DNA from: Phycisphaerales bacterium
GTDB taxonomy: Bacteria > Planctomycetota > Phycisphaerae > UBA1845
NCBI GenBank assembly: GCA_020353195.1
Contig: CP070691.1
Location: forward strand, 1,457,212 to 1,521,211
Reading direction: 5' to 3'
Length of the DNA stretch: 64,000 bases
The notes under the pieces were generated by a model. That model did not search any database. It saw only the letters and a list, made by a program, of their open reading frames with translations, and was not told where the DNA came from. Numbering within the stretch: the first letter of the stretch is position 1; each line of letters starts with the position of its first letter. Shown piece by piece: positions 1-64,000 of this stretch. The position numbers were made by a program, and so were the translations under genes.

Positions 1-231
1 GTTCCGTGTGTCACGTTGCGCGAGAGCACGGAGCGCCCCGTGACGATTACTCATGGCACCAATCGTCTGGCCCGGCTGGAAACGACCGCTATCCTCGAGG
101 CCTATGTGGATCGGAGGACGTATCGGCCCGACCCGGCGCGGAAGCCGGAGCTGTGGGATGGGCACGCGGCCGAGCGGATAGCCGCCGTGTTTCAGCAGAC
201 CGGTCTTCGGCGTGGCGCCGTGGGGCGGTGA
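1..231 (+). CDS. wecB: UDP-N-acetylglucosamine 2-epimerase family (WecB/WbpI-like), 3' fragment entering from upstream of the window
   Basis: Frame 1 is open from base 1 to TGA 229-231. It translates VPCVTLRESTERPVTITHGTNRLARLE...WDGHAAERIAAVF, which matches the conserved C-terminal TLRxxTERPxT..GTNxL block of non-hydrolysing 2-epimerases. The ORF track shows only the internal piece 16..231. Confidence 0.7.
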   Translation, partial: VPCVTLRESTERPVTITHGTNRLARLETTAILEAYVDRRTYRPDPARKPELWDGHAAERIAAVFQQTGLRRGAVGR

Positions 232-387
232 AGGCCTGTGCCAACGACCAGACATTGCACCGGCAGCCTAACGGGCAGTCTGCTGTCGCCTCGGTGAGGC
301 TCCGGGCTGGAAGTCCGCGCTGCGGGCGAAGGTTCCGGTTCCCGGACAAGTGCCAAGACCGAATTGCTTTGTGGAGTAGATGGAATC

Positions 388-1398
388 ATGCAGCGTTTGC
401 TCAAGGCTGGAGTGATCGGCGTCGGAAACTGGGGACGAAACGTGCTGCGCTGCTTCGCGCAGTCGCAGCGTTGCTCGGTGGAATGGGTGTGCGACCTGGA
501 CGAGAAGATGCTTGCCAAGCAGGCACCGACCGTTCCGCGGGCGACGGCAACCATGAAGGTGGAGGATGTGCTGGATAGCGACTGCGATGCGGTCGTCATT
601 GCCACGGCGGCCGTTACGCACAGTGAGCTCGCACGACGAGCGCTGGAGGCGGGGAAGCACGTCTACGTGGAGAAGCCGTTGTGCCTTTCGGCCCGTGATG
701 CCGAGCAGCTGCTGGACCTGGCGAACGCGCGCCAACGAAAGCTGATGGTGGGGCACCTGCTTCTGTACCACCCTTGCGTGGAACGGCTCGCGGAGATGAT
801 CCGTCGCGAAGAGCTGGGTGCGGTGTACTACATGTACACACAGCGGGTGAACCTCGGTGTCGTACGACAGGACGAGAATGCGTGGTGGTCGCTTGCGCCG
901 CATGACATCTCGGTAGTGTGTCATCTGTTCGGCAGTCAGCCGGTTGCGGTCAGTGCGTCAGGCCAATGTTATCTGCAGAAGGGCATCGAAGATGTGGTGT
1001 TCGCGATGCTCCGGTTCGCGGATGGACGCATCGCACACGTTCACGTGAGCTGGCTTGACCCGCACAAGATCCGGAAAATGACCGTTGTGGGGTCCGAGCG
1101 GATGGTGACGTTCGACGATATGGAAGCATCGGAGAAGATCCGGGTCTACGACAAAGGCGCCGAGGTCAAGGCCGGCTACGAGAGCTTCGCGCAGTCCGTG
1201 GCGATTCGATCGGGCGACATCACGATCCCGCGCGTGAATTCGGCGGAGCCTCTGCGGATCGAGGCACAGCACTTCGTCGACTGCGTGTTGGACAACAAGC
1301 CGATCCGTACGGATGGAGCGGACGGTGTGCGAGTGGTGCGCACGCTGGAAGCGGGCGCGGAGTCGCTTCGCCGGGGTGGTGAGGTGGTGAGCATCTGA
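388..1398 (+). CDS. Gfo/Idh/MocA NAD-dependent sugar-nucleotide dehydrogenase (WbpB-like candidate)
   Basis: Track ORF 364..1398. It has a Rossmann start AGVIGVGNWGRN and the GKHVYVEKPLCLS (EKP) motif. ATG 388 is preferred over TTG 364 because the dinucleotide fold begins right after it. The gene sits directly upstream of an LbH acetyltransferase and a DegT aminotransferase. Confidence 0.8.
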   Translation: MQRLLKAGVIGVGNWGRNVLRCFAQSQRCSVEWVCDLDEKMLAKQAPTVPRATATMKVEDVLDSDCDAVVIATAAVTHSELARRALEAGKHVYVEKPLCLSARDAEQLLDLANARQRKLMVGHLLLYHPCVERLAEMIRREELGAVYYMYTQRVNLGVVRQDENAWWSLAPHDISVVCHLFGSQPVAVSASGQCYLQKGIEDVVFAMLRFADGRIAHVHVSWLDPHKIRKMTVVGSERMVTFDDMEASEKIRVYDKGAEVKAGYESFAQSVAIRSGDITIPRVNSAEPLRIEAQHFVDCVLDNKPIRTDGADGVRVVRTLEAGAESLRRGGEVVSI

Positions 1399-1410
1399 GG
1401 AGACCGGATC

Positions 1411-1995
1411 ATGGGCGAGGATGTATTTGTTCATCCCACGGCCGTCGTGGATGACGGAGCGATCATCGGCGCGGGGACGAAGATCTGGCATTTCTGTCAT
1501 GTGATGAAGGGGGCGGTGATCGGTGAGGGCTGTTCGCTGGGGCAGAATGTGTTTGTGGCGCCGCGGACTCGGCTCGGTCGGAATGTGAAGGTCCAGAACA
1601 ACGTGTCGATCTACGAGCTCGTCGAGTGCGAGGACGACGTGTTCCTGGGGCCAAGCATGGTCTTCACGAACGTGATAAACCCGCGAAGTCATATATCCCG
1701 CAAGCACGAATACATGACGACTCTGGTCCGTCGTGGCGCGACGATCGGGGCCAACGCGACAGTGGTCTGCGGTATCACGCTCGGAGAGTATTGTTTCATC
1801 GGCGCAGGGGCCGTGGTTCGGGCCGACGTGCCGGCGTACGCCCTGGTGGTGGGTGTTCCCGGACGAGTGATCGGTTGGATGAGCGCGCACGGAGAGCGGC
1901 TGGATTTTGGCACGGGAAACGAGGCCGTCTGCCCCGGGTCGGGCGAGCGCTACCGGCGCGTGGGGAACGGCCGTATCGAAATGGTGACAACATGA
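1411..1995 (+). CDS. Hexapeptide-repeat (left-handed beta-helix) N-acetyltransferase, WbpD-like
   Basis: 194 aa with consecutive hexapeptide repeats ([33 protein letters not shown]...). Its stop overlaps the next start (ATGA at 1992-1995). Confidence 0.85.
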
Positions 1996-3089
1996 AAGTA
2001 CCCCTTCTGGACCTGAAGGCGCAGTTTGTGACGATCGAGCCGGAGGTTCGTGCGGCCATCGATCGCGTGTTCGAAACGCAGCGGTTCATCATGGGCCCGG
2101 AAGTCAGCGGCCTCGAGGAGGAAGTGGCCGCGCTCTCCGCATGCGCGCACGGGATCGGTGTCAGTAGCGGTACGGACGCGCTGCTCTGCGCACTGATGGC
2201 CGCGGGCGTCGGCGCTGGCGATGAGGTCATCGTTCCGACGTTCACTTTCTTTTCGACGGCCGGCTCGGTCAGCCGGCTCGGGGCCCGCCCCGTATTCGCA
2301 GATATCGAGCGCGACACGTACAACGTGGACATCGCAAAGGTTGCGGATCTCATGACGGAGAGGACCCGGGCGATCATCCCGGTGCACCTGTTCGGCCAAT
2401 GTACGGACATGGACCCGCTCATGGAGCTGGTCGCCGGGAAGAACATCACGGTAATCGAGGATGCCGCGCAGTCCATCGGCGCGAAGTACAAGGGACGGCC
2501 TGCCGGTAGCCTTGGCCACCTCGGGTGTTTTTCCTTCTTCCCGAGCAAGAACCTGGGCGCGTTCGGAGACGGCGGCATGATCGTCACGAACGATGCCGCA
2601 TTGGCCGAGCGATGCGCGGTGCTCCGTCAACACGGCTCGAAGCCGAAATACTATCACAAATTCGTCGGCGCGAACTTCAGGCTCGATGCGATTCAGGCGG
2701 CGATCCTGCGGGTCAAGCTCAAGCATTTGCCCGGGTGGAGCGAGCAGCGCCGTCGCAACGCTGACCGATACAACAAGCTGTTGGCCGACGCGCCCGTCAC
2801 GCTACCGACGGTCCGGGATTACAACGAGATGATCTACAATCAGTACGTCATCTCCCATGCCCGTCGTGATGCGCTTCAGGCTCATCTCAAGGAGAAGGAG
2901 ATCGGCACCGAGATCTACTACCCGCTGCCACTGCATCTACAGGAATGCTTCAGTGATCTCGGGTACACGACCGGGACCCTCCCGGTCTCGGAGGAGGCCG
3001 CGAAGCGCGTTCTGGCCCTTCCTGTCTACCCCGAGTTGACGGACGAAGCACAGACTTACGTGGCTGATTGCATCCGGAGTTTCATGTAA
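1992..3089 (+). CDS. DegT/DnrJ/EryC1/StrS PLP-dependent sugar aminotransferase (WbpE-like)
   Basis: In-frame ATG 1992 lies inside track ORF 1626..3089. The protein starts [12 protein letters not shown] and contains GVSSGTDAL and the PLP-lysine motif [16 protein letters not shown]. The 122 upstream codons are Arg/Gly-rich and overlap the previous gene. Confidence 0.9.
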
Positions 3090-3111
3090 GCATTGCCGCT
3101 GCGAACCGTGT

Positions 3112-4647
3112 ATGCGTCAATCCTATCGGCTGATCTACAACGCGATCGTCGGCTGGGTATCTCGCCTTGTCGAATCCGGCATCTCCTTCCTGCTTCTGCC
3201 TTTTCTTGTGCACCGGCTGGGCACGGCCGGGTACGGAGTCTTCGCGCTGGCGCTCTCGGTCTCGGCTGCGCTCGACTTCGTGCGTGTCGGCGTTGCGGCA
3301 GCGCTCACCAAGTATGTATCCAACTATGACGCACAGGGACGGCACGACGACATTAACAGGGTCATCGGGACGACTTGCGCCTTTGGCATAGCTGTTGGCT
3401 CGATCGGCGGGGCAAGTGTCATAGGGTTAAGCGGGGTTCTGGCGGACGCATTCAATGTCGCCGTCGCTGAGCGCGCCGAGTTCGAGCTGGCGGTGAAGCT
3501 CATGGGCGTCTTGATTGCCGTCAGCTTCCCTATGATGCCCTACCTGGGCTTGTTGCTCGGTTTCCAACGATACGACTTGATGCGCATCAGCCAGACGATC
3601 GTTCGGGCGCTTCGAGCTGGCCTGATGGTCGCGTGGTTCCTGTTATGTTATCCATCCGTTACGGCCCTAGCGATCATCACGCTCATATTTGGCGCAGGGC
3701 TTCATTCTGTCTGGCTCGCGATTGCACACCGCAAATGGCCGTGGCTGCGCGGCTCGCCCCGCCAGTTTCGTTGGGTGACCTTCAGATTGCTGTTGGGCTT
3801 CAGCACGATGATGATCCTGATACAACTGACCACGCTCATGACCTACCACGCTACGTTATGGATCGCCGCAGCCATGATTTCAGTGGATTTCGTGACCCAT
3901 GTCACCGTCATGATCACGCCCGTTGCGTTCCTCGTCCTCCTCATACACGACGTGACCATGACCGTCATGCCCGCTGCAAGCAAGTATCAGGCCCTGGGTG
4001 ATCGCAGCGCCCTGGCCGATCTGCTGATACGTGGCACGCGCTACAGCTTCCTGATATCGGCAGCACTGGTCGTTATGTTTGTGCCCATCATGGGCCCTTT
4101 GCTGCGGCTGTGGATGGGCCCTGATTTTGAAATCCTGGCACAACCGATGACACTTGTTGTCATATGCGCTGGACTCAGTGCGTCGGAGCTTTGCGCTCAC
4201 AATATTCTTAAAGGCCTGGGGAAAGCGGGGCCAATCCTGTGGCGTGGAATTGCATCGTCCGTCATTGGCCTTGCGATCACGGCAGTGGCAATCAAATGGT
4301 ACGGGGCAACGTCCTGGGCGATAAGCTTGGGCATCGCAACCCGATGTGTCATCTCGGCGCTCCTGCACAATTGGATGTGCATCGCGGCAATCAGAGCGCC
4401 GGTGTGTCGCTTCGTATGGCGTTCTTACGCCCAGCCCGCGATTGTTCTGGCACCCATACTGGCCGCGGGCTGGCTCGCGGGACGAGAACTGGATCTGTAC
4501 GGTTTGGCTACGATGGGTCTCGCTGGAGTGGGCGCGGTTTTGCTTTTCGGTCTCGTGTTCGCCGCGCTCTTTCTCTCCTCCGACGAGTATGACCTCATTC
4601 GTGGCATTTGGCACTCCGCAAGAAGCAGGCTCTCGCAGCAGTCGTGA
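3112..4647 (+). CDS. Wzx-type polysaccharide flippase (MOP superfamily) polytopic membrane protein
   Basis: 511 aa, hydrophobic along its whole length with many TM-like segments. Its position in the glycan locus next to a Wzy-like gene supports the call. Confidence 0.7.
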   Translation: MRQSYRLIYNAIVGWVSRLVESGISFLLLPFLVHRLGTAGYGVFALALSVSAALDFVRVGVAAALTKYVSNYDAQGRHDDINRVIGTTCAFGIAVGSIGGASVIGLSGVLADAFNVAVAERAEFELAVKLMGVLIAVSFPMMPYLGLLLGFQRYDLMRISQTIVRALRAGLMVAWFLLCYPSVTALAIITLIFGAGLHSVWLAIAHRKWPWLRGSPRQFRWVTFRLLLGFSTMMILIQLTTLMTYHATLWIAAAMISVDFVTHVTVMITPVAFLVLLIHDVTMTVMPAASKYQALGDRSALADLLIRGTRYSFLISAALVVMFVPIMGPLLRLWMGPDFEILAQPMTLVVICAGLSASELCAHNILKGLGKAGPILWRGIASSVIGLAITAVAIKWYGATSWAISLGIATRCVISALLHNWMCIAAIRAPVCRFVWRSYAQPAIVLAPILAAGWLAGRELDLYGLATMGLAGVGAVLLFGLVFAALFLSSDEYDLIRGIWHSARSRLSQQS

Positions 4648-4821
4648 GACCGTTGCCGCGACCGTCTGTCCGTCTCTGTCGGCTTCGTTCGACCTGGGGC
4701 CCCGACGCCAGGAAATACCAGAAGGCAGCAGAAGGTTGCCCGCACGGAACGCCTAACCATTGATTGTTTTTGTGTGTTAGGGCACTGACTGGCCTCCGAG
4801 TCTACCTTTGCCTTCGCGTCG

Positions 4822-4849
4822 GTGTGAGCAGACAGGTTCATGCTCACAC
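4822..4849 (+). other. Perfect 9-bp inverted repeat (hairpin) between wzx and the asnB-like gene
   Basis: GTGTGAGCA (4822-4830) and TGCTCACAC (4841-4849) flank a 10-nt loop. A T-rich stretch TTGATTGTTTTTGTGTGTT precedes it. The hairpin buries ATG 4840. Confidence 0.35.
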
Positions 4850-4872
4850 GATCCACTGATCGGAAAACGGCA

Positions 4873-6729
4873 ATGCCAGGGCTGAGTCTCATCTGTGACG
4901 TCAAGAACGAAGTGCAACGCCAGGACTCCCAGGTGACCACCTGCTTCGCCTCTCTCCTTCACACCGACGACTACCGGCATGAGACGCTGCGTCGGGCTCG
5001 ATCGTTTCTCCTCGGCTGCACCAAGTACGAACACTATCCGACACGCTCTTTCGAAAGCGACGACCGATACGTATTCCTCGAAGGGCGCATTTATGGTATC
5101 AGTGAAGCTGAAACAGAGAAACAACTCTTCAATGTTGCGGAGTTGTTGTTCTCCCGACACTTCGAAAAGGAACCGATTGTCGAGTGGCAACATCAGTGTG
5201 ATGGAGAGTTCGTTCTTTTCGTCCTTGATAAGAGCAGCGAGGAGATCTGTGTACTGAACGATGCGTTGGCGCACCTCCCCGTATACTACTCGACCTTCAA
5301 TACCCGGCTTCTTCTGTCGAGAGAGATACGTTTCGTCACGAATCTGCTCGGTCGCCCCGATCTCGAGAGAATGTCACTCGCCCAGTATCTTGTCTTCGGC
5401 TACCCTCTGGAAGAAAGAACTCTGTGGAGGAATGTCTTTCGACTGAGACCGCTTTCCCTGGTGAGGGCGGGTCCCCGCAGCGAGACGATAACGATCGAAA
5501 CGCTTGCCACCCTCGATTTCGGGCACAAGGAACACGAAAACGCGCAGCTGCAGGACAACGTTCGGCGGTTGTTGTCCACACACGGTCAGGCCTGCAGCAA
5601 CCGGAGTCGAGACGGAGAAGCCTGCCAGAATGTCATCAGTCTGAGCGGAGGGCTCGATTCGAGAATCGTCGCCGGCTCGTTGCAGCGAGCAAAGATCCCC
5701 TTCACTGGCGCGACGTTCCTCGACTCCTGTAAGCGCGCGTCCCGCGACGCCGACTTGGCGAGACGCCTTGCCGAACGCCTCGACATTCAATGGCAGCTGT
5801 TCGAGCTTGCTCCTCCGAAAGGTCGACATGCCTTGATGTTGTTGAGATCGAAAGGCGGAATGAACTACCTTGCCATGAGCTTCCTTCTGCCGTTTCTTGC
5901 CCAGCTTCGTACGGCGTACGGACCCGGCATTGACCTGTTCACCGGTGATACCGGATTGGGCTTGCGCGGTCCTGATGTCTCTCTCAAGCTCCGAAATCTG
6001 GATGACGCACTGCGCTATGTTTTTGCGAAGCACGCCCGGTGTTCACTCGGCGACACTGCCAGACTTCTGAATCTAAGAAAGCGGGACATCGTTGACGAGG
6101 TGGCAGCGCGTGTGGCGAGTTATCCCGAAGCTCAATGGACCAGCAAGTACGAGCACTTCGTCCTGTCCGGACGAGGAGCGAGCTGGCACTACGAGGGAAT
6201 GGACCGAAACCGGATCTTCTTCTGGCTGTGCGCACCTCTCGAAGCAACGCCTGTCGTGCTCGAGGCCGTGAACATACCCGACGTCCAGAAGGTGAATCAC
6301 CGACTGCGCCGCGCGCTTGTACGGAGCCTGCCGCCAGAGGCGTGCCCGATCGAGGAGGCGGATACCAGCGCTCACTTGGCCGACGTCAGGTCAGGCATGA
6401 GGCAAACCATCAAGACGCGTCTAGCCGACGTCCTCTACCGTTACCCGTGGCTTACATCGCGAATCAGAGGGGCACGTCGAGGCGGAGCGCGCTACGGCGC
6501 CTCGTCAACCGTGGTACAATGCATTCGGAAGCAGCTGGCAGGGTGCCCCTCAATTGGCGACTACTTCTCCGTGCGCGCCCTGGACAGGTACATGATGAAC
6601 GGCAACAGGTGCGGCAGAATCCAGATGGATATTCTTTTCACCATCACCTCGGTGATCGAGGACTGTACCGGTGACGCCAGCAGCCTGGAGGAATACATGG
6701 ATGCGGGGCTGGAGAATGATAGCGAGTGA
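4873..6729 (+). CDS. Asparagine synthetase B-like PP-loop adenylating enzyme with atypical N-terminal domain
   Basis: Track ORF 4840..6729. It carries the PP-loop ISLSGGLDSRIVAG. The N-terminal domain lacks the Met-Cys start of glutamine-hydrolysing AsnB. ATG 4873 is preferred because ATG 4840 lies inside the hairpin. Confidence 0.7.
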   Translation: MPGLSLICDVKNEVQRQDSQVTTCFASLLHTDDYRHETLRRARSFLLGCTKYEHYPTRSFESDDRYVFLEGRIYGISEAETEKQLFNVAELLFSRHFEKEPIVEWQHQCDGEFVLFVLDKSSEEICVLNDALAHLPVYYSTFNTRLLLSREIRFVTNLLGRPDLERMSLAQYLVFGYPLEERTLWRNVFRLRPLSLVRAGPRSETITIETLATLDFGHKEHENAQLQDNVRRLLSTHGQACSNRSRDGEACQNVISLSGGLDSRIVAGSLQRAKIPFTGATFLDSCKRASRDADLARRLAERLDIQWQLFELAPPKGRHALMLLRSKGGMNYLAMSFLLPFLAQLRTAYGPGIDLFTGDTGLGLRGPDVSLKLRNLDDALRYVFAKHARCSLGDTARLLNLRKRDIVDEVAARVASYPEAQWTSKYEHFVLSGRGASWHYEGMDRNRIFFWLCAPLEATPVVLEAVNIPDVQKVNHRLRRALVRSLPPEACPIEEADTSAHLADVRSGMRQTIKTRLADVLYRYPWLTSRIRGARRGGARYGASSTVVQCIRKQLAGCPSIGDYFSVRALDRYMMNGNRCGRIQMDILFTITSVIEDCTGDASSLEEYMDAGLENDSE

Positions 6730-6960
6730 GGCAGGAAGGGGGGCAGGGCAGGCCGAGTTCAGTACTGCGATGGGGAGCCGGTTTCGTGGAAAAGGAGTAG
6801 AATCCGGTGGTGCGAGGAGACCTATTCGGATCGCGCCATCGTGCCGAAGTGCACGGGGGGGTGGGCGGCTTCGTAAGAAGGGTCCCGGTGGGAGGTTGAG
6901 CCTCAAGCCGGGGCAAGGATGAGGAGAAGACGGGAGCGGTTGTGAGCCTCCCGACCTTCG

Positions 6961-8454
6961 ATGACCTTCGGCGATCACAGGATGACAAGAGGATCACACC
7001 AGTTTGATGTCTGGCCGGCCCCCGGTCCTTTGAAGGCCCAGCCTCAGCCTCAGAGCCGAGCGCTCTGGGGTACGTTCATCGTGGCATGGGCAACCTCCTG
7101 CTTGGTCGGTGTCGCCGCAGCGGCCTGGTACGAGCAGGCCGTTCTTGGCCTCATGATCGCGACGCCACTGACGCTGGTCGGCGTGGTGCTCAGCCCTACT
7201 TTCGCTCTCTGCTGCATCGCGCTGATGCTGCCGCTGGGCGGATCCTTGGTATACGAAGGTACCATCAGCAGCGACCGGGTTGTTGGCGCGGTGGCGGCTC
7301 TGGGGATTCTGGCGAATCACTTGGCTACGGGCAAGGGGATACGGATCGGGGGCTCGCCGCTCATACCGTTGTTTCTCATCGTTGTCTGGTCGCTTCTCGC
7401 GGTGTTGTGGGCGGCCTATCCCATGGTAGCGGTCGCGGGCGCGTTCACCCTGGTGCAACTCGCCATCTGGGGGCTTGCTGTTTGGAACGCGCTCGCCTAC
7501 GGACGGCATGCTATCTGGCCTTTGCGATGCTATGCAGGCGGCACGCTCGTCATCGCTGGGCATATGTTCTGGACCGGATCCATCTATCGCATGGCCCGCT
7601 CTGCGGAGCGTGTCACCGTCGAGGTCACGGCAGCGATCAACCCCGCCGATTTCGCCGTGCTCCTCGGGGTCGCGTTCTTCGTGACCGTGTATCTCATCCT
7701 GCGAGATCCGACGAAGTGGTTACGACCTGTGTGGGCGCTGGGGGCGCTCATCTTTCCCGCGATCATGATCCAGACCGGTTCCCGTGGTCCCCTGCTCGCG
7801 CTTGGTGCGGCCATCTTCATATCCCTGTTTACGGCCGCCTCGGGATTTCGGAAATCGAAGGCGATGCTCATTGGTGTAGCTGCAATGCTGGTCCTCGCGG
7901 CCGGAGGCGCGTACTGGAGCATGCACGGTGGGTTTATCAGTGAGAAGTCCATGGAACGGCTGACGAGTTCGGGGGAGAAGGAACGTGCGGCCAGTTTCCG
8001 TCTCTACCTGGCAAAAACCGGAGTAGACCATGTGCTGAGAAACCCGCTCGGTGTTGGCCTTGGCAACTACACTCTCGTTGGTGTCGAAACGACTGTTGTC
8101 CACATGGAGATCCTGTTCCTCGGCACCGAGTTGGGTATTCCCGCAATGGTTCTCTATGTGTGGTTTTTCTGGAAGCTCGGTGCGGGGTCGCTCAAGACAA
8201 AGTCTCCGGCTGAGAAATGGTTCCTGCAGACAATGGTGGTCTTCCTCATGGCGGCTGCATGTATACACGTAATATTCTTCAGAAAGGTGTTTTGGTTCTC
8301 CACCATTGCAGCGGCAGCCATCGCCTATCGATCACGGCAGGAGGAGGGCGCACAGCCGTACGCCGTGGGCCAAGCGTCGGGGCCAGGCGGACTCTCGGGG
8401 ACAAGCTGGGCGGCGGCGCAACCGGGCCTGAGCCGATGGCCGGAACGGAGGTAA
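6961..8454 (+). CDS. O-antigen polymerase/ligase family (Wzy-like) membrane protein
   Basis: 497 aa with many hydrophobic segments. It has a Wzy_C-like loop, MIQTGSRGPLLALGAAIF. Confidence 0.65.
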   Translation: MTFGDHRMTRGSHQFDVWPAPGPLKAQPQPQSRALWGTFIVAWATSCLVGVAAAAWYEQAVLGLMIATPLTLVGVVLSPTFALCCIALMLPLGGSLVYEGTISSDRVVGAVAALGILANHLATGKGIRIGGSPLIPLFLIVVWSLLAVLWAAYPMVAVAGAFTLVQLAIWGLAVWNALAYGRHAIWPLRCYAGGTLVIAGHMFWTGSIYRMARSAERVTVEVTAAINPADFAVLLGVAFFVTVYLILRDPTKWLRPVWALGALIFPAIMIQTGSRGPLLALGAAIFISLFTAASGFRKSKAMLIGVAAMLVLAAGGAYWSMHGGFISEKSMERLTSSGEKERAASFRLYLAKTGVDHVLRNPLGVGLGNYTLVGVETTVVHMEILFLGTELGIPAMVLYVWFFWKLGAGSLKTKSPAEKWFLQTMVVFLMAAACIHVIFFRKVFWFSTIAAAAIAYRSRQEEGAQPYAVGQASGPGGLSGTSWAAAQPGLSRWPERR

Positions 8455-8501
8455 CACGCGGCGGCTGAGTTTGTTCGCGAAAGACAGGACAGGGGACGAC
8501 G

Positions 8502-9734
8502 ATGCGAATACTGGCCATCGCCAATCTGTACCCGCTTTCGGTGGAGGACTTTGCCGGGCATTTCAATCATCTCTGCTTCCGCGCTTTGTGCCGGCAGGGC
8601 CATGATGTGAACGTGTTCCGGTGCCAATCTCGCTTTCCGTTCTTGCTGTCCAGACAGTGGCATCGACTCGGTCGGCAGACAGTGCAGTCGTTCTATAATC
8701 TCGAAGGTGTTCCCGTGACGTGCCCCAGATTCTGGCGCCCACCGGGGCAGTGGTGGTGCCCCTACGAAGGCCGACAGCGCTACAAGGCCATTGCCCGCGT
8801 CGCAGTTCCGATGCACCGGCGTCGGCCTTTCGACATCATCTACGGCTGCGAACTGACGCCCGATGGCGTAGCAGCAGCGTCCCTGGCCCGTGATCTGAAT
8901 CTTCCGTTGATGGTCTCCAGCATTGGCAGCGACGCGCATACGTACCCGTACATGTCACGTGCATTCATGCGTCGAACGCAGCGGGTCGTCCGCGAAGCGA
9001 ACCTTATACTGGTCGAGAGCGCAGGTGCCGTTGATGCGGTCCGCGCGCTTGTACCGGAGCAGTTACCCATCCGGGTATTCAACCGTGGCATTGATCTGGT
9101 TCCGTTCCGCCGGCCGCCGGGTCGCGAGACTGCGCGACGCCGCCTGGGCTTGCCGCTGGGGCGGCGCCTCATCGTACTCGTCAGTCTGCTGGGCAAGAAC
9201 AAGGGCGTCCAGGTGCTTGTCGATGCATTCGGTCGCCTTGAGAATCGGTTCCCTGACGTAGACCTTGTGTTTGTGGGAAGTGGTCCTCTGAGCGCTTGGC
9301 TTGCGAGACAGGTGGCCTCACTGCCCTGGGGCCACAGACTGCACGCGATTGGCCGTCGCCCGTTCAACGAGATTCCGGACGTCCTTTCCGCGTGCGATGT
9401 CTTCTGCCTGCCGAGCTTCGCCGAGGGACTTCCCAAGAGCGTGATCGAGGCCATGGCGGCGGGACTACCGGTCGTTGCCACTACCGTCGGTGGGATCCCC
9501 GAGGTCGTGCAGGCCGGTGCGAGCGGGATCCTGATCCCCGCACGTGACCCCGTTGCCCTGGAAGCTGGGCTTGCCGAGCTTCTTGGCGACCCCGACAAAG
9601 CAGCGCAGATGGGCAAGGTGGGCCGCCAAATCGCCCTCGAGCGATACGACACCGAGAAGAACTCTGCGGAGCTGGTGGTGTTCGCGCGCCAGGCCATCGC
9701 GCGAGCAGCGAAGAAACCCGGGAACTCATGCTGA
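8502..9734 (+). CDS. Glycosyltransferase family 4 (GT-B fold)
   Basis: 410 aa. The C-terminal E-x7-E region is FAEGLPKSVIEAMAAGLPVVATTVGGIPEVV. Confidence 0.85.
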   Translation: MRILAIANLYPLSVEDFAGHFNHLCFRALCRQGHDVNVFRCQSRFPFLLSRQWHRLGRQTVQSFYNLEGVPVTCPRFWRPPGQWWCPYEGRQRYKAIARVAVPMHRRRPFDIIYGCELTPDGVAAASLARDLNLPLMVSSIGSDAHTYPYMSRAFMRRTQRVVREANLILVESAGAVDAVRALVPEQLPIRVFNRGIDLVPFRRPPGRETARRRLGLPLGRRLIVLVSLLGKNKGVQVLVDAFGRLENRFPDVDLVFVGSGPLSAWLARQVASLPWGHRLHAIGRRPFNEIPDVLSACDVFCLPSFAEGLPKSVIEAMAAGLPVVATTVGGIPEVVQAGASGILIPARDPVALEAGLAELLGDPDKAAQMGKVGRQIALERYDTEKNSAELVVFARQAIARAAKKPGNSC

Positions 9735-9910
9735 CCGAGCTGCCCACCTGCGAGGCGGCCGTGGCGAGATGGTGGGGGTCCTGGCGGACGCGATCGGGGC
9801 AAGTCACCGTGCCCGAGGCTGTCCGTCAGCCTGGTGCATCGCGGAATGGTCGCGGACAACGGATGCCCGGTGCGGGTGGCGACGGGACGTAGCCCAGCGG
9901 AGACCGCGCG

Positions 9911-11209
9911 GTGAGAATCGCACTTGTTCATGCGTCTTTCACGCCGGAACTCGGTTACGAATCCACGGTGTGGTACAGGAAGTTCCTGGACATGGGACAC
10001 CATGTCCGCGTGTTCTCTACAACGCACGTGAACACCTCTGTGCGGCATTTGTACGATAGACCCCTCCCTGAAGGGCTTATCACGCAGGACGGTGGCGAAG
10101 TGCATCGCCTGCCCGCGCGCCGTTTGCCACGTGACCTTCTGGTCTGTCCGCTGCTCGCACCGGCCGTTCAGGAGTTCCGCCCCGATCTGACCCTGTTGGT
10201 CGGCGTCACCAACACGTTCGGCTCCTCCCTGCTCAAGAATCGCGGTTCACTTTCCGGCGTCGTGTTTTGCAGCTTCGGTGAGAACCATGCACAGCGTCGC
10301 ACCGCCCTGCCCGCAACGCTTGAAGTGCTGCGAGGCCTCGCCCTCGATGCGGCCTTCCTTGCGCTCAAACGGCGCCTGGTCCGGAGAGCCATCGAGACGA
10401 CCGACGCAACACTGCTGAACACGCCTGACACGTTCGACTACCTCCTGCCCCGCGTCGCGACCGCCCGCCAGCGCGAGAGATTGCGGTCCAAGTGTGCTCT
10501 CTTCCCGCTTGGGTTTGACCCTTCGCTCTTTCGCGTCGACACCGACGCCAGGCAGGACACGCGTCGCCGCCTTGGGATTGCCGATCACGAGGTTGCCGGA
10601 CTCTACTCCTGCAAGGTCACCCCCATCAAGCGCCTGGACGTGTGGGTCTCGGTGATGGCCGCGGCGATGCGACGCGCGCCTGCGCTGCGGGCGGTCCTCG
10701 TGGGCATTCGCGAGGGCGACCCGGAGTCCAGACGTATCGTCTCGCTTGTTGGCGGCTCGGGGCTCCAAGATCGCTTTACGTGCCTACCCTTCGCCTCGCG
10801 CACGGAGTTGCCGCGCCTCTACAACGCGGCCGACTTCGGCGTGTGGCACCGGCAACCGTCGATCACCATTCAAGAGGCTATGGGGACGGGACTGTATATG
10901 ATACTCACGAACGATTCCACTGTCTCGCACCTCCTTCTCGAACCGGAAACCGGTCGCTACTTCGTGCACGACGATACCCGGGATCTGGAAGAGCGTGTTG
11001 TGGAAACGGCTAGAGCCTTCGCGGACAATGAAGTTGTAAGCCACGTGGAGGCCCGCAGGCAACGCGCTGAGATTAACGCTCGCCGATTCGGGTACGATGT
11101 TCTTGCCGAGCGCATCATAACGGCGGCAAAAGACCCCCCCAACGCCGTGGACCACCTGCAGTTCCGCGATGATTACGCTCGCGAACTGTGTCGGGAACGC
11201 CCCGGTTGA
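9911..11209 (+). CDS. GT-B type glycosyltransferase-like protein, paralog A
   Basis: GTG start, 432 aa. It aligns by eye along its full length with the product of 17107..18372, sharing blocks LPARxLPRD, LxTPDTFDxLLPR, KxTPIKRLDxWVSVMA, CLPFASRxxLPRLYNAAD and SxTIQEAMGTG. Confidence 0.6.
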   Translation: MRIALVHASFTPELGYESTVWYRKFLDMGHHVRVFSTTHVNTSVRHLYDRPLPEGLITQDGGEVHRLPARRLPRDLLVCPLLAPAVQEFRPDLTLLVGVTNTFGSSLLKNRGSLSGVVFCSFGENHAQRRTALPATLEVLRGLALDAAFLALKRRLVRRAIETTDATLLNTPDTFDYLLPRVATARQRERLRSKCALFPLGFDPSLFRVDTDARQDTRRRLGIADHEVAGLYSCKVTPIKRLDVWVSVMAAAMRRAPALRAVLVGIREGDPESRRIVSLVGGSGLQDRFTCLPFASRTELPRLYNAADFGVWHRQPSITIQEAMGTGLYMILTNDSTVSHLLLEPETGRYFVHDDTRDLEERVVETARAFADNEVVSHVEARRQRAEINARRFGYDVLAERIITAAKDPPNAVDHLQFRDDYARELCRERPG

Positions 11210-11235
11210 ATTCGTGTTCTCTTGAGAGAAACATC

Positions 11236-12225
11236 ATGCTGCGTAACAAGCGTGTGCTGGTCACGGGCGCCGGAGGCTTCATCGGGTCCCATCTTGTGCA
11301 AGCGCTCCTCGACGAAGGGAGTAAGGTTCGAGCCTTTGTGAAGTACAACGGCCGGGGGGACCTGGGGATGCTCTCCGATCTGCCCGCCGATGCTCTGGCA
11401 AGTCTGGAGATCGTATCCGGCGATATCTGTGACCCGTTCTTCGTCCAGGAAGCGGTGGCGGGTTGTGACTGCGTCTTCCATCTGGCCGCCCTCATCGGAA
11501 TCCCGTACAGTTACACGGCGCCGAGCCACTACGTCAGGGTGAACACGGAGGGCACACTCAACGTCCTGCAGGCCTGCCGTTACGAACGCACGCCGCGGGT
11601 CGTCCACACGTCGACCAGCGAAACGTACGGAACCGCGCAGTACGTGCCCATCGATGAAAAGCACCCGTTGCAGGGCCAGTCGCCCTACTCCGCAAGCAAG
11701 ATCGCGGCCGACAAGATGGCCGAAGCCTACTACAGGAGCTTTGAACTGCCCGTGGTCACCGTCCGTCCGTTCAACACGTTCGGGCCGCGGCAATCGGCCC
11801 GGGCGTTCATACCAACGGCGATCACGCAGGCACTGACGTCGAACGAGATCACGATGGGATCGCTCGATCCGGTCCGCGACCTCATGTTTGTCAGAGACGC
11901 CGCAGAGGGTTTCATTGCGGTAGGGCTGTGTGATCAAGCCATCGGACAGGTCGTCAACCTCGGGACCGGAAGCGGCCAACCTGTTGGCGCAGTCGTCAGG
12001 ACGATTCTGCGACTTCTCGGGAAAGAGAACGTGTCGATCCGACAGGATGCCACACGGGTTCGCCCCGCCAAGAGCGAGGTGATGCGTCTCGTCAGCGACA
12101 ACCGCAAGGCCAGGGAACTCACTGGCTGGCAACCGAGGCATACACTGGAGCAGGGTCTGGAGGAAACGCTCGAGTGGATGAAGAAGAACATCGCCCTCTA
12201 TCGACCACACGTTTACGCGCTGTGA
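11236..12225 (+). CDS. NAD-dependent NDP-sugar 4,6-dehydratase/epimerase (extended SDR)
   Basis: In-frame ATG 11236 of track ORF 11188..12225. It contains VLVTGAGGFIGSHL and the catalytic YSASKIAADK (YxxxK) motif. Confidence 0.85.
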   Translation: MLRNKRVLVTGAGGFIGSHLVQALLDEGSKVRAFVKYNGRGDLGMLSDLPADALASLEIVSGDICDPFFVQEAVAGCDCVFHLAALIGIPYSYTAPSHYVRVNTEGTLNVLQACRYERTPRVVHTSTSETYGTAQYVPIDEKHPLQGQSPYSASKIAADKMAEAYYRSFELPVVTVRPFNTFGPRQSARAFIPTAITQALTSNEITMGSLDPVRDLMFVRDAAEGFIAVGLCDQAIGQVVNLGTGSGQPVGAVVRTILRLLGKENVSIRQDATRVRPAKSEVMRLVSDNRKARELTGWQPRHTLEQGLEETLEWMKKNIALYRPHVYAL

Positions 12226-12244
12226 ATCGACCCACAGGATCCGA

Positions 12245-12985
12245 ATGACAACGGGCACGATGAAAGACATACGAGTGGTCATACTCGCCGGCGGCAAAGG
12301 AACGCGCCTGAAGCCCTACACGGCTGTCTTTCCAAAGCCGCTCCTGCCGATCGGCGACTGGCCGATCCTGGAAATCGTCCTCAGGCAACTCAAACACTTC
12401 GGTTTCGAGAAGGTCACGTTGGCGGTGAGTCATCTCGCCGAGTTGCTGATGACCTTCTTCGGAGACGGCTCAAAGCTGGGCCTCAGTATCAGCTACTGCA
12501 TCGAGGACAAGCCGCTGGGAACGGCGGGGTCCATCTCCCTGGTTCAGGACCTGACCGACCATTTCCTGGTGATGAACGGAGATCTGCTGACCACTTTAGA
12601 CTACGCCGCTCTTGTGCGGCACCACGTGCGTTCCGGGGCGACGGCTACGATCGGTGCGTTTCCTCGTGACGTCACGATCGACTTCGGTGTCTTGGAGCTC
12701 GGTCTAGATGGTGAGCTGCTGACTTACAAGGAGAAACCTCACTTCGAGTATATGGTCAGTATGGGCGTGAATGTCTTCCACAAATCCGTTTTGGATTTCG
12801 TGCCTCGGGGGCAGTACCTGGACATTCCGACCCTCATGATGACTCTCAAGAATCATGGGAAATCCGTGTCCAGCTACTGGTCAGAATGTGAGTGGTTGGA
12901 CATCGGCCGGCCGGACGACTATGAGCGTGCGCTGTCGGCATTCGAGGAGTCTCCGTCGAAGTATCTGCGAGACGTGCCTGAATGA
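12245..12985 (+). CDS. Sugar-1-phosphate nucleotidylyltransferase
   Basis: 246 aa with the VILAGGKGTRLKPYT signature. An alternative start is ATG 12260. Its stop overlaps the next start (ATGA 12982-12985). Confidence 0.85.
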   Translation: MTTGTMKDIRVVILAGGKGTRLKPYTAVFPKPLLPIGDWPILEIVLRQLKHFGFEKVTLAVSHLAELLMTFFGDGSKLGLSISYCIEDKPLGTAGSISLVQDLTDHFLVMNGDLLTTLDYAALVRHHVRSGATATIGAFPRDVTIDFGVLELGLDGELLTYKEKPHFEYMVSMGVNVFHKSVLDFVPRGQYLDIPTLMMTLKNHGKSVSSYWSECEWLDIGRPDDYERALSAFEESPSKYLRDVPE

Positions 12986-13899
12986 GCAAGCGGGTTCTTG
13001 TGACTGGCGTGTGCGGTTTTGCCGGCCGGCATCTGTGCGAGTATCTTGCCGGTTTGGAAGCGCCCCCTCAGATTATCGGCGCGGATGTGGCAAGTCCGGC
13101 GGCGGCTGAGTGCGAGTCATTCCATCAGATCGATCTGTCTTGCGCGACCGATGTCGCGGATGTTCTCCAGGAGATGGTGCCGGACTACATCATTCATCTG
13201 GCGGGGAGATTCGGATCCCGTGATCCTCAGGAAGTCTACCGGGCCAACGTTCTGTCCATGGCCGCGCTGCTCGAGGGGGCTCGACGGCACGTTCCGAACG
13301 CAGTGATCGTCGCCGCCGGCTCCGCCGCGGAATGGGGTCGGGTCCGCCTCGATCAACTTCCCATTACCGAGGCCGCTCCTTGCCGTCCCGTGACGCCCTA
13401 TGGACTGAGCAAGCTGCTCGCAACGCAGATCGCGTGGTACTATCACAGGGTGCACGGACTGTGCACCATGATTGTCAGGCCCTTTCAGCTGATCGGTAAG
13501 GGCGTCTCCGCGCAGTTGGCGCCGGGCGCCTTCGTTGAGCAATTGAGGCTGGCGATGCGGCAAGGGTCACCGGTGATCCGGGTGGGGAATCTGGAGACGT
13601 ATCGAGACTATCTTGACGTCCGCGACGCCATGAGAGCGGTATGGATGCTGTGCGAGACCCCGGCGGCCGGAGAGAGTTTCAACCTCTGCACAGGCAAGCC
13701 GACGAAGACAGGCGATTTGCTACAGATGATGGTTGAGTCGTGTAACGCGCAGATCACGGTTGAGGTGGATCCTGCACGCCTGCGCGGTGCCAGCGAGATT
13801 CAATGCATCTACGGTGATTACGGGAAGCTCCGGGCGCACAGCGGCTGGGAACCGGAAATCGACCTGGCGCAGAGTGTCCGCGAGGCGCTTCGTGACTGA
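12982..13899 (+). CDS. NAD-dependent NDP-sugar epimerase/4-reductase (extended SDR)
   Basis: 305 aa with VLVTGVCGFAGRHL and YGLSKLLATQ (YxxxK). It is translationally coupled to the nucleotidyltransferase. Confidence 0.8.
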   Translation: MSKRVLVTGVCGFAGRHLCEYLAGLEAPPQIIGADVASPAAAECESFHQIDLSCATDVADVLQEMVPDYIIHLAGRFGSRDPQEVYRANVLSMAALLEGARRHVPNAVIVAAGSAAEWGRVRLDQLPITEAAPCRPVTPYGLSKLLATQIAWYYHRVHGLCTMIVRPFQLIGKGVSAQLAPGAFVEQLRLAMRQGSPVIRVGNLETYRDYLDVRDAMRAVWMLCETPAAGESFNLCTGKPTKTGDLLQMMVESCNAQITVEVDPARLRGASEIQCIYGDYGKLRAHSGWEPEIDLAQSVREALRD

Positions 13900-14014
13900 A
13901 AGCCCGGCCAGACACAGCAAGCCGAGGGGACTCGCCCTGTTTCGTGAAAACCTGCGGCAACGCTCGGACGGCGGCTGACAACGCCGGCCATTGCCTCGTC
14001 TGCCCGTCGCCAAT

Positions 14015-15193
14015 ATGGCTGTGATCTCGACATCGAATCGGCCGCTGCGAATCGCGGTTCTGGCACATAATCTGCGCGCGGCCGGAGGCCTTTCGGTCGG
14101 CCGAAACCTCCTGGCCGCCCTGGCGAAGGCGGCCCCACGTCACTCCTACTTCGTCACGATTCCCACCGGGTGTGGATACGAGGAGATCTGCCGGCAGTTT
14201 CCCAACTGCGAGACAGTCGTCTGCCATCCCGGGGACGGGCTGCTGAAGACCTGGTACTTCGAGACCGTGCAACTGCGCAACAGGATCCTCCCGTTGCGGC
14301 CGGACGTGGTGCTCGCATTGGGCAATCGTGGCCTGCTGAGTCCGCCTTGCCCGCAAGCCGTTCTGATTGCGGACGCGCACTACTCTTATCCGCGCAAGCA
14401 CTACGGCGCGGAGTCTTTTCGAAACCGACTCGTCTTTGCGTACAACGGTTGGTATCTTGGCCGGGTTCTGCGGCACACGAAACTCCTCTTGTGCCAAACA
14501 CCGGTTGCTCAGCGCCGCCTCGTCCGTGCATATGGCTACAAAGGACAAACTGCGGTTTGCCCGAACGCCGTATCGGACTTGCCGTTCGGTGGCGAGGCCG
14601 ATCCGAGCGTACCGCAGGCCCTGGCACCCTACCGCGATCGAATGAAGCTGTTCTGCCTGAGCTGGTACTATGCGCACAAGAACCTGGAGTCCCTCTTCGC
14701 ACTCTTTGCACAATTCTCGCAGGAGCTTGCGGGCGTTGTCGTCGTGACGACGATTGACGCAGATCAGAGCCCGCTTGCGCGGCGGTTCGTCCGGTCGATT
14801 GAACGCTTTGGATTGCAGGATCGCATCGTCAACGTTGGCTTCATCCCGGACGCGCAACTGGCGTCCTACTACCGCCATTGTCACGCACTGTTGCTGCCGA
14901 CTTTTCTGGAAACCTTCAGCGGGACCTATGTGGAAGCCATGCGCTGGGGGCTGCCGATTCTCACGAGCGATCTGGACTTCGCGCACTGCGTCTGCGGAGA
15001 CGCCGCCCTTTACTTCGATCCGTGGAACGTGCGGTCCATGAAGGACGCGATCTCGCGACTCAGGGCAAACCCGGATCTGGGCCGGGAGTTGACAAACCGG
15101 GGTACCGCACGCTTGCAGACAATGTTCAAGTCGTGGAATGAGATCGCCGTGGATCTATCGGGCGAGCTTACAAAACTTGCGCGACTGGGTTGA
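14015..15193 (+). CDS. Glycosyltransferase family 4 (GT-B fold)
   Basis: In-frame ATG 14015 of track ORF 13991..15193. It contains the region ETFSGTYVEAMRWGLPILTSD. Confidence 0.75.
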   Translation: MAVISTSNRPLRIAVLAHNLRAAGGLSVGRNLLAALAKAAPRHSYFVTIPTGCGYEEICRQFPNCETVVCHPGDGLLKTWYFETVQLRNRILPLRPDVVLALGNRGLLSPPCPQAVLIADAHYSYPRKHYGAESFRNRLVFAYNGWYLGRVLRHTKLLLCQTPVAQRRLVRAYGYKGQTAVCPNAVSDLPFGGEADPSVPQALAPYRDRMKLFCLSWYYAHKNLESLFALFAQFSQELAGVVVVTTIDADQSPLARRFVRSIERFGLQDRIVNVGFIPDAQLASYYRHCHALLLPTFLETFSGTYVEAMRWGLPILTSDLDFAHCVCGDAALYFDPWNVRSMKDAISRLRANPDLGRELTNRGTARLQTMFKSWNEIAVDLSGELTKLARLG

Positions 15194-15416
15194 AATTTCA
15201 GGACGGACTGAGATCAAGCGGCCTTCCAACGCCGGTCGTTCGAGTGTCTGGGTTACGCGACCTATCCGGAGACGGAGCCAGCCAGGCGGCTCAGGCCTGA
15301 CGAGGCGTCATGGCGGCGCGCGGAACGCCGTGTGTCGCCGCAGCATCGAGCCGCATACGCAAAGGGGCGCGGCAGCGAGCGCAGCACCCGGGTCGCGGAC
15401 AAGGGGATGACAGGAC

Positions 15417-16970
15417 GTGTACGTGCTCGGCAAAGATTGGTCGGACGGTTTTCTGGATTACCACCGCGATGATAAGCAGGTGCGTGTCACAGTATCGGCG
15501 TGGCTGTCAGTAGGACCGGTAACGGACGTCTACTACAGACAACCCCGGACCTTCCGAACCGTGTGGAACTACATCCGCGCGCACGGCATCCGTGTGGTCG
15601 CCCAGAAGATCCTCTCCCGCATGAGGGAATCATTGCGAGACCGGCGCGTCTTCGCCGTCGGGCTGGGGACGGTGTGCGAGAGCGATCCCGAGTCCAGTTG
15701 GCCGACCGGGACTCCGGTTGCCTTTGTGGCGCCGATCGCCCCGCCATGCGTGGAGCGCCTGGTGCTGCCGGTGGAGTTCGTCAGGAGAGTCGATGACGGA
15801 CTCGTGGAGCGTACGGCCTCGTCGGAAGGCATCCGATGGACGGAAGGTGGACAGGATCATCTGTGGGACGACGAGTTGGTCGCGTGGGATGCATTCTCCG
15901 GCAGGCCGGTTCCGAAAGAGGCGCTGGATCGCGTGTTCCCGCAGAGCCTTGAGTTCTGGCGCAGCGTGATGCCAGCGCGGGGCAGGGTCCTCCCGTTGCC
16001 AGCTGCCACTCCGATTGAAGAGCGGCTGGCCAAAGCGCAACGAGCTGACGAACGCCTGACCGGTGTCGTCTTTGGTCTCGGGAATCTCGCCAAGGCCACG
16101 TTGATCCCATGCGTAAGACAACACGTCCGCATCGTCTGCGCTCACGAGATCGAGCCAACGCAATTGGGGAAGACGGATCGCCTGCGTTGGTCGGCCGATA
16201 CGAGCCCGGTAATACGGGATGATGAAGATTATGACGTATACTTCATCGCCGGCTATCACCACACGCACGCAGACCTGGCGGCCGAAGCCCTGCGCAAGGG
16301 GGCCTGGGTCGTGTGCGAGAAGCCACTAGTAACTACAGAGCGGGAGTTGGCGGTTCTCCTGGCGGCCGTTCGCGAGCACCCCGGACGGCTCTTCGCGTGT
16401 TTTCAGATGCGGTATGGACCTCTGTGGTCGTACGCCCGCAGCGATATGCGCCTCCGTCCGGGAGATCCGGTGAATTACCAGTGCATCGTGTTCGAGTCTC
16501 CGGTTCCTCGTCATCACTGGTACAACTGGCCGAACAGCCGCAGCCGACTCGTCAGCAACGGGACGCACTGGCTCGATCACTTCCTGTTCATGAACGACTT
16601 CGCCGACGTGACCGACGCCCGCGTGTGGAGATTCCGGAATGAGGACCTGAGCGTCACCGTGGAGTTGGCAAACGGGGCGGCGATGAACATGCTGATCACC
16701 CAGCACGGCAGTCCGCGGATCGGCATTCAGGAGCACGTCGAGCTTCGAGCGAACGATGTGACGGTTCGCGTCGACAACTCGTCTCGATACTCGGCGGAAG
16801 GGCCAGACCGATTCCTGCGGCGGAAGCGGAGCCGGCGGCTGGTCTCACACGAGACAATGTACCGCACGATCTGCCGGAGGATGGTCGCCGGCAAGACGGG
16901 CGACAGTCTGAGGAGTATTGAGATGTCCTGTCGCCTCCTTCTGGATCTGGAGGCGCAGTTGCCGTCCTGA
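15417..16970 (+). CDS. Gfo/Idh/MocA-type oxidoreductase with an unrecognised ~200-aa N-terminal extension
   Basis: 517 aa. The C-terminal half has VVFGLGNLAKATLIP and GAWVVCEKPLVTT (EKP motif). I recognise no family motif in the N-terminal part. Confidence 0.65.
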   Translation: MYVLGKDWSDGFLDYHRDDKQVRVTVSAWLSVGPVTDVYYRQPRTFRTVWNYIRAHGIRVVAQKILSRMRESLRDRRVFAVGLGTVCESDPESSWPTGTPVAFVAPIAPPCVERLVLPVEFVRRVDDGLVERTASSEGIRWTEGGQDHLWDDELVAWDAFSGRPVPKEALDRVFPQSLEFWRSVMPARGRVLPLPAATPIEERLAKAQRADERLTGVVFGLGNLAKATLIPCVRQHVRIVCAHEIEPTQLGKTDRLRWSADTSPVIRDDEDYDVYFIAGYHHTHADLAAEALRKGAWVVCEKPLVTTERELAVLLAAVREHPGRLFACFQMRYGPLWSYARSDMRLRPGDPVNYQCIVFESPVPRHHWYNWPNSRSRLVSNGTHWLDHFLFMNDFADVTDARVWRFRNEDLSVTVELANGAAMNMLITQHGSPRIGIQEHVELRANDVTVRVDNSSRYSAEGPDRFLRRKRSRRLVSHETMYRTICRRMVAGKTGDSLRSIEMSCRLLLDLEAQLPS

Positions 16971-17106
16971 GGGCCCCTGTCAGAATCTGTGGCTGCAGGT
17001 TTGCGACCAGGAGCCCCGCCGATAGAGACCCGGCGCCGCGTGATGGCACCGGATGGCCTTAGCCAGGCGTGCGGTCTCATTCCTTCAGGCGAACCTCCGA
17101 TTGACA

Positions 17107-18372
17107 ATGCGTGTGGCACTAGTCGATGCGTACTTTCTCACCGGCATGGGCTACCAGACGACCGGTTGGCTCCGTGCGCTGGTATCCAGAGGGCACCGTG
17201 TGCGCGCCTTCAGCTCGTGTTACGTGAGCAACATCGTGCGCCACATGTACGAGAAACCGTTTCCTGAAGGGCTCACCCAGGTGGATGGCGGGCAACTGCT
17301 GCGGCTTCCCGCGCGTCAATTGCCGCGAGATATGGTCCGATGCCCGTGCCTTCTCAAGGAAGTGCTGGACTTCGCACCGGACATGACCCTGGCTGCCTAT
17401 CCGGGAACGCTTTTCGCTCGCGATCTGTTCCGCCATCGGGAGGCCCTGCCCGGCCTTCTGTTCAGCACGTTCGCCGAGAACCGGGCCCAGCGCCTCGGCA
17501 CAGCGCCGTTCCGTAGGGCCCTGCTGGACATCGCCTTTCTCGCGCTAAAACGGCGCGACTATCGGCAGTTCATCGAAACGAGCGACGTGGCTATTCTGCA
17601 AACGCCGGACACGTTTGACTTCCTGTTGCCTCGCATTGCGCGGGGGCGACGGCTCGAACGATTGCGCCGCAAGTGTACCCTCTCGGCACTCGGCTTCGAA
17701 GCATTGGTCTTCCACGTCGATCCGGAGGCGCGTGCGGCCGAGCGAGAACGGCTGGGCATTCGGAGCACCGACGTCGTCGCACTCTACGCCTGCAAGATCA
17801 CGCCGATCAAACGGCTGGACCTCTGGGTCTCGGTCATGGCCGGGGCGATGCGGCGCGTCCCAGCGTTGCGGGCTATGCTGATCGGCCTCCGCGATGGCGA
17901 TGTAGAGAGCACGCGGGTCCTGTCGTGGATTGAAGCGACAGGCCTCAAGAATCGATTCATCTGTCTGCCGTTTGCCTCGCGAGAACAATTGCCACGGCTC
18001 TACAACGCCGCCGACCTCGGTGTATGGTACATGCAGCCATCCGTGACGATCCAGGAGGCGATGGGTACCGGTATCTACATGCTGTTGACGGACGCCCGAA
18101 CCGTCTCCCATCTGGTGCTCGATCCGCAGACCGGGCGCTACTTCCCGGCGGGAGACTACCGCCGGCTGGAGCAGCTCATCGTGGATGCCGTGAAGGAATT
18201 TGTTGACGGCGCTGCGTGGAGCTTGCCGGAGGCCCGGCTTCGGCGCGCAAGAACAAACGCGAAGCGGTTCAGCTACGAGGCGTTGACCGAGCAGTTGGCA
18301 GCAGCCGTTCAGGATCCGTCAAATGCTGTGGACCTCTTGGCGCTACCATCAGAGAATAAGGCCCGAGCGTGA
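17107..18372 (+). CDS. GT-B type glycosyltransferase-like protein, paralog B
   Basis: In-frame ATG 17107 of track ORF 17053..18372. It aligns full-length with the product of 9911..11209. Confidence 0.6.
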   Translation: MRVALVDAYFLTGMGYQTTGWLRALVSRGHRVRAFSSCYVSNIVRHMYEKPFPEGLTQVDGGQLLRLPARQLPRDMVRCPCLLKEVLDFAPDMTLAAYPGTLFARDLFRHREALPGLLFSTFAENRAQRLGTAPFRRALLDIAFLALKRRDYRQFIETSDVAILQTPDTFDFLLPRIARGRRLERLRRKCTLSALGFEALVFHVDPEARAAERERLGIRSTDVVALYACKITPIKRLDLWVSVMAGAMRRVPALRAMLIGLRDGDVESTRVLSWIEATGLKNRFICLPFASREQLPRLYNAADLGVWYMQPSVTIQEAMGTGIYMLLTDARTVSHLVLDPQTGRYFPAGDYRRLEQLIVDAVKEFVDGAAWSLPEARLRRARTNAKRFSYEALTEQLAAAVQDPSNAVDLLALPSENKARA

Positions 18373-18445
18373 TGCCGCTACATCGTGACACCGACGGGGA
18401 GGCAGGCGGGCAGATGTCCGTCCGCGAGACGGTTTGGAAACAACA

Positions 18446-20593
18446 ATGAAACAGGTCCTCCAGAGTTTGAAGACCGGACAGATCGACGTGGCGGACGTTC
18501 CGTGTCCGCTGGTGCGCCCGGGACACGTGCTGATCCAAACGCGCGCGAGCCTGATATCGGCAGGGACCGAGCGCAGCTTCGTCGAGTTCGGAAAGGCGAG
18601 CCTGCTAGCCAAAGCCCGGTCCAAGCCGGACAAGGTCCGGCAGGTACTCGACAAGATCAAGACCGACGGTTTGCTTCCGACGCTGGAAACCGTCTTCGCG
18701 CGTTTGGACGAGCCGTTCCCGCTGGGTTATTGCAGCGCCGGCGTCGTGGTCGAGGTGGGCGAAGGCGCCCACGGCTTCGAAATCGGTGATCGCGTTGTCA
18801 GCAACGGTTCGCATGCCGAAATGGTCTGCGTCCCCAGCAACCTTTGCGCAAGAATCCCCGACGGCGTGAGCGACGAAGAGGCGGCCTTCACCGTCCTTGG
18901 AGCGATCGGACTCCAGGGGATTCGCCTGATCGGACCGACCCTCGGTGAGACGATTGCCGTTACTGGCCTGGGGCTGATCGGGTTGATGACGGTACAGATG
19001 CTGCGGGCCAACGGGTGCCGCGTGCTGGGGATCGACCCGGACCCGGCGCGGTGCGAGCTGGCCCGGCAGATGGGGGCCGAAACCGTCGATCTGTCCGCCG
19101 GCGCCGATCCCGTCGCCTCAGCGATGGCTTTCTCCCAGGGGCGCGGCGTCGACGGAGTGGTCATTACGGCCGCGGCCAGCACCGACGAGATCATGCACCA
19201 GTCCGCGCAGATGAGTCGCAAGCGCGGTCGGATTGTCCTGGTCGGCGTCGTGGGGCTGAAGCTGACGCGATCCGATTTCTACGAGAAGGAGCTGACGTTC
19301 CAGGTGTCGTGCTCGTACGGGCCCGGCCGCTACGACCCCGCCTACGAAGATCGCGGCCTGGATTATCCGATCGGCTTCGTACGCTGGACCGAACAGCGGA
19401 ACTTCGAGGCGGTTCTCGAGCTCCTCGCCTCCGGACGACTGGACGTCGAACCGTTGATCAGCAAGCGGATCGAACACAGCCGGGCGGTCGAGGCCTATCA
19501 GTCGCTGACGGAGCAGCGCGACGCGCTCGGCATCCTCCTGACGTACCCTCACGGCAGGGCGGCCTCTACGAGCGCTGCGCCGGTCATACGCACCGACCGC
19601 ACGCCGAGCAAGATCGGTCCGGCGGTCGTCGGCGTGATCGGTGCCGGCGACTTCGCCAAGCTGTTCGCTTTTCCGAATTTGATCAGGACTGGGGCTCGTC
19701 TGGCTTGTGTCGCCGACGTGAACGGCGTGGCGGCAGCGCACGCGGGCAGGAAGTTCGGTTTTGAACGGACAACAAGCGATTATCGGCACGTCTTGGACGA
19801 TCCGCAGATCAATACGGCGATGGTCCTGACACGGCATGATGCGCACGCGCCGATCGTCTTGGAAGCGCTCCAGGCGGGCAAGCATGTTATGGTGGAGAAG
19901 CCCCTCTGTCTGGAACCTGGGCAACTGGACCGCATCCGCGAAGCGTTCCTCTCAGCGCAGGACTGCCAGCTGGCGGTCGGATTCAATCGCCGGTTCTCGC
20001 CGCACGCGTTGAAGATGAAATCGCTTCTCGCGACCCGAACGGAACCGCTTTGCATGAGCATGATGGTCAACGCCGGCGTCGTGCCGCCGGACGTGTGGGT
20101 CCACGATCCGAAGGTGGGCGGCGGACGAATCCTCGGCGAGGGCTGCCATTGGATTGATCTGATGTCGTTCCTCGCGGGCGCACCGGTCATCCGTGTATTC
20201 GCGACGAAGATCGGCACGGCAGGCGGCGTCGCCGTCCGTGAGGACAAGACGAGCATCACGCTGTGCCTCGGTGACGGATCGATCGGGACGCTTCACTATT
20301 TCGGAAGCGGGCACAAGTCGTATCCGAAAGAAACAGTCGAAGTCTTCTGCGACGGCAAGGTGCTGCGTCTGGACAACTTCAGGATGCTGCGCGGTTATGG
20401 GTGGCCTGCGTTCAAGAGCATGAGGCTGCGTCGCATGGACAAGGGACACCGCGAGGAGTACGTCCAGTTCGTCCAGGCCGTCGAGAGCGGCGGGCCGCCC
20501 CTGATCCCGTTTGAGGAAATCGAGAACGTCACGCGGGCGACCTTCGCCGCCGTCGAGTCGGCCGCGTCGGGCGAGCCTGTTGACGTCGAGTGA
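18446..20593 (+). CDS. Bi-domain oxidoreductase: N-terminal zinc-type alcohol dehydrogenase (MDR) fused to C-terminal Gfo/Idh/MocA domain
   Basis: Track ORF 18434..20593; ATG is at 18446. The MDR part has GHVLIQTRASLISAGTE and VTGLGLIGLMTVQM. The GFO part has VGVIGAGDFAK and GKHVMVEKPLCL. Confidence 0.8.
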   Translation: MKQVLQSLKTGQIDVADVPCPLVRPGHVLIQTRASLISAGTERSFVEFGKASLLAKARSKPDKVRQVLDKIKTDGLLPTLETVFARLDEPFPLGYCSAGVVVEVGEGAHGFEIGDRVVSNGSHAEMVCVPSNLCARIPDGVSDEEAAFTVLGAIGLQGIRLIGPTLGETIAVTGLGLIGLMTVQMLRANGCRVLGIDPDPARCELARQMGAETVDLSAGADPVASAMAFSQGRGVDGVVITAAASTDEIMHQSAQMSRKRGRIVLVGVVGLKLTRSDFYEKELTFQVSCSYGPGRYDPAYEDRGLDYPIGFVRWTEQRNFEAVLELLASGRLDVEPLISKRIEHSRAVEAYQSLTEQRDALGILLTYPHGRAASTSAAPVIRTDRTPSKIGPAVVGVIGAGDFAKLFAFPNLIRTGARLACVADVNGVAAAHAGRKFGFERTTSDYRHVLDDPQINTAMVLTRHDAHAPIVLEALQAGKHVMVEKPLCLEPGQLDRIREAFLSAQDCQLAVGFNRRFSPHALKMKSLLATRTEPLCMSMMVNAGVVPPDVWVHDPKVGGGRILGEGCHWIDLMSFLAGAPVIRVFATKIGTAGGVAVREDKTSITLCLGDGSIGTLHYFGSGHKSYPKETVEVFCDGKVLRLDNFRMLRGYGWPAFKSMRLRRMDKGHREEYVQFVQAVESGGPPLIPFEEIENVTRATFAAVESAASGEPVDVE

Positions 20594-20603
20594 GCCCCAC
20601 GTG

Positions 20604-21725
20604 ATGGCCCCCTGCAATCGGATGTTGAGGATCCTGCATACGGTTCCGGGCCGGGCAATATGCGTTCAGCCGGACGGCACGCTATACGGTAGCCGGAAAT
20701 ACGCCGTCTACCGCAGCCACGATGACGGGAACGCCTGGACGAAGATCACCGCGGTACCGCGCGGCTTCACGCGGTGGATGGCGGAGCACTCGCGGATGGC
20801 GTGCCGCCTTCTTCGCCACGAGATCCGCGCATTTCGGGTGCTGTCGACCGGACGATACGTCGCCGCTAACCGGGAGTCGGTGTTCCACGCCCGCCCCGGC
20901 GAACCGACGATGACGCAGAGCCGGATTGAACAAGGCACCCAACCGGTCGCGCCGCCGATGTCCATCACCGTCGGGCCCGGCGACCGGGTTCTCTGGGGCG
21001 AATACACCGGCAGCGATCGGATACGCCGGGAGATCCGGATGTACGTCTCGGACGACGCAGGATGCACGTACAACGAGTTCCATCGGTTCGCGGCGGGTAG
21101 CATCCGGCACGTCCATAACCTCTACTACGACCGGGGGCTGGATCAATACTGGGTGCTCGTGGGTGACCACGATGAGGAGCCGGGCATCGGCCGGCTCTCA
21201 GCAGACCTTGAGCATTTCGAATGGGTCGTCAAGGGCAAGCAGATCTTTCGGGCGGTATGCGTCCTGGATTTCGGCGATCGTCTGGTGTATGGGACGGACA
21301 CCGAGATGGAACCCAACGCCGTGATGAGCCTCGACAAGAAGACCGGTCGGGTCGAGCGGATCTTCGAGACGAACGGAAGCTGCATCTACGCTTGCCGTTT
21401 CGGCGGCTGGTATGCGCTGACGACGACCGTGGAACCGTCGACAGTCAACCTGTCCCGGAACGCGACGCTGTGGCTGTCCCGTGACGGCGATCGATGGCTG
21501 GCGGCCTTTGAAGCGCCCATGGACCGCTGGAGCGGGAAGTATTTTCAGTTCAGTTCGTTGGTGCTGCCGTGCGACGGGAGCGATCGCGAGGTGATCGCGT
21601 TCAGCGGCCAGGCGGTACGCGACGTCGACGGCAAGCTCATCGTTGCCGAGCTGGCGGGACAGGGTGACGTGCTGGACCCGGCGCAGCACCACCGTCACCG
21701 CGGCGAGGGAAGCAAAGAAACCTGA
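20604..21725 (+). CDS. Hypothetical Asp-box (BNR)-repeat protein, probable beta-propeller
   Basis: In-frame ATG 20604 of track ORF 20511..21725. It has three Asp-box-like motifs: SHDDGNAW, SDDAGCTY and SRDGDRW. I see no signal peptide. Confidence 0.55.
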   Translation: MAPCNRMLRILHTVPGRAICVQPDGTLYGSRKYAVYRSHDDGNAWTKITAVPRGFTRWMAEHSRMACRLLRHEIRAFRVLSTGRYVAANRESVFHARPGEPTMTQSRIEQGTQPVAPPMSITVGPGDRVLWGEYTGSDRIRREIRMYVSDDAGCTYNEFHRFAAGSIRHVHNLYYDRGLDQYWVLVGDHDEEPGIGRLSADLEHFEWVVKGKQIFRAVCVLDFGDRLVYGTDTEMEPNAVMSLDKKTGRVERIFETNGSCIYACRFGGWYALTTTVEPSTVNLSRNATLWLSRDGDRWLAAFEAPMDRWSGKYFQFSSLVLPCDGSDREVIAFSGQAVRDVDGKLIVAELAGQGDVLDPAQHHRHRGEGSKET

Positions 21726-23758
21726 TGTCCGTCAGACACGGCCTGGGGTTGGTGCGGTCGTTCGGTCCAAAGTGGATGTTGTGGCGCATCGGGTACGCGC
21801 TGCGTAAGAAGAGCGGCCTGATGAAACGCAGATTCCCGACGGTCGCATTCGGTGACGTGCGACTGGCCGATCTCGTGCATGACGGCACGCCGACGATGGC
21901 CGACGACTACCGCGTCTTCCACGAGGCCGGTCCAGGGCGATTCTTCTTCGAGCCGGGGCGATTGCCCCCTGCCGATGTGTTGAAGAAGTTGGTTTCGCCG
22001 TGCGGAGCCAAACGCACACTTGCCGTCGCGGACGATTACTGCTGTGGGCGTTTTCTTTTCTACAGCAATCACGCGCACGATCTGGGGCAGCCGGTCAATT
22101 GGCTGCTGAATCCGTTCAACGGCGCCGTGCACGGTACTCGAACGCACTGGTGTGATTACCCCACGTTCGCGGCCGAAGCCGGCGACATCAAGGACGTCTG
22201 GGAGCCGTCGCGGTTCGCCTGCGCGTTCTGGCTGGCGCGCGCGTATGCGTTAACGGGCGATGAGAAGTACCCGGAAGCTTTCTGGGCGCTGTTTGAGTCG
22301 TGGTGTGCGCAGAACCCGCACAACATGGGCCCCAACTGGAAATGCGGACAGGAGACCGCTCTGCGGTCCATGGCGTGGTGTTTCGCCCTGTACGCCTTCT
22401 GGAACGCATCCGCCACCACCGCGGACCGGATCATCACCATGGTCAAGGTGCTTGCTCTTCAGGCGAGCCGCATCGCCGACAACATTGGCTACGCCGTCTC
22501 ACAGAAGAACAACCATGCTTTCAGCGAGGCGGCTGGGTTGCTCACAACCGCCTTGTTGTTCCCCGAACTGAAAGGGGCGACACGTTGGGCAGCCACTGGG
22601 CGCCGCGTGCTCGAGAGGGAGGTGCGCCGACAGGTGTACACGGACGGCGGTTACGTGCAGCAGTCCATGAACTATCACCGGGTCATGCTCCACGACTGCA
22701 TCTGGGCGATCCGCCTGGCGGAGTTGAACGGGCGATCTTTCTCGGCGGACCTGGTGAGGCGCGTAGCCTGTGCCGCCGAGTTTCTGTATGAGATGCTAGA
22801 TCCCCCAAGTGGTCGAGTGCCGAACTACGGGTACAACGACGGCGCGTTGGTGCTTCCACTCAGCCCGTGTGACTACCGGGATTATCGCGCGACGGTCCAG
22901 GCGGCGAGATATCTGGATGCAGGCGAGCGCGTTCTGCCTGCCGGGCCGTGGGACGAGATGCTGCTGTGGCTGTTCGGAACCGATGCACTTTCCAGGAAGC
23001 AGTCGACGATCGCGCCGACCTCGCGGCGATTCGACGTCGGCGGCTATTATACCCTGCGCGCGCGGGACAGCTGGTGCATGGTCCGCTGCTACACTTATGT
23101 CGACCGCCCCGCCCACGTAGATATGCTGCATCTGGACCTGTGGTACAAGGGTGTGAACGTCCTGGGCGATAGCGGAACGTACCGCTATTTCGCTCCTGAT
23201 GATCCACCGATCGAACGGTATTTCAAGGATATCGCGGCTCATAACACGATCGAGATTGACAACCGCGGCCCTTTGGAGCTGTTCGCCAGGTGGGTGTGGT
23301 CCCCGTGGCCGAAGGCCAGCTGCCTGGCACATGACGACGACCGCTGGCAGGGTGAACACTACGCCTATGCGAGACGGCCGTGGAACGTAGTGCATCGGCG
23401 TCACGTACGGTCGGCTGATGAACACAACTGGCTCGTGACCGACGATCTTCTGGGCGCAGGGCGACATGACGTGAAGATCCGCTGGCATCTGGCCGATGAG
23501 GCCGTTCGCCCGGATCCGGGCCGCCGCCGCATCGACATGGATGTACCGGGCGGACGCGTTAGCCTGACGGTCGAGACGCCGGACGGGTTCTCGATGGCGA
23601 TACACCGTGGCCGGCGCGATGGGGGCAACGTCGGCGGCTGGGAGTCCGCGTATTATGGCGCGTACACGCCGAGGCCGACGGTGGAGGTGGCCGGACTTTG
23701 CACACTGCCGGCGCGATTCGTGACTCGTATCTCTCTCCACGAGGCTACCGTTCCATGA
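21725..23758 (+). CDS. Heparinase II/III-like (alginate-lyase superfamily) protein
   Basis: 677 aa. It contains WEPSRFACAFWLARAYALTGDEKY...NWKCGQETALRSMAW and HVDMLHLDLWYKGVNVLGDSGTYRY, as in heparinase II/III family proteins. Its start overlaps the previous stop (TGATG), and its stop overlaps the next start (ATGA 23755-23758). Confidence 0.65.
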   Translation: MSVRHGLGLVRSFGPKWMLWRIGYALRKKSGLMKRRFPTVAFGDVRLADLVHDGTPTMADDYRVFHEAGPGRFFFEPGRLPPADVLKKLVSPCGAKRTLAVADDYCCGRFLFYSNHAHDLGQPVNWLLNPFNGAVHGTRTHWCDYPTFAAEAGDIKDVWEPSRFACAFWLARAYALTGDEKYPEAFWALFESWCAQNPHNMGPNWKCGQETALRSMAWCFALYAFWNASATTADRIITMVKVLALQASRIADNIGYAVSQKNNHAFSEAAGLLTTALLFPELKGATRWAATGRRVLEREVRRQVYTDGGYVQQSMNYHRVMLHDCIWAIRLAELNGRSFSADLVRRVACAAEFLYEMLDPPSGRVPNYGYNDGALVLPLSPCDYRDYRATVQAARYLDAGERVLPAGPWDEMLLWLFGTDALSRKQSTIAPTSRRFDVGGYYTLRARDSWCMVRCYTYVDRPAHVDMLHLDLWYKGVNVLGDSGTYRYFAPDDPPIERYFKDIAAHNTIEIDNRGPLELFARWVWSPWPKASCLAHDDDRWQGEHYAYARRPWNVVHRRHVRSADEHNWLVTDDLLGAGRHDVKIRWHLADEAVRPDPGRRRIDMDVPGGRVSLTVETPDGFSMAIHRGRRDGGNVGGWESAYYGAYTPRPTVEVAGLCTLPARFVTRISLHEATVP

Positions 23759-24972
23759 GATTGGTCTACATCCATCAGCATTTCGTCACCGGTGACGGCT
23801 TCGGCCCCAATCGCAGCTACGACGTGAGCAGATACCTGGTGAGAATGGGCCACGAGGTGATCATGATCTGCGGCATCTACTGGCAAAGTGGCCTCGAGAA
23901 GATGCCGTGGTGGCGCCTGTTCCGCGTCCAGTGGATTGATGGCATCAAGGTCGTCGTCTGCAACGTCCCTTACCACAACAAGATGCGCGTCCCCGCGAGA
24001 ATGTGGGCTTTCCTGAAATTCATGATCTTGGCGACCGTAGCGAGTTTGTGGCAGCGCAAGGTGGATCTCGTATTCGCTACGAGCACACCGACTACCGTCG
24101 GCGTCCCCGGTCGAGTGTCCGCAACACTCAAGCGGGTGCCTTATGTCTTTGAGGTGCGGGACCTGTGGCCCGAGGATCTTCTGGCCGCAGATCGAATCAA
24201 GCCGGGATTCGAGTACAAGGTCTGGGAATGGCTGGAGAGCTTCAGCTACAAGACCGCGCGGAAAATCCTCTTGGTCTCCCGAGGTTTTCACGATCGGCTG
24301 CTGGAACGTGGTTTCCCGCCCCAAATGCTCGAGACCATCGTGCTGGGCGCGGATGGCGCGCTGTTTGCCGATTTGAAACCCAATCACGACTACATCAGGG
24401 AACACGGACTGGATGGCAAAACCATCGCGGTGTACGCGGGATCGATCAGCGATGCCAACGGACTTTACCAGGTGATCGACGCCGCCGAGTACCTGCGGGA
24501 TCGCCCCGACATCGCCATCGTGCTGATCGGTGACGGCCGGTCGCGCGCCGGGCTTGAGGCCAAGGCCACGGAGAAGGGGCTGACGAACGTGTACTTCTTG
24601 GATCCTCTCCCGAAGAAAGATCTCGTCCATGTCATGGCCGCATGTCACATCGGGCTGATGATCCTCAAGCCGATTCGCCGGCCTCGGTGGGTCACGCCGA
24701 ACAAGATCTTCGACTACATGTTCACCGGGATCCCCAGTGTTGTGAACTACGCAGGCACCACGGCCGAGCTCGTTGAACAGGAAGATGTGGGACTGGCCGC
24801 CGAACCGCATTCGGCGGAGGATCTTGCGGCCAAGATCATCTACTGGGCCGATCATCCCGAGCAGCGCGCCTCCGTTGGGCGCCACGCACGCCGGACGGCA
24901 ATGAGTAAGTACGATCGCACGATCATTGCCCAGAGACTGTCCGACGTATTCCAACAGTGCCTGCAACCATGA
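23755..24972 (+). CDS. Glycosyltransferase family 4, WbuB-like
   Basis: In-frame ATG 23755 of track ORF 23698..24972. The N-terminus MRLVYIHQHFVTGDGFGPNRSYDVSRYLVRMGHEV is typical of WbuB-type GT4 enzymes. Confidence 0.75.
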   Translation: MRLVYIHQHFVTGDGFGPNRSYDVSRYLVRMGHEVIMICGIYWQSGLEKMPWWRLFRVQWIDGIKVVVCNVPYHNKMRVPARMWAFLKFMILATVASLWQRKVDLVFATSTPTTVGVPGRVSATLKRVPYVFEVRDLWPEDLLAADRIKPGFEYKVWEWLESFSYKTARKILLVSRGFHDRLLERGFPPQMLETIVLGADGALFADLKPNHDYIREHGLDGKTIAVYAGSISDANGLYQVIDAAEYLRDRPDIAIVLIGDGRSRAGLEAKATEKGLTNVYFLDPLPKKDLVHVMAACHIGLMILKPIRRPRWVTPNKIFDYMFTGIPSVVNYAGTTAELVEQEDVGLAAEPHSAEDLAAKIIYWADHPEQRASVGRHARRTAMSKYDRTIIAQRLSDVFQQCLQP

Positions 24973-25023
24973 CCGCTGGCTAACCGAATCTCCATCTCCA
25001 CGCCCGAGACAGTCTTGAACAAA

Positions 25024-26103
25024 ATGCCCATGGCCAGGCAGTACTGGACAAATCGATTGGCGCGCCCGGAGGACACGTTGGCCATTCTGGATCTGGTAAA
25101 GACGGTTTACGCCGACCGGTCGAGCCTGACTCGAGACTACTGGGAATGGCGCTACCACAGCGCGACGGAGTTCCGCGCCGACACTGTCGTGGCCGAGCAC
25201 CAGGGGCGCCCCATCGGGATCCAGCCCGTCGCGATTTTCGACTTCCAGCAAGGGAAAGACCGGCTCAAAGGAGCCATGTACACCGGTGCGCTTACGCATC
25301 CGGCCCACCGCCGGCACGGCGTCTTTCGCTCTGTTGTCACCGGCGCCAATGAACATGCCGCTAAACGTGGCGCGCAGTTCAGCATGACGATGCCGAATGA
25401 CGAGTCGCTGCCGGGATTCATCCGCTTCGGCGAATGGGAGTCCCCGGGGCTCATCCCGTTGTATCTGAAGGTCGCGGATGGCCCGGCGATGCTCAGGTCC
25501 AGAATGGGCCGAGTGGCCGCAGCGCTGACGGGAGGGTTGCCACAATTGCCGTTCCGGGGCCGGCGCGACGCGGGACGCAGTCCCCTTCTGGATTGCGAGC
25601 AGGTCCCTTGCGCGCCGGACGACTTGGACGACGCGTTCGACGCGTTCGCCCGCGACGCCGAGGCGCTGATGATCCGTCGGACAGCCGCATATTGGAACTG
25701 GCGCTATGCGGCCCGCCCCGGCGCGCCCTACCGCATGCTGGTCGCGCGACGCGGGGGGCGCATGGTGGGCGCGGCGGTAACGTCGGTGCAGAGGCGCATG
25801 GGATTGGACGTCGGAATCGTGCTCGACCTGGTGGCCCGGGGCGGAGTCCTGAGCCTGCGGTGCCTCTTGCGAGAAGCGGAAAGGACACTCGTTTCGCGCG
25901 GCGTCGGCCTGGTCGCTTGCCAGGCTACCAGTTCCATCCTGCGCCGTGCCCTGCGGGACGCCGGCTTCTTGTGCCCAAAGCCGGCCTGGTTGCCCAAACG
26001 GTTTCATTTCGTGTACCGCACGACGGGGGTCCCCGGGCTTCGTGCCCGACCAGGCGAACTGGGAGACTGGCACCTGACTCTCGGCGACTCGGATAACGTA
26101 TGA
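25024..26103 (+). CDS. Large GNAT-type acyl/acetyltransferase (~360 aa, possibly FemAB-like)
   Basis: Track ORF 25015..26103 (TTG). ATG codons are at 25024 and 25030. It has the acetyl-CoA-site-like motif HPAHRRHGVFRSVV. Confidence 0.6.
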   Translation: MPMARQYWTNRLARPEDTLAILDLVKTVYADRSSLTRDYWEWRYHSATEFRADTVVAEHQGRPIGIQPVAIFDFQQGKDRLKGAMYTGALTHPAHRRHGVFRSVVTGANEHAAKRGAQFSMTMPNDESLPGFIRFGEWESPGLIPLYLKVADGPAMLRSRMGRVAAALTGGLPQLPFRGRRDAGRSPLLDCEQVPCAPDDLDDAFDAFARDAEALMIRRTAAYWNWRYAARPGAPYRMLVARRGGRMVGAAVTSVQRRMGLDVGIVLDLVARGGVLSLRCLLREAERTLVSRGVGLVACQATSSILRRALRDAGFLCPKPAWLPKRFHFVYRTTGVPGLRARPGELGDWHLTLGDSDNV

Positions 26104-26978
26104 TCCATGCGCTGACAATCGATGTTGAGGACAATCACCGCATCGTTGCCCGAAACCTGCTGGGGCGCGACGGCCCGCCCACCCAAGCGGTTGTCGAGAA
26201 CACCACCCGGCTGTTGGAACACCTTCGAAAGCGCGGCGTACGCGCCACATTCTTCGCGCTGGGGGAGGTGGCGGCGACGTTCCCCGGACTCATTCGAGCC
26301 ATCTCCGAAGACGGCCATGAACTCGGTGTCCACGGGTACCATCATCAGGAAGTGCACAAGCTCGATGTTCGGGCTTTCCGCAGAGAGGTCATCGACGCCA
26401 AAACCCTGATCGAGGATACCTCCGGAACTCGCGTCCGGGGGCATCGCGCTCCGACGTTCTCCATCACCCCGGATACGCGTTGGGCCCTCGATGTACTGGC
26501 CGAGGCGGGCTTCGCCTATGATTCCAGCATCTTCCCCATACGAAGTCGGCGGTACGGCTGGCCCGGACTGCCGCTCGATATTCACGAGATGCACCTGAAC
26601 GGAGACCGGCGCATCATCGAAGCGCCCTTGTCGGTGGTGACCATCCTGGGGAAACGTCTGCCTGCCTGCGGCGGCGGGTATCTGCGCCACTTTCCGTACC
26701 GGTACACGGATTGGGCGATGCGGCGTATCCAGCGCACTCGCCCGGTCATCGTCTATCTGCACCCGTACGATATCGATACCGTGCCGCCCCCGGGCTGGCT
26801 CCAGGAGGCGCTCGCCGCCGCCGGCGGTCCGACGAAGCGCTACCTCGCCCTTCAGCAGCGGAATCGCCACACTGTCGAGTCGAAACTGCTCCGCCTTCTG
26901 GAGAGCTTCCGGTTCGCTCCCTTGCGTGACGTTATTGAGCAGACGATAGGGTCCGGGCCCCGCGGCGAGCCGTCGTGA
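26100..26978 (+). CDS. Polysaccharide deacetylase (DUF3473 / PEP-CTERM-locus type)
   Basis: 292 aa with HALTIDVEDNH and HELGVHGYHH. Its start overlaps the previous stop (ATGA 26100-26103). Confidence 0.8.
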   Translation: MIHALTIDVEDNHRIVARNLLGRDGPPTQAVVENTTRLLEHLRKRGVRATFFALGEVAATFPGLIRAISEDGHELGVHGYHHQEVHKLDVRAFRREVIDAKTLIEDTSGTRVRGHRAPTFSITPDTRWALDVLAEAGFAYDSSIFPIRSRRYGWPGLPLDIHEMHLNGDRRIIEAPLSVVTILGKRLPACGGGYLRHFPYRYTDWAMRRIQRTRPVIVYLHPYDIDTVPPPGWLQEALAAAGGPTKRYLALQQRNRHTVESKLLRLLESFRFAPLRDVIEQTIGSGPRGEPS

Positions 26979-27139
26979 GGCGGTCCCCTGTCGGCGGGCG
27001 ACAATGAGATATCGGTGGCGCGCGATTTGTGTAAGTTGCGGCTGTGTGAACCGGAAACCAGGATGTGAGTCGGCTGCAAGGTCAGGATGCACATCCCGAC
27101 CATCCAGGAGCCGGAGCCTTGCCCGTGAGCGACCAGCCT

Positions 27140-27793
27140 ATGTCGTCCAGCCGTCAGCGCTGCGGCGCAGACAAGCAGCAGTCCGAAGATGTGGCGATCA
27201 CGGCTCTCCGCGCCGAGCACACGAATGCTGTCGTCGATCTGCACATGCAGGCGTTCCCGGATTTCTTCTTGACGTTTCTCGGGCGTTCGTTCCTGCGGCA
27301 GATGTATCTGTGCCACCGGGATGACCCCGCGACAATCGCGCTGGTCGCCTCCCGGAAAACGGATGACGAAATCCTCGGCGCCGTAATCGGCCCCCTTCAG
27401 GCAACCAGCTTCTACAAGCGGATCCTGGTCAGGCGATGGTGGCGATTCGCGCTGGCGGCACTGGGGGCTGTGCTTCGCAGACCGTCCGTTGTTCCTCGGC
27501 TTCTTCGGGCCGTACGCTACCGGGGAGACGCGCCGGGCGGCGAGACAGACAGGGCGCTGCTCGCCTCGATCGCCGTCAGCCCGGCGGCGCAGGGCATGGG
27601 CGTGGGCAAGTTGTTGACCACGGCTTTCCTAGCCAAGGTCAGGGAGGCGGGGCTTCCCGGGGCATATCTGACCACGGATGCCGAGAACAACGACGCGGTG
27701 AACGCGTTCTACCGGCGCCAGGGGTGGAAGGTGGAGAGCCGCTTCACCACACCCGAGAAACGCAAGATGCTCCGCTACATCTATGATTTCTGA
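27140..27793 (+). CDS. GNAT family N-acetyltransferase
   Basis: In-frame ATG 27140 of track ORF 27065..27793. It has the motif A sequence IAVSPAAQGMGVGKLL. Confidence 0.7.
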   Translation: MSSSRQRCGADKQQSEDVAITALRAEHTNAVVDLHMQAFPDFFLTFLGRSFLRQMYLCHRDDPATIALVASRKTDDEILGAVIGPLQATSFYKRILVRRWWRFALAALGAVLRRPSVVPRLLRAVRYRGDAPGGETDRALLASIAVSPAAQGMGVGKLLTTAFLAKVREAGLPGAYLTTDAENNDAVNAFYRRQGWKVESRFTTPEKRKMLRYIYDF

Positions 27794-27804
27794 GGCTGGC
27801 TCGG

Positions 27805-28974
27805 ATGAAGTCTCGAGTCCTTGAACGATACGAACGCGCGTTCGCCGCCCGACTCGGCGTCAAGGGAGCATTTGCGTTCTGGAAGGGACGGGTGGCCGCA
27901 TATGCAATTCTCAAAGCCCTCGGTGTTGGCGAGGGTGACGAGGTTGTGGTCCCGGGATACACCTGCGTGATGGCCGTCAACCCGATCGTATACCTCGGAG
28001 CCAAACCCGTCTTCGTGGACATCGAACCGGTCACATACAACATCGACGTAGCCCTCCTTGCCAGGAGCATCACGCCCAGGACCAAATGCATAATGGCCCA
28101 ACACACTTACGGATACCCGGCCGACATGGACGCCATCATGGATATCGCTGACGGCAAAGGGTTGCCCGTGGTCGAGGACTGCTGCTTGGCGTTGGGTTCG
28201 GAGTACAACCGTCGCCTGGTGGGTACATTCGGCGCGGCGGCGTATTTCTCCTTCCAGTGGAACAAACCCTACACCAGCGGCCTCGGCGGAATGGCCGTGA
28301 CCGGCAACCCGGAACTGGGGTCGCGGATCGAAGCGCTCCAGCGGGAGTCGATCATCCCCGGCACCAAGGAAGTGATGATGCTCGCCGCGCAGTTGGCGGT
28401 CTACCGGACCCTGGTGTATCCACGCACGACCGCCCTGGCGCAAAACATCTTCCGCTCCCTGGGTAAAGCAGGCTTGGTTGTTGGCTCGTCCAGCAGCGGA
28501 GAATTCGTGCCGGTCATGCCGGACGGTTTCTTCAAGCGTATGAGTGAGTTGCAGGCGCGCTCCGGACGGCGCCAACTGCAAGCTCTGAGCCGGAACATCG
28601 CCCATCGACGGCGACTGGCCCGCCTGTACGACGATCGACTGCGCGAACTCGGGTGGCCCGTCCCGCGGCTGTCGTCGAAGGCAGACCCTGCCCTGGTTCG
28701 CTACCCCGTCCGGGTGGTGGATAAGCAGCGCGCCCTGGCCACCGCGGCAAAGCGCTTCGTCGAGCTGGGCAGCTGGTTTGAATGCCCGCTTCATCCGATC
28801 GAGACCCCGATGGACGCGTACGGGTACCACACCGGCATGTGTCCGGAAGCGGACAAAGCGAGCCGCGAAGTCGTCAATCTGCCGCTTCATCCGCGGGCTG
28901 ACGAAGGCACGGTTCGCCGATCGGTCCACTTCATTGCCGGGATCGGACCACCCGCTCCGGCAGGCGGATCGTAA
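27805..28974 (+). CDS. DegT/DnrJ/EryC1/StrS PLP-dependent aminotransferase (second copy)
   Basis: 389 aa with GDEVVVPGYTCV and the PLP-lysine region FSFQWNKPYTSGLGG. Confidence 0.85.
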   Translation: MKSRVLERYERAFAARLGVKGAFAFWKGRVAAYAILKALGVGEGDEVVVPGYTCVMAVNPIVYLGAKPVFVDIEPVTYNIDVALLARSITPRTKCIMAQHTYGYPADMDAIMDIADGKGLPVVEDCCLALGSEYNRRLVGTFGAAAYFSFQWNKPYTSGLGGMAVTGNPELGSRIEALQRESIIPGTKEVMMLAAQLAVYRTLVYPRTTALAQNIFRSLGKAGLVVGSSSSGEFVPVMPDGFFKRMSELQARSGRRQLQALSRNIAHRRRLARLYDDRLRELGWPVPRLSSKADPALVRYPVRVVDKQRALATAAKRFVELGSWFECPLHPIETPMDAYGYHTGMCPEADKASREVVNLPLHPRADEGTVRRSVHFIAGIGPPAPAGGS

Positions 28975-29203
28975 CACCCCAACGCTCCGACTCACCCCGG
29001 GACCCCGCGCAGCGGTCGATTCCGCTCTCCACGTACGCTCGCACATACCTTCCAGCGGCTTGCCGGAGCGTCCTGAGCCGCTCTTCCCGGCACGCCAACG
29101 CCACTTCCAGCCTTCATTCTGATCCTCATCGCGCTACCTGCGCCATCCCACCGTCACTTGTTCCTTGACTTGGCGTGCCCCATCTTGGGACAATACGGCT
29201 TGT

Positions 29204-30337
29204 ATGGGTAGATCGGGCAAAAAAGGAGGCAAGAACTCCGCCCGCAAAGTCCGCGTGGAGTTTCGGGCCAACCGTAGCCGACCGTCGCGGGTCAAGGACT
29301 GGACGCGGCAGCTGCGCCAGGGCGAAGAAATCGAGCCTCGCCTCACCGAAAACGTGGTCGCCAAAGGCGATCTGTCGCGCAAGCGCACGGTCACCGTCTC
29401 CGACAGCGAAGAAACGGACGGGCAACTGGCCCAGGGCACCGTGATCGCCCTGCGGGGTCAGTTTGCCGACGTGGATGACGGTGACCGCGTTTGGCCGTGC
29501 ACCGTCCGTCGTTTGCTGAGGACCCGGTCGATTCGCGAGCGCTTCCCCGTGACTGTGGGCGATCGAGTCGGCTTCCGGATCGTCGCCGAGATCCCGGGTG
29601 TGCAGGCGGAAGGCGTCATCGAGACGGTCGAACCCCGGCGAAGCGAACTCAAGCGGGTCAGCAGTCGCCGCGAGCAGGTAATCGCCGCCAACGTGGACCA
29701 GATCCTGATCGTCAGTTCGGCCAACCAGCCTCCGCCCAAACCCCACCTGATCGACCGCTACATCGTCGCCGCCCTGGCCGGACGCATGACGCCCGTGGTC
29801 TGCATGAACAAGATCGATCTCGATGCCCAAGGCCGATTTCGAGAGGCCCTCAGCCCGTACCAGGCTCTCGGCTACCGGACGGTCTGCACGTGCGCTCTGA
29901 CGGGTGAAGGTACTGACGGCCTCCGCGAGGTGTTGCGGGACCGGTCCACGGTGCTGGCAGGCCAGAGCGGCGTCGGCAAGAGTTCGTTGCTCAATTCGCT
30001 TCAGCCGGGCCTGAGACTGCGTGTGGGCCGAGTGTCGGATGAGACCGCCAAGGGTCGGCACATCACGAGCGCGGCCGAGTTGCTCCGCCTTGACTTCGGA
30101 GCCTGGGTGGTCGATACCCCGGGCATCCGCTCATTTGACGTGTCGGCGGTCCCCGCCGGCGAGTTGGAGCAGCATTTCGTGGAGTTTGTCCCCTTCGTGG
30201 CCGACTGTAAGTTCCCCGACTGCACCCACACCCACGAGGGTAGCTGCGCCGTCAAGCAAGCCGTCGAGGACGGCGCCATTCACCCGACCCGCTACCAGAG
30301 CTACGCCCGCCTGTTCCAGGAGCGCGTCGAGGCGTAG
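29204..30337 (+). CDS. rsgA: Ribosome small-subunit-dependent GTPase A
   Basis: In-frame ATG 29204 of track ORF 29165..30337. It has a circularly permuted GTPase (NKIDL ... LAGQSGVGKSSLLN) and a C-terminal zinc knuckle CKFPDCTHTHEGSC. The N-terminal tail is basic. Confidence 0.9.
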   Translation: MGRSGKKGGKNSARKVRVEFRANRSRPSRVKDWTRQLRQGEEIEPRLTENVVAKGDLSRKRTVTVSDSEETDGQLAQGTVIALRGQFADVDDGDRVWPCTVRRLLRTRSIRERFPVTVGDRVGFRIVAEIPGVQAEGVIETVEPRRSELKRVSSRREQVIAANVDQILIVSSANQPPPKPHLIDRYIVAALAGRMTPVVCMNKIDLDAQGRFREALSPYQALGYRTVCTCALTGEGTDGLREVLRDRSTVLAGQSGVGKSSLLNSLQPGLRLRVGRVSDETAKGRHITSAAELLRLDFGAWVVDTPGIRSFDVSAVPAGELEQHFVEFVPFVADCKFPDCTHTHEGSCAVKQAVEDGAIHPTRYQSYARLFQERVEA

Positions 30338-30436
30338 AAACGCCGAGATCCTCGACCGCCCAGGCGGCAAACAGCGCCGCGGCGTCACCCTGTCAAATTG
30401 GCACGGCAACCCCCGGCCGGCTGTCGCGGCTGCCAA

Positions 30437-30471
30437 GCTGGCAGTGCGGCCCGCCCCGAAGGACTGCCAGC
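30437..30471 (+). other. Perfect 9-bp stem hairpin downstream of rsgA and upstream of groL-1
   Basis: GCTGGCAGT (30437-30445) pairs with ACTGCCAGC (30463-30471) across a 17-nt loop. No U-tract follows. Confidence 0.3.
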
Positions 30472-30531
30472 CTGTGGTTGTAAGGCATTTTCAATGAATA
30501 GGTTACGTCAAAACGTGCCAGCGCCGCGCAT

Positions 30532-30547
30532 TGGCATCGCCCTTGCA
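30532..30547 (+). promoter_or_regulatory. Sigma-54 type (-24/-12) promoter candidate upstream of groL-1
   Basis: TGGCATCGCCCTTGCA fits the TGGCAC-N5-TTGCW consensus with correct spacing. It lies 77 nt upstream of ATG 30624. A single chance match in a window of this size is plausible. Confidence 0.3.
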
Positions 30548-30623
30548 ACTTCCGACGGCGGAACCGATCTAGGCCGATCCAGATCGCGATCTGACAACGG
30601 GATACCAAAGGAGATCACGAATT

Positions 30624-32264
30624 ATGGCCGTCAAGCAGTTGGCCTACCAACAGGAGGCGCGTCGTGCCCTGATGGCGGGCGTGACGAAGTTGGCCGACGC
30701 CGTCAAGGTGACCCTGGGGCCCCGGGGACGAAACGCCGTCATCGATAAGGGGTGGGGCGCCCCCAACGTCACGAAGGACGGTGTCACCGTCGCGGAGGAG
30801 ATCGATCTTCGGGACAAATACGAGAACTTGGGATGCCAGCTGGTCAAGGAGGCGGCCAGCAAGACCAGCAAGACGGCCGGGGACGGCACGACCACGGCGA
30901 CCGTGCTTGCGGAGGCGATCTACGCCAACGGGCTGCGCAACGTCGCTGCCGGCGCCGATGCGAACGCGCTGAACCGCGGGATTCGAAAGGCGGCCAGCCG
31001 CGTGGTGGACGCTCTGAAGGGAATGTCCCGCCCGATTAAGGTCGCCAACCGGGACGACATCGTCAACGTAGCCTCCATCTCCGCCAACAATGACGCCGCA
31101 ATCGGGAACATCCTGGCCGACAGCTTCGAGAAGGTCGGCAAGGACGGGGTCATCACCGTGGAGGAGGGCAAGGGCGCGGAAACGGCGATCAAGCTCGTGG
31201 AGGGCATGCAGTTCGACCGTGGATTTCTGTCCCCGCATTTCGTCACGGATCAGGAAGGGCAGGAATGCGTTCTCGAGAAGCCCTACGTCCTGCTCAATGA
31301 GGACAAGATCAGCAACGCTCAGAAACTGGTGCCGCTGCTCGAGGCGGTTGCCAAAGCGAAGCGCCCGCTGTTGATCATCGCCGAGGACGTCGAAGGCGAG
31401 GCCCTGGCCACGCTGGTGGTCAATCACATGCGGGGTACGCTGAAGGCCTGTGCGGTCAAGGCGCCCGGCTACGGGGACCGCCGCAAGGCGATGCTGCAGG
31501 ACATCGCGGTGCTGACCGGCGGCCAAGCCCTGATGAAGGACCTGGGCGTCGACCTGGAGAGCGTATCGGTCAGCCAGTTGGGCCAGGCCAAGCGCGTGCG
31601 GATCAGCGCCGACGAGACCACGATCCTGGAGGGCGCGGGCCGGGGCAGTGATATCCAGGCCCGCATCAAGCAGATCCGCAACGAGATTGACGCCACCACC
31701 AGCGACTACGATCGCGAGAAACTGCAGGAGCGCCTGGCCAAGCTCTCCGGTGGCATCGCTCAGATTAACGTTGGCGCTGCCAGCGAGACTGAACTCAAGG
31801 AGAAGAAGGCCCGCATTGAGGACGCCCTCCATGCGACCCGTGCCGCCATCGAAGAGGGCATCGTGGTCGGTGGTGGCGTTGCCTTGGTGCGGTGCATCGA
31901 GGCGCTCGACAACGTGTCCGCCGCGGGTGACGAGAAAACCGGCGTCGACATTGTTCGCCGGTCGCTGTCGGCCCCGCTGAAGCAGATCGCCGTGAACGCC
32001 GGCATCGAGCCCGGTGTGGCGTTCCGGAAGATCGCTGACAGCAAGTCCCCTTCGTTCGGGTTCAACGCGGAAACCCTCTTGTACGGTGATCTGATGAAGG
32101 ACGGTGTCATCGACCCCACGAAGGTCGTGCGAATCGCCGTCGAGAACGCCAGCAGCGTGGCACGGACGCTGCTCAGCACCGACTGCATCGTCACCGAGAA
32201 ACCCGAAGAAGAGGATGATGCCGGCCCCGGCGGACCCGGCATGGACGATATGGATTTCGAATAG
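30624..32264 (+). CDS. groL: Chaperonin GroEL, copy 1 (no adjacent groES upstream)
   Basis: 546 aa. It contains [20 protein letters not shown]...[10 protein letters not shown] and the acidic Gly/Met tail [13 protein letters not shown]. An AAGGAG-like RBS precedes it. Confidence 0.97.
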
Positions 32265-32450
32265 AGCGAAATCCGGGCCTGTGAGACGGGTCGTCCGACT
32301 TGTCGTCTCGATCGGCCGGAGAAGTTCGTCTTGCAGATGTGAAACCGCCGGATCGCCGGGAAGCGACAGCAAAGAACATCAGGCAATAACGTCAGGAAGA
32401 AACGTTAACAGGAAACCCGACATCACATACGATACGGAGGACACGCCAAG

Positions 32451-32765
32451 ATGGCTACCGTAACCGCAAAGAGGCTGAAGCTCAGCCCGCTCGATGACCG
32501 CGTCGTGGTGCAGCCCACAGAAGCCGAAGAGGTGACCGCCGGAGGGATCGTCCTGCCCGACTCCGCCCGCGAGAAACCCCAACGTGGGAAGGTGGTGGCC
32601 CGGGGACCGGGCAAGCTGTTGGACACCGGTAAGCGCGGCGAGATGGACGTCAAGGAAGGCGACGAGGTCGTGTACGGAAAGTACTCGGGCACCGAGGTGG
32701 AGGTCTCCGGTGAGACCTACGTCATCCTGCGCGAGAGCGACATCCTCGGCGTATTCCAGAAGTAA
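32451..32765 (+). CDS. groES: Co-chaperonin GroES
   Basis: 104 aa containing [40 protein letters not shown]. Confidence 0.97.
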
Positions 32766-32824
32766 GGCGGGCGGGCAAGCGAAACGGTCCGCACCGTCGC
32801 GGATCGAACCGACAGGAGTAAGCC

Positions 32825-34435
32825 ATGGCCAAGCAGATGATGTTCAGTAACGACGCCAGGCAGCAGATCCTGGATGGGCTGGGGAAGCTGTCAGGGGCGG
32901 TGAAGGTCACCTTGGGGCCCGTGGGCCGCAACGTGATCCTGCAGAAGTCGTTCGGCCCGCCCCGGATCACCAAGGACGGCGTGAGCGTCGCCAAGGAGAT
33001 CGAATTGCCCGAGCCGTTTCAGAACATGGGCGCCAAGATGATCAACGAGGTGGCCAACCGGACCAGTGACAAGGTCGGGGACGGCACGACCACGGCCACC
33101 GTGCTGGCTGACGCGATTTACCGGGAGGGCCTCAAGAACGTGACCGCCGGCGCGAATCCGATGGCCTTGAAGCGCGGGATCGACGCGGCGGTGGCGGCGG
33201 CTGTCAAGAGCATCGAATCCCAGTCTCGCAAGGTCAGGAGCAACGACGACCTGGCCAACGTCGCCACCATCGCCGCGAACGGGGACGGCGAAGTCGGCAA
33301 GCTGCTGGCCTCGGCGCTGGCGGATGTGGGCAAGGACGGCGTCGTTGAAATCGAGGAAGGCAAGAGCATGGGGTTGGAAAAGGAAGTGGTCGACGGGATG
33401 CAGTTCGACAAGGGCTTCATCTCGCCCTACTTCATGACCGACCCCGGGGCACTCGAGTGCGTGCTGGAAAAGCCCCACATTCTGTTGTTCGAGAAGAAAG
33501 TCTCCAGCCTCCGCGACTTCGTCCCACTGCTGGAGACGATCGCCAGCTCCGGCGTGTCGTTGCTGGTGATCGCCGAGGACGTGGAGGGCGAGGCGCTGGC
33601 AGCCATGGTGGTCAACAAGCTGCGAGGCACCCTGAAGTGCGCTGCCGTCAAGGCGCCGGGCTTCGGCGACCGCCGAAAAGCGATCATGGGCGACCTGGAG
33701 GTGCTCACCGGCGGGCGCCTGATCAGCGAGGACCTGGGCATCAAGCTGGAGAACGTCTCCCTCAGCGATCTGGGGCGCGCCGAGAAAGTCGTCATCACGA
33801 AGGACAACACGACCGTCATCCAGGGTGCGGGCAAGAAGGCGGACATCAAAGCGCGCATCGACCAGATTCGCAGCCAGATCGAGAAGACCACCAGCGACTA
33901 CGATCGTGAGAAGCTGCAGGAGCGATTGGCCAAGCTCACCGGCGGGGTGGCCGTCATCCGCGTCGGTGGAGCGACGGAGATCGAGGTGAAAGAGCGCAAG
34001 GATCTGGTCGAGGATGCCCTCCACGCCACGAAGGCGGCAGCGGAGGAGGGCATCGTACCCGGCGGGGGCGTGGTCTTCCTGCGGGCGATCGACACAGTGG
34101 TCAAGGCCCGCTCGAACGTTCGCGGTGACGAGAAAATCGGCGCAGACATCGTGGCCCGGGCCCTGCGATGCCCGACCCGCCAGATCGTCGAGAACCGCGG
34201 GGGCGAGGGCGAGGTCGCCGTCGAGCAGATTCTCGAAAAGACCGGAAGCTACGGGTACGACGCCCAGGCGGACAAGTTCGGGGACATGTTCCAGGCCGGA
34301 ATCGTCGATCCCGCCAAGGTGGCCCGAACCGCGCTGCAAAGCGCCGCGAGCGTGGCGGGCCTGATGCTGACAACCGAGGTGTTGGTGACCGATTTGAAGG
34401 ATGAGAAGAAAGACATCGCCCACTCGGTCCGATAA
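32825..34435 (+). CDS. groL: Chaperonin GroEL, copy 2 (follows groES)
   Basis: 536 aa containing [16 protein letters not shown]...[10 protein letters not shown]. The C-terminus [14 protein letters not shown] lacks a Gly/Met tail. Confidence 0.97.
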
Positions 34436-34551
34436 GAACGTAGGGCGACGGGTTGGCTGAAGGGCGGGCTGGCGGGTCCGCCCTTTGCGCGCCGAGACCC
34501 GTCGTTCAGTGCAGATTCGGCCCCGGAGAAAGTGCTGGGAAAACAACGGTG

Positions 34552-35703
34552 ATGGCACGAACTCAGCGCGATTACTACGAGGTCCTCGGCGTCGACCGCA
34601 ATGCTGCGCCGGCGGAGATCAAGAAGGCGTATCGCAGGCTGTTGATCAAGCATCACCCCGACAAGAACCCCGACAATCCCGAGGCGGAGCAGAAGTTCAA
34701 GGAAGCGGCCGAAGCCTACGAAGTCCTGAACGATCCCGAGAAGCGGCAGCGCTACGACCAATTTGGGCACGCCGGGCTGTCCGGTGTCGGGATGCACGAC
34801 TTCAGCGGTATGGGGTTCGAGGACATTCTCTCCATGTTCGGGTTCGGCGATCTGTTCGGACAGATCGGAGGCGTCGGCGGCATGGGGCGCCGCCGGTCGC
34901 GCGGCGCCGATTTGCAGACTGAACTGGAGTTGACGCTGGAAGACGTCGCCGCCGGGGTCGAGCGGACGCTCGAGTTCACGCGGCGAGACTACTGCGACGC
35001 CTGCGGCGGGACGGGGGCTGGACCGGGGTCGCGACAGCAGAACTGCCACACCTGCGGCGGATACGGGCAGGTCGAACAATCCAGCGGATTCGGACTGCTG
35101 ATGGGGCGGGTGATCACCACTTGCCCGTCGTGCCGCGGAAAGGGGAAGGTCTTCACCCAACCTTGCTCCGCGTGCCGCGGTGCGGGGCTGGCTCCCAAGC
35201 GGCGAGTGGTGAACGTCAAGGTCCCCGCCGGAATCCAGGACGGCCAGGCCATTCGCGTGCGGGGCGAGGGTGAGCCGGGCGAGAACGGGGCGCCGCGCGG
35301 CGACCTGCATTGTTACGTGCGGGTTCGGCCACATGAGTTCTTCCAGCGCCGCAACAACGATCTGTTGTTGACCATGCCCATCGCGTTCACGCAGGCGGCG
35401 CTCGGGGCCAAGCTCGAGGTTCCCACGCTTCGCGGGCGGGCGATCCTGACCGTGCCGGGCGGCACCCAGACGGGCCAGATTTTCCGACTGGCCGGCGAGG
35501 GACTGCCGGATCTCCGCACCGGACGCAAAGGCGATCAGTACGTCGAAGTCGCGGTCGAGATTCCGACCCGGCTGAACAAGGACCAGGAACAGTTGCTGCG
35601 ATCGTTCGCGGAAACTGAGGACAAGAGTGTCTTGCCCAAGAGCAAGGGGTTCCTGGATCGGCTGGTCGAGTACATAGCGGGTGTCGAGGGAAAGAAAGAC
35701 TGA
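34552..35703 (+). CDS. dnaJ: Molecular chaperone DnaJ
   Basis: In-frame ATG 34552 of track ORF 34453..35703. It has a J domain (DYYEVLGV...HHPDKNP), a G/F region and four CxxCxGxG zinc-finger repeats. Confidence 0.95.
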
Positions 35704-35836
35704 TCGCCGGCCCCCGAACGGGCGGCGCCGCTGCTTCATCGCCCGTGTGTCGGCACCGGCGTGTCGCCCGACCGACTGGCAAGTCGGTCCGACGGCCCTT
35801 TGAGACCACTGGCAACGTGCAAGAGCGTGACCTTTC

Positions 35837-36484
35837 ATGAGCAAGAAGAAGCACAGAATTCAGCTACCGACCAGCGAGGAGGTCGAGAGGTTCGCGGGGG
35901 CAGCCCCGAGGTCGGACGGAAGCGAGAACGCGCCGGATGGGGGCCCGTCGCCCGAGGAGGCCTCGCCTCCTTCGCCACCGGCCCAAGACGCCGCGCCCTC
36001 GGATGACGTGGAATCGCTGCGGCGGGAGATTGAAGAATACAAGGACAAGCTCCTGCGGGCTAAGGCTGAGACGCAAAACCTCCTCCGCCGCACGGCCATC
36101 GAGAAGTCGGAGGCGATTCGCTATGCCAATGAGGCCCTTGCCAAGGCACTCCTTCCCGTGGTCGACGATTTTGAGCGAACGCTGCAGGCAGGCGGAGAGT
36201 CCGGCAACGCCGAAGCCGTCATGGAAGGCGTCCGACTCGTCTACGACAAGCTGGCCAAGGTCTTTCGCGACCATCAGGTGACTCCGATCGAGGCGCTGGG
36301 GAAGGCGTTTGACCCGGTCTATCACAGTGCCGCGGCGCGGCAGCCGTCCGACGAGCACGAACCCGGGACGGTGACCCGGGAACTGCAGAAGGGATACTGC
36401 CTGCGGGATCGGGTGATTCGCCCGGCCCAGGTGATCATCGCCGCCGCGCCCGCGGATGCGGAAGGTGATTCGCCGCCTCAGTAG
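35837..36484 (+). CDS. grpE: Nucleotide exchange factor GrpE
   Basis: 215 aa containing KDKLLRAKAETQNLLRRTAIE...FDPVYHSA...GYCLRDRVIRPAQV. Confidence 0.9.
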   Translation: MSKKKHRIQLPTSEEVERFAGAAPRSDGSENAPDGGPSPEEASPPSPPAQDAAPSDDVESLRREIEEYKDKLLRAKAETQNLLRRTAIEKSEAIRYANEALAKALLPVVDDFERTLQAGGESGNAEAVMEGVRLVYDKLAKVFRDHQVTPIEALGKAFDPVYHSAAARQPSDEHEPGTVTRELQKGYCLRDRVIRPAQVIIAAAPADAEGDSPPQ

Positions 36485-36652
36485 AGCCGGTGTTACGGGC
36501 CCGGCGGCGCCGGCGTTCCAGTCCGTCAGGCGTCAAGCTGTGAGGCGGCCACACGCGTACGGGTCCAGAGACGCTGCCCACCGGTCCTGAATACCGTTCC
36601 GGGGGTGACAAGCCGGACGACTCGGGGCAGGGGTCGTCAAGGAGTGCGGGCA

Positions 36653-37003
36653 ATGCCCACGTATGAGTATCAGTGCACGCAATGCGGCCGGACGTTTGAG
36701 CTGTTTCAGCAGATCACGGAGAAGCCCAGACGCACGGTCGGTGCGGAGTTAAGGAACTGCCGCTGCGACGCGCCGGTTGCCCGGCTGATCGGCGCGGGAG
36801 CCGGCATCCTGTTCAAAGGTGAGGGCTTCTACGAGACCGACTACCGGAGCGAAAGTTACAAGAAGGCTGCCAAGGCGGAGAAGGAGGCCCGAAGCAACGC
36901 CAGTTCCGAAGCTGGTAAGTCGGATACCCCCAAGAAGCCGGACACCGGCAAGACAAGCGACGCCGGCGCCGGCAAGGGGGGCGGCGGCACGAGTGCCTCA
37001 TAA
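36653..37003 (+). CDS. FmdB-family zinc-ribbon protein with K/E/A/G-rich tail
   Basis: In-frame ATG 36653 of track ORF 36605..37003, with AAGGAG 9 nt upstream. The N-terminus is [16 protein letters not shown], with a second Cys pair NCRC. Confidence 0.8.
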
Positions 37004-37034
37004 GCCCGCTGGGGCTGGCCGCGCGATTCTCGAC

Positions 37035-37244
37035 ATGCCCACGTATCGGTGTCCAACCTGCGCCCAAGTGGTGACGGTCGAGCGGCCCCGGGATGCGTCG
37101 CACCGCCCGTTCTGCTCCAGGCGGTGCCAGCTGATCGACCTGGGCAAGTGGCTGAACGAAGAGTATCGAATCAGCGAGCCGACCGACCTTCCACCGAACG
37201 CCGAAGACCCTCTTCAGCCGTCCCCCCCACCCGATTCCGACTGA
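37035..37244 (+). CDS. yacG: DNA gyrase inhibitor YacG (zinc-binding)
   Basis: In-frame ATG 37035 of track ORF 36819..37244. The protein reads [11 protein letters not shown]...[23 protein letters not shown]. The upstream part of the track ORF overlaps the FmdB gene out of frame. Confidence 0.8.
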
Positions 37245-37297
37245 ACAATGCTGTTTCTCCGCCAGCGAATCGCCGGTATTCGCGGCAAATTCGGTCG

Positions 37298-37325
37298 TTG
37301 CCCAAGGTGGCGGCCGAACTATAAT
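37298..37325 (+). promoter_or_regulatory. Sigma-70 type promoter candidate (TTGCCC-N16-TATAAT)
   Basis: A perfect TATAAT hexamer sits at 37320-37325 in otherwise GC-rich DNA, with TTGCCC at 37298-37303. It is upstream of the 37498 membrane-protein gene. Confidence 0.35.
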
Positions 37326-37497
37326 GCGCCCCGGGGTCGGGCCAAGGATGGGTGCCATGGCGCGGCGGGCCGGGCCCCGCACCGGTGTGCTGCCCTCGGC
37401 CGGTGCAAACACGGGTTCGCGTCTCGAGGGTGAACGTCCGATCGATCGATTCCACAGCGCCGCCCATTGTGGGCGTCGGCAGGACAAGGAGGTTGTC

Positions 37498-38961
37498 ATG
37501 TCTGAGCCTTCCCAAGACACCCCGCAAGCGGGTCAAGGTACGTGGTACGACTGCGCGAAGATCTTCGGCACGTTTCGAATGGCCCGGCATGTGAGCAAGA
37601 TCGGGCTGGCTCTGGTTGCCTTGCTCCTGACGCTCCTGTGGGGAGTCCTCCTTGACCTCATCTGGGTCGGGACGGGCAACGGTGTGGCCGGCAACGTCAT
37701 CGCGGTCTACACGCAGGCCGCGAGGGCGTCGGCTTCCTTTGAGGAGCCGGAGGTGGAGGAAGACGAGAAGCTGGGGATTTACCGGGTGTACTCCACCCAC
37801 TGTCGCGGGCGCGTGTACCAAGTGATGCAGGCCGTGATCCCCGTCGACGGCCTCGGCGGGGTCATGCGGGGCTTTGTGGAGGGCGTCGGCGGGATCTGCC
37901 GCGGCACGGGCTGGATGATCAGGCACCATCCGTTTTTCGCTCTTTTGTTCTGGCCGGTGTTCCTGCTGATCTGGTCGTTCTTCGGCGGGATGATCTGCCG
38001 TATCGCCGCGGTCGAGTTTGCCCGCGGCGAGACGATCACTGTGGGTGAGGCCTATGCGTTCGTCCGGCGGAAGTACTGGGGTGGGTTCTTCCTGGCCCCG
38101 TTGGCGCCGGCGATCCTGGTGGTGGTCGTGGGGATTCTGCTGGTCATTGGAGGCGTGATCCTGGCGATCCCCTACTTTGGCGACGTGGTTGCCTCGTTGT
38201 TCTTCTTCCTGGCCGTGCTGGGCGGAGTGGCCGCCGCGGTGCTGCTGGTGGGATTGGCGGCCGGCGGCAATCTGCTGTGGCCGGCCGTCGCGGTGGAAGG
38301 CACGACCAGCTTCGATGCGTTCTCGACGAGCTTTCACTACGTGTATTCCCGCCCCTGGCGGGCCGGCTTTTACGGAGCAGTGGCGCTTGTCTATGGCAGC
38401 GTCTGTTGGCTGGTCGTGAACCTGTTCGCCCACCTGACGCTGTGGGTGACTCACCTGTTTGTCGGTTTCGGTAGCGCCGCCGCTTCACGGACCGATGGGG
38501 CCCAGACCATCTCGAAACTCGACGCGTTGTGGCCCTATGACTTCTTCGGGCCCGTGTATAAGGGAATGGACGTGGCGGCCCTGCGCGGCACGGACACTTT
38601 CGCCAGCGTGCTGATCGGGTTTTGGGTCTATCTGCTCATCGCGTTGGTGTGGTCGTTTCTGTTTTCGTACTACTTCTCTGCCTGCACGGTGGTCTACTAC
38701 CTGCTGCGCCGCGCGGTTGACCTGACGGATTACGAGCAGGTGGAGGAAGCCGAGGAGCCCAGGCCCGAGGTGGGTGAGGAGCCCGAGGCGCCCGCGCCCG
38801 CGCCGGCACCCGCGCCGGCGCCAGCGCCCGCCCCGGCGCCCGAGCCGCCATCCGAACCGAAACCCGAACCGGAATGGAAACCACCGCCTCCGGAACCGTC
38901 GGCGGGCCCACCGGAGACGAAACCTCCTCCGGCGGACGATCAACCGCCTGCAGAAGGGTGA
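37498..38961 (+). CDS. Polytopic membrane protein of unknown function with Pro/Ala-rich C-terminal tail
   Basis: In-frame ATG 37498 of track ORF 37324..38961, with AAGGAGG 6 nt upstream. It has multiple long hydrophobic segments. The tail reads (AP)9-EPPSEPKPEPEWKPPPPEP. Confidence 0.7.
   Translation: MSEPSQDTPQAGQGTWYDCAKIFGTFRMARHVSKIGLALVALLLTLLWGVLLDLIWVGTGNGVAGNVIAVYTQAARASASFEEPEVEEDEKLGIYRVYSTHCRGRVYQVMQAVIPVDGLGGVMRGFVEGVGGICRGTGWMIRHHPFFALLFWPVFLLIWSFFGGMICRIAAVEFARGETITVGEAYAFVRRKYWGGFFLAPLAPAILVVVVGILLVIGGVILAIPYFGDVVASLFFFLAVLGGVAAAVLLVGLAAGGNLLWPAVAVEGTTSFDAFSTSFHYVYSRPWRAGFYGAVALVYGSVCWLVVNLFAHLTLWVTHLFVGFGSAAASRTDGAQTISKLDALWPYDFFGPVYKGMDVAALRGTDTFASVLIGFWVYLLIALVWSFLFSYYFSACTVVYYLLRRAVDLTDYEQVEEAEEPRPEVGEEPEAPAPAPAPAPAPAPAPAPEPPSEPKPEPEWKPPPPEPSAGPPETKPPPADDQPPAEG
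38788..38841 (+). repeat. Imperfect GCN-CCN hexanucleotide tandem repeat encoding (Ala-Pro)9
   Basis: Nine consecutive GCN CCN codon pairs, read directly from the sequence inside the 37498..38961 CDS. Confidence 0.9.
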
Positions 38962-39058
38962 CCCCGTGCAAGCTGTCCCGAAACGGTGGGGCCGGTTTCC
39001 CACCATGCGGTCGTTTGACCGGCTGGGAGAGAAGTGGCCCCACGGGTGACACAAGCTG

Positions 39059-40300
39059 ATGCCTAGCGCGTTCATTGTCTGGACCGTAGTCTGCTGCCTC
39101 ATCGCGTTGGTCTGGCTGTCGCGCCATGTCTCGGTCAGCCGGGCGCAGCGCCACGAACGCACGCTCTCCTCTCGATCGTACGACGGGGCGCCCGCGCGGG
39201 CACCGCGGGTGTCGGTCCTGGTGGCGGCCAAGGACGAGGAAGAGAACATCGGCGATTGCGTCCGGTCGCTGCTGGAGCAGGATTACCCGGACTATGAAGT
39301 GATCGTCACCAACGACCGTAGTGTCGATCGGACGGGCGCGATTCTGAACGATCTGAGACGATCATCGGCGAACGGCAAACTCAAGATCCTGACCGTCGAG
39401 ACGCTGCGCGAAGGATGGTTCGGCAAGAACAACGCCATGCGTGAAGGCGTCGCCGCCGCCACCGGCGAATGGTACTGTTTTGCGGACGCGGACTGTCGTC
39501 AGACGTCTCGCCGCACGCTGTCCATGGCCGTCCGCGAAGCCATCGAGCGGGGCGTCGATTTCCTCTCCGTGTTGCCCGTTTTGGAGACCCGCAGCTTCTG
39601 GGAGCGCCTGTTGCAGCCGGTCTGTGCCGGCGTCATGGTCTTCTGGTTCCGTCCCGAACGGGTGAACGACCCCAAATCCCGCACCGCCTATGCCAACGGT
39701 GCCTTCATGCTGATGACGAGAAGCTGTTATGACCGGATCGGCGGGCACGAGTGCGTCAAGACCGAGGTCAACGAAGACATGCACATGGCTCGAATCGCCA
39801 AGGCCAAGGGGCTGAGCCTCCGCGTGATTCAGAACGACGACCTCTACGTGACCCGCATGTACGCGTCGTTTGTCGAGACATGGCGGGGCTGGAGTCGGAT
39901 CTTCTACGGCTGCTTCGGCTCGTTTCGACGGTTGGCCGTCAGCATGCTGCTGTTGGTGACGGCCAGCATCTTGCCGTGGGTCTCGCTGATCGTCTCCGCG
40001 ATCGGCGGTCTGGTCGCTGGCCCATCTCGTGCCGGACCCTGGTGGACGGTGGCTGCGGTCTCTCTCGTTGTCGTGATCGTCCAGCAGACCGTGACGTTTC
40101 GCTTCTACAGACTCGTGCGAAGCCATCCAGCCTGGTCCTTCGGGTATATCGTGGGGGCGGTGCTGTGCCTGGGCATGTTGATCAATGCCGCGTTGAAGCT
40201 CGGCGGAACCACCCGGACGATCTGGCGGGGCACGGCCTATCGGGGAGATCGTCTGGATACCCCCGGCATGCCGGACATGCAGAACGCAGGGAAACCATGA
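39059..40300 (+). CDS. Membrane-bound glycosyltransferase family 2 (lipid/terpenoid glycosyltransferase-like)
   Basis: 413 aa. An N-terminal TM segment is followed by VSVLVAAKDEEENIGDCVRSLLEQDYPDYEVIVTNDRSVD, FADADC and WRGWSRI (QxxRW-like). The C-terminus has further TM segments. Confidence 0.8.
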   Translation: MPSAFIVWTVVCCLIALVWLSRHVSVSRAQRHERTLSSRSYDGAPARAPRVSVLVAAKDEEENIGDCVRSLLEQDYPDYEVIVTNDRSVDRTGAILNDLRRSSANGKLKILTVETLREGWFGKNNAMREGVAAATGEWYCFADADCRQTSRRTLSMAVREAIERGVDFLSVLPVLETRSFWERLLQPVCAGVMVFWFRPERVNDPKSRTAYANGAFMLMTRSCYDRIGGHECVKTEVNEDMHMARIAKAKGLSLRVIQNDDLYVTRMYASFVETWRGWSRIFYGCFGSFRRLAVSMLLLVTASILPWVSLIVSAIGGLVAGPSRAGPWWTVAAVSLVVVIVQQTVTFRFYRLVRSHPAWSFGYIVGAVLCLGMLINAALKLGGTTRTIWRGTAYRGDRLDTPGMPDMQNAGKP

Positions 40301-40761
40301 TTGAGTGGCTGCGGCAAAACTACGTTACCGCCGTCATCGCCATTGTGGCCATCGTTGTTCTGTGGCGGTTGCTCCGCCGGATCCGCCGACGACGCCGGCT
40401 GTCGAGACCCGTGATGCTGCATCCCAAGCTGCAGAAGTACGGTGGTTCGCAGCAGTTGGCGCTCGATCGCCGGCGCGAAGCCGAGAAGATCGTGGCCACC
40501 TCGAGTACCACCGAGATTGCCGGCTATCGGGTCGTCGAGCAGGTCGAAGCCGTCTTCGTCGACGGCTTCGCCCGTCCGGAAGAAGCGCTGGAGGGGCTGA
40601 AAGCGGCCGCCGCAATGAAGGGCGCCAACGCGCTGACAAACGTACGACAGGAACGGTCGTCGGCCGGCCGTTACAGCGCCGGAGGGGACGCGGTAAAGGT
40701 CGTCGGATCTGCGGATGGCGGTGACACCGACCCCGCGGGAACTCCGCCTGACGCTACGTAA
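40297..40761 (+). CDS. Membrane-anchored YbjQ/UPF0145-like domain protein
   Basis: In-frame ATG 40297 of track ORF 39751..40761, overlapping the GT2 stop (ATGA). It has an N-terminal TM helix. The region IAGYRVVEQVEAVF...ALEGLKAAAAMKGANALTNV resembles YbjQ family proteins. Confidence 0.5.
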   Translation: MIEWLRQNYVTAVIAIVAIVVLWRLLRRIRRRRRLSRPVMLHPKLQKYGGSQQLALDRRREAEKIVATSSTTEIAGYRVVEQVEAVFVDGFARPEEALEGLKAAAAMKGANALTNVRQERSSAGRYSAGGDAVKVVGSADGGDTDPAGTPPDAT

Positions 40762-41056
40762 CCGCGTCCAGAACGCGTTCGTGTGATCGGCGTCGAGGAT
40801 CCGGCCGCCCACGGACTCGAGCAGGATGGCGATGCAGGGCACGGGCCGGCTCGCGTCGCAGCGGGCCGGACAGGTTCTCGCCGGGCGGGGAACGAGAAGA
40901 TTTCCGTCCCCCGGTGCCCGCGGGACTCTGGACGTGCCGTGTCCCCTTGTACTACTATGAGGGCTGGGTCGGTGCGGGGCAGCGGGAAATGGTGGTGGCC
41001 TGCCCGGGGCCTTGTGCGAGCGAATCGTCTGTGGTCTGGATAGCAAGGAGCCGCTC

Positions 41057-41416
41057 GTGGCACGGGGAAGTCTTCGACGATACGACGTTCAAGCCAGGTG
41101 GTCGATCGTGTGTTCGGTGGTATCCATCCTGCCGCTGATTGCAGTGGTGGTTGTGATGATCCTCCGGTACAAGCCCAACCTGGGTCTCATCGTGTTCGGG
41201 AATCCGCTCTATCAGCCGGGCGTGATGGGCACCGCTGCGGTGGCCATGCTGCTCAGCGCGGTGGGCGCGATCCTGGGATTCAATAGCGCCGGGCAGCGGC
41301 GTAACGAACATCAGAAGCGATCCTGGGCGGGGTTTTTCCTCGGTGTCTTCGTATTGTCGCTGGCCATCATTACGTTCGCCGCTTTCTGGATGCTGAAATG
41401 GAAGTTAACGGTGTAG
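41057..41416 (+). CDS. Small hypothetical membrane protein (three hydrophobic segments)
   Basis: GTG 41057 is preceded by AAGGAG and lies within track ORF 41012..41416. The start is uncertain. Confidence 0.45.
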   Translation: MARGSLRRYDVQARWSIVCSVVSILPLIAVVVVMILRYKPNLGLIVFGNPLYQPGVMGTAAVAMLLSAVGAILGFNSAGQRRNEHQKRSWAGFFLGVFVLSLAIITFAAFWMLKWKLTV

Positions 41417-41463
41417 CGCCGCCGGTCCGATGACCCGGACCGGTCGCCGACCGGCCCCGTTCG

Positions 41464-42609
41464 ATGCTTCGAGCCGCGCATACCCGGACATTGCTGGACG
41501 TCCTGTCCTTGCCCACGGCCCCGTTCGTCGAGGGCCGGGTGCATGCCTACATTGAGGACTTCTGCCGCAAGCTTCGCAGGGTCACGGCCGCCCACGACCG
41601 GGCGGGGAACATCCTCATGCGCTATCGGGGCGACTCGCGACGGATCCGCCGGCCCGTATGCCTGAGCGCCCATACGGATCATCCCGGCTTCGTCGCCGAA
41701 CGGATGATAGCGCCGGGGCGCCTCCGCGCGACCTGGCGGGGCGGCGTGCGACCGGTGTACTTCCGCGGCGCCCGCGTCCGGTTCCTCGTGGGCAACGAGT
41801 GGGTCCGCGGGCGCGTGCGGTCGGTCCGCACAGGCGGTCGAGGGGCGACCCGGCGCGTCGAGACCGCTGACGTCGACGTCCGGCGTCCGGTCCCGGCCGG
41901 TGCCATCGGCATGTGGGATCTGCCGGACGCGAGGATACGCAACGGTCGGGTCTACGCCCGAGGCTGCGACGACCTGGCCGGTGTGGCCGCCATGCTCTGC
42001 TGCCTCGAAACGCTGTCGCGAAGGAAAGCCCGCACCGAGGCCTACTTTCTGTTCACCCGGGCCGAGGAGGTCGGGTTCGTCGGCGCCATGGCCGCCTGCC
42101 GACAGCGCACGGTCCCCGAGCGCTGCCTTGTCGTCACGGTCGAGACCAGTTCGCAGCTTCGTGACGCCCGGATGGGGGACGGCCCGATCCTTCGCGTCGG
42201 CGACAAAGCCACAACGTACTTCTCCGCCGCCACGAGCTACTGTCAGGCAATCGCCGACGCGGTGGGCAAGCGCGATCGGACATTTGCGTATCAGCGGAAG
42301 CTCATGGACGGAGGAACGTGTGAGTCGACCGTTTACTGCCAGTTCGGGTACGAAGCCACCGGCCTGTGCCTCGCCCTGGGCAACTACCACAACATGAACC
42401 TGCGGACCGGTCGGATCGGTGCCGAGTACGTCGACCTCGCCGATTTTGCCAACCTGGTCAAGTGGTTCGTCGCCCTGACGACGACCAGGGATCCCTACAC
42501 GGGCACGCATACCGCTCTCCGCACCCGCCTTCGCAAGATCGAGCGGGAGCACGCGACCCTTCTCCGCAAAACCCGCAACGCGGTCGTTCCGGCTGCCGAC
42601 CGGTCTTGA
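41464..42609 (+). CDS. M42/M20-type metallopeptidase-like hydrolase
   Basis: 381 aa. Metal-ligand-like motifs are LSAHTDHPGF, GCDDLAG and TRAEEVGFVGA. Confidence 0.6.
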   Translation: MLRAAHTRTLLDVLSLPTAPFVEGRVHAYIEDFCRKLRRVTAAHDRAGNILMRYRGDSRRIRRPVCLSAHTDHPGFVAERMIAPGRLRATWRGGVRPVYFRGARVRFLVGNEWVRGRVRSVRTGGRGATRRVETADVDVRRPVPAGAIGMWDLPDARIRNGRVYARGCDDLAGVAAMLCCLETLSRRKARTEAYFLFTRAEEVGFVGAMAACRQRTVPERCLVVTVETSSQLRDARMGDGPILRVGDKATTYFSAATSYCQAIADAVGKRDRTFAYQRKLMDGGTCESTVYCQFGYEATGLCLALGNYHNMNLRTGRIGAEYVDLADFANLVKWFVALTTTRDPYTGTHTALRTRLRKIEREHATLLRKTRNAVVPAADRS

Positions 42610-42863
42610 TGCCTGGGAACGGCTTCAAAGACCGCTGCGGGGCCTCCACACCGCCGTGGGACCGACTTCCCTGTCGCCCGGAAGAGAAGACCGGCGGGCC
42701 TGCCCCGCGGATTCGCATCGGGCCTAAACTTTTTTCAGCCCAGCGGCCGATAATCCGATCAGGGAGCTTAGGTCCGCAGGGGGCAGCCTGTGCGGTGGCG
42801 GCCCGGTTTGTTCCGGTTCGCGGACCCATCCCAACTCCCGGCATTGGAAGGAAGGAGCCGACC

Positions 42864-43613
42864 ATGCTCTACGTGGCAATGACGTTCTGGCTACTGGTAA
42901 TCGTCTTTCTGGCGTGGGGAGTCCATCAGCTGTGGAGCGGGATGATCAAGCCACGGACCGTCAACTCCATCCTGCTGCCGGGCACCCTGGTGGCCCAGCT
43001 GGGCCACGTGCTCGGGCTGCTGGTCACCGGAGCGACCGTCAGCAACACCACACTGTACAAGGATGACGATTCCGGCGAGCCGGAGACCACCCGGGACGCC
43101 AAGCCGAGAATTCCGGTCGTCGGCCCGGTCATCATCGGGCTGCTGCCGCTGCTGGCCTGCGCGACGGCGATCTTCTTCGTCGCCCGCTATCTCGGCGACC
43201 CGATGGTTGATCAGATGACGCAGAAGTCCGTCGCCACCGCCCTGCCGAGCACGGTGGCCGGCATGTGGGATACCCTCCGTGATCAGGTCACGCTGGCCGA
43301 GCATGCGCTGAACGCCGCCCTGGAGGCCGACACCACGAGTTGGCAAGCGTGGCTGTTCATGTACCTGCTGATCTGCCTGACGGTGCGGATGGCGCCGTTT
43401 CCGGGCACGATGCGGGGCTCGCTGGGGGCTATTCTCCTGCTCGGGCTCGGAGCCTGGATTCTCGGCATGATTGCCTCGTCCATCCGCGACACGATCATCG
43501 GCGGCTGGCGGATCATGAGCCTTTCCGTGGCGGCGCTGTCGTTTCTCCTGCTGGCCAGCCTGACCATCCGTGGCGGAGTGGGGCTGATCAAGCTGCTGGC
43601 CGCCAACAGGTAA
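42864..43613 (+). CDS. Hypothetical polytopic membrane protein
   Basis: In-frame ATG 42864 of track ORF 42366..43613, with GGAAGGAG 7 nt upstream. The product is hydrophobic from the first residues (MLYVAMTFWLLVIVFLAWG). Confidence 0.65.
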   Translation: MLYVAMTFWLLVIVFLAWGVHQLWSGMIKPRTVNSILLPGTLVAQLGHVLGLLVTGATVSNTTLYKDDDSGEPETTRDAKPRIPVVGPVIIGLLPLLACATAIFFVARYLGDPMVDQMTQKSVATALPSTVAGMWDTLRDQVTLAEHALNAALEADTTSWQAWLFMYLLICLTVRMAPFPGTMRGSLGAILLLGLGAWILGMIASSIRDTIIGGWRIMSLSVAALSFLLLASLTIRGGVGLIKLLAANR

Positions 43614-43668
43614 CCGGTCCACCCCGTCTCCGGACACGTCCGTTCCACGTTGGACGACGTGGACCGGT
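43613..43668. terminator. Nested hairpin in the convergent intergenic region (candidate bidirectional terminator)
   Basis: ACCGGTCCAC (43613-43622) pairs perfectly with GTGGACCGGT (43659-43668). An inner CGTCC/GGACG stem sits at 43637-43656. There is no clear U-tract. Confidence 0.35.
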
Positions 43669-43766
43669 AACAGAGGACGTTTTCCGCGTGGCTTGCCCGA
43701 CGGTGTCGGGCGGCGCCGGTGTGCGTACGGCCTAGCCGAACCACCCCGCACTGCAGGACGCCGGGT

Positions 43767-44687
43767 TCACCCTTTCCTACCGCCGGGAGCCTGTGGGACG
43801 GTGTGCTTATGCGGCACGCCGTAGTATCCGGAGCACTTGAGGCACCGGGTGACGTCGCCGCACACTGATTCAGGGACTTGCTGGATATAGTGACACCTCG
43901 GGCAACGAACCGGAACGAAGTTCGACGCGGAACCGCGCGAAGACCTCCGTTGCAGCCTGGTTTTCTGTGAGTCGTCCAGTAGGTAGTCGTGCTGGCGCCG
44001 TCTCCTCTTCGCCCGTTTTCTTTCAAGCATGCGCTGGCGATCCAGAGCGGTGAAGCGGGGTGTGGGTTCCTTGATCAGCTTCTTTCCGGTCGCCGCCTGG
44101 TAGCAGTAGGTGAAGAGAATCTCCCATTCCCGGCATTGAAGAGTCCGAACCAGCTCCTGGCCGACCCGGTCGAGTTTGTCGATCCGGGCCAGCTCGTAAA
44201 GGTCCAGGAACGCGATCGGCTCCCATGCGCAGTCAAACTCCATGATCTGCTTGAATCGCGCGATCGTCTTGTTGTTGCTGGCCCCGGCGGTGCTGATGGC
44301 GTCAACGGCGTACTTTGCCATCTCCTCGAAGATCGGATGACCCTCCATCGCCTGGAAACTGCTCTTCGCCTGGGCGAGTTGGCCGAGATGTCGCTGACAC
44401 AAGCCCGCGAGATACCACCGCTCCCTTTCCCTCGCGGGCTCGGCGGCCGCCACACATTCGTGGAGCCACCCATTCCACATGTACAGCATCGCCCGCGTGG
44501 CGGCGCCCATCGCCGTGTCTGCCAGCTTTGCGCGTCCGAACAGCTTCGCGTCGTCGATCTCGTCGAGCGTGTTTTTCGCCGTTTCGCTGGGGCGAAGTTG
44601 CCATCGCAGCGGTGGCACTTTCGCACTCCGCTGCATCAGAACATACGTTACCTCGGAGGCGAGCAGGGACGTATCCAGACCGATCAT
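43767..44687 (-). CDS. Hypothetical protein: helical N-terminal domain, basic linker, C-terminal CxxC...CxxC zinc ribbon
   Basis: 306 aa. The C-terminus reads VRCPRCHYIQQVPESVCGDVTRCLKCSGYYG, with an RKRAKRRRRQ linker. I recognise no family. Confidence 0.6.
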   Translation of the reverse strand: MIGLDTSLLASEVTYVLMQRSAKVPPLRWQLRPSETAKNTLDEIDDAKLFGRAKLADTAMGAATRAMLYMWNGWLHECVAAAEPARERERWYLAGLCQRHLGQLAQAKSSFQAMEGHPIFEEMAKYAVDAISTAGASNNKTIARFKQIMEFDCAWEPIAFLDLYELARIDKLDRVGQELVRTLQCREWEILFTYCYQAATGKKLIKEPTPRFTALDRQRMLERKRAKRRRRQHDYLLDDSQKTRLQRRSSRGSASNFVPVRCPRCHYIQQVPESVCGDVTRCLKCSGYYGVPHKHTVPQAPGGRKG

Positions 44688-44852
44688 AGTTCTCTTCGCT
44701 TATCAGACGCGTATCGAACCATATTCGTCTCGCGTACTTTTTCGGTTTGAACTTGAACAGCCTTTGGCAAGTCTCGGCGGAGTCGGTGGGGCGACCGAAT
44801 GCGTGATGCTATCGGGCGTGCGACCCCGACCCCCGGCCATCGAGAGATCGGA

Positions 44853-46724
44853 TCAGCCGCTCTGTCGATCGAGCTCTTCCTGGTAACGTGTCATGACCGC
44901 CTGGCGGGTGATCAGGCCCTCGATGTGGGTACTATCGCCGGGCGCGGTCAGCGGCAGCGAATGCACATCATTGCGGGCGAACTTGTCCATTATGCTGTCC
45001 AGCGTTTCATCCGGACGGACGGCGGGCACGCCGGACCGCAACAGTTCGCCGACCACGAGCAGTGGAACCGCCTCGGGCTGCAGGAGTGCCGTCTTGATAT
45101 CATCGGCCACCACGAGTCCCTGATAAACGGACTCCTCGTCGACGACGACGAAGTCCGGCGCTTCGGACTCCTCCGCCAACTCCAGCAGCCTGTGCAGGCT
45201 GTCATCGGGATGGACGAACTGGGTCGGTGTCACCCGGACCTGGTCGGCGGTGATGCGCTTGAGAATGGTCAGGTCGGCCAGTGTGCCCATGCGCACGCCC
45301 CGGCGGCGCAGCTTCAGCGTGTAGATGCTGTCGCGGCAGAGCAGTTGAGCCCCGGCGGTGGCCACGATGGCGGCAAACATGATCGGAACAATGACCCGCG
45401 GCTCGCGGGTCAGTTCGTACAGAATGACGATGGCGGTCAGCGGGGCGTGGGTGGTGCCAGCCACCATGGCCGCCATGCCCACGAGGGCATAGGCCACCAC
45501 GTGCGCCGGCTGGTCGATGAACCCCAGCGTGTGTAATGCCAGTCCGAACGAGCCGCCGACGGCAACACCCATCATCAAAGACGGGGCGAAGATACCGCCC
45601 GACCCGCCGCTGCCCAACGTGAGACACGTCGCAATAACCTTCAGCACGAAAACGCCGACCAGAAACAGCAGGCCCATTTCGAACACGTTGAGGTTCAGCG
45701 CCCCCTGAATCGTCGGATAGCCGTTGCCGAAGAACAGGGGCATCTCCGGCCGGTGTGAAAAGGTGACGAACAGCACGCCGCACAAACCCAGCAGGACTGC
45801 TCCCAGGGCCGGCTTGAGCGGCTCGGGAATCCGAATGACGTCGGCGATATCCTCCGCCCTGTAGAGCATCCGGATGAAGATCACCGAGGCCACCGCACAG
45901 AGCACACCAAGCACTGCATAGTAGGGCAGTTCGGTAATCCGAAAGAGGTCGCCGGAAAGCGCCTGAATCTCGAAGATCGCCCGGTCTTCACCTCGTAGCG
46001 CATGCGTCAACGACGCGCTGAGCACGCTGGAGAACACGACCGGCGAGAACGTGCGAAACGAGAAATCCTTGAGGAATATCTCCAGCGCGAACAACACTCC
46101 AGCGATCGGGGCGTTGAAGATGGCGGCTATGCCCCCCGCCGCCCCGCACGCCACCAGTACGCCCATCTGTCGGCGATCGACGTTGAACACCTGGCCCACC
46201 GTGCTGCCGATGGCGGCCCCGATCTGAATGATCGGCCCCTCGGTCCCCGCCGACCCGCCGGACCCGATGGTCAGCGCGCTGGCGATCGATTTCGCCACCG
46301 CCACCCGGGGGCGGACGACTCCTCCACGACGGAGGATGGCATCCATGACCTCGGGCACACCGTGGCCTTTCGCTTCTCTGGCGAACCAGTAGGTGATGAA
46401 CCCGACGGCAAGCGCGCCGACCGTGGGCAGGATGACCAGCATGATCACCCGGCCTGCATAAATGCCGTGGTCCTCATGATAGGCAAACTCGAACCCCTTC
46501 TCCAGCAGCAAGTAGAACAGGTGCGCACCATATCCGGTCGCGCCGCCGATGAGGATGGCCAACACGATCAGGAAGTAGTCGTCCTTGAAGCCGATGGCGG
46601 CCAGCAGTCTGGTCAGGCGAACACGCTGTCGCTGCCCGCGGGCCGCCAGCCACTTGATCGATGGGGGCACAATCGACCTCCTCTGACCGGTACGAAACCC
46701 GAAACCGTACCACCCCGGACCCAC
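44853..46724 (-). CDS. ClC-family chloride channel/transporter with C-terminal CBS pair
   Basis: 623 aa. It has the selectivity-filter motifs GSGGSAGTEGP and GGIFAPSL, plus a C-terminal CBS-like region. Confidence 0.9.
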   Translation of the reverse strand: MGPGWYGFGFRTGQRRSIVPPSIKWLAARGQRQRVRLTRLLAAIGFKDDYFLIVLAILIGGATGYGAHLFYLLLEKGFEFAYHEDHGIYAGRVIMLVILPTVGALAVGFITYWFAREAKGHGVPEVMDAILRRGGVVRPRVAVAKSIASALTIGSGGSAGTEGPIIQIGAAIGSTVGQVFNVDRRQMGVLVACGAAGGIAAIFNAPIAGVLFALEIFLKDFSFRTFSPVVFSSVLSASLTHALRGEDRAIFEIQALSGDLFRITELPYYAVLGVLCAVASVIFIRMLYRAEDIADVIRIPEPLKPALGAVLLGLCGVLFVTFSHRPEMPLFFGNGYPTIQGALNLNVFEMGLLFLVGVFVLKVIATCLTLGSGGSGGIFAPSLMMGVAVGGSFGLALHTLGFIDQPAHVVAYALVGMAAMVAGTTHAPLTAIVILYELTREPRVIVPIMFAAIVATAGAQLLCRDSIYTLKLRRRGVRMGTLADLTILKRITADQVRVTPTQFVHPDDSLHRLLELAEESEAPDFVVVDEESVYQGLVVADDIKTALLQPEAVPLLVVGELLRSGVPAVRPDETLDSIMDKFARNDVHSLPLTAPGDSTHIEGLITRQAVMTRYQEELDRQSG

Positions 46725-46945
46725 GGGAGCAAGCGCAGCCTGTGCCGGGCGGACGGATCGACGGCGGATGCCGTCGCGCCGGTTCGGGCGATCCGCGTCG
46801 CCCTTGAAGCAGGTGGGGGGACGACCGCGCTTTGGCGCTCAAGCCCGGGCCGCTACAATGCACTATGCGGCTGCCTGGTACGCAAAGTACTGGCCGTCGA
46901 ACGACGTATGGAAAGGCCGCGCGATCCCCCGGCGGGAGGAACAGG

Positions 46946-48310
46946 TTGAAGAGCCACGCACGAACAATCTGCCTACTTACCGGTACGCTGATCGCCGCCG
47001 GTTGTCATTCACCCCGCGGTGGCCAGTTGGCCGGCCGACTCATAGCCGAGGTCATGACCGGCAGCCAGTTGTCGAACAACCTCCGCGCACTGGCTGTGCC
47101 CGGTGGACGCCTGAGCGGATCGCCCAACGCAGCCAAGGCCGAGCAGTACGTACTGGACAAGCTGCTCGAGTACGGTCTGTCCAACGTGCATTTCGAGGCG
47201 TTTCGCATGACCACCTGGCGGGACCGGAGCACGGAGATCACGGTCCTTGGAGATCCGCCACAGCGTCTGGACGTCGTCCAGGCCCTCGGCAACAGCTTGA
47301 GCACGCCGCCGGAAGGCATCACCGGCGAACTGGTGGACGTGGGAAAGGGGACACGGGAGGAGTTCGAAGCCAGGAAAGAGCTGCTGGCCGGCCGGTTCGC
47401 CCTGGCGCATTACGGCGACGTCCACCGGGCGCGGAAGATGAAGTACGCGCTGCAGCACGGCGCGCTGGGGCTGTTTCACATCTCGCACATCGAAGACCAG
47501 GTCGTTGTGGGGACCTGCCACGACACGCCGGACCCGGCTCCCGGCGTCGCCATCTGCCTGAAGGACGGCGAGAAGTTGTCGCGACGGCTGGCGGTGGGGG
47601 AGACGATCCGAGTCAACGTCAAGATCGACGCCGACGCCTGGGAAGCGTCACCGCGAAACGTGGTGGGCGAGATTCCCGGCCGCGGCTCCCACGCCGACGA
47701 GATCGTCGTCCTCTGCGCCCACCTGGACAGTTGGCACCTGGCAGAAGGGGCGATCGACAACGGGTCGGGATCGGCCGCCATTCTTGAAGCCGCGCGGGCC
47801 CTGGTGACCGTCGGCCCGCCACCACGGCGAACGATCCGTTTCGTTTGGTTCATGGGTGAGGAGCATGGCCTGCACGGGAGCGAGGCCTACGTCGAAGCAC
47901 ATCAGGAGGAGTTGGATCGTATCGTCGCCGTCATCAACCTCGACATGCCCGGCGAGCCGCGTACCTTCGTGACCTACGGGCATCCGGAAGCCGTGGAGTT
48001 CCTCCGGGCGGTGCGTGACGCCTTGCCCGGTTACGAACTGAGCAGGAACGTCCGCACGAGCACCGGTGCGTTCAGCGACCACGCGCCGTTTATGAGGGCG
48101 GGCGTATGCGCATTGGCGATAGGCGGCGACTGCGGTCCGGGCGTGAAGCACTACCACACGGCCGAAGATAAGTACGAAGCAGTGGACCGCCGTGGCCTCA
48201 ACGGCTGTGCCGCCGTACTATCGGTGCTGGCCCGCCGTCTCGCCGACGCCGACCCCGCCCCCACTCACCGCCTCGCCTCCGGCGTTCTGGCCGGACAGGA
48301 CGGCTGGTGA
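46946..48310 (+). CDS. M28-family aminopeptidase with PA domain, probable lipoprotein
   Basis: Track ORF 46832..48310. TTG 46946 is preceded by GGGAGGA and gives a signal LKSHARTICLLTGTLIAAGC with a lipobox-like end. M28 ligands are HLDSW, DNGSGSA and MGEEHGLHGS. The start is uncertain (alternative ATG 46865). Confidence 0.8.
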   Translation: MKSHARTICLLTGTLIAAGCHSPRGGQLAGRLIAEVMTGSQLSNNLRALAVPGGRLSGSPNAAKAEQYVLDKLLEYGLSNVHFEAFRMTTWRDRSTEITVLGDPPQRLDVVQALGNSLSTPPEGITGELVDVGKGTREEFEARKELLAGRFALAHYGDVHRARKMKYALQHGALGLFHISHIEDQVVVGTCHDTPDPAPGVAICLKDGEKLSRRLAVGETIRVNVKIDADAWEASPRNVVGEIPGRGSHADEIVVLCAHLDSWHLAEGAIDNGSGSAAILEAARALVTVGPPPRRTIRFVWFMGEEHGLHGSEAYVEAHQEELDRIVAVINLDMPGEPRTFVTYGHPEAVEFLRAVRDALPGYELSRNVRTSTGAFSDHAPFMRAGVCALAIGGDCGPGVKHYHTAEDKYEAVDRRGLNGCAAVLSVLARRLADADPAPTHRLASGVLAGQDGW

Positions 48311-48411
48311 AAGGACGTCAACAGGCGATGCGCCCCCACAGGTCCCTCGCCGCGCGACTGCGCGCATCGGTGCCTTGGCGCGATCCCTTGCCCGGGCGCG
48401 AACGCTTGCTG

Positions 48412-49989
48412 TCAGGCGGCGCTGCGCATCTCGGCCTGTACGTGCTCACGCGAGGACCGGCGACGCCTCCTTCGCCGCCGGGCAGTCAGCGCGGTCACCG
48501 GTCTGACGAATGGTTTGTAGATCAGATTCTTGTAGAACATCCGCCCGGTGCGGTAGGCGATGTACGCGGCGGGGGCAAAGAGCCTGTTGTCGAGGCACCG
48601 TCGCACCCACCGGTGCAGCGCGAAGTCGATCACCCGATGGACCCACCAGGATGGCACGCCCGCGACACGCAGGGCCAACACGATCCGCAGCCAGATATCC
48701 AGGTAGGAAGCCTGCATGATGTGCTTCTTGCCGGCGTAGGTGAACCGGTAGGCTTCCTCGTGGTGCTCTCCGATCACTCCTTCCTTGCGGGCTCGCTCAT
48801 ACATGGCGCTGCCCGGGTATAGTTGCAGAGGGAAGATCCGGGTCTTGGCGGGACCGCGATGATGGTCCGCCACAAAACGCAGCGTCTCCCGCATGTTGTC
48901 CTCGGGTTCGAACGGATTGGCCACGAGGTAGTGGTACTCGGCGTGTACGCCGTGGTCCGACAGGATCCGGACCGCCCGGGCAATCGTGTCGGTTTTCGTC
49001 GGGCGGTGATAGAGTCTGCGAAGAGTGTCCTCCGATCCGCTCTGGATGCCCATGCTGATCAGGTCGATGGGCAGCCTGGACAGTAGTTTGATCTTCCGAT
49101 CGGTGACGGTGTTTGGGAAGGCGTCGAGGTCCAGAGGCAGATTGACCCGCTCTTCGTAGACCTCCACGAACTGCGCAACCTCCTCCTCGTTGCGGATCAG
49201 GAACAAGTCGTCGATCAGGTTCACCGCTTCGATGCTCGGATACCGTTCGCGAGCGCCCTCGATCTCGGCAATGATGCTCGCGTTCGACCGCTTGCGGACC
49301 CACTTCCCCAGACCCGGCCCCTGGTAGATCCGCATCTGAGTCGAGTTGTTGCAGAACGAGCACGAATAGGGGCACCCGCGAGTGGACGACATCCGATACC
49401 GGCGTAACGCCCCGCGGAGGCGCTTGGGCTCGGCCGGAACCAGTTTGTCCTTGTGCGCCACCCAATGCCCCTTCATGTTGTAGTCCGGGAAGGGGTAGTC
49501 ATCCAGGTCGTCGGTCAGCGGGCACGTGGGGTTTCGCACGAGGTCGCCGTTTCGCAGGTAAGCGAAGTTGCGGGTTCGGGAAGGGTCGCGGCCGGCCTGC
49601 AGGGCCTCGACGAACTCGACCATCACCTTCTCGCCCTCCCCGATGCAAACGTAGTCTGCCACGCGAGCAGATTCCTGTGGGGCGACGGTCGGGTGCGTAC
49701 CCCCCCAGACGATCGGGGCCTTGACCCCGGCCTTACGAATCGCCTCCGTCAACACGCACGACCGGTAGAAGGAATTGGTCATCAGGCTCAGGCCGACCAC
49801 GTCGGCGGGCTGACAACGCTGGACGAAGTCGTCGAGCAGAGGCTGCGCAAAACCCGCCGCGGCCTCGTCCCGCTCGGAACTCATGAACAGCATGGTGACG
49901 TCATGGCCCGCCCGCTTGAGGAAGGACGAAACATATCGCAACCCCAACGCGAGCGGATAGGTGTAGGTGGATACGAGGACAACCTGCAT
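48412..49989 (-). CDS. B12-binding-domain radical SAM enzyme (class B-like)
   Basis: In-frame ATG 49989 of track ORF 48412..50088. It has an N-terminal cobalamin-binding-like Rossmann region (MQVVLVSTYTYPLALGLRY...) and the radical SAM cluster motif TRGCPYSCSFCNN. Confidence 0.85.
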   Translation of the reverse strand: MQVVLVSTYTYPLALGLRYVSSFLKRAGHDVTMLFMSSERDEAAAGFAQPLLDDFVQRCQPADVVGLSLMTNSFYRSCVLTEAIRKAGVKAPIVWGGTHPTVAPQESARVADYVCIGEGEKVMVEFVEALQAGRDPSRTRNFAYLRNGDLVRNPTCPLTDDLDDYPFPDYNMKGHWVAHKDKLVPAEPKRLRGALRRYRMSSTRGCPYSCSFCNNSTQMRIYQGPGLGKWVRKRSNASIIAEIEGARERYPSIEAVNLIDDLFLIRNEEEVAQFVEVYEERVNLPLDLDAFPNTVTDRKIKLLSRLPIDLISMGIQSGSEDTLRRLYHRPTKTDTIARAVRILSDHGVHAEYHYLVANPFEPEDNMRETLRFVADHHRGPAKTRIFPLQLYPGSAMYERARKEGVIGEHHEEAYRFTYAGKKHIMQASYLDIWLRIVLALRVAGVPSWWVHRVIDFALHRWVRRCLDNRLFAPAAYIAYRTGRMFYKNLIYKPFVRPVTALTARRRRRRRRSSREHVQAEMRSAA

Positions 49990-50208
49990 GGCATTATCCC
50001 CCGCTTCTCGGATGGTTGCACGCGGATTGCGAAATGCACGCTGTGCGGTAGACCCGCATCCCGCCCCAGCCGTAGCACCTACCTCCATTCTGACACCGGT
50101 TTCAGCGAGGTCAAGCGGAAGGCTGCGGAGACGAACGCGACCACGGGTTGCCTAGCAGCCTCGGTGCCTGTATACATTAGTGCTTCATTGAACCGTAACT
50201 CGCTCAGG

Positions 50209-52500
50209 ATGGACTCGATCGTGCCCGATTCGTTGAATCTAGTGAAAAACCCTCGCTTCGTGACCGGAAGGCAGGCACCGCGCGCCTGGAGGTGGATCGC
50301 CGGCGACGATGGCTTCACCTGGCAGTGGCTGCCGGGTCTCAACGGCGGCGGCCCCTGCATGGAGATTTCCGCCCCCGCGCCCGGCCAGCGGCAGACCGAC
50401 CGCTCTCGGGCGGCGCCGGCGATGCGCGACGTCTGGTCGCAGCAGGTCCGGTGCGTTGGCAATCAGTACTACCGCGTGGAGGCGACGGTCTCGGTGACTG
50501 AGCCCAAGGCCGACCAGGGCGATCCGGATACGGGGTTGGTCCTGTCAGTGCAGCCTCGCAGGGGAGAAGAGACCCTCGACGATCGGCTGGAGACGCCGGC
50601 GCTCCAGGCGGATTCGGGCACCATCCGTGCATTCTATGAAACACCCGCACGGGCGACCTCCATCGACCTGCGCATCGGGCTTCGCCAGGATGGCGGGCGG
50701 GCGATCATCCACGAGGTGCTCGTGATGCCCATTCTCGACCCGGACAGTACGTCGCACCCGGCGGCTGTTCCGCCGCCTCCCTACGCCTACCCGGCGCCGA
50801 AGCACGTGCAGAGCATCGGCGTATGCGGTGACGTTAGCGAGGACAGGACCCTGGTCCGCATCCTGCGTGCCCGCTACGGAAACGACGCGATCCGGGTGCT
50901 CAGGCCCCAGACCCTGGAGGCCGGGCCCGGTAAGGCAGTGCGGCGAGGCAAATGCGACGCCATCCTCATCGCGGGCGCGCTGCCGCCGGGTATCCGCTCC
51001 GTCGGCGCGCTGCTGGCCCTGGCGGAGCGCCATCTTGTTGTCCTTTCGCCGCAGGCGCTGGCCGGGCTGTCGCGCGGAGCCGTCGAGGTCCGCACGATCA
51101 GACAGAAGGACGATCCGCTCTACGCGACAGTGCAGGAATCCAACTTCATCACGCGCGGGTTCGCGCTGCGCGACTGCTTCCCGTTCGCCGGGCAGGGGGT
51201 CGGTGGTGCCGACCCGCGGGTGTTCGTCCAGCCGCAGTTCCGCTCGGGCCGGGCGTTCACCGGCTTCTGCAGGAAGAACGGCTTCATCACCGTCCTGCGG
51301 AGCGAGACGGATGCGGACGCCACTTCGGGCAAGCCGATCTGTCTGTACAAGGAGACGCCGGGCGGCGGGGTCGTGGTCATGGATCTCGATCCCATCGAGT
51401 CCAAGGCGTCCACCGCAAACGAGCGCAGTCTGGCGGTGTTCCTGCTTCTCAATGCCCTCGGAGCGGAGCAGACTTCGCTGGGCCAGTTTGCGGTCCCGGC
51501 GCGCTCGCACCGCGAGTTCTGGGAACAGATCACCGACTTCGACCAACGGTTTGCGGAATGGACTGTTGACGGGGTCACACCGCCGTACCGCCAGAACATG
51601 CGACCGTACGTGCAGCTCGGCCGCAAAGCCGATGCTTCAGCCGATACGTTCGGGCCGCCTGAGGTCGAAAGACCACTGATTCTGATTCGCACAGGCCTGA
51701 CCGGCGATGACCTCGACGGAGTGTACGGGGCCATGACGTGGCTCAAGAGCCTGGTCTACCCTGTTCCGTATGCCTGTCCCTATGTCAAGATGCTGACGTC
51801 GCGATATCGCATCGCGTGGGTACCGTTGTGCGCCGAATGGCCGAAGGGCACGGGCTGGCGCCGACCGGGCCCGGCGGTGCCGGCTTCTTGCGGCGGCGTC
51901 GAGCCGGGTCCCGTGGCGATGGTGATCGACCTGACGAACGGACCACGCAACGAGCTTCGCGTGCTGATGCAGGGGAAGTCGCCGCTGCGCCGGCGGATCG
52001 AACAGGCGCTCCTTGGTCTGTGGTGGGCCTGCTTCGCCGGGCGCTATTTCGGCTGGTCGCCGGCTGACGGAAGCCCGATGACCGACCAGCGACACTACGT
52101 GTGGCAGATGGACACGTTGGTCCCCCGCATCGAATCCGACGACCGTGTCTTTGCCGACGATTTCTATTCGTCCGCCCGCGCCGCTGGAGCGGACCTTGTC
52201 CGTGTCGAAACCCCGAACTCACCGGCCGATCTTCTGTGCAACTCCATCTGGCGAACGGACCGGGTCGCCACCCTGCTCGAAATTCTGGTCGGCCTGCAGT
52301 GCGGGCTGCTGGCTATGAACCGCCGGCAGTCCGGTCTCGAGTTACCACTGCCCGTCGGCGTCGCGGCCCCCGGCGATGCGCTCCATATCGTGAAAGCCAA
52401 GCAGACCCCAGGCCAGGTGAACGCGTCCCCCGTGCCCGCCTCACGGACCCGTACGGTTACGCTTCACGCCGGCGAAGCGCTGTGCTACTGTCGGAGTTGA
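50209..52500 (+). CDS. Large hypothetical protein (763 aa), no family recognised
   Basis: In-frame ATG 50209 of track ORF 49453..52500. The first 252 track codons are antisense to the radical SAM gene. Strong G/C third-position bias supports coding. No signal peptide or TM segment is seen. Confidence 0.6.
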   Translation: MDSIVPDSLNLVKNPRFVTGRQAPRAWRWIAGDDGFTWQWLPGLNGGGPCMEISAPAPGQRQTDRSRAAPAMRDVWSQQVRCVGNQYYRVEATVSVTEPKADQGDPDTGLVLSVQPRRGEETLDDRLETPALQADSGTIRAFYETPARATSIDLRIGLRQDGGRAIIHEVLVMPILDPDSTSHPAAVPPPPYAYPAPKHVQSIGVCGDVSEDRTLVRILRARYGNDAIRVLRPQTLEAGPGKAVRRGKCDAILIAGALPPGIRSVGALLALAERHLVVLSPQALAGLSRGAVEVRTIRQKDDPLYATVQESNFITRGFALRDCFPFAGQGVGGADPRVFVQPQFRSGRAFTGFCRKNGFITVLRSETDADATSGKPICLYKETPGGGVVVMDLDPIESKASTANERSLAVFLLLNALGAEQTSLGQFAVPARSHREFWEQITDFDQRFAEWTVDGVTPPYRQNMRPYVQLGRKADASADTFGPPEVERPLILIRTGLTGDDLDGVYGAMTWLKSLVYPVPYACPYVKMLTSRYRIAWVPLCAEWPKGTGWRRPGPAVPASCGGVEPGPVAMVIDLTNGPRNELRVLMQGKSPLRRRIEQALLGLWWACFAGRYFGWSPADGSPMTDQRHYVWQMDTLVPRIESDDRVFADDFYSSARAAGADLVRVETPNSPADLLCNSIWRTDRVATLLEILVGLQCGLLAMNRRQSGLELPLPVGVAAPGDALHIVKAKQTPGQVNASPVPASRTRTVTLHAGEALCYCRS

Positions 52501-52565
52501 CGGGTCCTTAGAGCGACCTGCGGTTGTCAATGTGTCGTTTGGCGCCCGGATCGCCCGATCCCGCA

Positions 52566-53441
52566 TTACGAATCCTGCGGCGTGGGAATCGAGGCGGCAC
52601 GGGTCGGGCGATCCATGAAGAACGTGACGCGATGCAGGTCGTTGTCGTCCACGACGTCGCGCAGCATGCGCCGGGCCTCGCGCAGGGGCGTCCGATGCGT
52701 CACGTGGGTCAGGACCACATGCGGGCACCGGAGGCGCCGTAGAACGCCCGGAAGGTCGCGGACGTGCAGGTGTCGGCCCTTGCGGGCGCGAACCACGTGC
52801 GCCGGATCGTAGAACGTGCACTCCAGCAGCAGCACCTCGGCGTTCCGCACCGAATCGAGGTCGAAGTGCTCGCCATCGGCGGTGTCGCCGCAGTAGGCGA
52901 TCACCGGGATTTCGACCCGGTTCTCAATCGCCACACCCTGCCGTTTGAGCTCGACCAGCTGCGGACCCGTACGGTTGGCGAATTCGGGCTTGAGCTTGAA
53001 CCGTTCCTCGATCACCGAGAACCCCAGCGAGCGGGCTTCGTGGTTCACGGCGAAAGCCCGAACCAGCAGATCGCGGCGGAGGCGGACCTCGTCGCCCGGG
53101 AGCACACCCTCGATCGAAGCCGGCGTGGGCCGCCCTTCGATGTCAGCCCAGACACCCATCAGGGCCTGGAAGTGCCGGGCCAGGCCGCGGTGGACGATCA
53201 ACCGCCCGGCAGACGTGCCGATGAACTGGCGATGCGAGAAGTAGTAGGCGATGTTGGCGGCGTGGTCGATATGCCCGTGGGACAGACAGACGTTGTCGAT
53301 CGGGATGGCCTGGCGGGGCGCACGCCCGATGTCGAAGCAAACGTTGAGCTCCGGAGCGGCGATGACGGTCTCTTCACCGGCCAGGGACCGCCCGATCAGT
53401 TTCGTCCGCCCGACGCGCTTCTCCGCCAACTGGGCTCTCAT
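52566..53441 (-). CDS. Metallo-beta-lactamase fold hydrolase (RNase Z-like)
   Basis: In-frame ATG 53441 of track ORF 52566..53615. It has the HxHxDH motif CLSHGHIDHAANI. Confidence 0.8.
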   Translation of the reverse strand: MRAQLAEKRVGRTKLIGRSLAGEETVIAAPELNVCFDIGRAPRQAIPIDNVCLSHGHIDHAANIAYYFSHRQFIGTSAGRLIVHRGLARHFQALMGVWADIEGRPTPASIEGVLPGDEVRLRRDLLVRAFAVNHEARSLGFSVIEERFKLKPEFANRTGPQLVELKRQGVAIENRVEIPVIAYCGDTADGEHFDLDSVRNAEVLLLECTFYDPAHVVRARKGRHLHVRDLPGVLRRLRCPHVVLTHVTHRTPLREARRMLRDVVDDNDLHRVTFFMDRPTRAASIPTPQDS

Positions 53442-53599
53442 GGTCCTCGTACTGTAGGGGCTGGTGCGGGGCTGTCCAGGGGCAAGCCGAAGGACGGCTG
53501 TTGACTCCCCATATCTGGTGGTGGTACCGTAATAGAGCGTCAAGATGTCGCGCACGGCCGTGCAGCCCGCGCGGGGTAGAGTGGTTCGGCGAGCTTCCC

Positions 53600-54100
53600 A
53601 TGCGTTGCCCCGCATGCAACAAGCACAACGCGGACAAGGTGATCGATTCGAGGTCCACCGAAGGCGGCGGCGTCATCCGGCGACGGAGGGCGTGCACCGC
53701 CTGCGGGCGGCGGTTCACCACGAAAGAGCGGATTGAAGAGGAGCTCCGTCTTTCGGTGATCAAGAGGAACGGGGCACGGGTCCCCTACCGCCGGGACAAG
53801 ATTCTCGCCGGTGTGCGGCACGCGTGCTACAAGCTGCCCATCGAACCGGACGTGCTCGAAGTGCTGGTCGACAAGGTTGAGAGCGACATCTTCCGCGACC
53901 ACGACCGTGACGTAACCAGCGAACGGATCGGGGAATACGTGGTAGCCCATCTCCGCAAGCTCAACCACGTTGCCTACGTGCGGTTCATGGCCGTCTACCG
54001 CCAGTTCGACGACGTCGAAGCGTTCATCGAGGAAGTCCGGGACGTGAAGGAGCGGGCGGCCATAGACTCTCCAAACCAGCAATCCCTCTTCTCCTCATAG
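53600..54100 (+). CDS. nrdR: Transcriptional repressor NrdR
   Basis: In-frame ATG 53600 of track ORF 53501..54100. It begins MRCPACNKHNADKVIDSRSTEGGGVIRRRRACTACGRRFTTKERIEE, followed by an ATP-cone. Confidence 0.93.
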   Translation: MRCPACNKHNADKVIDSRSTEGGGVIRRRRACTACGRRFTTKERIEEELRLSVIKRNGARVPYRRDKILAGVRHACYKLPIEPDVLEVLVDKVESDIFRDHDRDVTSERIGEYVVAHLRKLNHVAYVRFMAVYRQFDDVEAFIEEVRDVKERAAIDSPNQQSLFSS

Positions 54101-54338
54101 GGCCGGAATCCAAACCGTGGGGCACGCGCTGCGTGATTGCAGGACCGGCGTTTCAGCCTGCCTTGGGGGCCCTTGGAGAGTCGGTTCCGCGGCGGCTGCT
54201 GAGCCCGCGTCAAGCCCGATTCCCGACGCGCGAGACGGGGGGGCCGGCGGCGGCAAGAGTGCCCCCCTGCACAGAGGGCGGGCCGGGAGGTTGTCGCCAC
54301 CGGACCCTGGGGATACCCTGATCCGGTTGGCGGAAGTG

Positions 54339-54728
54339 ATGCGCAAACGAGGACAGACAGCGGAACCGGTGATCGAGGCCCGAGATCTTGCGATCCGGGT
54401 GGCTCGCCTCGCCAGTGAGCATCGGGCGCAGGAGGTGGCAGTTCTCGACCTTCGGGGTCTGTCGCCGGTGACGGATTACTTCGTCATCTGCTCGGGCACG
54501 TCGGACCGACAGATGCGGGCGGTGTTCGACGTCCTGACCGCCGAGGGCAAGAAGACCGGGTGGGAGCCGTTCGGCTCCGCCGGGTACGAGTCGGCCACGT
54601 GGATGCTGCTGGATTTCGTCGATGTGGTGGTGCACATTTTTGCGCCGGACTATCGCCAGTACTACGACCTGGAGATGCTGTGGGGCGACGCCCCCCGCGT
54701 CGATTGGAACAAGGGTGACGTCGGTTAG
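54339..54728 (+). CDS. rsfS: Ribosomal silencing factor RsfS (iojap family)
   Basis: In-frame ATG 54339 of track ORF 54117..54728. It contains VLDLRGLSPVTDYFVICSGTSDRQ...WMLLDFVDVVVHIF. Confidence 0.88.
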   Translation: MRKRGQTAEPVIEARDLAIRVARLASEHRAQEVAVLDLRGLSPVTDYFVICSGTSDRQMRAVFDVLTAEGKKTGWEPFGSAGYESATWMLLDFVDVVVHIFAPDYRQYYDLEMLWGDAPRVDWNKGDVG

Positions 54729-54803
54729 CCGGTGCGGGCGCCGCCGTGGCTGCGGCGCGCCGGCTTGACCGGCAGCTAACACGCAACACCTCTGTTGCGC
54801 CGA

Positions 54804-55364
54804 ATGACCATGGATGTAGAGAGAATCGAGAAAGCGGTTCGAGATATCCTGATCGCCGTGGGCGAGGATCCCGATCGCGAGGGTCTTCGAGGGACACCCC
54901 GGCGGGTCGGCGAGATGTATGCCGAGCTCTTCAGCGGGCTCGGGACTGATCCGGCGGAGGAGCTGTCCCCCCGATTCACCGCGACCTATGACGAGATGGT
55001 GGTGCTCAAGGACATCCCGTTCAATTCAGTGTGCGAGCATCACTTGATGCCGTTCGAGGGCAAGGCGGGAGTGGCCTACCTGCCCGACGGGAAGGTCGTG
55101 GGCGTCTCGAAGCTCGCCCGGGTGGTCGAAAGCTACGCGCGGCGCCCCCAGCTTCAGGAGCGGCTAACGTCGCAGGTCGCCGACGTGCTGATGGACGCGC
55201 TCGCCCCGAAGGGGGTGGCCGTCGTCGTGCAGGCGGTTCACACGTGCATGACCTGCCGCGGCGTGAAAAAAGCGGGCAGCGTGATGATCACCTCGGCGAT
55301 GCGGGGCCGATGCAAGAGCGACGCCCGCACCCGCGGTGAGGTTCTGGCCCTGCTGCACCCGTGA
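54804..55364 (+). CDS. folE: GTP cyclohydrolase I
   Basis: Track ORF 54795..55364 (TTG). ATG codons are at 54804 and 54810. It contains GEDPDREGLRGTPRRV...SVCEHHLMPF...RPQLQERLT. Confidence 0.93.
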   Translation: MTMDVERIEKAVRDILIAVGEDPDREGLRGTPRRVGEMYAELFSGLGTDPAEELSPRFTATYDEMVVLKDIPFNSVCEHHLMPFEGKAGVAYLPDGKVVGVSKLARVVESYARRPQLQERLTSQVADVLMDALAPKGVAVVVQAVHTCMTCRGVKKAGSVMITSAMRGRCKSDARTRGEVLALLHP

Positions 55365-56018
55365 GTCGGACCCCGCCTGCAGGGCATTCCCTGCGTGACG
55401 CACAGCGGTGCGTTGCCCCCGAATCCGCCGCAGAGGCCCCAACCCCCGTATGCACCGGGACTTGAACGGATCCGGGCGGTGAGTGCTCGTGGGAGCAGGC
55501 CTGAGCTTTCGCCACTGAGCGGGTGGGTTTCCCGGATTCCGGCCGGGATCGCCCCCACCGCCGGCGGGCCCCGGCTGCTTGATCCGCAGAACCTGCGTGA
55601 TATACTACGAGCCCGGCGGGTGTCAGCAGGATCATGTGGGATCATGGGGTTGGACGGTGCGGCATCCGCAGCGCATAACGGCGGTTGATCGCTGGTATGA
55701 TCAATAGGAACGGCTCCGGGTCGATGACACGCGTGACATGGTAGCCCAGGATACGCGCATAGGTCGGGCTGACCTTGGCGGCGGGCTTCCGCGTGGAAGG
55801 GCTCTGTGTCGTTTTTCTTTTGGCCGGGTCGGCTTGCGGTTGGCCGGCATGGGCAAGCGGTGGGCGGCACGGCCTGACGGAGCAGGCGGCGGGCGAGGGG
55901 AGCGGATCGCCTTTCGGGGCGATGGGCTTGCGCGGCGGCACGAGAACCGAGCCTGCCCGTCCGAGTCCGGAGGATCAGCGGCGCGCGCACACACCGCGCC
56001 GACAAGAGCGGGAGGTGC

Positions 56019-58190
56019 ATTCTGAACGTCACTCTGCCCGACGGTTCCCGCGTAACGATCGAGGACGGCGCGTCGACGTACGACGTCGCGCGCAAGATCG
56101 GCGCCCGGCTGGCGGAGTCCGCCGTCGCTGGGAAAATCTCCTACCAGGGTCGCGACTCGATCGTCGACCTGAACGCGCCGCTTCCGGGCGATTGTGAGCT
56201 GACGGTTCTGACCGCTGACGACCGCAACCCCGACAGCCTGCATGTGCTCAGGCACAGCGCCGCCCATGTGATGGCTCAGGCCGTCTGTGAGCTGTTCCCC
56301 GAGACGAAACTCGTCTACGGTCCGCCGGTGGACAAGGGGTTCTACTACGACCTCGATCTGGACCGCAGCATTACGCCCGACGACTTCGACGCCATCGGGA
56401 AAGCGATGCAGCGGATCATTGCGCAGGATCGCCCGTTCCGCCGCTATGATCTCACCCGCGCAGAGGCCATGGAGAAGCTCGAGAGAGAGGGAAACCGATA
56501 CAAGATTGACAACGCCGAGCGGGCCGAGGGCGACACGATCAGCTTCTACGTCACCGGTGAGCGGACCGGAGAGGGTTTCGAAGACCTGTGCCGGGGGCCC
56601 CACCTGCCCAGCACGGGACGCATCGGGGCCTTCGTGATCCACCAGGTCAGCGGTTCGCACTACCGCGGCGACATCAGCGAGAAGCCGCTCCAGCGGTTGT
56701 ACGGGACGGCGTTCTTCAAGGCCAAGTCGCTGAAGGAACACCTCAGGCAACTCGAGGAGGCCAAAGCCCGCGACCATCGCGTCATCGGCAAGGAGTTGGG
56801 TCTGTTCAGCATCGACCCCGAGGTGGGCAGCGGTCTGGTGCTGTGGCATCCCAAAGGGGCCGTCATCCGGATGCTGCTGGAGAACTTCCTGAAGTTCGAG
56901 ATGCTGCTGGGCGGTTACCAGCCGGTCTACAGCGCCAACATCGGGCGGCTGGGCCTGTACCGCACGAGCGGGCACTATCCGTACTATCGGGACTCCCAGT
57001 TTCCCCCGCTGTACGAGACGGACCGGGGGCGGACGCTGCTGAGCCTTCTGCACACCATCGAGCGGGCGGCCGAGTTCGGCGGGGCCCGGCGGGAGAAAGC
57101 GCTGGCGGACGCGCGGGCGCTGGCCGACGCCGCCCAGGCGCTCTGGGGAGACGTTGCGGGCCTGGACGACGCCAAGAGCCCGGAGCAGATGATCGCCATC
57201 CTCGATCGTGAGCTGCGGAGCGAGGAAGGGTATCTTCTCAAACCGATGAACTGCCCGCACCACGTTCACATCTACAAGGCCACGCCGCGAAGCTATCGCG
57301 ACCTGCCGATCCGCTACTTCGAGTTCGGCACGGTCTACCGTTACGAACAGAGCGGCGAGCTGGGCGGTATGGTGCGCGTACGGGGGTTCACCCAGGACGA
57401 CGCCCATCTGTTCTGCACGCCGGAGCAGTTGCGGGACGAGTTGCGCAGCACGATCGCGTTGACGCTCAAGGTGTTGGAGGCTGTGGATCTGACGGACTAT
57501 CGCGTGCGGATCGGGTTGCGCGATCCGGATGCGTCGAAGTACACGGGGTCCGACGACCTCTGGGACCAGGCCCAGGAGCAGATTCGCGCCGCGGTCAGGG
57601 AAACGGGGCTCGACGCGACGGAGGAGAAAGGGGAGGCGGCGTTCTACGGCCCGAAGATCGACTTCGTCGTCCGGGACTGCATCCACCGCGAATGGCAGCT
57701 GGGCACGATTCAGGTGGATTACAACCTTCCCGAGCGCTTTGACTTGACTTACATCGGTCGCGACAACCGCCCGCACCGCCCGATCATGATTCACCGGGCG
57801 CCGTTCGGCAGTATCGAACGCTTCGTCGCCATTCTGACCGAGCATTTCGCCGGCGCGTTTCCGCTGTGGCTGGCCCCGATCCAGGTGGCGGTGGTCACGG
57901 TCAGCGAGAAGAGTGCTGCGTATGCCAGGCAGGTGTACGATCGTGCCGCCGGCGAGGGGGGCCTGCGCGTGGAACTGGACGTTTCGAGCGACAAGATCGG
58001 GCCCAAGAAGCACCGGTATCGGGCGTTGAAGGTCCCGTACATCCTGGTCATCGGCGAGCAGGAGGCCGCCGAGGGCACCGTGAACGTGAACGACCGGCAG
58101 GGCAGGACGCTGGGGAACTTCCCGCTCGAGAAGTTCCTCGAAGGCTGCCAGATTGAGATTGCGACGAAAGGGAAGAAACTCAGTATGTAG
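56019..58190 (+). CDS. thrS: Threonine--tRNA ligase, with non-canonical start codon (ATT 56019 or CTG 56022)
   Basis: Track ORF 56244..58190 starts at an internal GTG. The same frame is open back to TGA 55875-55877. From 56022 it encodes the TGS domain (LNVTLPDGSRVTIEDGASTYDVARKIG...), and GGAGG sits at 56011-56015. No ATG, GTG or TTG is in frame between 55878 and 56243. Class II motifs are KPMNCPHH and RVRGFTQDDAH. Confidence 0.9.
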   Translation: MLNVTLPDGSRVTIEDGASTYDVARKIGARLAESAVAGKISYQGRDSIVDLNAPLPGDCELTVLTADDRNPDSLHVLRHSAAHVMAQAVCELFPETKLVYGPPVDKGFYYDLDLDRSITPDDFDAIGKAMQRIIAQDRPFRRYDLTRAEAMEKLEREGNRYKIDNAERAEGDTISFYVTGERTGEGFEDLCRGPHLPSTGRIGAFVIHQVSGSHYRGDISEKPLQRLYGTAFFKAKSLKEHLRQLEEAKARDHRVIGKELGLFSIDPEVGSGLVLWHPKGAVIRMLLENFLKFEMLLGGYQPVYSANIGRLGLYRTSGHYPYYRDSQFPPLYETDRGRTLLSLLHTIERAAEFGGARREKALADARALADAAQALWGDVAGLDDAKSPEQMIAILDRELRSEEGYLLKPMNCPHHVHIYKATPRSYRDLPIRYFEFGTVYRYEQSGELGGMVRVRGFTQDDAHLFCTPEQLRDELRSTIALTLKVLEAVDLTDYRVRIGLRDPDASKYTGSDDLWDQAQEQIRAAVRETGLDATEEKGEAAFYGPKIDFVVRDCIHREWQLGTIQVDYNLPERFDLTYIGRDNRPHRPIMIHRAPFGSIERFVAILTEHFAGAFPLWLAPIQVAVVTVSEKSAAYARQVYDRAAGEGGLRVELDVSSDKIGPKKHRYRALKVPYILVIGEQEAAEGTVNVNDRQGRTLGNFPLEKFLEGCQIEIATKGKKLSM

Positions 58191-58265
58191 GGTGCGGGAT
58201 TCATCCTTCGTCCTTCATCCTTCATTGTTCGTCCGTTATCGTTTAGAGAAGGGAGGTGATCAACC

Positions 58266-58775
58266 ATCGCGAAAACGCTACGTACGAACGAACAGATCCG
58301 GATTTCACCGATTCGCCTGATCGACGAGAACAACGCCCAGGTCGGAGTCGTTTCGACATCGGATGCCCAGCGGCGGGCGCGCGACCTCGGGCTCGATCTG
58401 GTCGAGGTCTCGCCGATGGAGCGCCCCCCCGTCTGCCGGATCATGGATTACGGGAAGTATAAGTACCACCTGAAGAAAAAACAGAAGGATCGGGGGGCGC
58501 GTGCCCAGGTGGTGATGAAGGAAGTCCGACTTCGACCCAAGACCGACGACCACGACAGGCAGATCAAGATCCACCGGGCTCGTCAGTTTCTGGAAAGTGG
58601 CAACAAGGTGCAGTTCACCATGCTGTTCCGTGGGCGGGAGCGAGCTCATGCGAACATCGGGTTTGAAGTGTTCAAGTCCATTGTGGACGGCTTCGGCGAT
58701 GACGTGAAGCTCGAGCGCCCGCCGAAGATGGAAGGCCGGCGCATGACGATGGTCGTCAGCCCCGCCAAGCACTGA
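58266..58775 (+). CDS. infC: Translation initiation factor IF-3, with ATC start
   Basis: Track ORF 58416..58775 is only the C-terminal part. The frame is open back to TGA 58257-58259 and encodes IAKTLRTNEQIRISPIRLIDENNAQVGV...LDLVEVSPMERPPVCRIMDYGKYKY. GGAGG is at 58252-58256. The first near-cognate codon is ATC 58266. Confidence 0.88.
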   Translation: MAKTLRTNEQIRISPIRLIDENNAQVGVVSTSDAQRRARDLGLDLVEVSPMERPPVCRIMDYGKYKYHLKKKQKDRGARAQVVMKEVRLRPKTDDHDRQIKIHRARQFLESGNKVQFTMLFRGRERAHANIGFEVFKSIVDGFGDDVKLERPPKMEGRRMTMVVSPAKH

Positions 58776-59033
58776 TCCTGGGGACCGTATCCCCGGGGCC
58801 GGGGGGAAACAGGCGGGCTGAGTATGGGCGATGCGCGGTGACCCGCGAACGGAAGCACAGTCCGGCTGACGGTACCAGTCTGTTGGCACGACACGATCGG
58901 ATCGTCGTTTGACAGTATTGTATCGGGCGGTTTGGAGTCTCTGGCTCCGGTTGCAGTGCCGGGCGGGATGCGCTATCCTGACCTTTCTGTTTGCCGCCCT
59001 CTTGGGAGACTTGACTCGAGCAGGGGAGTGCGA

Positions 59034-60179
<1,146 letters not shown>

Positions 60180-60233
60180 AAGCGGTTTCGGCGACGGTCG
60201 GCGCGATCGACCGTTTGGCGAGTGCTGGTAGGC

Positions 60234-61238
60234 ATGAACGTACCGGACGGTTTGATCGAACGATTGACGTCGTGGCGGCGGGCCGTGATCGTGGGGCACG
60301 TGACCCCTGACGCGGACTGCCTGGGCTCCATGATTGCGCTGGCGAAGGGCCTTGCCGATGACCGACGGTGCGAAGTCACGGTGTCGCTGCCGCCGGGAAG
60401 CGTCTCGCAGCGCCTGGCGTTCATCCTCGACCAGGCCGATCCCGCACTGGCCGACCCCCGCGCCTTCGCGGAGGCCGACGGAATCGTAGTCGTGGACACG
60501 GCCAAGGTCTCGCGCTGCAACGTCGACAGGTCGATTCCGGACAACTGGGCGGACGGCAAGACGGTGATCAACATCGACCACCACGCGTCGAACACGCGTT
60601 TCGGTGACATCAACTGGGTCGAAGCAGAGGCCAGCAGCACGGCGGAGATGGTCTACTGGCTGCTGCTGCGAGCGAACCGCTCGCTCAGTCCGATGCTCTG
60701 CTCGCTGCTGTACGCGGGCATGATCACCGACACCGTGGGATTCACGCTGTCGTCGACCGCCCCGGGCACGCTCCGGGTGGCCGGCGAGGTCGTGGCCCAG
60801 GGAGCGGACGTCGCCCAGATCGGGGAGCGCATGTACCGCAGCCTGACCGCCGGCGAGTTTCGACTTCTCCAGACGATCTACGCCAATACGCGCGTGGTCG
60901 CCGACGGGCGAATCGCTTACAGCACGGCCGATCACGACGAGATTACGGGAGCGGGATGCACGGCCGCCGACATCGACGATCAGGTCAACGTGCCGCGATC
61001 GCTGCGGGGCGTGAAGATCGCGATGCTGTTGACCGAAGGTGTCCGGGGCAAAACCAGGATCAACTTCCGCGGCGAATCCGGCGTGGAGGTCCTCGAACTG
61101 GCCAGGTCGCTGGGTGGGGGCGGCCACGCCGAAGCCGCCGGGGCCATCCTCGACATGCCGATCGATCAGGCGGTTCCCCTCGTGGTGGCCAGGACTACCG
61201 AGTATGTTGACCGGCTATCCGGCGGATCGGACTCATGA
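60234..61238 (+). CDS. nrnA: DHH/DHHA1 phosphoesterase, NrnA-like (oligoribonuclease / pAp phosphatase)
   Basis: Track ORF 60222..61238; ATG is at 60234. It contains GHVTPDADCLGS, NIDHHASN and GGGGHAEAAG. Confidence 0.85.
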   Translation: MNVPDGLIERLTSWRRAVIVGHVTPDADCLGSMIALAKGLADDRRCEVTVSLPPGSVSQRLAFILDQADPALADPRAFAEADGIVVVDTAKVSRCNVDRSIPDNWADGKTVINIDHHASNTRFGDINWVEAEASSTAEMVYWLLLRANRSLSPMLCSLLYAGMITDTVGFTLSSTAPGTLRVAGEVVAQGADVAQIGERMYRSLTAGEFRLLQTIYANTRVVADGRIAYSTADHDEITGAGCTAADIDDQVNVPRSLRGVKIAMLLTEGVRGKTRINFRGESGVEVLELARSLGGGGHAEAAGAILDMPIDQAVPLVVARTTEYVDRLSGGSDS

Positions 61239-61816
61239 GCGGAGTTACCGACGAGTTCATCACGATCGTATCCGGCCTGCCGCGGTCGGGGACCTCGATG
61301 ATGATGCAGATGATCCACGCCGGAGGAATCCCGGCGCTGACCGACGAGATCCGGGCCGCCGACGAGGACAATCCGAGAGGCTACTACGAGTTCGAGCCGG
61401 TCAAGAAGACGAAGCAGGACCCGTCGTGGCTGGAATCGGCGGCGGGCAAAGTCGTCAAGATGGTGCATCTGCTGCTGCTGGACCTTCCCACGGACCGCCC
61501 CTACCGCGTGGTCTTCATGGAACGGCGCTTCGACGAGGTCGTCGCTTCGCAGAACAGCATGCTCGAGCGACTGGGCAAGGGGATCGGCGACCTGCCGAAA
61601 GAGCGAATCATCCAGGTCTTCCGGGCGCAGATCGAGAGCGTGGACAAGTGGATGCGGGAGCATTCGTGCTTTCGGTTCGTCCGCGTCAGCTACAACGATC
61701 TGATCCGTGATCCCGGCCCGCCGGTGCAAGCGGTGAACGAGTTCCTCGGCGGCCGTCTCGACACCGGCGCCATGATGCATGTTGTGGATCCGTCCCTGTA
61801 CCGGCAACGGAGTTGA
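61235..61816 (+). CDS. Small sulfotransferase-family protein (193 aa)
   Basis: Its start overlaps the nrnA stop (ATGA 61235-61238). It has a PAPS 5'-phosphosulfate-binding-loop-like motif SGLPRSGTSMM and a downstream R-x7-S element (ERRFDEVVAS). Confidence 0.65.
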   Translation: MSGVTDEFITIVSGLPRSGTSMMMQMIHAGGIPALTDEIRAADEDNPRGYYEFEPVKKTKQDPSWLESAAGKVVKMVHLLLLDLPTDRPYRVVFMERRFDEVVASQNSMLERLGKGIGDLPKERIIQVFRAQIESVDKWMREHSCFRFVRVSYNDLIRDPGPPVQAVNEFLGGRLDTGAMMHVVDPSLYRQRS

Positions 61817-61912
61817 ACCGCGTTCCCCGCCAGGTCCGGCGAACGCCGCGATCACGCGAACCGTGCGGTGCTTGACCGGCATACGGGGCGTCCTGCACAA
61901 TTGCCGGTGTCC

Positions 61913-62515
61913 ATGCATCCGGATCTCCAACCCGAGTTGCTGTTGTCGGCTTATGCGAGCGGGATCTTCCCGATGGCCGACGAGAACGGGGATATCTACT
62001 GGTATTCACCCGACCCCCGAGTCGTCATCGACCTGGACGCATTCCACGTGCCCCGATCGCTTCGCCAGGCGCGTAAGCGTGGAGCGTTCGACCTGGTCGT
62101 GGACCAGGAATTCCGCGCCGTGATCGCCGCCTGCGCCGACCGCCGAGAAGGCACGTGGATTTCACCCGACATCATCGAGGCATACTGCCGGTTGCACGAT
62201 CTCGGGTTCGCGCACAGCGTGGAGGCGCGACGAAAGGGGCGGCTGGCGGGAGGGCTGTACGGCGTGGCGCTGGGCGGGGCGTTCTTCGGCGAATCGATGT
62301 TTCATCGCGAGTCCGACGCATCGAAGCTGGCCCTGGTCCACCTGGTCGAGCACATGCGCCGGAGGGGTTTTGTCCTGCTCGACGTGCAGTTCATGACCGA
62401 GCACCTGCGGCGTTTCGGGGCCCGTGAGATCCGGCGCGACGAGTATCTGGATCGACTTTCGCGAGCGCTGGCCGTATCGTGCACGTTCGTGGATCGACCC
62501 GGTCAGGCGATTTGA
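61913..62515 (+). CDS. aat: Leucyl/phenylalanyl-tRNA--protein transferase
   Basis: In-frame ATG 61913 of track ORF 61868..62515. It contains LLSAYASGIFPMADENGDIYWYSPDPR...GESMFH. Confidence 0.9.
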   Translation: MHPDLQPELLLSAYASGIFPMADENGDIYWYSPDPRVVIDLDAFHVPRSLRQARKRGAFDLVVDQEFRAVIAACADRREGTWISPDIIEAYCRLHDLGFAHSVEARRKGRLAGGLYGVALGGAFFGESMFHRESDASKLALVHLVEHMRRRGFVLLDVQFMTEHLRRFGAREIRRDEYLDRLSRALAVSCTFVDRPGQAI

Positions 62516-62516
62516 C

Positions 62517-64000
62517 ATGACGCTCTCTGCTCCGCCAGCCGAACTGTTCCTCAAGAACATGCGCGCTCTCTGGCGGGCCGACCACTGGCTCGCCCACCGG
62601 GTGGACGCGGTGGCCGACGAGGATCGCCTGGCCATCCAACCGACCCGGTCGGGTGCGTGGACGGCGGCGGTTCCGGCGGCCCACGGCCGGCCCTGCTATC
62701 TGCATTCCCGCTACGACCCCGAGGCCGAAGCGGAGAAGCTGCTCGTCGACCTCGACTTCGACAACAACTACTGCTTCGTCGTGAGCGGCTTCGGGCTGGG
62801 GTATCACATCCGGGCGATGTACGAGAAGCTCAAGGGCGACGCGATCATCGTTGCCATCGAGCCGTCGGTGGAGTCGCTGGCGACCGCACTGTCCTGCGTG
62901 GACCTGGCGGACGTGATCGATTCGGGGAAGCTCATCGTGCTGCTGCGCCCGAACAAGGCCACGTTCCATGAGCGGCTCAAACCCCACAACGCGTTGATCA
63001 TGCTCGGCGCGCAGTTCGTCGCTCATCCCCCGTCACAGCAAATCGCGGGCGAGTTTCACGCGGCGGCCCGTAAACTCTTCACCGAGTTCGTCACCTACAC
63101 GCGGGTCGCGCTGATCACCCTGGTCAGCAACGCCCAGATCACCTGCCGCAACATCGCGAATAACCTCCCCACCTATGTGGCCACGCCGCCGATCGACATC
63201 TTGCGGGGCCGGTTTGCGGGGTGCCCCGCGATTGTCGTCTCCGCCGGCCCGTCGCTCCGCAAGAACATTCACCTGCTGGACGAAACCAAAGGTCGGATCA
63301 TCATCATCGCCACCCAGACCACCTACAAGGTGCTGCGCCAGCGCGGCGTGATCCCCGATTTCGTGGTCAGCCTCGACTACCACGAGAAATCAAGACAGTT
63401 CTTCGAGGGGATCGAACCGTCAGGCGACGTTCACCTGGTGGCGGAACCCAAGGCCACGTGGCACGTGATCGACGAGTTCCGCGGGCCCGTGTCGCTGCTG
63501 AGCAACCCGTTCGCCCGCCTGCTGCTGGGAGATGAGCTGGCGGCGCGAGACGGTTTGCCCCCCGGCGCTACGGTCGCCCACCTGGCGTTCTATCTCGCCC
63601 GCTACGCCGGGTGCAGCCCGATCATCTTCGTGGGGCAGGACCTGGCCTATACCGGCTACGTGTACTACGTTCCCGGCGTCGAGATGCACGACACGTGGCG
63701 CAGCGAGATCAATCGCTTCAACACGATGGAAATGAAGGAGTGGGAGCGGCTGGTGCGGGCCCGCGAAGCGCTGCGGAAGGTCAAAGACGCTCAGGGGCGC
63801 GAACTCTATACGGACGACCTGCTGTTCACATACCTCGAGCAGTTCGAGAAAGACTTTGCGGGTTGCCCGGCCAAGCTGATCAACGCCACCGAGGGCGGCG
63901 CCTGCATCCGGGGCACGGAGTCCATGACCCTTCGCGCCGCGCTCGACCGCTATGGCCAACACCCGATTCCGGCGGAGCGGTTCGCCTATCGGCGCAACAT
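62517..64000 (+). CDS. Maf-like / DUF115 (MptE-like) glycosyltransferase-family protein, 5' partial (runs off the window)
   Basis: This ORF is not in the track because no stop is reached. ATG 62517 sits one base after the aat stop codon (TGA 62513-62515), and I translated the frame by hand to base 64000 with no stop. It contains CPAIVVSAGPSLRKNIHLL, GRIIIIATQTTYKVLRQRGVIPDFVVSLDYHE and IIFVGQDLAYTG, typical of motility-accessory-factor/DUF115 proteins. Confidence 0.7.
   Translation, partial: MTLSAPPAELFLKNMRALWRADHWLAHRVDAVADEDRLAIQPTRSGAWTAAVPAAHGRPCYLHSRYDPEAEAEKLLVDLDFDNNYCFVVSGFGLGYHIRAMYEKLKGDAIIVAIEPSVESLATALSCVDLADVIDSGKLIVLLRPNKATFHERLKPHNALIMLGAQFVAHPPSQQIAGEFHAAARKLFTEFVTYTRVALITLVSNAQITCRNIANNLPTYVATPPIDILRGRFAGCPAIVVSAGPSLRKNIHLLDETKGRIIIIATQTTYKVLRQRGVIPDFVVSLDYHEKSRQFFEGIEPSGDVHLVAEPKATWHVIDEFRGPVSLLSNPFARLLLGDELAARDGLPPGATVAHLAFYLARYAGCSPIIFVGQDLAYTGYVYYVPGVEMHDTWRSEINRFNTMEMKEWERLVRAREALRKVKDAQGRELYTDDLLFTYLEQFEKDFAGCPAKLINATEGGACIRGTESMTLRAALDRYGQHPIPAERFAYRRN

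Follow-up and report, generated by a model that had tools for sequence, protein, structure and literature searches.

Positions 15417-28974 of the window (the whole 64 kb stretch of Phycisphaerales bacterium DNA analyzed here) carry ten genes, all on the plus strand and with significant family matches; the ten-gene list of the original prediction was essentially correct, its open reading frames lying at or near where they had been placed. This segment makes up the distal half of a single long surface-polysaccharide locus of the Wzx/Wzy type, with its genes co-directional. Because the window starts within a UDP-GlcNAc 2-epimerase gene, the locus continues upstream, past the 5′ end of the window; its other boundary is rsgA. 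The features are as follows.

1..228 (+): UDP-GlcNAc 2-epimerase, 3′ end (76 aa), cut by the window edge; PF02350 Epimerase_2
364..3089 (+): WlbA/WlbB/WlbC-like module, comprising the next three genes
364-1398 (+): GFO-type UDP-GlcNAc 3-dehydrogenase-like protein; NF040723 165 bits, best PDB sequence match 7bvj
1411-1995 (+): hexapeptide acetyltransferase; NeuD/PglB-type acetyltransferase 77 bits
2013-3089 (+): DegT aminotransferase (DegT1); DegT Pfam E-value 3e-119
3112-4647 (+): Wzx-like 12-TM flippase, from hydrophobic-segment counts
4840-6729 (+): divergent AsnB-like PP-loop protein; SGGLDS PP-loop at residue 269, N-terminal Cys absent
6961-8454 (+): Wzy_C polymerase/ligase-like membrane protein; Wzy_C 39.5 bits
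8502..15193 (+): TuaC-like GT4, GT paralog A, LegB-like 4,6-dehydratase, sugar-1-P nucleotidyltransferase, SDR epimerase/reductase and another GT4, from profile matches; TIGR04180 at 423.3 bits (cut-off 475)
15417-16970 (+): GFO/IDH/MocA oxidoreductase with a ~210-aa N-terminal region; GFO_IDH_MocA at aa 217-326
17053-18372 (+): GT paralog B; Glycos_transf_1 E-value 1e-09, 54% identity to the GT encoded at 9911-11209
18434-20593 (+): bi-domain dehydrogenase (MDR + GFO); ADH_N/ADH_zinc_N and GFO_IDH_MocA
20601-21725 (+): Asp-box beta-propeller; AF2 model and Asp-box motifs, no Pfam family match
21725-23758 (+): PL12 heparinase-III-like protein; Hepar_II_III_N and Hepar_II_III_C
23755-24972 (+): WbuB/WcaI-like GT4; best matches WcaI/WbuB-like
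25015-26103 (+): Eis-like tandem GNAT, 362 aa; Acetyltransf_9 E-value 1e-12
26100-26978 (+): polysaccharide/sugar de-N-acetylase; Polysacc_deac_1 and DUF3473
27065-27793 (+): small GNAT; GNAT family match
27805-28974 (+): DegT aminotransferase (DegT2); DegT family match

The truncated product at the window edge matches PF02350 Epimerase_2 with 38.8 bits (cut-off 30.6) over profile positions 279-345 of 347, and is 44% identical to the product of an Epimerase_2 gene adjoining the cassette in a related locus (L004).

The real signal in this segment is a conserved run made up of the MDR + GFO dehydrogenase, the Asp-box propeller, the signal-less PL12 heparinase-like protein and the WbuB-like GT4. 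We counted co-location, defined as presence within ±10 kb flanks, over 85 related loci, 80 of them from species-representative genomes. In 72 of these loci the GT4 gene lies with the heparinase-like gene, and 49 have the bi-domain dehydrogenase, so the block is clearly neither absent from nor unlinked in related genomes, and its linkage goes far beyond chance; the predicted recurrence of the oxidoreductase/heparinase-like/WbuB-like set in glycan loci was thereby borne out. No dehydrogenase was detected near the heparinase-like gene in the other 36 loci, and the dehydrogenase/heparinase-like pair is therefore not obligatory. A propeller gene adjoins the heparinase-like gene in 20 loci, while the tandem GNAT and the DUF3473 deacetylase are found in 15 loci each. 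Identical gene order was observed in one Phycisphaerae chromosome and one putative Hodarchaeota MAG, and the heparinase-like gene lies within biosynthetic operons in at least seven phyla, mostly of environmental bacteria.

The bi-domain dehydrogenase joins a zinc-less MDR domain to a GFO domain, both of which carry an NAD-binding motif; the nucleotide-binding and GFO catalytic motifs are kept across 45 orthologs, and matches to the MDR domain include PIG3, acryloyl-CoA reductase and crotonyl-CoA reductase. For the propeller, the start at 20601 was set from homolog lengths (the listed ORF begins at 20511); its AF2 model is all-beta (pLDDT 88) with only generic propeller matches (TM about 0.55), and it contains the Asp-box motifs SHDDGNAW and SDDAGCTY. 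The propeller gene is translationally coupled to the heparinase-like gene by a TGATG overlap, and the latter to the GT4 by an ATGA overlap.

The heparinase-like protein shares the two-domain fold family of PL12 heparinase III (Pedobacter HepC, Bacteroides BT4657; PDB 4mmh, 4fnv, 5jmd), with 4fnv as its best PDB sequence match (1.7e-21), and every family member retains the NH, YH and HNT motifs, which align to heparinase III. True heparinases, however, are secreted catabolic lyases, whereas the window protein is encoded in a biosynthetic operon and has a predicted cytoplasmic location; the core-module proteins all lack a predicted signal peptide or TM segment. It also scores far below the HepC equivalog models (76 and 70 bits, cut-offs 600 and 700). 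It belongs to a long-form clade with a conserved basic N-terminal segment, and database fusions place its homologs in one chain with other enzymes (AsnB::Hep, phosphoglycosyltransferase::Hep, Hep::GT4 and Hep::GNAT).

Around this run lie putative tailoring genes. The extended GFO enzyme carries an EKP motif at 301-303, and its N-terminal extension, which the original prediction had flagged as unrecognized at ~200 aa, measures ~210 aa, matches nothing in Pfam or among PDB sequences and is conserved in five orthologs; an ortholog of the enzyme lies directly 5′ of the bi-domain dehydrogenase gene in loci L029, L034, L048, L063 and L066. The AF2 model of the tandem GNAT (pLDDT 91) has 2i00, 2ozg, 3n7z and Eis2 as its top Foldseek matches, and its gene is coupled to that of the deacetylase by an ATGA overlap. 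Orthologs of the small GNAT and DegT2 occur together in L007 and L063; in L020, where the contig is short, only the GNAT ortholog is seen. DegT2 retains, in FQWNKP, the lysine that aligns to the SK motif of DegT1.

Relatives of the core enzymes have names already. In the Ralstonia solanacearum eps operon, a dehydrogenase (713 aa), a heparinase (612 aa) and WbuB are encoded consecutively, a few genes downstream of epsC (UDP-GlcNAc 2-epimerase) and epsD (UDP-ManNAcA dehydrogenase), in the same order as in the window save for the window's inserted propeller gene. The dehydrogenases are 54% identical over 709 aa, effectively full length, the heparinase-like proteins 31%, and the window GT4 is 37% identical, full length, to the Ralstonia gene annotated 'glycosyltransferase WbuB'. 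The EPS I polymer contains N-acetylgalactosaminuronic acid (GalNAcA) (PMC12819619). Both loci possess a UDP-GlcNAc 2-epimerase, a DegT aminotransferase and acetyltransferases, but the propeller, tandem GNAT and DUF3473 deacetylase of the window are absent from the Ralstonia operon, its UDP-ManNAcA dehydrogenase has no counterpart seen in the window, and its heparinase-like protein is of the short form. The GalNAcA of EPS I has the L configuration.

Three further systems were matched through the literature, the Acinetobacter and Pseudomonas proteins by their reported architectures. Acinetobacter GnlA (ADH_N and a GFO-like GH188 match) and GnlB (PL12, heparinase III fold) are encoded by adjacent genes in K loci. 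WeeE and WeeF of the A. venetianus RAG-1 emulsan cluster are equated with A. baumannii GnlA and GnlB, WeeE being >85% identical to GnlA; they are postulated to make UDP-L-GalNAcA, and the RAG-1 CPS contains L-GalNAcA (PMC9676051). This postulate was recently questioned by a 2026 A. baumannii preprint, which takes the heparinase fold to suggest 'a different functional role'. In Pseudomonas aeruginosa PA14, the zbdP-hepP operon (PA14_23420/23430) encodes ZbdP, with MDR at aa 9-373 and GFO at aa 402-714, and HepP, which lacks an export signal, as does the window protein. We take zbdP/hepP to lie in the O-antigen locus, and the PA14 O-antigen is -4)-a-L-GalNAcA-(1-3)-a-D-QuiNAc-(1-3)-a-L-Rha. HepP was published as a virulence-related 'heparinase' with the O-antigen unmentioned; with a commercial assay, the recombinant protein was reported to degrade heparin, and strains mutated in hepP were attenuated (PMC5732420). 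In V. vulnificus, mutants in VV0357/VV0358 show capsule-deficient phenotypes (PMC6037467). The link to L-GalNAcA is correlative, resting on three organisms with GalNAcA polymers, for two of which the L configuration was shown. The original prediction held that no function is established for the pair; this stands insofar as no reconstituted biochemical function was found for the trio in the literature that could be searched, but the enzymes had already been named and their roles postulated. On this comparison, the set is widespread and named, with a postulated function.

Taken together, a functional model for the module can be proposed, toward which we lean with modest confidence: a cytoplasmic module would invert a UDP-ManNAcA-type sugar at C3 and C5 and transfer the product, with N-deacetylation and re-acylation to follow. 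L-GalNAcA and D-ManNAcA differ at precisely C3 and C5. We infer that the dehydrogenase and the heparinase-like protein, with the propeller between them in this clade, would convert a UDP-D-manno-configured N-acetylhexosaminuronic acid into an epimer of L configuration, either L-GalNAcA or a closely related sugar. One of the redox domains would oxidize a ring hydroxyl (C3, possibly C4) and the other would reduce from the opposite face, while the lyase-fold protein, a proposed uronate C5 epimerase, would remove the C5 proton beside the carboxylate and return it, with no elimination taking place. The GT4, whose gene is translationally coupled, would then pass the L-sugar to a lipid-linked acceptor; WbuB transfers L-FucNAc, which is 6-deoxy-L-GalNAc. 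Removal and return of a uronate C5 proton by lyase-related enzymes is established (cited in PMC3901696); the heparan-sulfate glucuronyl C5-epimerase and the alginate C5-epimerases are precedents in mechanism only, acting on polymers outside the cytoplasm or in the Golgi. The DUF3473 deacetylase, tandem GNAT and small GNAT might swap the N-acetyl for another acyl group, and the extended GFO enzyme, DegT and GNAT might make up a second keto-to-amine-to-amide route. For the deacetylase, the GNATs, the propeller and the N-terminal domain of the GFO enzyme, any role given is a guess. As to precursor supply, we counted the UDP-GlcNAc 2-epimerase gene at the window start in favor of the model; counted against it were heparin degradation by recombinant HepP, the role suggested in the preprint, and the lack of a visible UDP-HexNAc 6-dehydrogenase within the 64 kb window.

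A modified uronic sugar could also arise by other chemistry, which we regard as rather unlikely: the lyase-fold protein might perform 4,5-elimination on a UDP- or lipid-linked uronate, with an enoate-reductase-like MDR domain reducing the double bond to give a 4-deoxy or otherwise unusual sugar, or the enzymes might act on a lipid-linked oligosaccharide rather than a nucleotide sugar. The fully kept PL12 catalytic motifs, the enoyl and quinone reductases among the MDR relatives and the basic N-terminal segment of the long-form clade are in keeping with this, and the fusions to a phosphoglycosyltransferase and a GT4 would put the heparinase-like protein at the membrane. However, the PA14 polymer that correlates with the pair contains intact 4-linked L-GalNAcA and not a 4-deoxy sugar, and a free 4-OH is a poor leaving group.

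We consider it quite improbable that the heparinase-like protein acts in the secretion pathway as a lyase on the polymer, trimming it or clearing misdirected chains, as AlgL does in alginate synthesis. The V. vulnificus authors proposed this for VV0358, whose mutants' capsule deficiency agrees with it (PMC6037467), as do the lyase fold and motifs; yet the window protein, like HepP, has no signal peptide or TM segment, and is fused elsewhere to cytoplasmic AsnB, GT4 and GNAT partners, and its gene is translationally coupled to that of a cytoplasmic GT4.

The original prediction had framed the region as a PEP-CTERM/exosortase-associated EPS locus with the exosortase elsewhere in the genome, a framing that we rejected as very improbable. 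There is a loose compositional likeness (deacetylase, acyltransferase, AsnB-like protein, Wzy_C protein, GT4s), and the nearest relative of the deacetylase is the PEP-CTERM/XrtA marker TIGR03006, which shares its Polysacc_deac_1 plus DUF3473 architecture. Nevertheless, none of the four marker families claimed reaches its curated threshold, and the PEP-CTERM-specific models all fell below cut-off, most by a wide margin: the deacetylase scored 241.6 bits (TIGR03006, cut-off 276.2), the AsnB-like amidotransferase 37.9 bits (TIGR03108, cut-off 816.9) and the glycosyltransferase marker families TIGR03087/03088/04063 at most 112 bits (cut-offs 409-442). The ~360-aa acyltransferase, predicted to be FemAB-like, gave zero matches to TIGR03019, PF02388 and PF13480 and has the Eis-like tandem GNAT fold; the Wzy_C match of the 6961-8454 protein is generic. 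No exosortase was found among the genes scanned in the 64 kb window. The Ralstonia eps operon carries the same cassette and PA14 a comparable pair, neither of them exosortase-linked to our knowledge. Of the first interpretation, it is the recurring oxidoreductase/heparinase-like/WbuB-like set that survives.

That the window protein is a genuine heparin/heparan-sulfate lyase that attacks glycosaminoglycans of a host or of the environment, as was reported for HepP on the strength of the commercial assay and the attenuated mutants (PMC5732420), is scarcely credible given the HepC scores, the absent export signal, the biosynthetic operons across phyla and the lack of sulfatase or polysaccharide-utilization context, and loss of O-antigen or EPS alone would account for the mutant phenotypes.

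An acidic amino sugar of L configuration is the probable product of the core module, which would also install it. Since identity between the long-form clade and the Ralstonia protein is no more than 27-35%, the planctomycete product may differ from that of Ralstonia.

The block at 15417–28974 forms the distal half of a single co-directional glycan locus that ends at 28974. The ten genes named for it in the original prediction are real and all lie on the plus strand, and family matches were found for the block:

15417–16970, plus strand: GFO/IDH/MocA oxidoreductase whose Rossmann domain begins only at residue 217
17053–18372, plus strand: glycosyltransferase (GT), paralog B, 54% identical to the GT at 9911–11209
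18434–20593, plus strand: bi-domain oxidoreductase, with both the MDR and the GFO domain detected by Pfam
20601–21725, plus strand: Asp-box beta-propeller without a Pfam family
21725–23758, plus strand: heparinase-like protein with Hepar_II_III_N (2e-30) and Hepar_II_III_C (4e-34)
23755–24972, plus strand: GT4 whose top matches are WcaI/WbuB-type
25015–26103, plus strand: 362-aa GNAT, Acetyltransf_9
26100–26978, plus strand: deacetylase with Polysacc_deac_1 and DUF3473
27065–27793, plus strand: small GNAT, Acetyltransf_1
27805–28974, plus strand: DegT aminotransferase in which the motif FQWNKP holds the lysine aligned to the SK motif of DegT1, the proximal DegT (2013–3089)

Stop and start codons overlap at three junctions in the window (TGATG, ATGA and ATGA), which suggests translational coupling, and two GT paralogs at this level of identity within one locus suggest that a duplication took place inside it. 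In the extended GFO enzyme, the first 210 residues are conserved across five orthologs; for this N-terminal domain, a PDB profile search and a Pfam scan returned nothing at E ≤ 0.09. The listed open reading frame of the propeller starts at 20511, and the start at 20601 was placed by homolog lengths. Its AlphaFold model (pLDDT 88) is an all-beta propeller, the Asp-box motifs read SHDDGNAW and SDDAGCTY, and some of its database homologs bear the names sialidase or BNR. Relative to DegT1, the distal DegT carries an insertion of ~45 residues after the SK-aligned lysine, and its Pfam match falls into two stretches. This protein seems intact and is a member of a divergent subgroup.

The proximal part of the locus is cut by the 5′ edge of the window, where two features are encountered:

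1–228: 3′ end of a UDP-GlcNAc 2-epimerase gene (C-terminal 76 aa), Epimerase_2 at 38.8 bits against a threshold of 30.6
364–3089: WlbA/B/C-like set directly after the 2-epimerase, comprising a GFO 3-dehydrogenase-like protein, a hexapeptide acetyltransferase and a DegT

Because the window opens inside the 2-epimerase gene, the locus runs past the 5′ edge, and genes that are seemingly absent may sit upstream. Neither an initiating phosphoglycosyltransferase nor a chain-length regulator was seen in 1–28974, and tblastn with two queries found no UDP-ManNAcA (UDP-HexNAc 6-) dehydrogenase in the window; the initiating transferase, the uronic-acid dehydrogenase and the chain-length regulator may all be positioned in the truncated upstream part. 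The order of the 2-epimerase and the three genes that follow it resembles WlbD/A/B/C (WbpI/B/D/E), the arrangement that leads to 2,3-diacetamido sugars. The first listed open reading frame of DegT1 (1626–3089) overlaps the acetyltransferase gene, and its start is probably near 2013. Downstream of this set are encoded a Wzx-like protein, an AsnB-like protein, a Wzy_C protein, three GTs and a LegB-like dehydratase/nucleotidyltransferase/SDR set. The flippase and Wzy-type polymerase by which a Wzx/Wzy-dependent polysaccharide locus is recognized are both represented, the former by a 12-TM protein with a weak MATE/Wzx-like match and the latter by a 10-TM protein with Wzy_C at 39.5 bits. The AsnB-like protein (4840–6729) retains its PP-loop intact (SGGLDS, residue 269) and lacks the N-terminal catalytic Cys, with MPGLSL in place of MCG; Asn_synthase scores 19.9 bits, below the Pfam gathering threshold of 21. 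It is probably a glutamine-independent amidoligase.

Beyond 28974 follow rsgA, two groEL copies, dnaJ, grpE and further housekeeping genes; the chaperone cluster directly after the glycan locus (30624–36484) is ordered as groEL, a 104-aa open reading frame (likely groES), the second groEL, dnaJ and grpE. At 58932–61238, a sulfate adenylyltransferase gene adjoins one for an NrnA-like oligoribonuclease/PAP phosphatase. In the glycan locus itself, no sulfotransferase was observed. Four predicted genes, at 37324–38961, 42366–43613, 43767–44687 (minus strand) and 49453–52500 (545, 415, 306 and 1015 aa, respectively), had no NCBIfam match at E ≤ 1e-8.

The original prediction had read the block as bearing hallmarks of exosortase-type (PEP-CTERM) EPS loci, though without an exosortase. 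We reject the exosortase interpretation, as every curated model tested in NCBIfam scans either fell below its cut-off or was unmatched. The deacetylase is a close, sub-threshold relative of the XrtA-system deacetylases (TIGR03006, 241.6 bits against a cut-off of 276.2), the XrtA/PEP-CTERM amidotransferase model TIGR03108 reached 37.9 bits against 816.9, and the PEP-CTERM GT models TIGR04063/03088 reached at most 112 bits against cut-offs of 409–442. Of the window genes that were scanned, none was identified as coding for an exosortase or a PEP-CTERM substrate, and four predicted genes had no match at the thresholds used. The FemAB-like label attached to the 362-aa GNAT was likewise dropped after Pfam (E ≤ 10), a PDB profile search and AF2/Foldseek comparison: the FemAB-family model TIGR03019 gave no NCBIfam match at E ≤ 1e-3, and PF02388 and PF13480 were not detected by Pfam even at E ≤ 10. 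The model of this protein (pLDDT 91) resembles the Eis-like tandem GNATs 2i00, 2ozg, 3n7z, 2hv2 and Eis2, and also N-myristoyltransferases.

At the center of the block lies a cassette of the bi-domain dehydrogenase, the heparinase-like protein and the WbuB-like GT4. To describe its conservation, 85 retrieved loci carrying relatives of the window heparinase-like gene were probed by tblastn with the window proteins, and genes co-present with the heparinase-like gene were counted. The WbuB-like GT4 was present in 72/85 loci and the bi-domain dehydrogenase in 49/85; the propeller was found in 20/85, the tandem GNAT and the DUF3473 deacetylase in 15/85 each, and the extended GFO gene, directly upstream of the dehydrogenase, in 5/85. 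No dehydrogenase was found beside the heparinase-like gene in the remaining 36/85 loci, AsnB-rich ones included. Gene order is preserved in a Phycisphaerae chromosome, as dehydrogenase, heparinase-like protein, GT4, tandem GNAT, DUF3473 deacetylase, GNAT, and likewise in a putative Hodarchaeota MAG, as dehydrogenase, 352-aa protein, heparinase-like protein, GT4, ATP-grasp, DUF3473 deacetylase, 2-epimerase. In the window, the signal-less PL12 protein is encoded just downstream of the dehydrogenase with the propeller as the single extra gene between them, and the GT4 follows the heparinase-like gene immediately, with an ATGA overlap at 23755. An ATPgrasp_Ter-type ligase is encoded after the GT4 in many related cassettes (L001, L004, L007, L008, L010, L013–L015 and L017); such ligases replace the tandem GNAT in some cassettes and accompany it in others, locus L003 encodes a fusion between an ATP-grasp domain and a phosphoglycosyltransferase, and the window cassette is without this ligase.

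Which chemistry might the heparinase-like protein support? Residues N263-H264, Y317-H318 and H506-N507-T508 are invariant and align to the NH, YH and HNT motifs of PL12 heparinase III; with their roles presumed by analogy to toroid-fold lyases in general, the machinery for abstraction of the C5 proton from a uronate appears intact. The HepC equivalog models scored far below their cut-offs (NF045572, 76.4 vs 600; NF045573, 70.3 vs 700). The protein has no hydrophobic N-terminus that could serve as an export signal, no signal peptide or TM segment occurs in any cassette protein, and the gene has no catabolic context, its neighbors all being biosynthetic. The family is large: two strict peptide patterns applied to one-genome-per-species contigs retrieved 402 relatives, placing it in at least 402 species genomes, and an exhaustive search yielded 2,302 clusters at 50% identity with E ≤ 1e-30, with homologs plentiful both in Planctomycetota and outside. 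Database proteins P0461, P0390, P0367, P0341 and P0331 document fusions of the heparinase-like domain with AsnB, a Glycos_transf_4 phosphoglycosyltransferase, GT4 and GNAT. JGI tags many unfused homologs ‘asparagine synthase (glutamine-hydrolysing)’, and AsnB::heparinase-like fusions exist; this label is perhaps an annotation error. Many cytoplasmic proteins that are encoded in biosynthetic loci and annotated as ‘heparinase/alginate lyase’ have probably been misnamed as to function.

On its motifs, the partner dehydrogenase has two intact NAD-binding sites. The MDR half is without zinc ligands (SAGTE and PLGYC instead of the Cys and GHE motifs) and keeps GLGLIG with an acidic residue after beta-2; the GFO half keeps GAGDFA, EKP, GFNRRF and GGG..GEGCHWID across 45 orthologs. 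As compared by description rather than by sequence, its domain architecture matches the published ZbdP of Pseudomonas aeruginosa PA14 and GnlA of Acinetobacter.

The module has known counterparts. A tblastn search against plasmids gave matches on 132 Ralstonia megaplasmids, in the eps operon, which is ordered as phosphatase, kinase, epsC (UDP-GlcNAc 2-epimerase), epsD (UDP-ManNAcA dehydrogenase), two transporters, transferase and acyltransferase, followed by dehydrogenase (713 aa), heparinase (612 aa), ‘glycosyltransferase WbuB’, sugar transferase, acetyltransferase and aminotransferase. Identities to the window proteins are 54% for the dehydrogenase (full length, 709 aa), 31% for the heparinase and 37% for WbuB. 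EPS I is composed of GalNAc, N-acetylgalactosaminuronic acid and an N-acylated trideoxy-diamino sugar (PMC12819619). PA14, likened to the window by published description, carries the same kind of pair in its zbdP and hepP operon (PMC5732420), and its O-antigen is -4)-a-L-GalNAcA-(1-3)-a-D-QuiNAc-(1-3)-a-L-Rha (PMC2997053). Recombinant HepP was reported to degrade heparin, the O-antigen being unmentioned throughout that paper; the pair is present in PA14 and absent from PAO1, PAK and PA103, and the hepP mutant is attenuated and delayed in pellicle and biofilm formation (PMC5732420). The strain distribution looks serotype-like, and the mutant phenotypes may reflect an O-antigen defect. The A. 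venetianus WeeE/WeeF pair, equivalent to A. baumannii GnlA/GnlB, is postulated to make the UDP-L-GalNAcA that is present in RAG-1 CPS (PMC9676051). In the supplement of a 2026 preprint, GnlA is described as ADH_N with a GFO-like GH188 match and an MDR structure covering 40%, and GnlB as PL12 with a heparinase III fold; here the Acinetobacter authors call the role given to the pair into question (2026 preprint). In V. vulnificus, mutants of VV0357 (dehydrogenase) and VV0358 (heparinase-like) have capsule-deficient phenotypes (PMC6037467). Given these reports, the pair is a named one, with a postulated role, a conflicting published role and no reconstituted activity; the original view of a recurrent and uncharacterised enzyme set is borne out, but the set proves to be a module already known and named.

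The boldest reading is a tentative one, less likely than not: a PL12 lyase fold may have been recruited as a cytoplasmic C5-epimerase for biosynthesis that, with the two-headed dehydrogenase (and the propeller in this clade), would constitute a novel type of 3,5-epimerase for nucleotide-sugar or lipid-linked uronates, and the planctomycete cassette, with its GFO enzyme bearing a domain of unknown fold, DUF3473 de-N-acetylase and Eis-like tandem GNAT, would produce an undescribed L-configured, unusually N-acylated (di)amino uronic acid. In the simplest model, the dehydrogenase would invert a ring carbinol by oxidation at one site and reduction at the other, the lyase-fold protein would epimerize C5, and the GT4 would install the resulting L-sugar. 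L-GalNAcA differs from D-ManNAcA at C3 and C5, and WbuB-type GT4s transfer L-FucNAc, which is 6-deoxy-L-GalNAc. The uronic acid of EPS I was reportedly given the L form by Orgambide et al. in 1991. The loci in which no dehydrogenase was found are consistent with modular use of these enzymes, where the heparinase-like protein by itself would yield a C5 epimer. Plausibly, the DUF3473 protein, tandem GNAT and small GNAT would swap an N-acyl group, and the extended GFO enzyme, DegT and GNAT would add a second amino group. The window protein belongs to a long-form clade (~660–680 aa) with a conserved basic N-terminus, and since this clade is only 27–35% identical to the Ralstonia protein, its product may differ from that of Ralstonia.

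The O10/O19 O-antigens of P. aeruginosa and the capsules of Acinetobacter contain L-GalNAcA and related L-hexosaminuronic acids, and GalNAcA is a component of EPS I, which causes wilt in Ralstonia infections; in the literature searched, no pathway demonstrated for their synthesis was found. The window is a single example from an uncultured MAG, and PA14 or Ralstonia would be better suited to experiments. It adds a planctomycete variant of the module, whose extra parts are the propeller, the tandem GNAT, the DUF3473 deacetylase and the extended GFO enzyme. The previously unconnected literatures on the HepP ‘heparinase’, WeeE/WeeF and GnlA/GnlB, Ralstonia eps and VV0357/VV0358 all converge on a single conserved module and share one testable hypothesis.

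Follow-up and report, generated by a model that had tools for sequence, protein, structure and literature searches.

Two genes with a shared upstream region raise the question of whether they work together. In the window, the whole stretch of 64,000 nucleotides analysed here, a gene for a B12-binding radical SAM enzyme stands back to back with a gene for a large protein, referred to below as the orphan, and an earlier note had proposed the pair as a two-gene modification unit. We consider it more probable, at about 0.68, that these are two separate genes with their own promoters, adjacent through inherited gene order, and that they do not form a dedicated two-component system. Such a system is poorly supported because the orphan is a relative of the M14 carboxypeptidases that lacks the zinc site and because the adjacency is limited to one branch of the Phycisphaerae.

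Two divergent genes with separate predicted promoters

Both open reading frames are present where the earlier note had placed them, separated by a spacer of 219 bp:

48412-49989, minus strand: radical SAM gene, 525 aa
50209-52500, plus strand: orphan gene, 763 aa, encoding a multidomain protein

Both are real genes. More than 563 homologues of the radical SAM protein were found, and the start is conserved in those above 50% identity, of which there are more than 120. For the orphan, one search returned 27 homologues of the full-length type, and an exhaustive profile search yielded 272 clusters at 50% identity. A 558-aa reading frame (ATG beginning at 50088) was rejected as the radical SAM gene, since the homologues all begin with MQVVLVSTY and this ATG sits within the predicted -10 element. 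The orphan is 759 aa long according to NCBI, implying a GTG start at 50221. As one relative (L011) has ACG where the ATG start of the orphan stands, GTG 50221 may be the true start. Note that the neighbours in the window are housekeeping genes (CLC channel, M28 peptidase, MBL-fold protein, NrdR, RsfS, FolE and ThrRS).

The spacer contains the following elements:

50087-50114, minus strand: predicted sigma-70-like promoter of the radical SAM gene (-35 TTGACC, 50114 to 50109; -10 CAGAAT, 50092 to 50087; 16-nt spacer)
50148-50176, plus strand: predicted sigma-70-like promoter of the orphan (-35 TTGCCT, 50148-50153; -10 TATACA, 50171-50176; 17-nt spacer)
50017-50041, plus strand: two TGCACGC copies (at 50017 and 50035) in the 5' leader of the radical SAM gene

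A consensus scan found one promoter for the radical SAM gene, with 0.1 expected. Orthologous spacers keep GTCAA and A2/T6 of the -10 element, and a matching element lies at -97 to -135 in the window and in six of eight linked relatives. For the orphan promoter, every one of the nine aligned spacers has TTGC.T and TATA, and TTGC.T-N17-TATA also precedes the orphan in at least nine loci without a radical SAM neighbour. Judged from these motifs, each gene has a predicted sigma-70-like promoter of its own, and both promoters are conserved. With just ~33 bp between the two -35 elements, one regulator might serve both genes.

Two features of the spacer had been pointed out in the earlier note. The A/T-rich patch at 50165-50200 is real (61% AT) and includes the conserved -10 TATACA of the orphan. 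The two TGCACGC copies also exist, but they are no more than expected by chance: the window holds 7 copies versus 17 expected, and at least one repeated 7-mer occurred in 76% of Markov simulations of the 219-bp region. The motif is missing from orthologous spacers. The leader RNA of the radical SAM gene gave a fold z of +1.0 and no Rfam match. On present evidence, the TGCACGC pair is no functional element.

The orphan is a degenerate relative of M14 carboxypeptidases

Structural models of the orphan (pLDDT 83 and 85; pTM 0.88 for the former) divide into four domains:

50287-50733, plus strand: N-terminal CBM-like beta-sandwich (aa ~27-175; all-beta by DSSP, CBM matches by Foldseek)
50815-51468, plus strand: alpha/beta domain A (aa ~203-420; by DSSP), with invariant R..Q.DDP, TRGFA..D and GG..V.D
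51508-52308, plus strand: M14-carboxypeptidase-like domain (aa ~434-700; inferred boundaries, from Foldseek and Pfam M14 matches of relatives)
52303-52497, plus strand: small C-terminal beta-sandwich (aa ~699-763; strands by DSSP)

The N-terminal sandwich, preceded by a conserved NLVKNPRF..G..PR.W.W start, matched CBM22, CBM16, CBM4 and CBM6 in Foldseek (E 3e-6 to 1e-4, target TM ~0.6), in agreement with the jelly-roll or carbohydrate-binding module suggested earlier for the first ~170 residues. No ThuA- or amidotransferase-like fold, as suggested for the central segment, was among the Foldseek matches listed. Neither a signal peptide nor a convincing transmembrane segment was found in the protein, which makes its description as apparently cytoplasmic plausible. 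That it contains no recognisable motif held at the level of Pfam, NCBIfam and PDB sequences, but was overturned by profile and fold evidence.

In Foldseek, the C-terminal half of the orphan matched 3b2y at 4e-8, followed by CCP5, carboxypeptidase D, carboxypeptidases A/B/T and others, with M14 matches spanning E values of 4e-8 to 1e-5. The orphan gives no match to the Pfam M14 model, even at E <= 10. Among the relatives found by the orphan profile search, five (P0227, P0232, P0235, P0245 and P0248) carry Peptidase_M14 at 56-75 bits, versus a cut-off of 21.6. P0232 matched the window orphan over 754 aa in BLASTP (E 2e-25), and hhalign aligned the orphan with these M14-bearing relatives end to end (probability 100%, E 8e-59, 670 columns). 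M14-intact relatives also carry alpha/beta domain A and an N-terminal CBM-like domain, the latter starting with NLLxNPSFEEG. Matches to carboxypeptidase D, comprising catalytic domain and beta-sandwich, align over ~420 columns, and the C-terminal sandwich of the orphan probably corresponds to that of carboxypeptidase D. Short-form family members (707-713 aa) lack ~30 residues of it, seen as an alignment indel. The orphan thus belongs, in degenerate form, to a Planctomycetota family with an M14 carboxypeptidase domain. The earlier note had looked to a clear housekeeping homologue unrelated to radical SAM chemistry as evidence against a joint system; what was found goes part of the way, a clear family, the M14 peptidases, with no relation to that chemistry.

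The degeneracy is concentrated in the active site. P0232 can be aligned with carboxypeptidase B at its GIHSDEW and NRNF motifs. In the alignments of the orphan, the zinc ligands His69 and His196 are both lost: T498-G-D-D501 (51700-51711) stands where M14 enzymes have HxxE, T576 takes the place of the third zinc ligand, and the Asn144-Arg145 "NRNF" substrate loop is deleted. Asp501 occupies the position of the zinc ligand Glu72, and Glu667 (52207-52209) that of the catalytic Glu270. Across 34 orphan-family sequences, histidine occurs once at position 498 and never at 576. Acidic residues are retained at 501 (D in 33), 574 (D in 34) and 667 (E in 32), and R665 is nearly invariant. With both zinc histidines and the loop that receives the substrate carboxylate lost, the orphan most probably does not function as a zinc carboxypeptidase. 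It would be a pseudo-enzyme that binds a ligand or, alternatively, a hydrolase whose site has been rebuilt.

The latter possibility, an active hydrolase with an acidic site of Asp501, Asp574 and Glu667 and perhaps a different metal, is tentative and rather unlikely. The near invariance of these residues and of R665 despite the lost histidines, together with strong conservation along the whole length of the protein, speaks in its favour. However, the deleted NRNF loop is the anchor of the substrate C-terminus in M14 enzymes, and neither histidine ligand has been replaced by a conserved metal-binding residue.

The radical SAM protein belongs to an orthologous group of its own

The enzyme encoded on the minus strand has the following parts:

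49612-49986, minus strand: N-terminal, Rossmann-like B12-binding domain (aa 2-126; PF02310, E 8e-20)
48871-49392, minus strand: radical SAM core (aa 200-373; PF04055, E 6e-18, 66 bits)
49351-49374, minus strand: CX3CX2C cluster motif, C206-PYS-C210-SF-C213
48412-48717, minus strand: conserved helical amphipathic C-terminal extension (aa ~425-500), Arg-rich tail and stop

Matches to both Pfam models (71.3 bits for B12-binding, with a cut-off of 32.1) bear out the class-B-type assignment of the earlier note, and the CPYSCSFC cluster and Arg-rich amphipathic C-terminus that it described are both read in the sequence. C206, C210 and C213 are invariant across 28 homologues. The homologues share a C-terminal block, YL.IWLR.VL.LR...FAP...YR.GR...NLIYQPFIRP, and the tail of the protein reads RRRRRRRR. 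Given a hydropathy maximum of 1.38, the extension is not a transmembrane helix. No curated subfamily was reached at cut-off, all NCBIfam matches being sub-threshold: TIGR04013, the best, gave 103 bits (cut-off 251), the BchE model 84 bits (cut-off 481) and the HpnJ model 74 bits (cut-off 578). Sequence comparison places the protein in its own uncharacterised orthologous group, widespread in Phycisphaerae.

Weak similarity to TIGR03975 and ApyD, NCBIfam models of RiPP radical SAM methyltransferases (61 bits each), combined with the descent of the orphan from a peptidase family, might point to a cryptic RiPP-like cassette, in which a class B radical SAM C-methyltransferase and a peptidase would act on an unannotated precursor peptide. 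We regard this as highly improbable. Both scores are far under their cut-offs (282 and 750 bits), and the peptidase domain lacks the zinc ligands and substrate loop. Neither the spacer nor the flanks contain a conserved small ORF, and the housekeeping neighbours include no transporter, no RRE protein and no further tailoring gene. Moreover, most of the radical SAM orthologues stand alone.

Adjacency of the two genes is confined to one branch

The gene neighbourhoods were compared mostly on MAG contigs with flanks of up to 10 kb. The radical SAM gene adjoins the orphan in 9 of 34 non-redundant orphan-family loci, which form two subclades confined to one region of the orphan tree (neighbour-joining, carrying no support values), and is not within 10 kb in the other 25. 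The earlier note had named a failure of the two genes to co-occur in other genomes as evidence against its idea, and this is partly the case, since the pair is not generally adjacent elsewhere. The orphan was near none of 11 radical SAM orthologues sampled independently of it, including the closest relatives of the window enzyme (L047, L127 and L128; 70-73% identity). In the complete genome CP070744.1, the one in which genome-level co-occurrence was checked, both genes are present ~600 kb apart. L011 retains an intact orphan but only a remnant of ~91 aa of the radical SAM gene.

These data bear on the possibility of a functional pair within the sub-lineage. Here the back-to-back promoters would co-regulate the genes, with the orphan binding or presenting a ligand (peptide, glycopeptide or glycan) or processing a product, and the radical SAM enzyme performing the modification. 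In the linked group, the adjacent, divergent arrangement has persisted through changes in the outer flanks, down to 40% orphan identity; the pair occurs in three different contexts (window clade, L002 and L042), with L043, on a short contig, as a fourth linked locus. A functional link is favoured by the persistence of the pair in two subclades whose outer neighbourhoods differ, by a spacer conserved with both promoters, and by the orphan being the one gene that recurs beside the radical SAM orthologues, which have no conserved pathway neighbourhood. However, the 25 unlinked orphan loci, the 11 independently sampled radical SAM loci and the loss of the radical SAM gene in L011 argue against it. 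Nor does any orphan homologue in the database exceed 55% identity, although radical SAM homologues reach 74%. Furthermore, scpB adjoins the orphan in 14 of the 34 loci, and in another clade this housekeeping gene occupies the same divergent position. Since the scpB-orphan adjacency is equally well conserved, adjacency at such evolutionary depth need not mean shared function. The orphan promoter is unchanged whichever gene stands upstream. A functional pair is therefore improbable, and the two-gene modification unit of the earlier note is weakly supported.

In conclusion, we favour two separate genes, brought to stand side by side, as it would seem, by gene order inherited in one Phycisphaerae branch. 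The radical SAM enzyme, usually encoded by a stand-alone gene, would combine its B12-binding domain, [4Fe-4S]/SAM core, helical extension and basic tail in a cobalamin-dependent radical reaction, most commonly methylation. The orphan, probably cytoplasmic, joins a CBM-like beta-sandwich, an alpha/beta domain and a small beta-sandwich to an M14-derived domain that has kept Asp501, Asp574 and Glu667 but lost the zinc histidines and the Asn-Arg loop. We infer that the two proteins function independently.

Comparison with known systems

The radical SAM protein shares with class B enzymes (TokK/ThnK, BchE, HpnJ/HpnR, PhpK and GrsA/B) the order of a B12-binding domain followed by the CX3CX2C core, and its sequence weakly resembles that of TokK (7kdx) and many of the class B models in NCBIfam. 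It also has a C-terminal helical extension, a feature reported for B12 radical SAM enzymes that modify lipids, GrsA/B among them (PMC13459092). It differs from known class B enzymes in belonging to a separate orthologous group, found across the Phycisphaerae and distinguished by a conserved C-terminal block and a basic tail.

The N-terminal sandwich of the orphan shares with CBM4/9/16/22 modules the beta-jelly-roll (target TM ~0.55-0.68 to CBM22, CBM16 and CBM4 structures) and an N-terminus of the form N-L-V-x-N-P-x-F..G..W. In contrast to these modules, it has no Pfam CBM match and stands in a cytoplasmic context with no glycoside hydrolase attached.

The M14 architectures nearest the orphan are those of the cytosolic carboxypeptidase-like M14D group (4b6z, 4a37 and CCP5, 8v3p) and of carboxypeptidase D (3mn8, 1qmu). 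Common to the orphan and M14 metallocarboxypeptidases are the alpha/beta carboxypeptidase fold detected by Foldseek, the full-length homology to Peptidase_M14 proteins, beta-sandwiches on either side of the catalytic-type domain and a Glu at the Glu270 position (E667). Unlike M14 enzymes, the orphan lacks His69, His196 and the Asn144-Arg145 loop, has a nearly invariant Asp for Glu72, and contains an extra alpha/beta domain of ~220 aa that separates the N-terminal sandwich from the M14-like domain. Its N-terminal sandwich resembles CBM4/16/22 modules, unlike the CCP N-domain.

Catalytically inactive M14 homologues exist in animals and offer a parallel for a binding pseudo-peptidase. In CPXM1, CPXM2 and AEBP1/ACLP, which carry an N-terminal discoidin domain, the M14 fold has remained under selection after loss of catalytic or zinc residues. 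These proteins are eukaryotic and secreted and differ from the orphan in their accessory domains. The combination of an inactive-type M14 domain with an N-terminal binding module, common to them and the orphan, suggests a functional analogy only.

A divergent gene pair in a housekeeping neighbourhood

Both open reading frames (ORFs) described in the earlier note, one for a radical SAM enzyme and one for an orphan protein, are present and are transcribed divergently from a 219-bp spacer:

48412-49989, minus strand, radical SAM gene, ORF of 525 aa
50209-52500, plus strand, orphan gene, ORF of 763 aa

NCBI calls the orphan as a 759-aa protein, implying a GTG start at 50221. This GTG is favoured as the start because the orphan gene at L011, a locus on a Planctomycetota MAG contig, has ACG where the window has ATG. 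On the opposite strand, a 558-aa ORF from an ATG at 50088 was rejected as the radical SAM gene, since every homologue starts with MQVVLVSTY and this ATG is part of the predicted -10 element.

The surrounding genes are of housekeeping type (two GroEL, DnaJ, a CLC channel, an M28 peptidase, an MBL-fold protein, NrdR, RsfS, FolE and ThrRS). DnaJ, at 34453-35703, comes after the GroEL/Cpn60 paralogues (30624-32264 and 32825-34435), and AT skew is strongly positive (0.14-0.23) over 30624-35703. A 306-aa ORF without Pfam domains (43767-44687, minus strand) is conserved at loci L008, L009 and L011 and has a Cys-rich, zinc-ribbon-like stretch at its C-terminus (CPRCHY...CLKCSGYYG). A 940-aa ORF, also without a Pfam domain (58305-61127, minus strand), overlaps plus-strand ORFs including a DHH/DHHA1 gene (60222-61238) and, lying antisense in GC-rich DNA, is probably spurious. 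The M28 peptidase, which carries a PA domain (46832-48310, plus strand), is convergent with the radical SAM gene. An aminopeptidase of the M42/M20 type is encoded 6 kb upstream (41464-42609, plus strand), and at locus L003 the unlinked orphan also has an M28 peptidase ~4 kb downstream. The proximity of these peptidases in the window and at L003 is probably a coincidence.

The 525-aa protein belongs to the class B radical SAM enzymes

Pfam searches of the 525-aa protein identified a Rossmann-like domain of the B12-binding family, predicted to bind cobalamin (PF02310), at residues 2-126 (71.3 bits; cut-off 32.1) and a radical SAM core (PF04055) at residues 200-373 (66.1 bits; cut-off 29.5). The CX3CX2C motif of the [4Fe-4S] cluster, C206-x3-C210-x2-C213, was read off the sequence, as was an RRRRRRRR tail; all three cysteines are invariant among 28 homologues. 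With both domains and the motif present, the original description of a class-B-like enzyme with a cobalamin-domain-like N-terminus stands. NCBIfam returned 32 matches to class B subfamilies, every one far under its curated cut-off, the best being TIGR04013 with 103 bits against a cut-off of 251. No cut-off was reached for BchE, HpnJ, HpnR, PhpK, the ladderane radical SAM enzyme, RiPP C-methyltransferases or TIGR04013, and sequence matches in the PDB were weak (9ccb, ELP3 and TokK). On the basis of the domains, the motif and these sub-cut-off scores, we assign the protein to an uncharacterised subfamily of class B radical SAM enzymes.

A defence-system assignment was rejected, as PADLOC gave generic radical SAM similarity only (PDC-M51A, 41 bits). 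Our literature search found no paper connecting Phycisphaerae with a radical SAM enzyme of this type; the C-terminal helix in GrsA/B, taken from a review on lipid-modifying radical SAM enzymes (PMC13459092), serves as an analogy only. The orthologous group, being widespread, usually solitary and assigned to none of the subfamilies, is a candidate for substrate discovery.

Adjacency of the two genes probably follows descent

The divergent pair had been proposed as a two-gene modification system. We analyzed 34 non-redundant orphan-family loci, all from Phycisphaerae or Planctomycetota MAGs; most of the linkage evidence derives from MAG contigs on which the flanks extend at most 10 kb. A radical SAM orthologue was located divergently upstream of the orphan at 9 of the 34 loci, within two related subclades. 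The first is the clade of the window, which does not provide independent evidence because the whole neighbourhood is common to its members. The second (L002, L042 and L043) shows 40% orphan identity and differing neighbourhoods. At 14/34 loci the divergent upstream gene was scpB (PF04079, chromosome segregation protein B), and the remaining loci had another upstream gene or a contig end. Positions of scpB, and of a radical SAM remnant, are as follows:

L005:1640-2275, scpB beside the orphan gene
L006:181-993, scpB beside the orphan gene
L007:6726-7538, scpB beside the orphan gene
11 further loci (L017-L033), scpB beside the orphan gene
L011:9270-9875, minus strand, radical SAM remnant (MAG Planctomycetota JBPOIK010000016.1)

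The type of upstream neighbour tracks the clades on a neighbor-joining (NJ) tree, calculated, like all trees here, without support values; inherited synteny would produce such a pattern. At L011 the radical SAM gene has been cut down to ~91 aa of homology, corresponding to the N-terminus of the B12 domain, and abuts an M28 peptidase gene, while the orphan gene beside it is full-length. Note that the scpB-orphan adjacency, which served as a control, outlasts changes in the outer flanking genes. No Pfam domains were found in the conserved downstream neighbours of scpB-linked orphans. Two remote orphan relatives from Planctomycetales MAGs (25-33% identity) adjoin a xylose-isomerase-like TIM-barrel gene (L039:8747-9658) and a GFO/IDH/MocA oxidoreductase gene (L040:7668-9629), one locus each and too few to interpret.

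Within the linked subclades the pair persists while flanking genes change, and the compact shared spacer is kept. Both features speak for a lineage-specific functional coupling of the radical SAM enzyme and the 763-aa protein, which we nonetheless consider unlikely. More telling than the orphan-side sample is the reverse one, comprising eleven radical SAM orthologue loci (51-73% identity) sampled without regard to the orphan. None of the eleven had an orphan nearby, and apart from the orphan no conserved neighbour of the radical SAM orthologues was detected. The nearest relatives of the window enzyme, at L047, L127 and L128, are unlinked and nest within the linked clade. In the protein database, radical SAM homologues reached 74% identity, with no orphan homologue above 55%. 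The sole complete genome checked for co-occurrence, CP070744.1, contains both genes ~600 kb apart.

Adjacency is thus not conserved family-wide beyond shared regional ancestry, and the counts from both samples, the deletion at L011 and the separation in CP070744.1 argue against a two-gene modification unit. A RiPP-like cassette was rejected as highly improbable, with precursor peptide, transporter and active peptidase all missing. We favour, with a probability of roughly two-thirds, the reading that these are two unrelated, separately promoted genes: each would have its own promoter, and their adjacency would have been passed on by descent in one lineage. The proposed modification system would then, for the most part, reflect gene order that was inherited.

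The spacer contains two predicted back-to-back promoters

Alignment of the spacer from the nine loci carrying the pair revealed two conserved sigma-70-like promoters, arranged back to back, with predicted starts of transcription near 50183 (plus strand) and 50080 (minus strand):

50148-50176, plus strand, predicted orphan-gene promoter, TTGCCT-N17-TATACA
50114->50087, minus strand, predicted radical SAM promoter, TTGACC-N16-CAGAAT

At no fewer than nine loci with an upstream neighbour other than the radical SAM gene (L014, L017-L019, L025, L027 and L030-L032), the sequence TTGC.T-N17-TATA precedes the orphan gene by 47-119 nt. Its retention where the neighbour differs identifies it as the predicted promoter of the orphan gene itself. 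The recurring element may also not be specific to the orphan gene but mirror the consensus of housekeeping promoters in Phycisphaerae, and may aid in defining such a consensus.

The A/T-rich patch noted earlier in the spacer holds the -10 element of the orphan promoter, whereas the TGCACGC repeat noted alongside it is at chance level. TGCACGC occurs 7 times in the window against 17 copies expected, a repeated 7-mer is present in 76% of simulated 219-bp regions, and alignment did not recover TGCACGC in the orthologous spacers; it was rejected as a functional motif. The remaining short direct and inverted repeats of the spacer are unremarkable. Rfam gave no match, including to cobalamin riboswitches, between 47.5 and 54.5 kb of the window, and the 5' leader RNA of the radical SAM gene folded no better than shuffled sequence (z = +1.0).

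Predicted fold of the 763-aa protein

Searches of Pfam, NCBIfam and PDB sequences with the orphan, as a single sequence or as a 24-sequence profile, produced nothing meaningful, the sole weak matches being TraD and uS17m. The Pfam M14 model did not match the window protein, Pfam CBM models did not match even at E <= 10, and ten remote homologues of ~550 aa gave no Pfam match. Neither a signal peptide nor a convincing transmembrane segment was found in the 763-aa protein. An AlphaFold2 model was obtained from the 24-sequence alignment (pLDDT 83, pTM 0.88). The order of its secondary-structure elements suggests five parts, whose boundaries we infer as follows:

aa ~27-175, beta-sandwich
after the beta-sandwich, Pro-rich linker with a conserved SH motif
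aa ~203-420, alpha/beta domain A
aa ~434-700, second alpha/beta domain
C-terminal, small beta-sandwich

The earlier impression that the first ~170 residues form a jelly-roll or CBM-like module was confirmed in the model: Foldseek matched the predicted N-terminal domain to CBM22, CBM16, CBM4 and CBM6 structures in the PDB (E 3e-6 to 1e-4, target TM 0.55-0.68), indicating a CBM4/9/16/22-like beta-jelly-roll. The earlier note had likened a central segment (aa ~250-395, in domain A) to ThuA-like or amidotransferase-like folds; no structure with such a flavodoxin-like ThuA/GATase1 fold was among the best 50 Foldseek matches listed per model, which were dominated by CBM and M14 domains.

A second model, of residues 196-763 (pLDDT 85), matched M14-type metallocarboxypeptidases with E 4e-8 to 1e-5 and probability 1.0. 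The best M14 match was 3b2y (E 4e-8), followed by the bacterial CCP-like structures 4b6z, 4a37, 3l2n and 3k2k, by CCP5, carboxypeptidase D and carboxypeptidases A, B and T; the matches to M14 and CBM domains are given without residue-level alignments. The small C-terminal sandwich may be the counterpart of the transthyretin-like domain of carboxypeptidase D. As target TM was just 0.4-0.5, the M14 fold match would be tentative if taken alone.

The 763-aa protein is related to M14 carboxypeptidases

The M14 homology was settled by sequence evidence. An exhaustive search with the orphan profile yielded 272 clusters at 50% identity, and five remote full-length relatives (P0227, P0232, P0235, P0245 and P0248) carry a Pfam Peptidase_M14 domain (56-75 bits; cut-off 21.6). 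BLASTP aligned the window protein with P0232 over 754 residues (E 2e-25), and profile-profile comparison of the orphan group with the M14-intact group by hhalign gave a probability of 100% (E 8e-59) over 670 columns, end to end. Two motifs of P0232, GIHSDEW and NRNF, can be aligned with carboxypeptidase B. Thus, the statement that the orphan has no recognisable motif holds for searches of Pfam, NCBIfam and PDB sequences but not for fold and profile comparison. The N-terminus of P0248 is signal-peptide-like (MNRQILVSSTALAVWAVCLAVLPATAQ), unlike the window protein and the remaining relatives, so export is possible for some intact proteins of the wider family.

In alignments with the M14-intact relatives, the HxxE zinc ligands and the third His were not present in the 763-aa protein. 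Considering the end-to-end homology to M14-bearing proteins together with this altered site, the protein is a degenerate member of a Planctomycetota family of multidomain M14 carboxypeptidases, and zinc carboxypeptidase activity is very unlikely. It is conceivable, if quite improbable, that in the linked sub-lineage this zinc-less M14/CBM protein was recruited as a non-catalytic partner of the radical SAM enzyme, either as substrate binder or as the substrate itself; it could, for example, hold the C-terminus of a peptide or glycopeptide that the enzyme methylates. Such a pairing of pseudo-peptidase and radical SAM enzyme would be previously undescribed. A family of ~700-770 aa that is conserved across Phycisphaerae and escapes sequence searches of Pfam, NCBIfam and the PDB can now be assigned to the zinc-site-less offspring of these carboxypeptidases, which gives annotators a name for it.

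The active site differs from that of M14 enzymes at several positions (carboxypeptidase A numbering; counts over 34 family members). The zinc motif HxxE (His69, Glu72) corresponds to T498-G-D-D501 in the window protein and the third zinc ligand, His196, to T576; 1/34 members have His at position 498 and 0/34 at position 576. The NRNF/W loop (Asn144-Arg145), which binds the C-terminal carboxylate of the substrate, is deleted, a segment of ~26 residues with DLNRNFP in the M14-intact relatives being a gap in all orphan-family members. In contrast, the general base Glu270, found as (I/V)EQ in the relatives, is kept as E667 (32 of 34), and the acidic residues D501 (33/34) and D574 (34/34) are also conserved. 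Compared with M14 enzymes, the 763-aa protein may act as a pseudo-enzyme in binding, or it may be a hydrolase whose acidic site has been rebuilt, a concrete hypothesis for experimenters.
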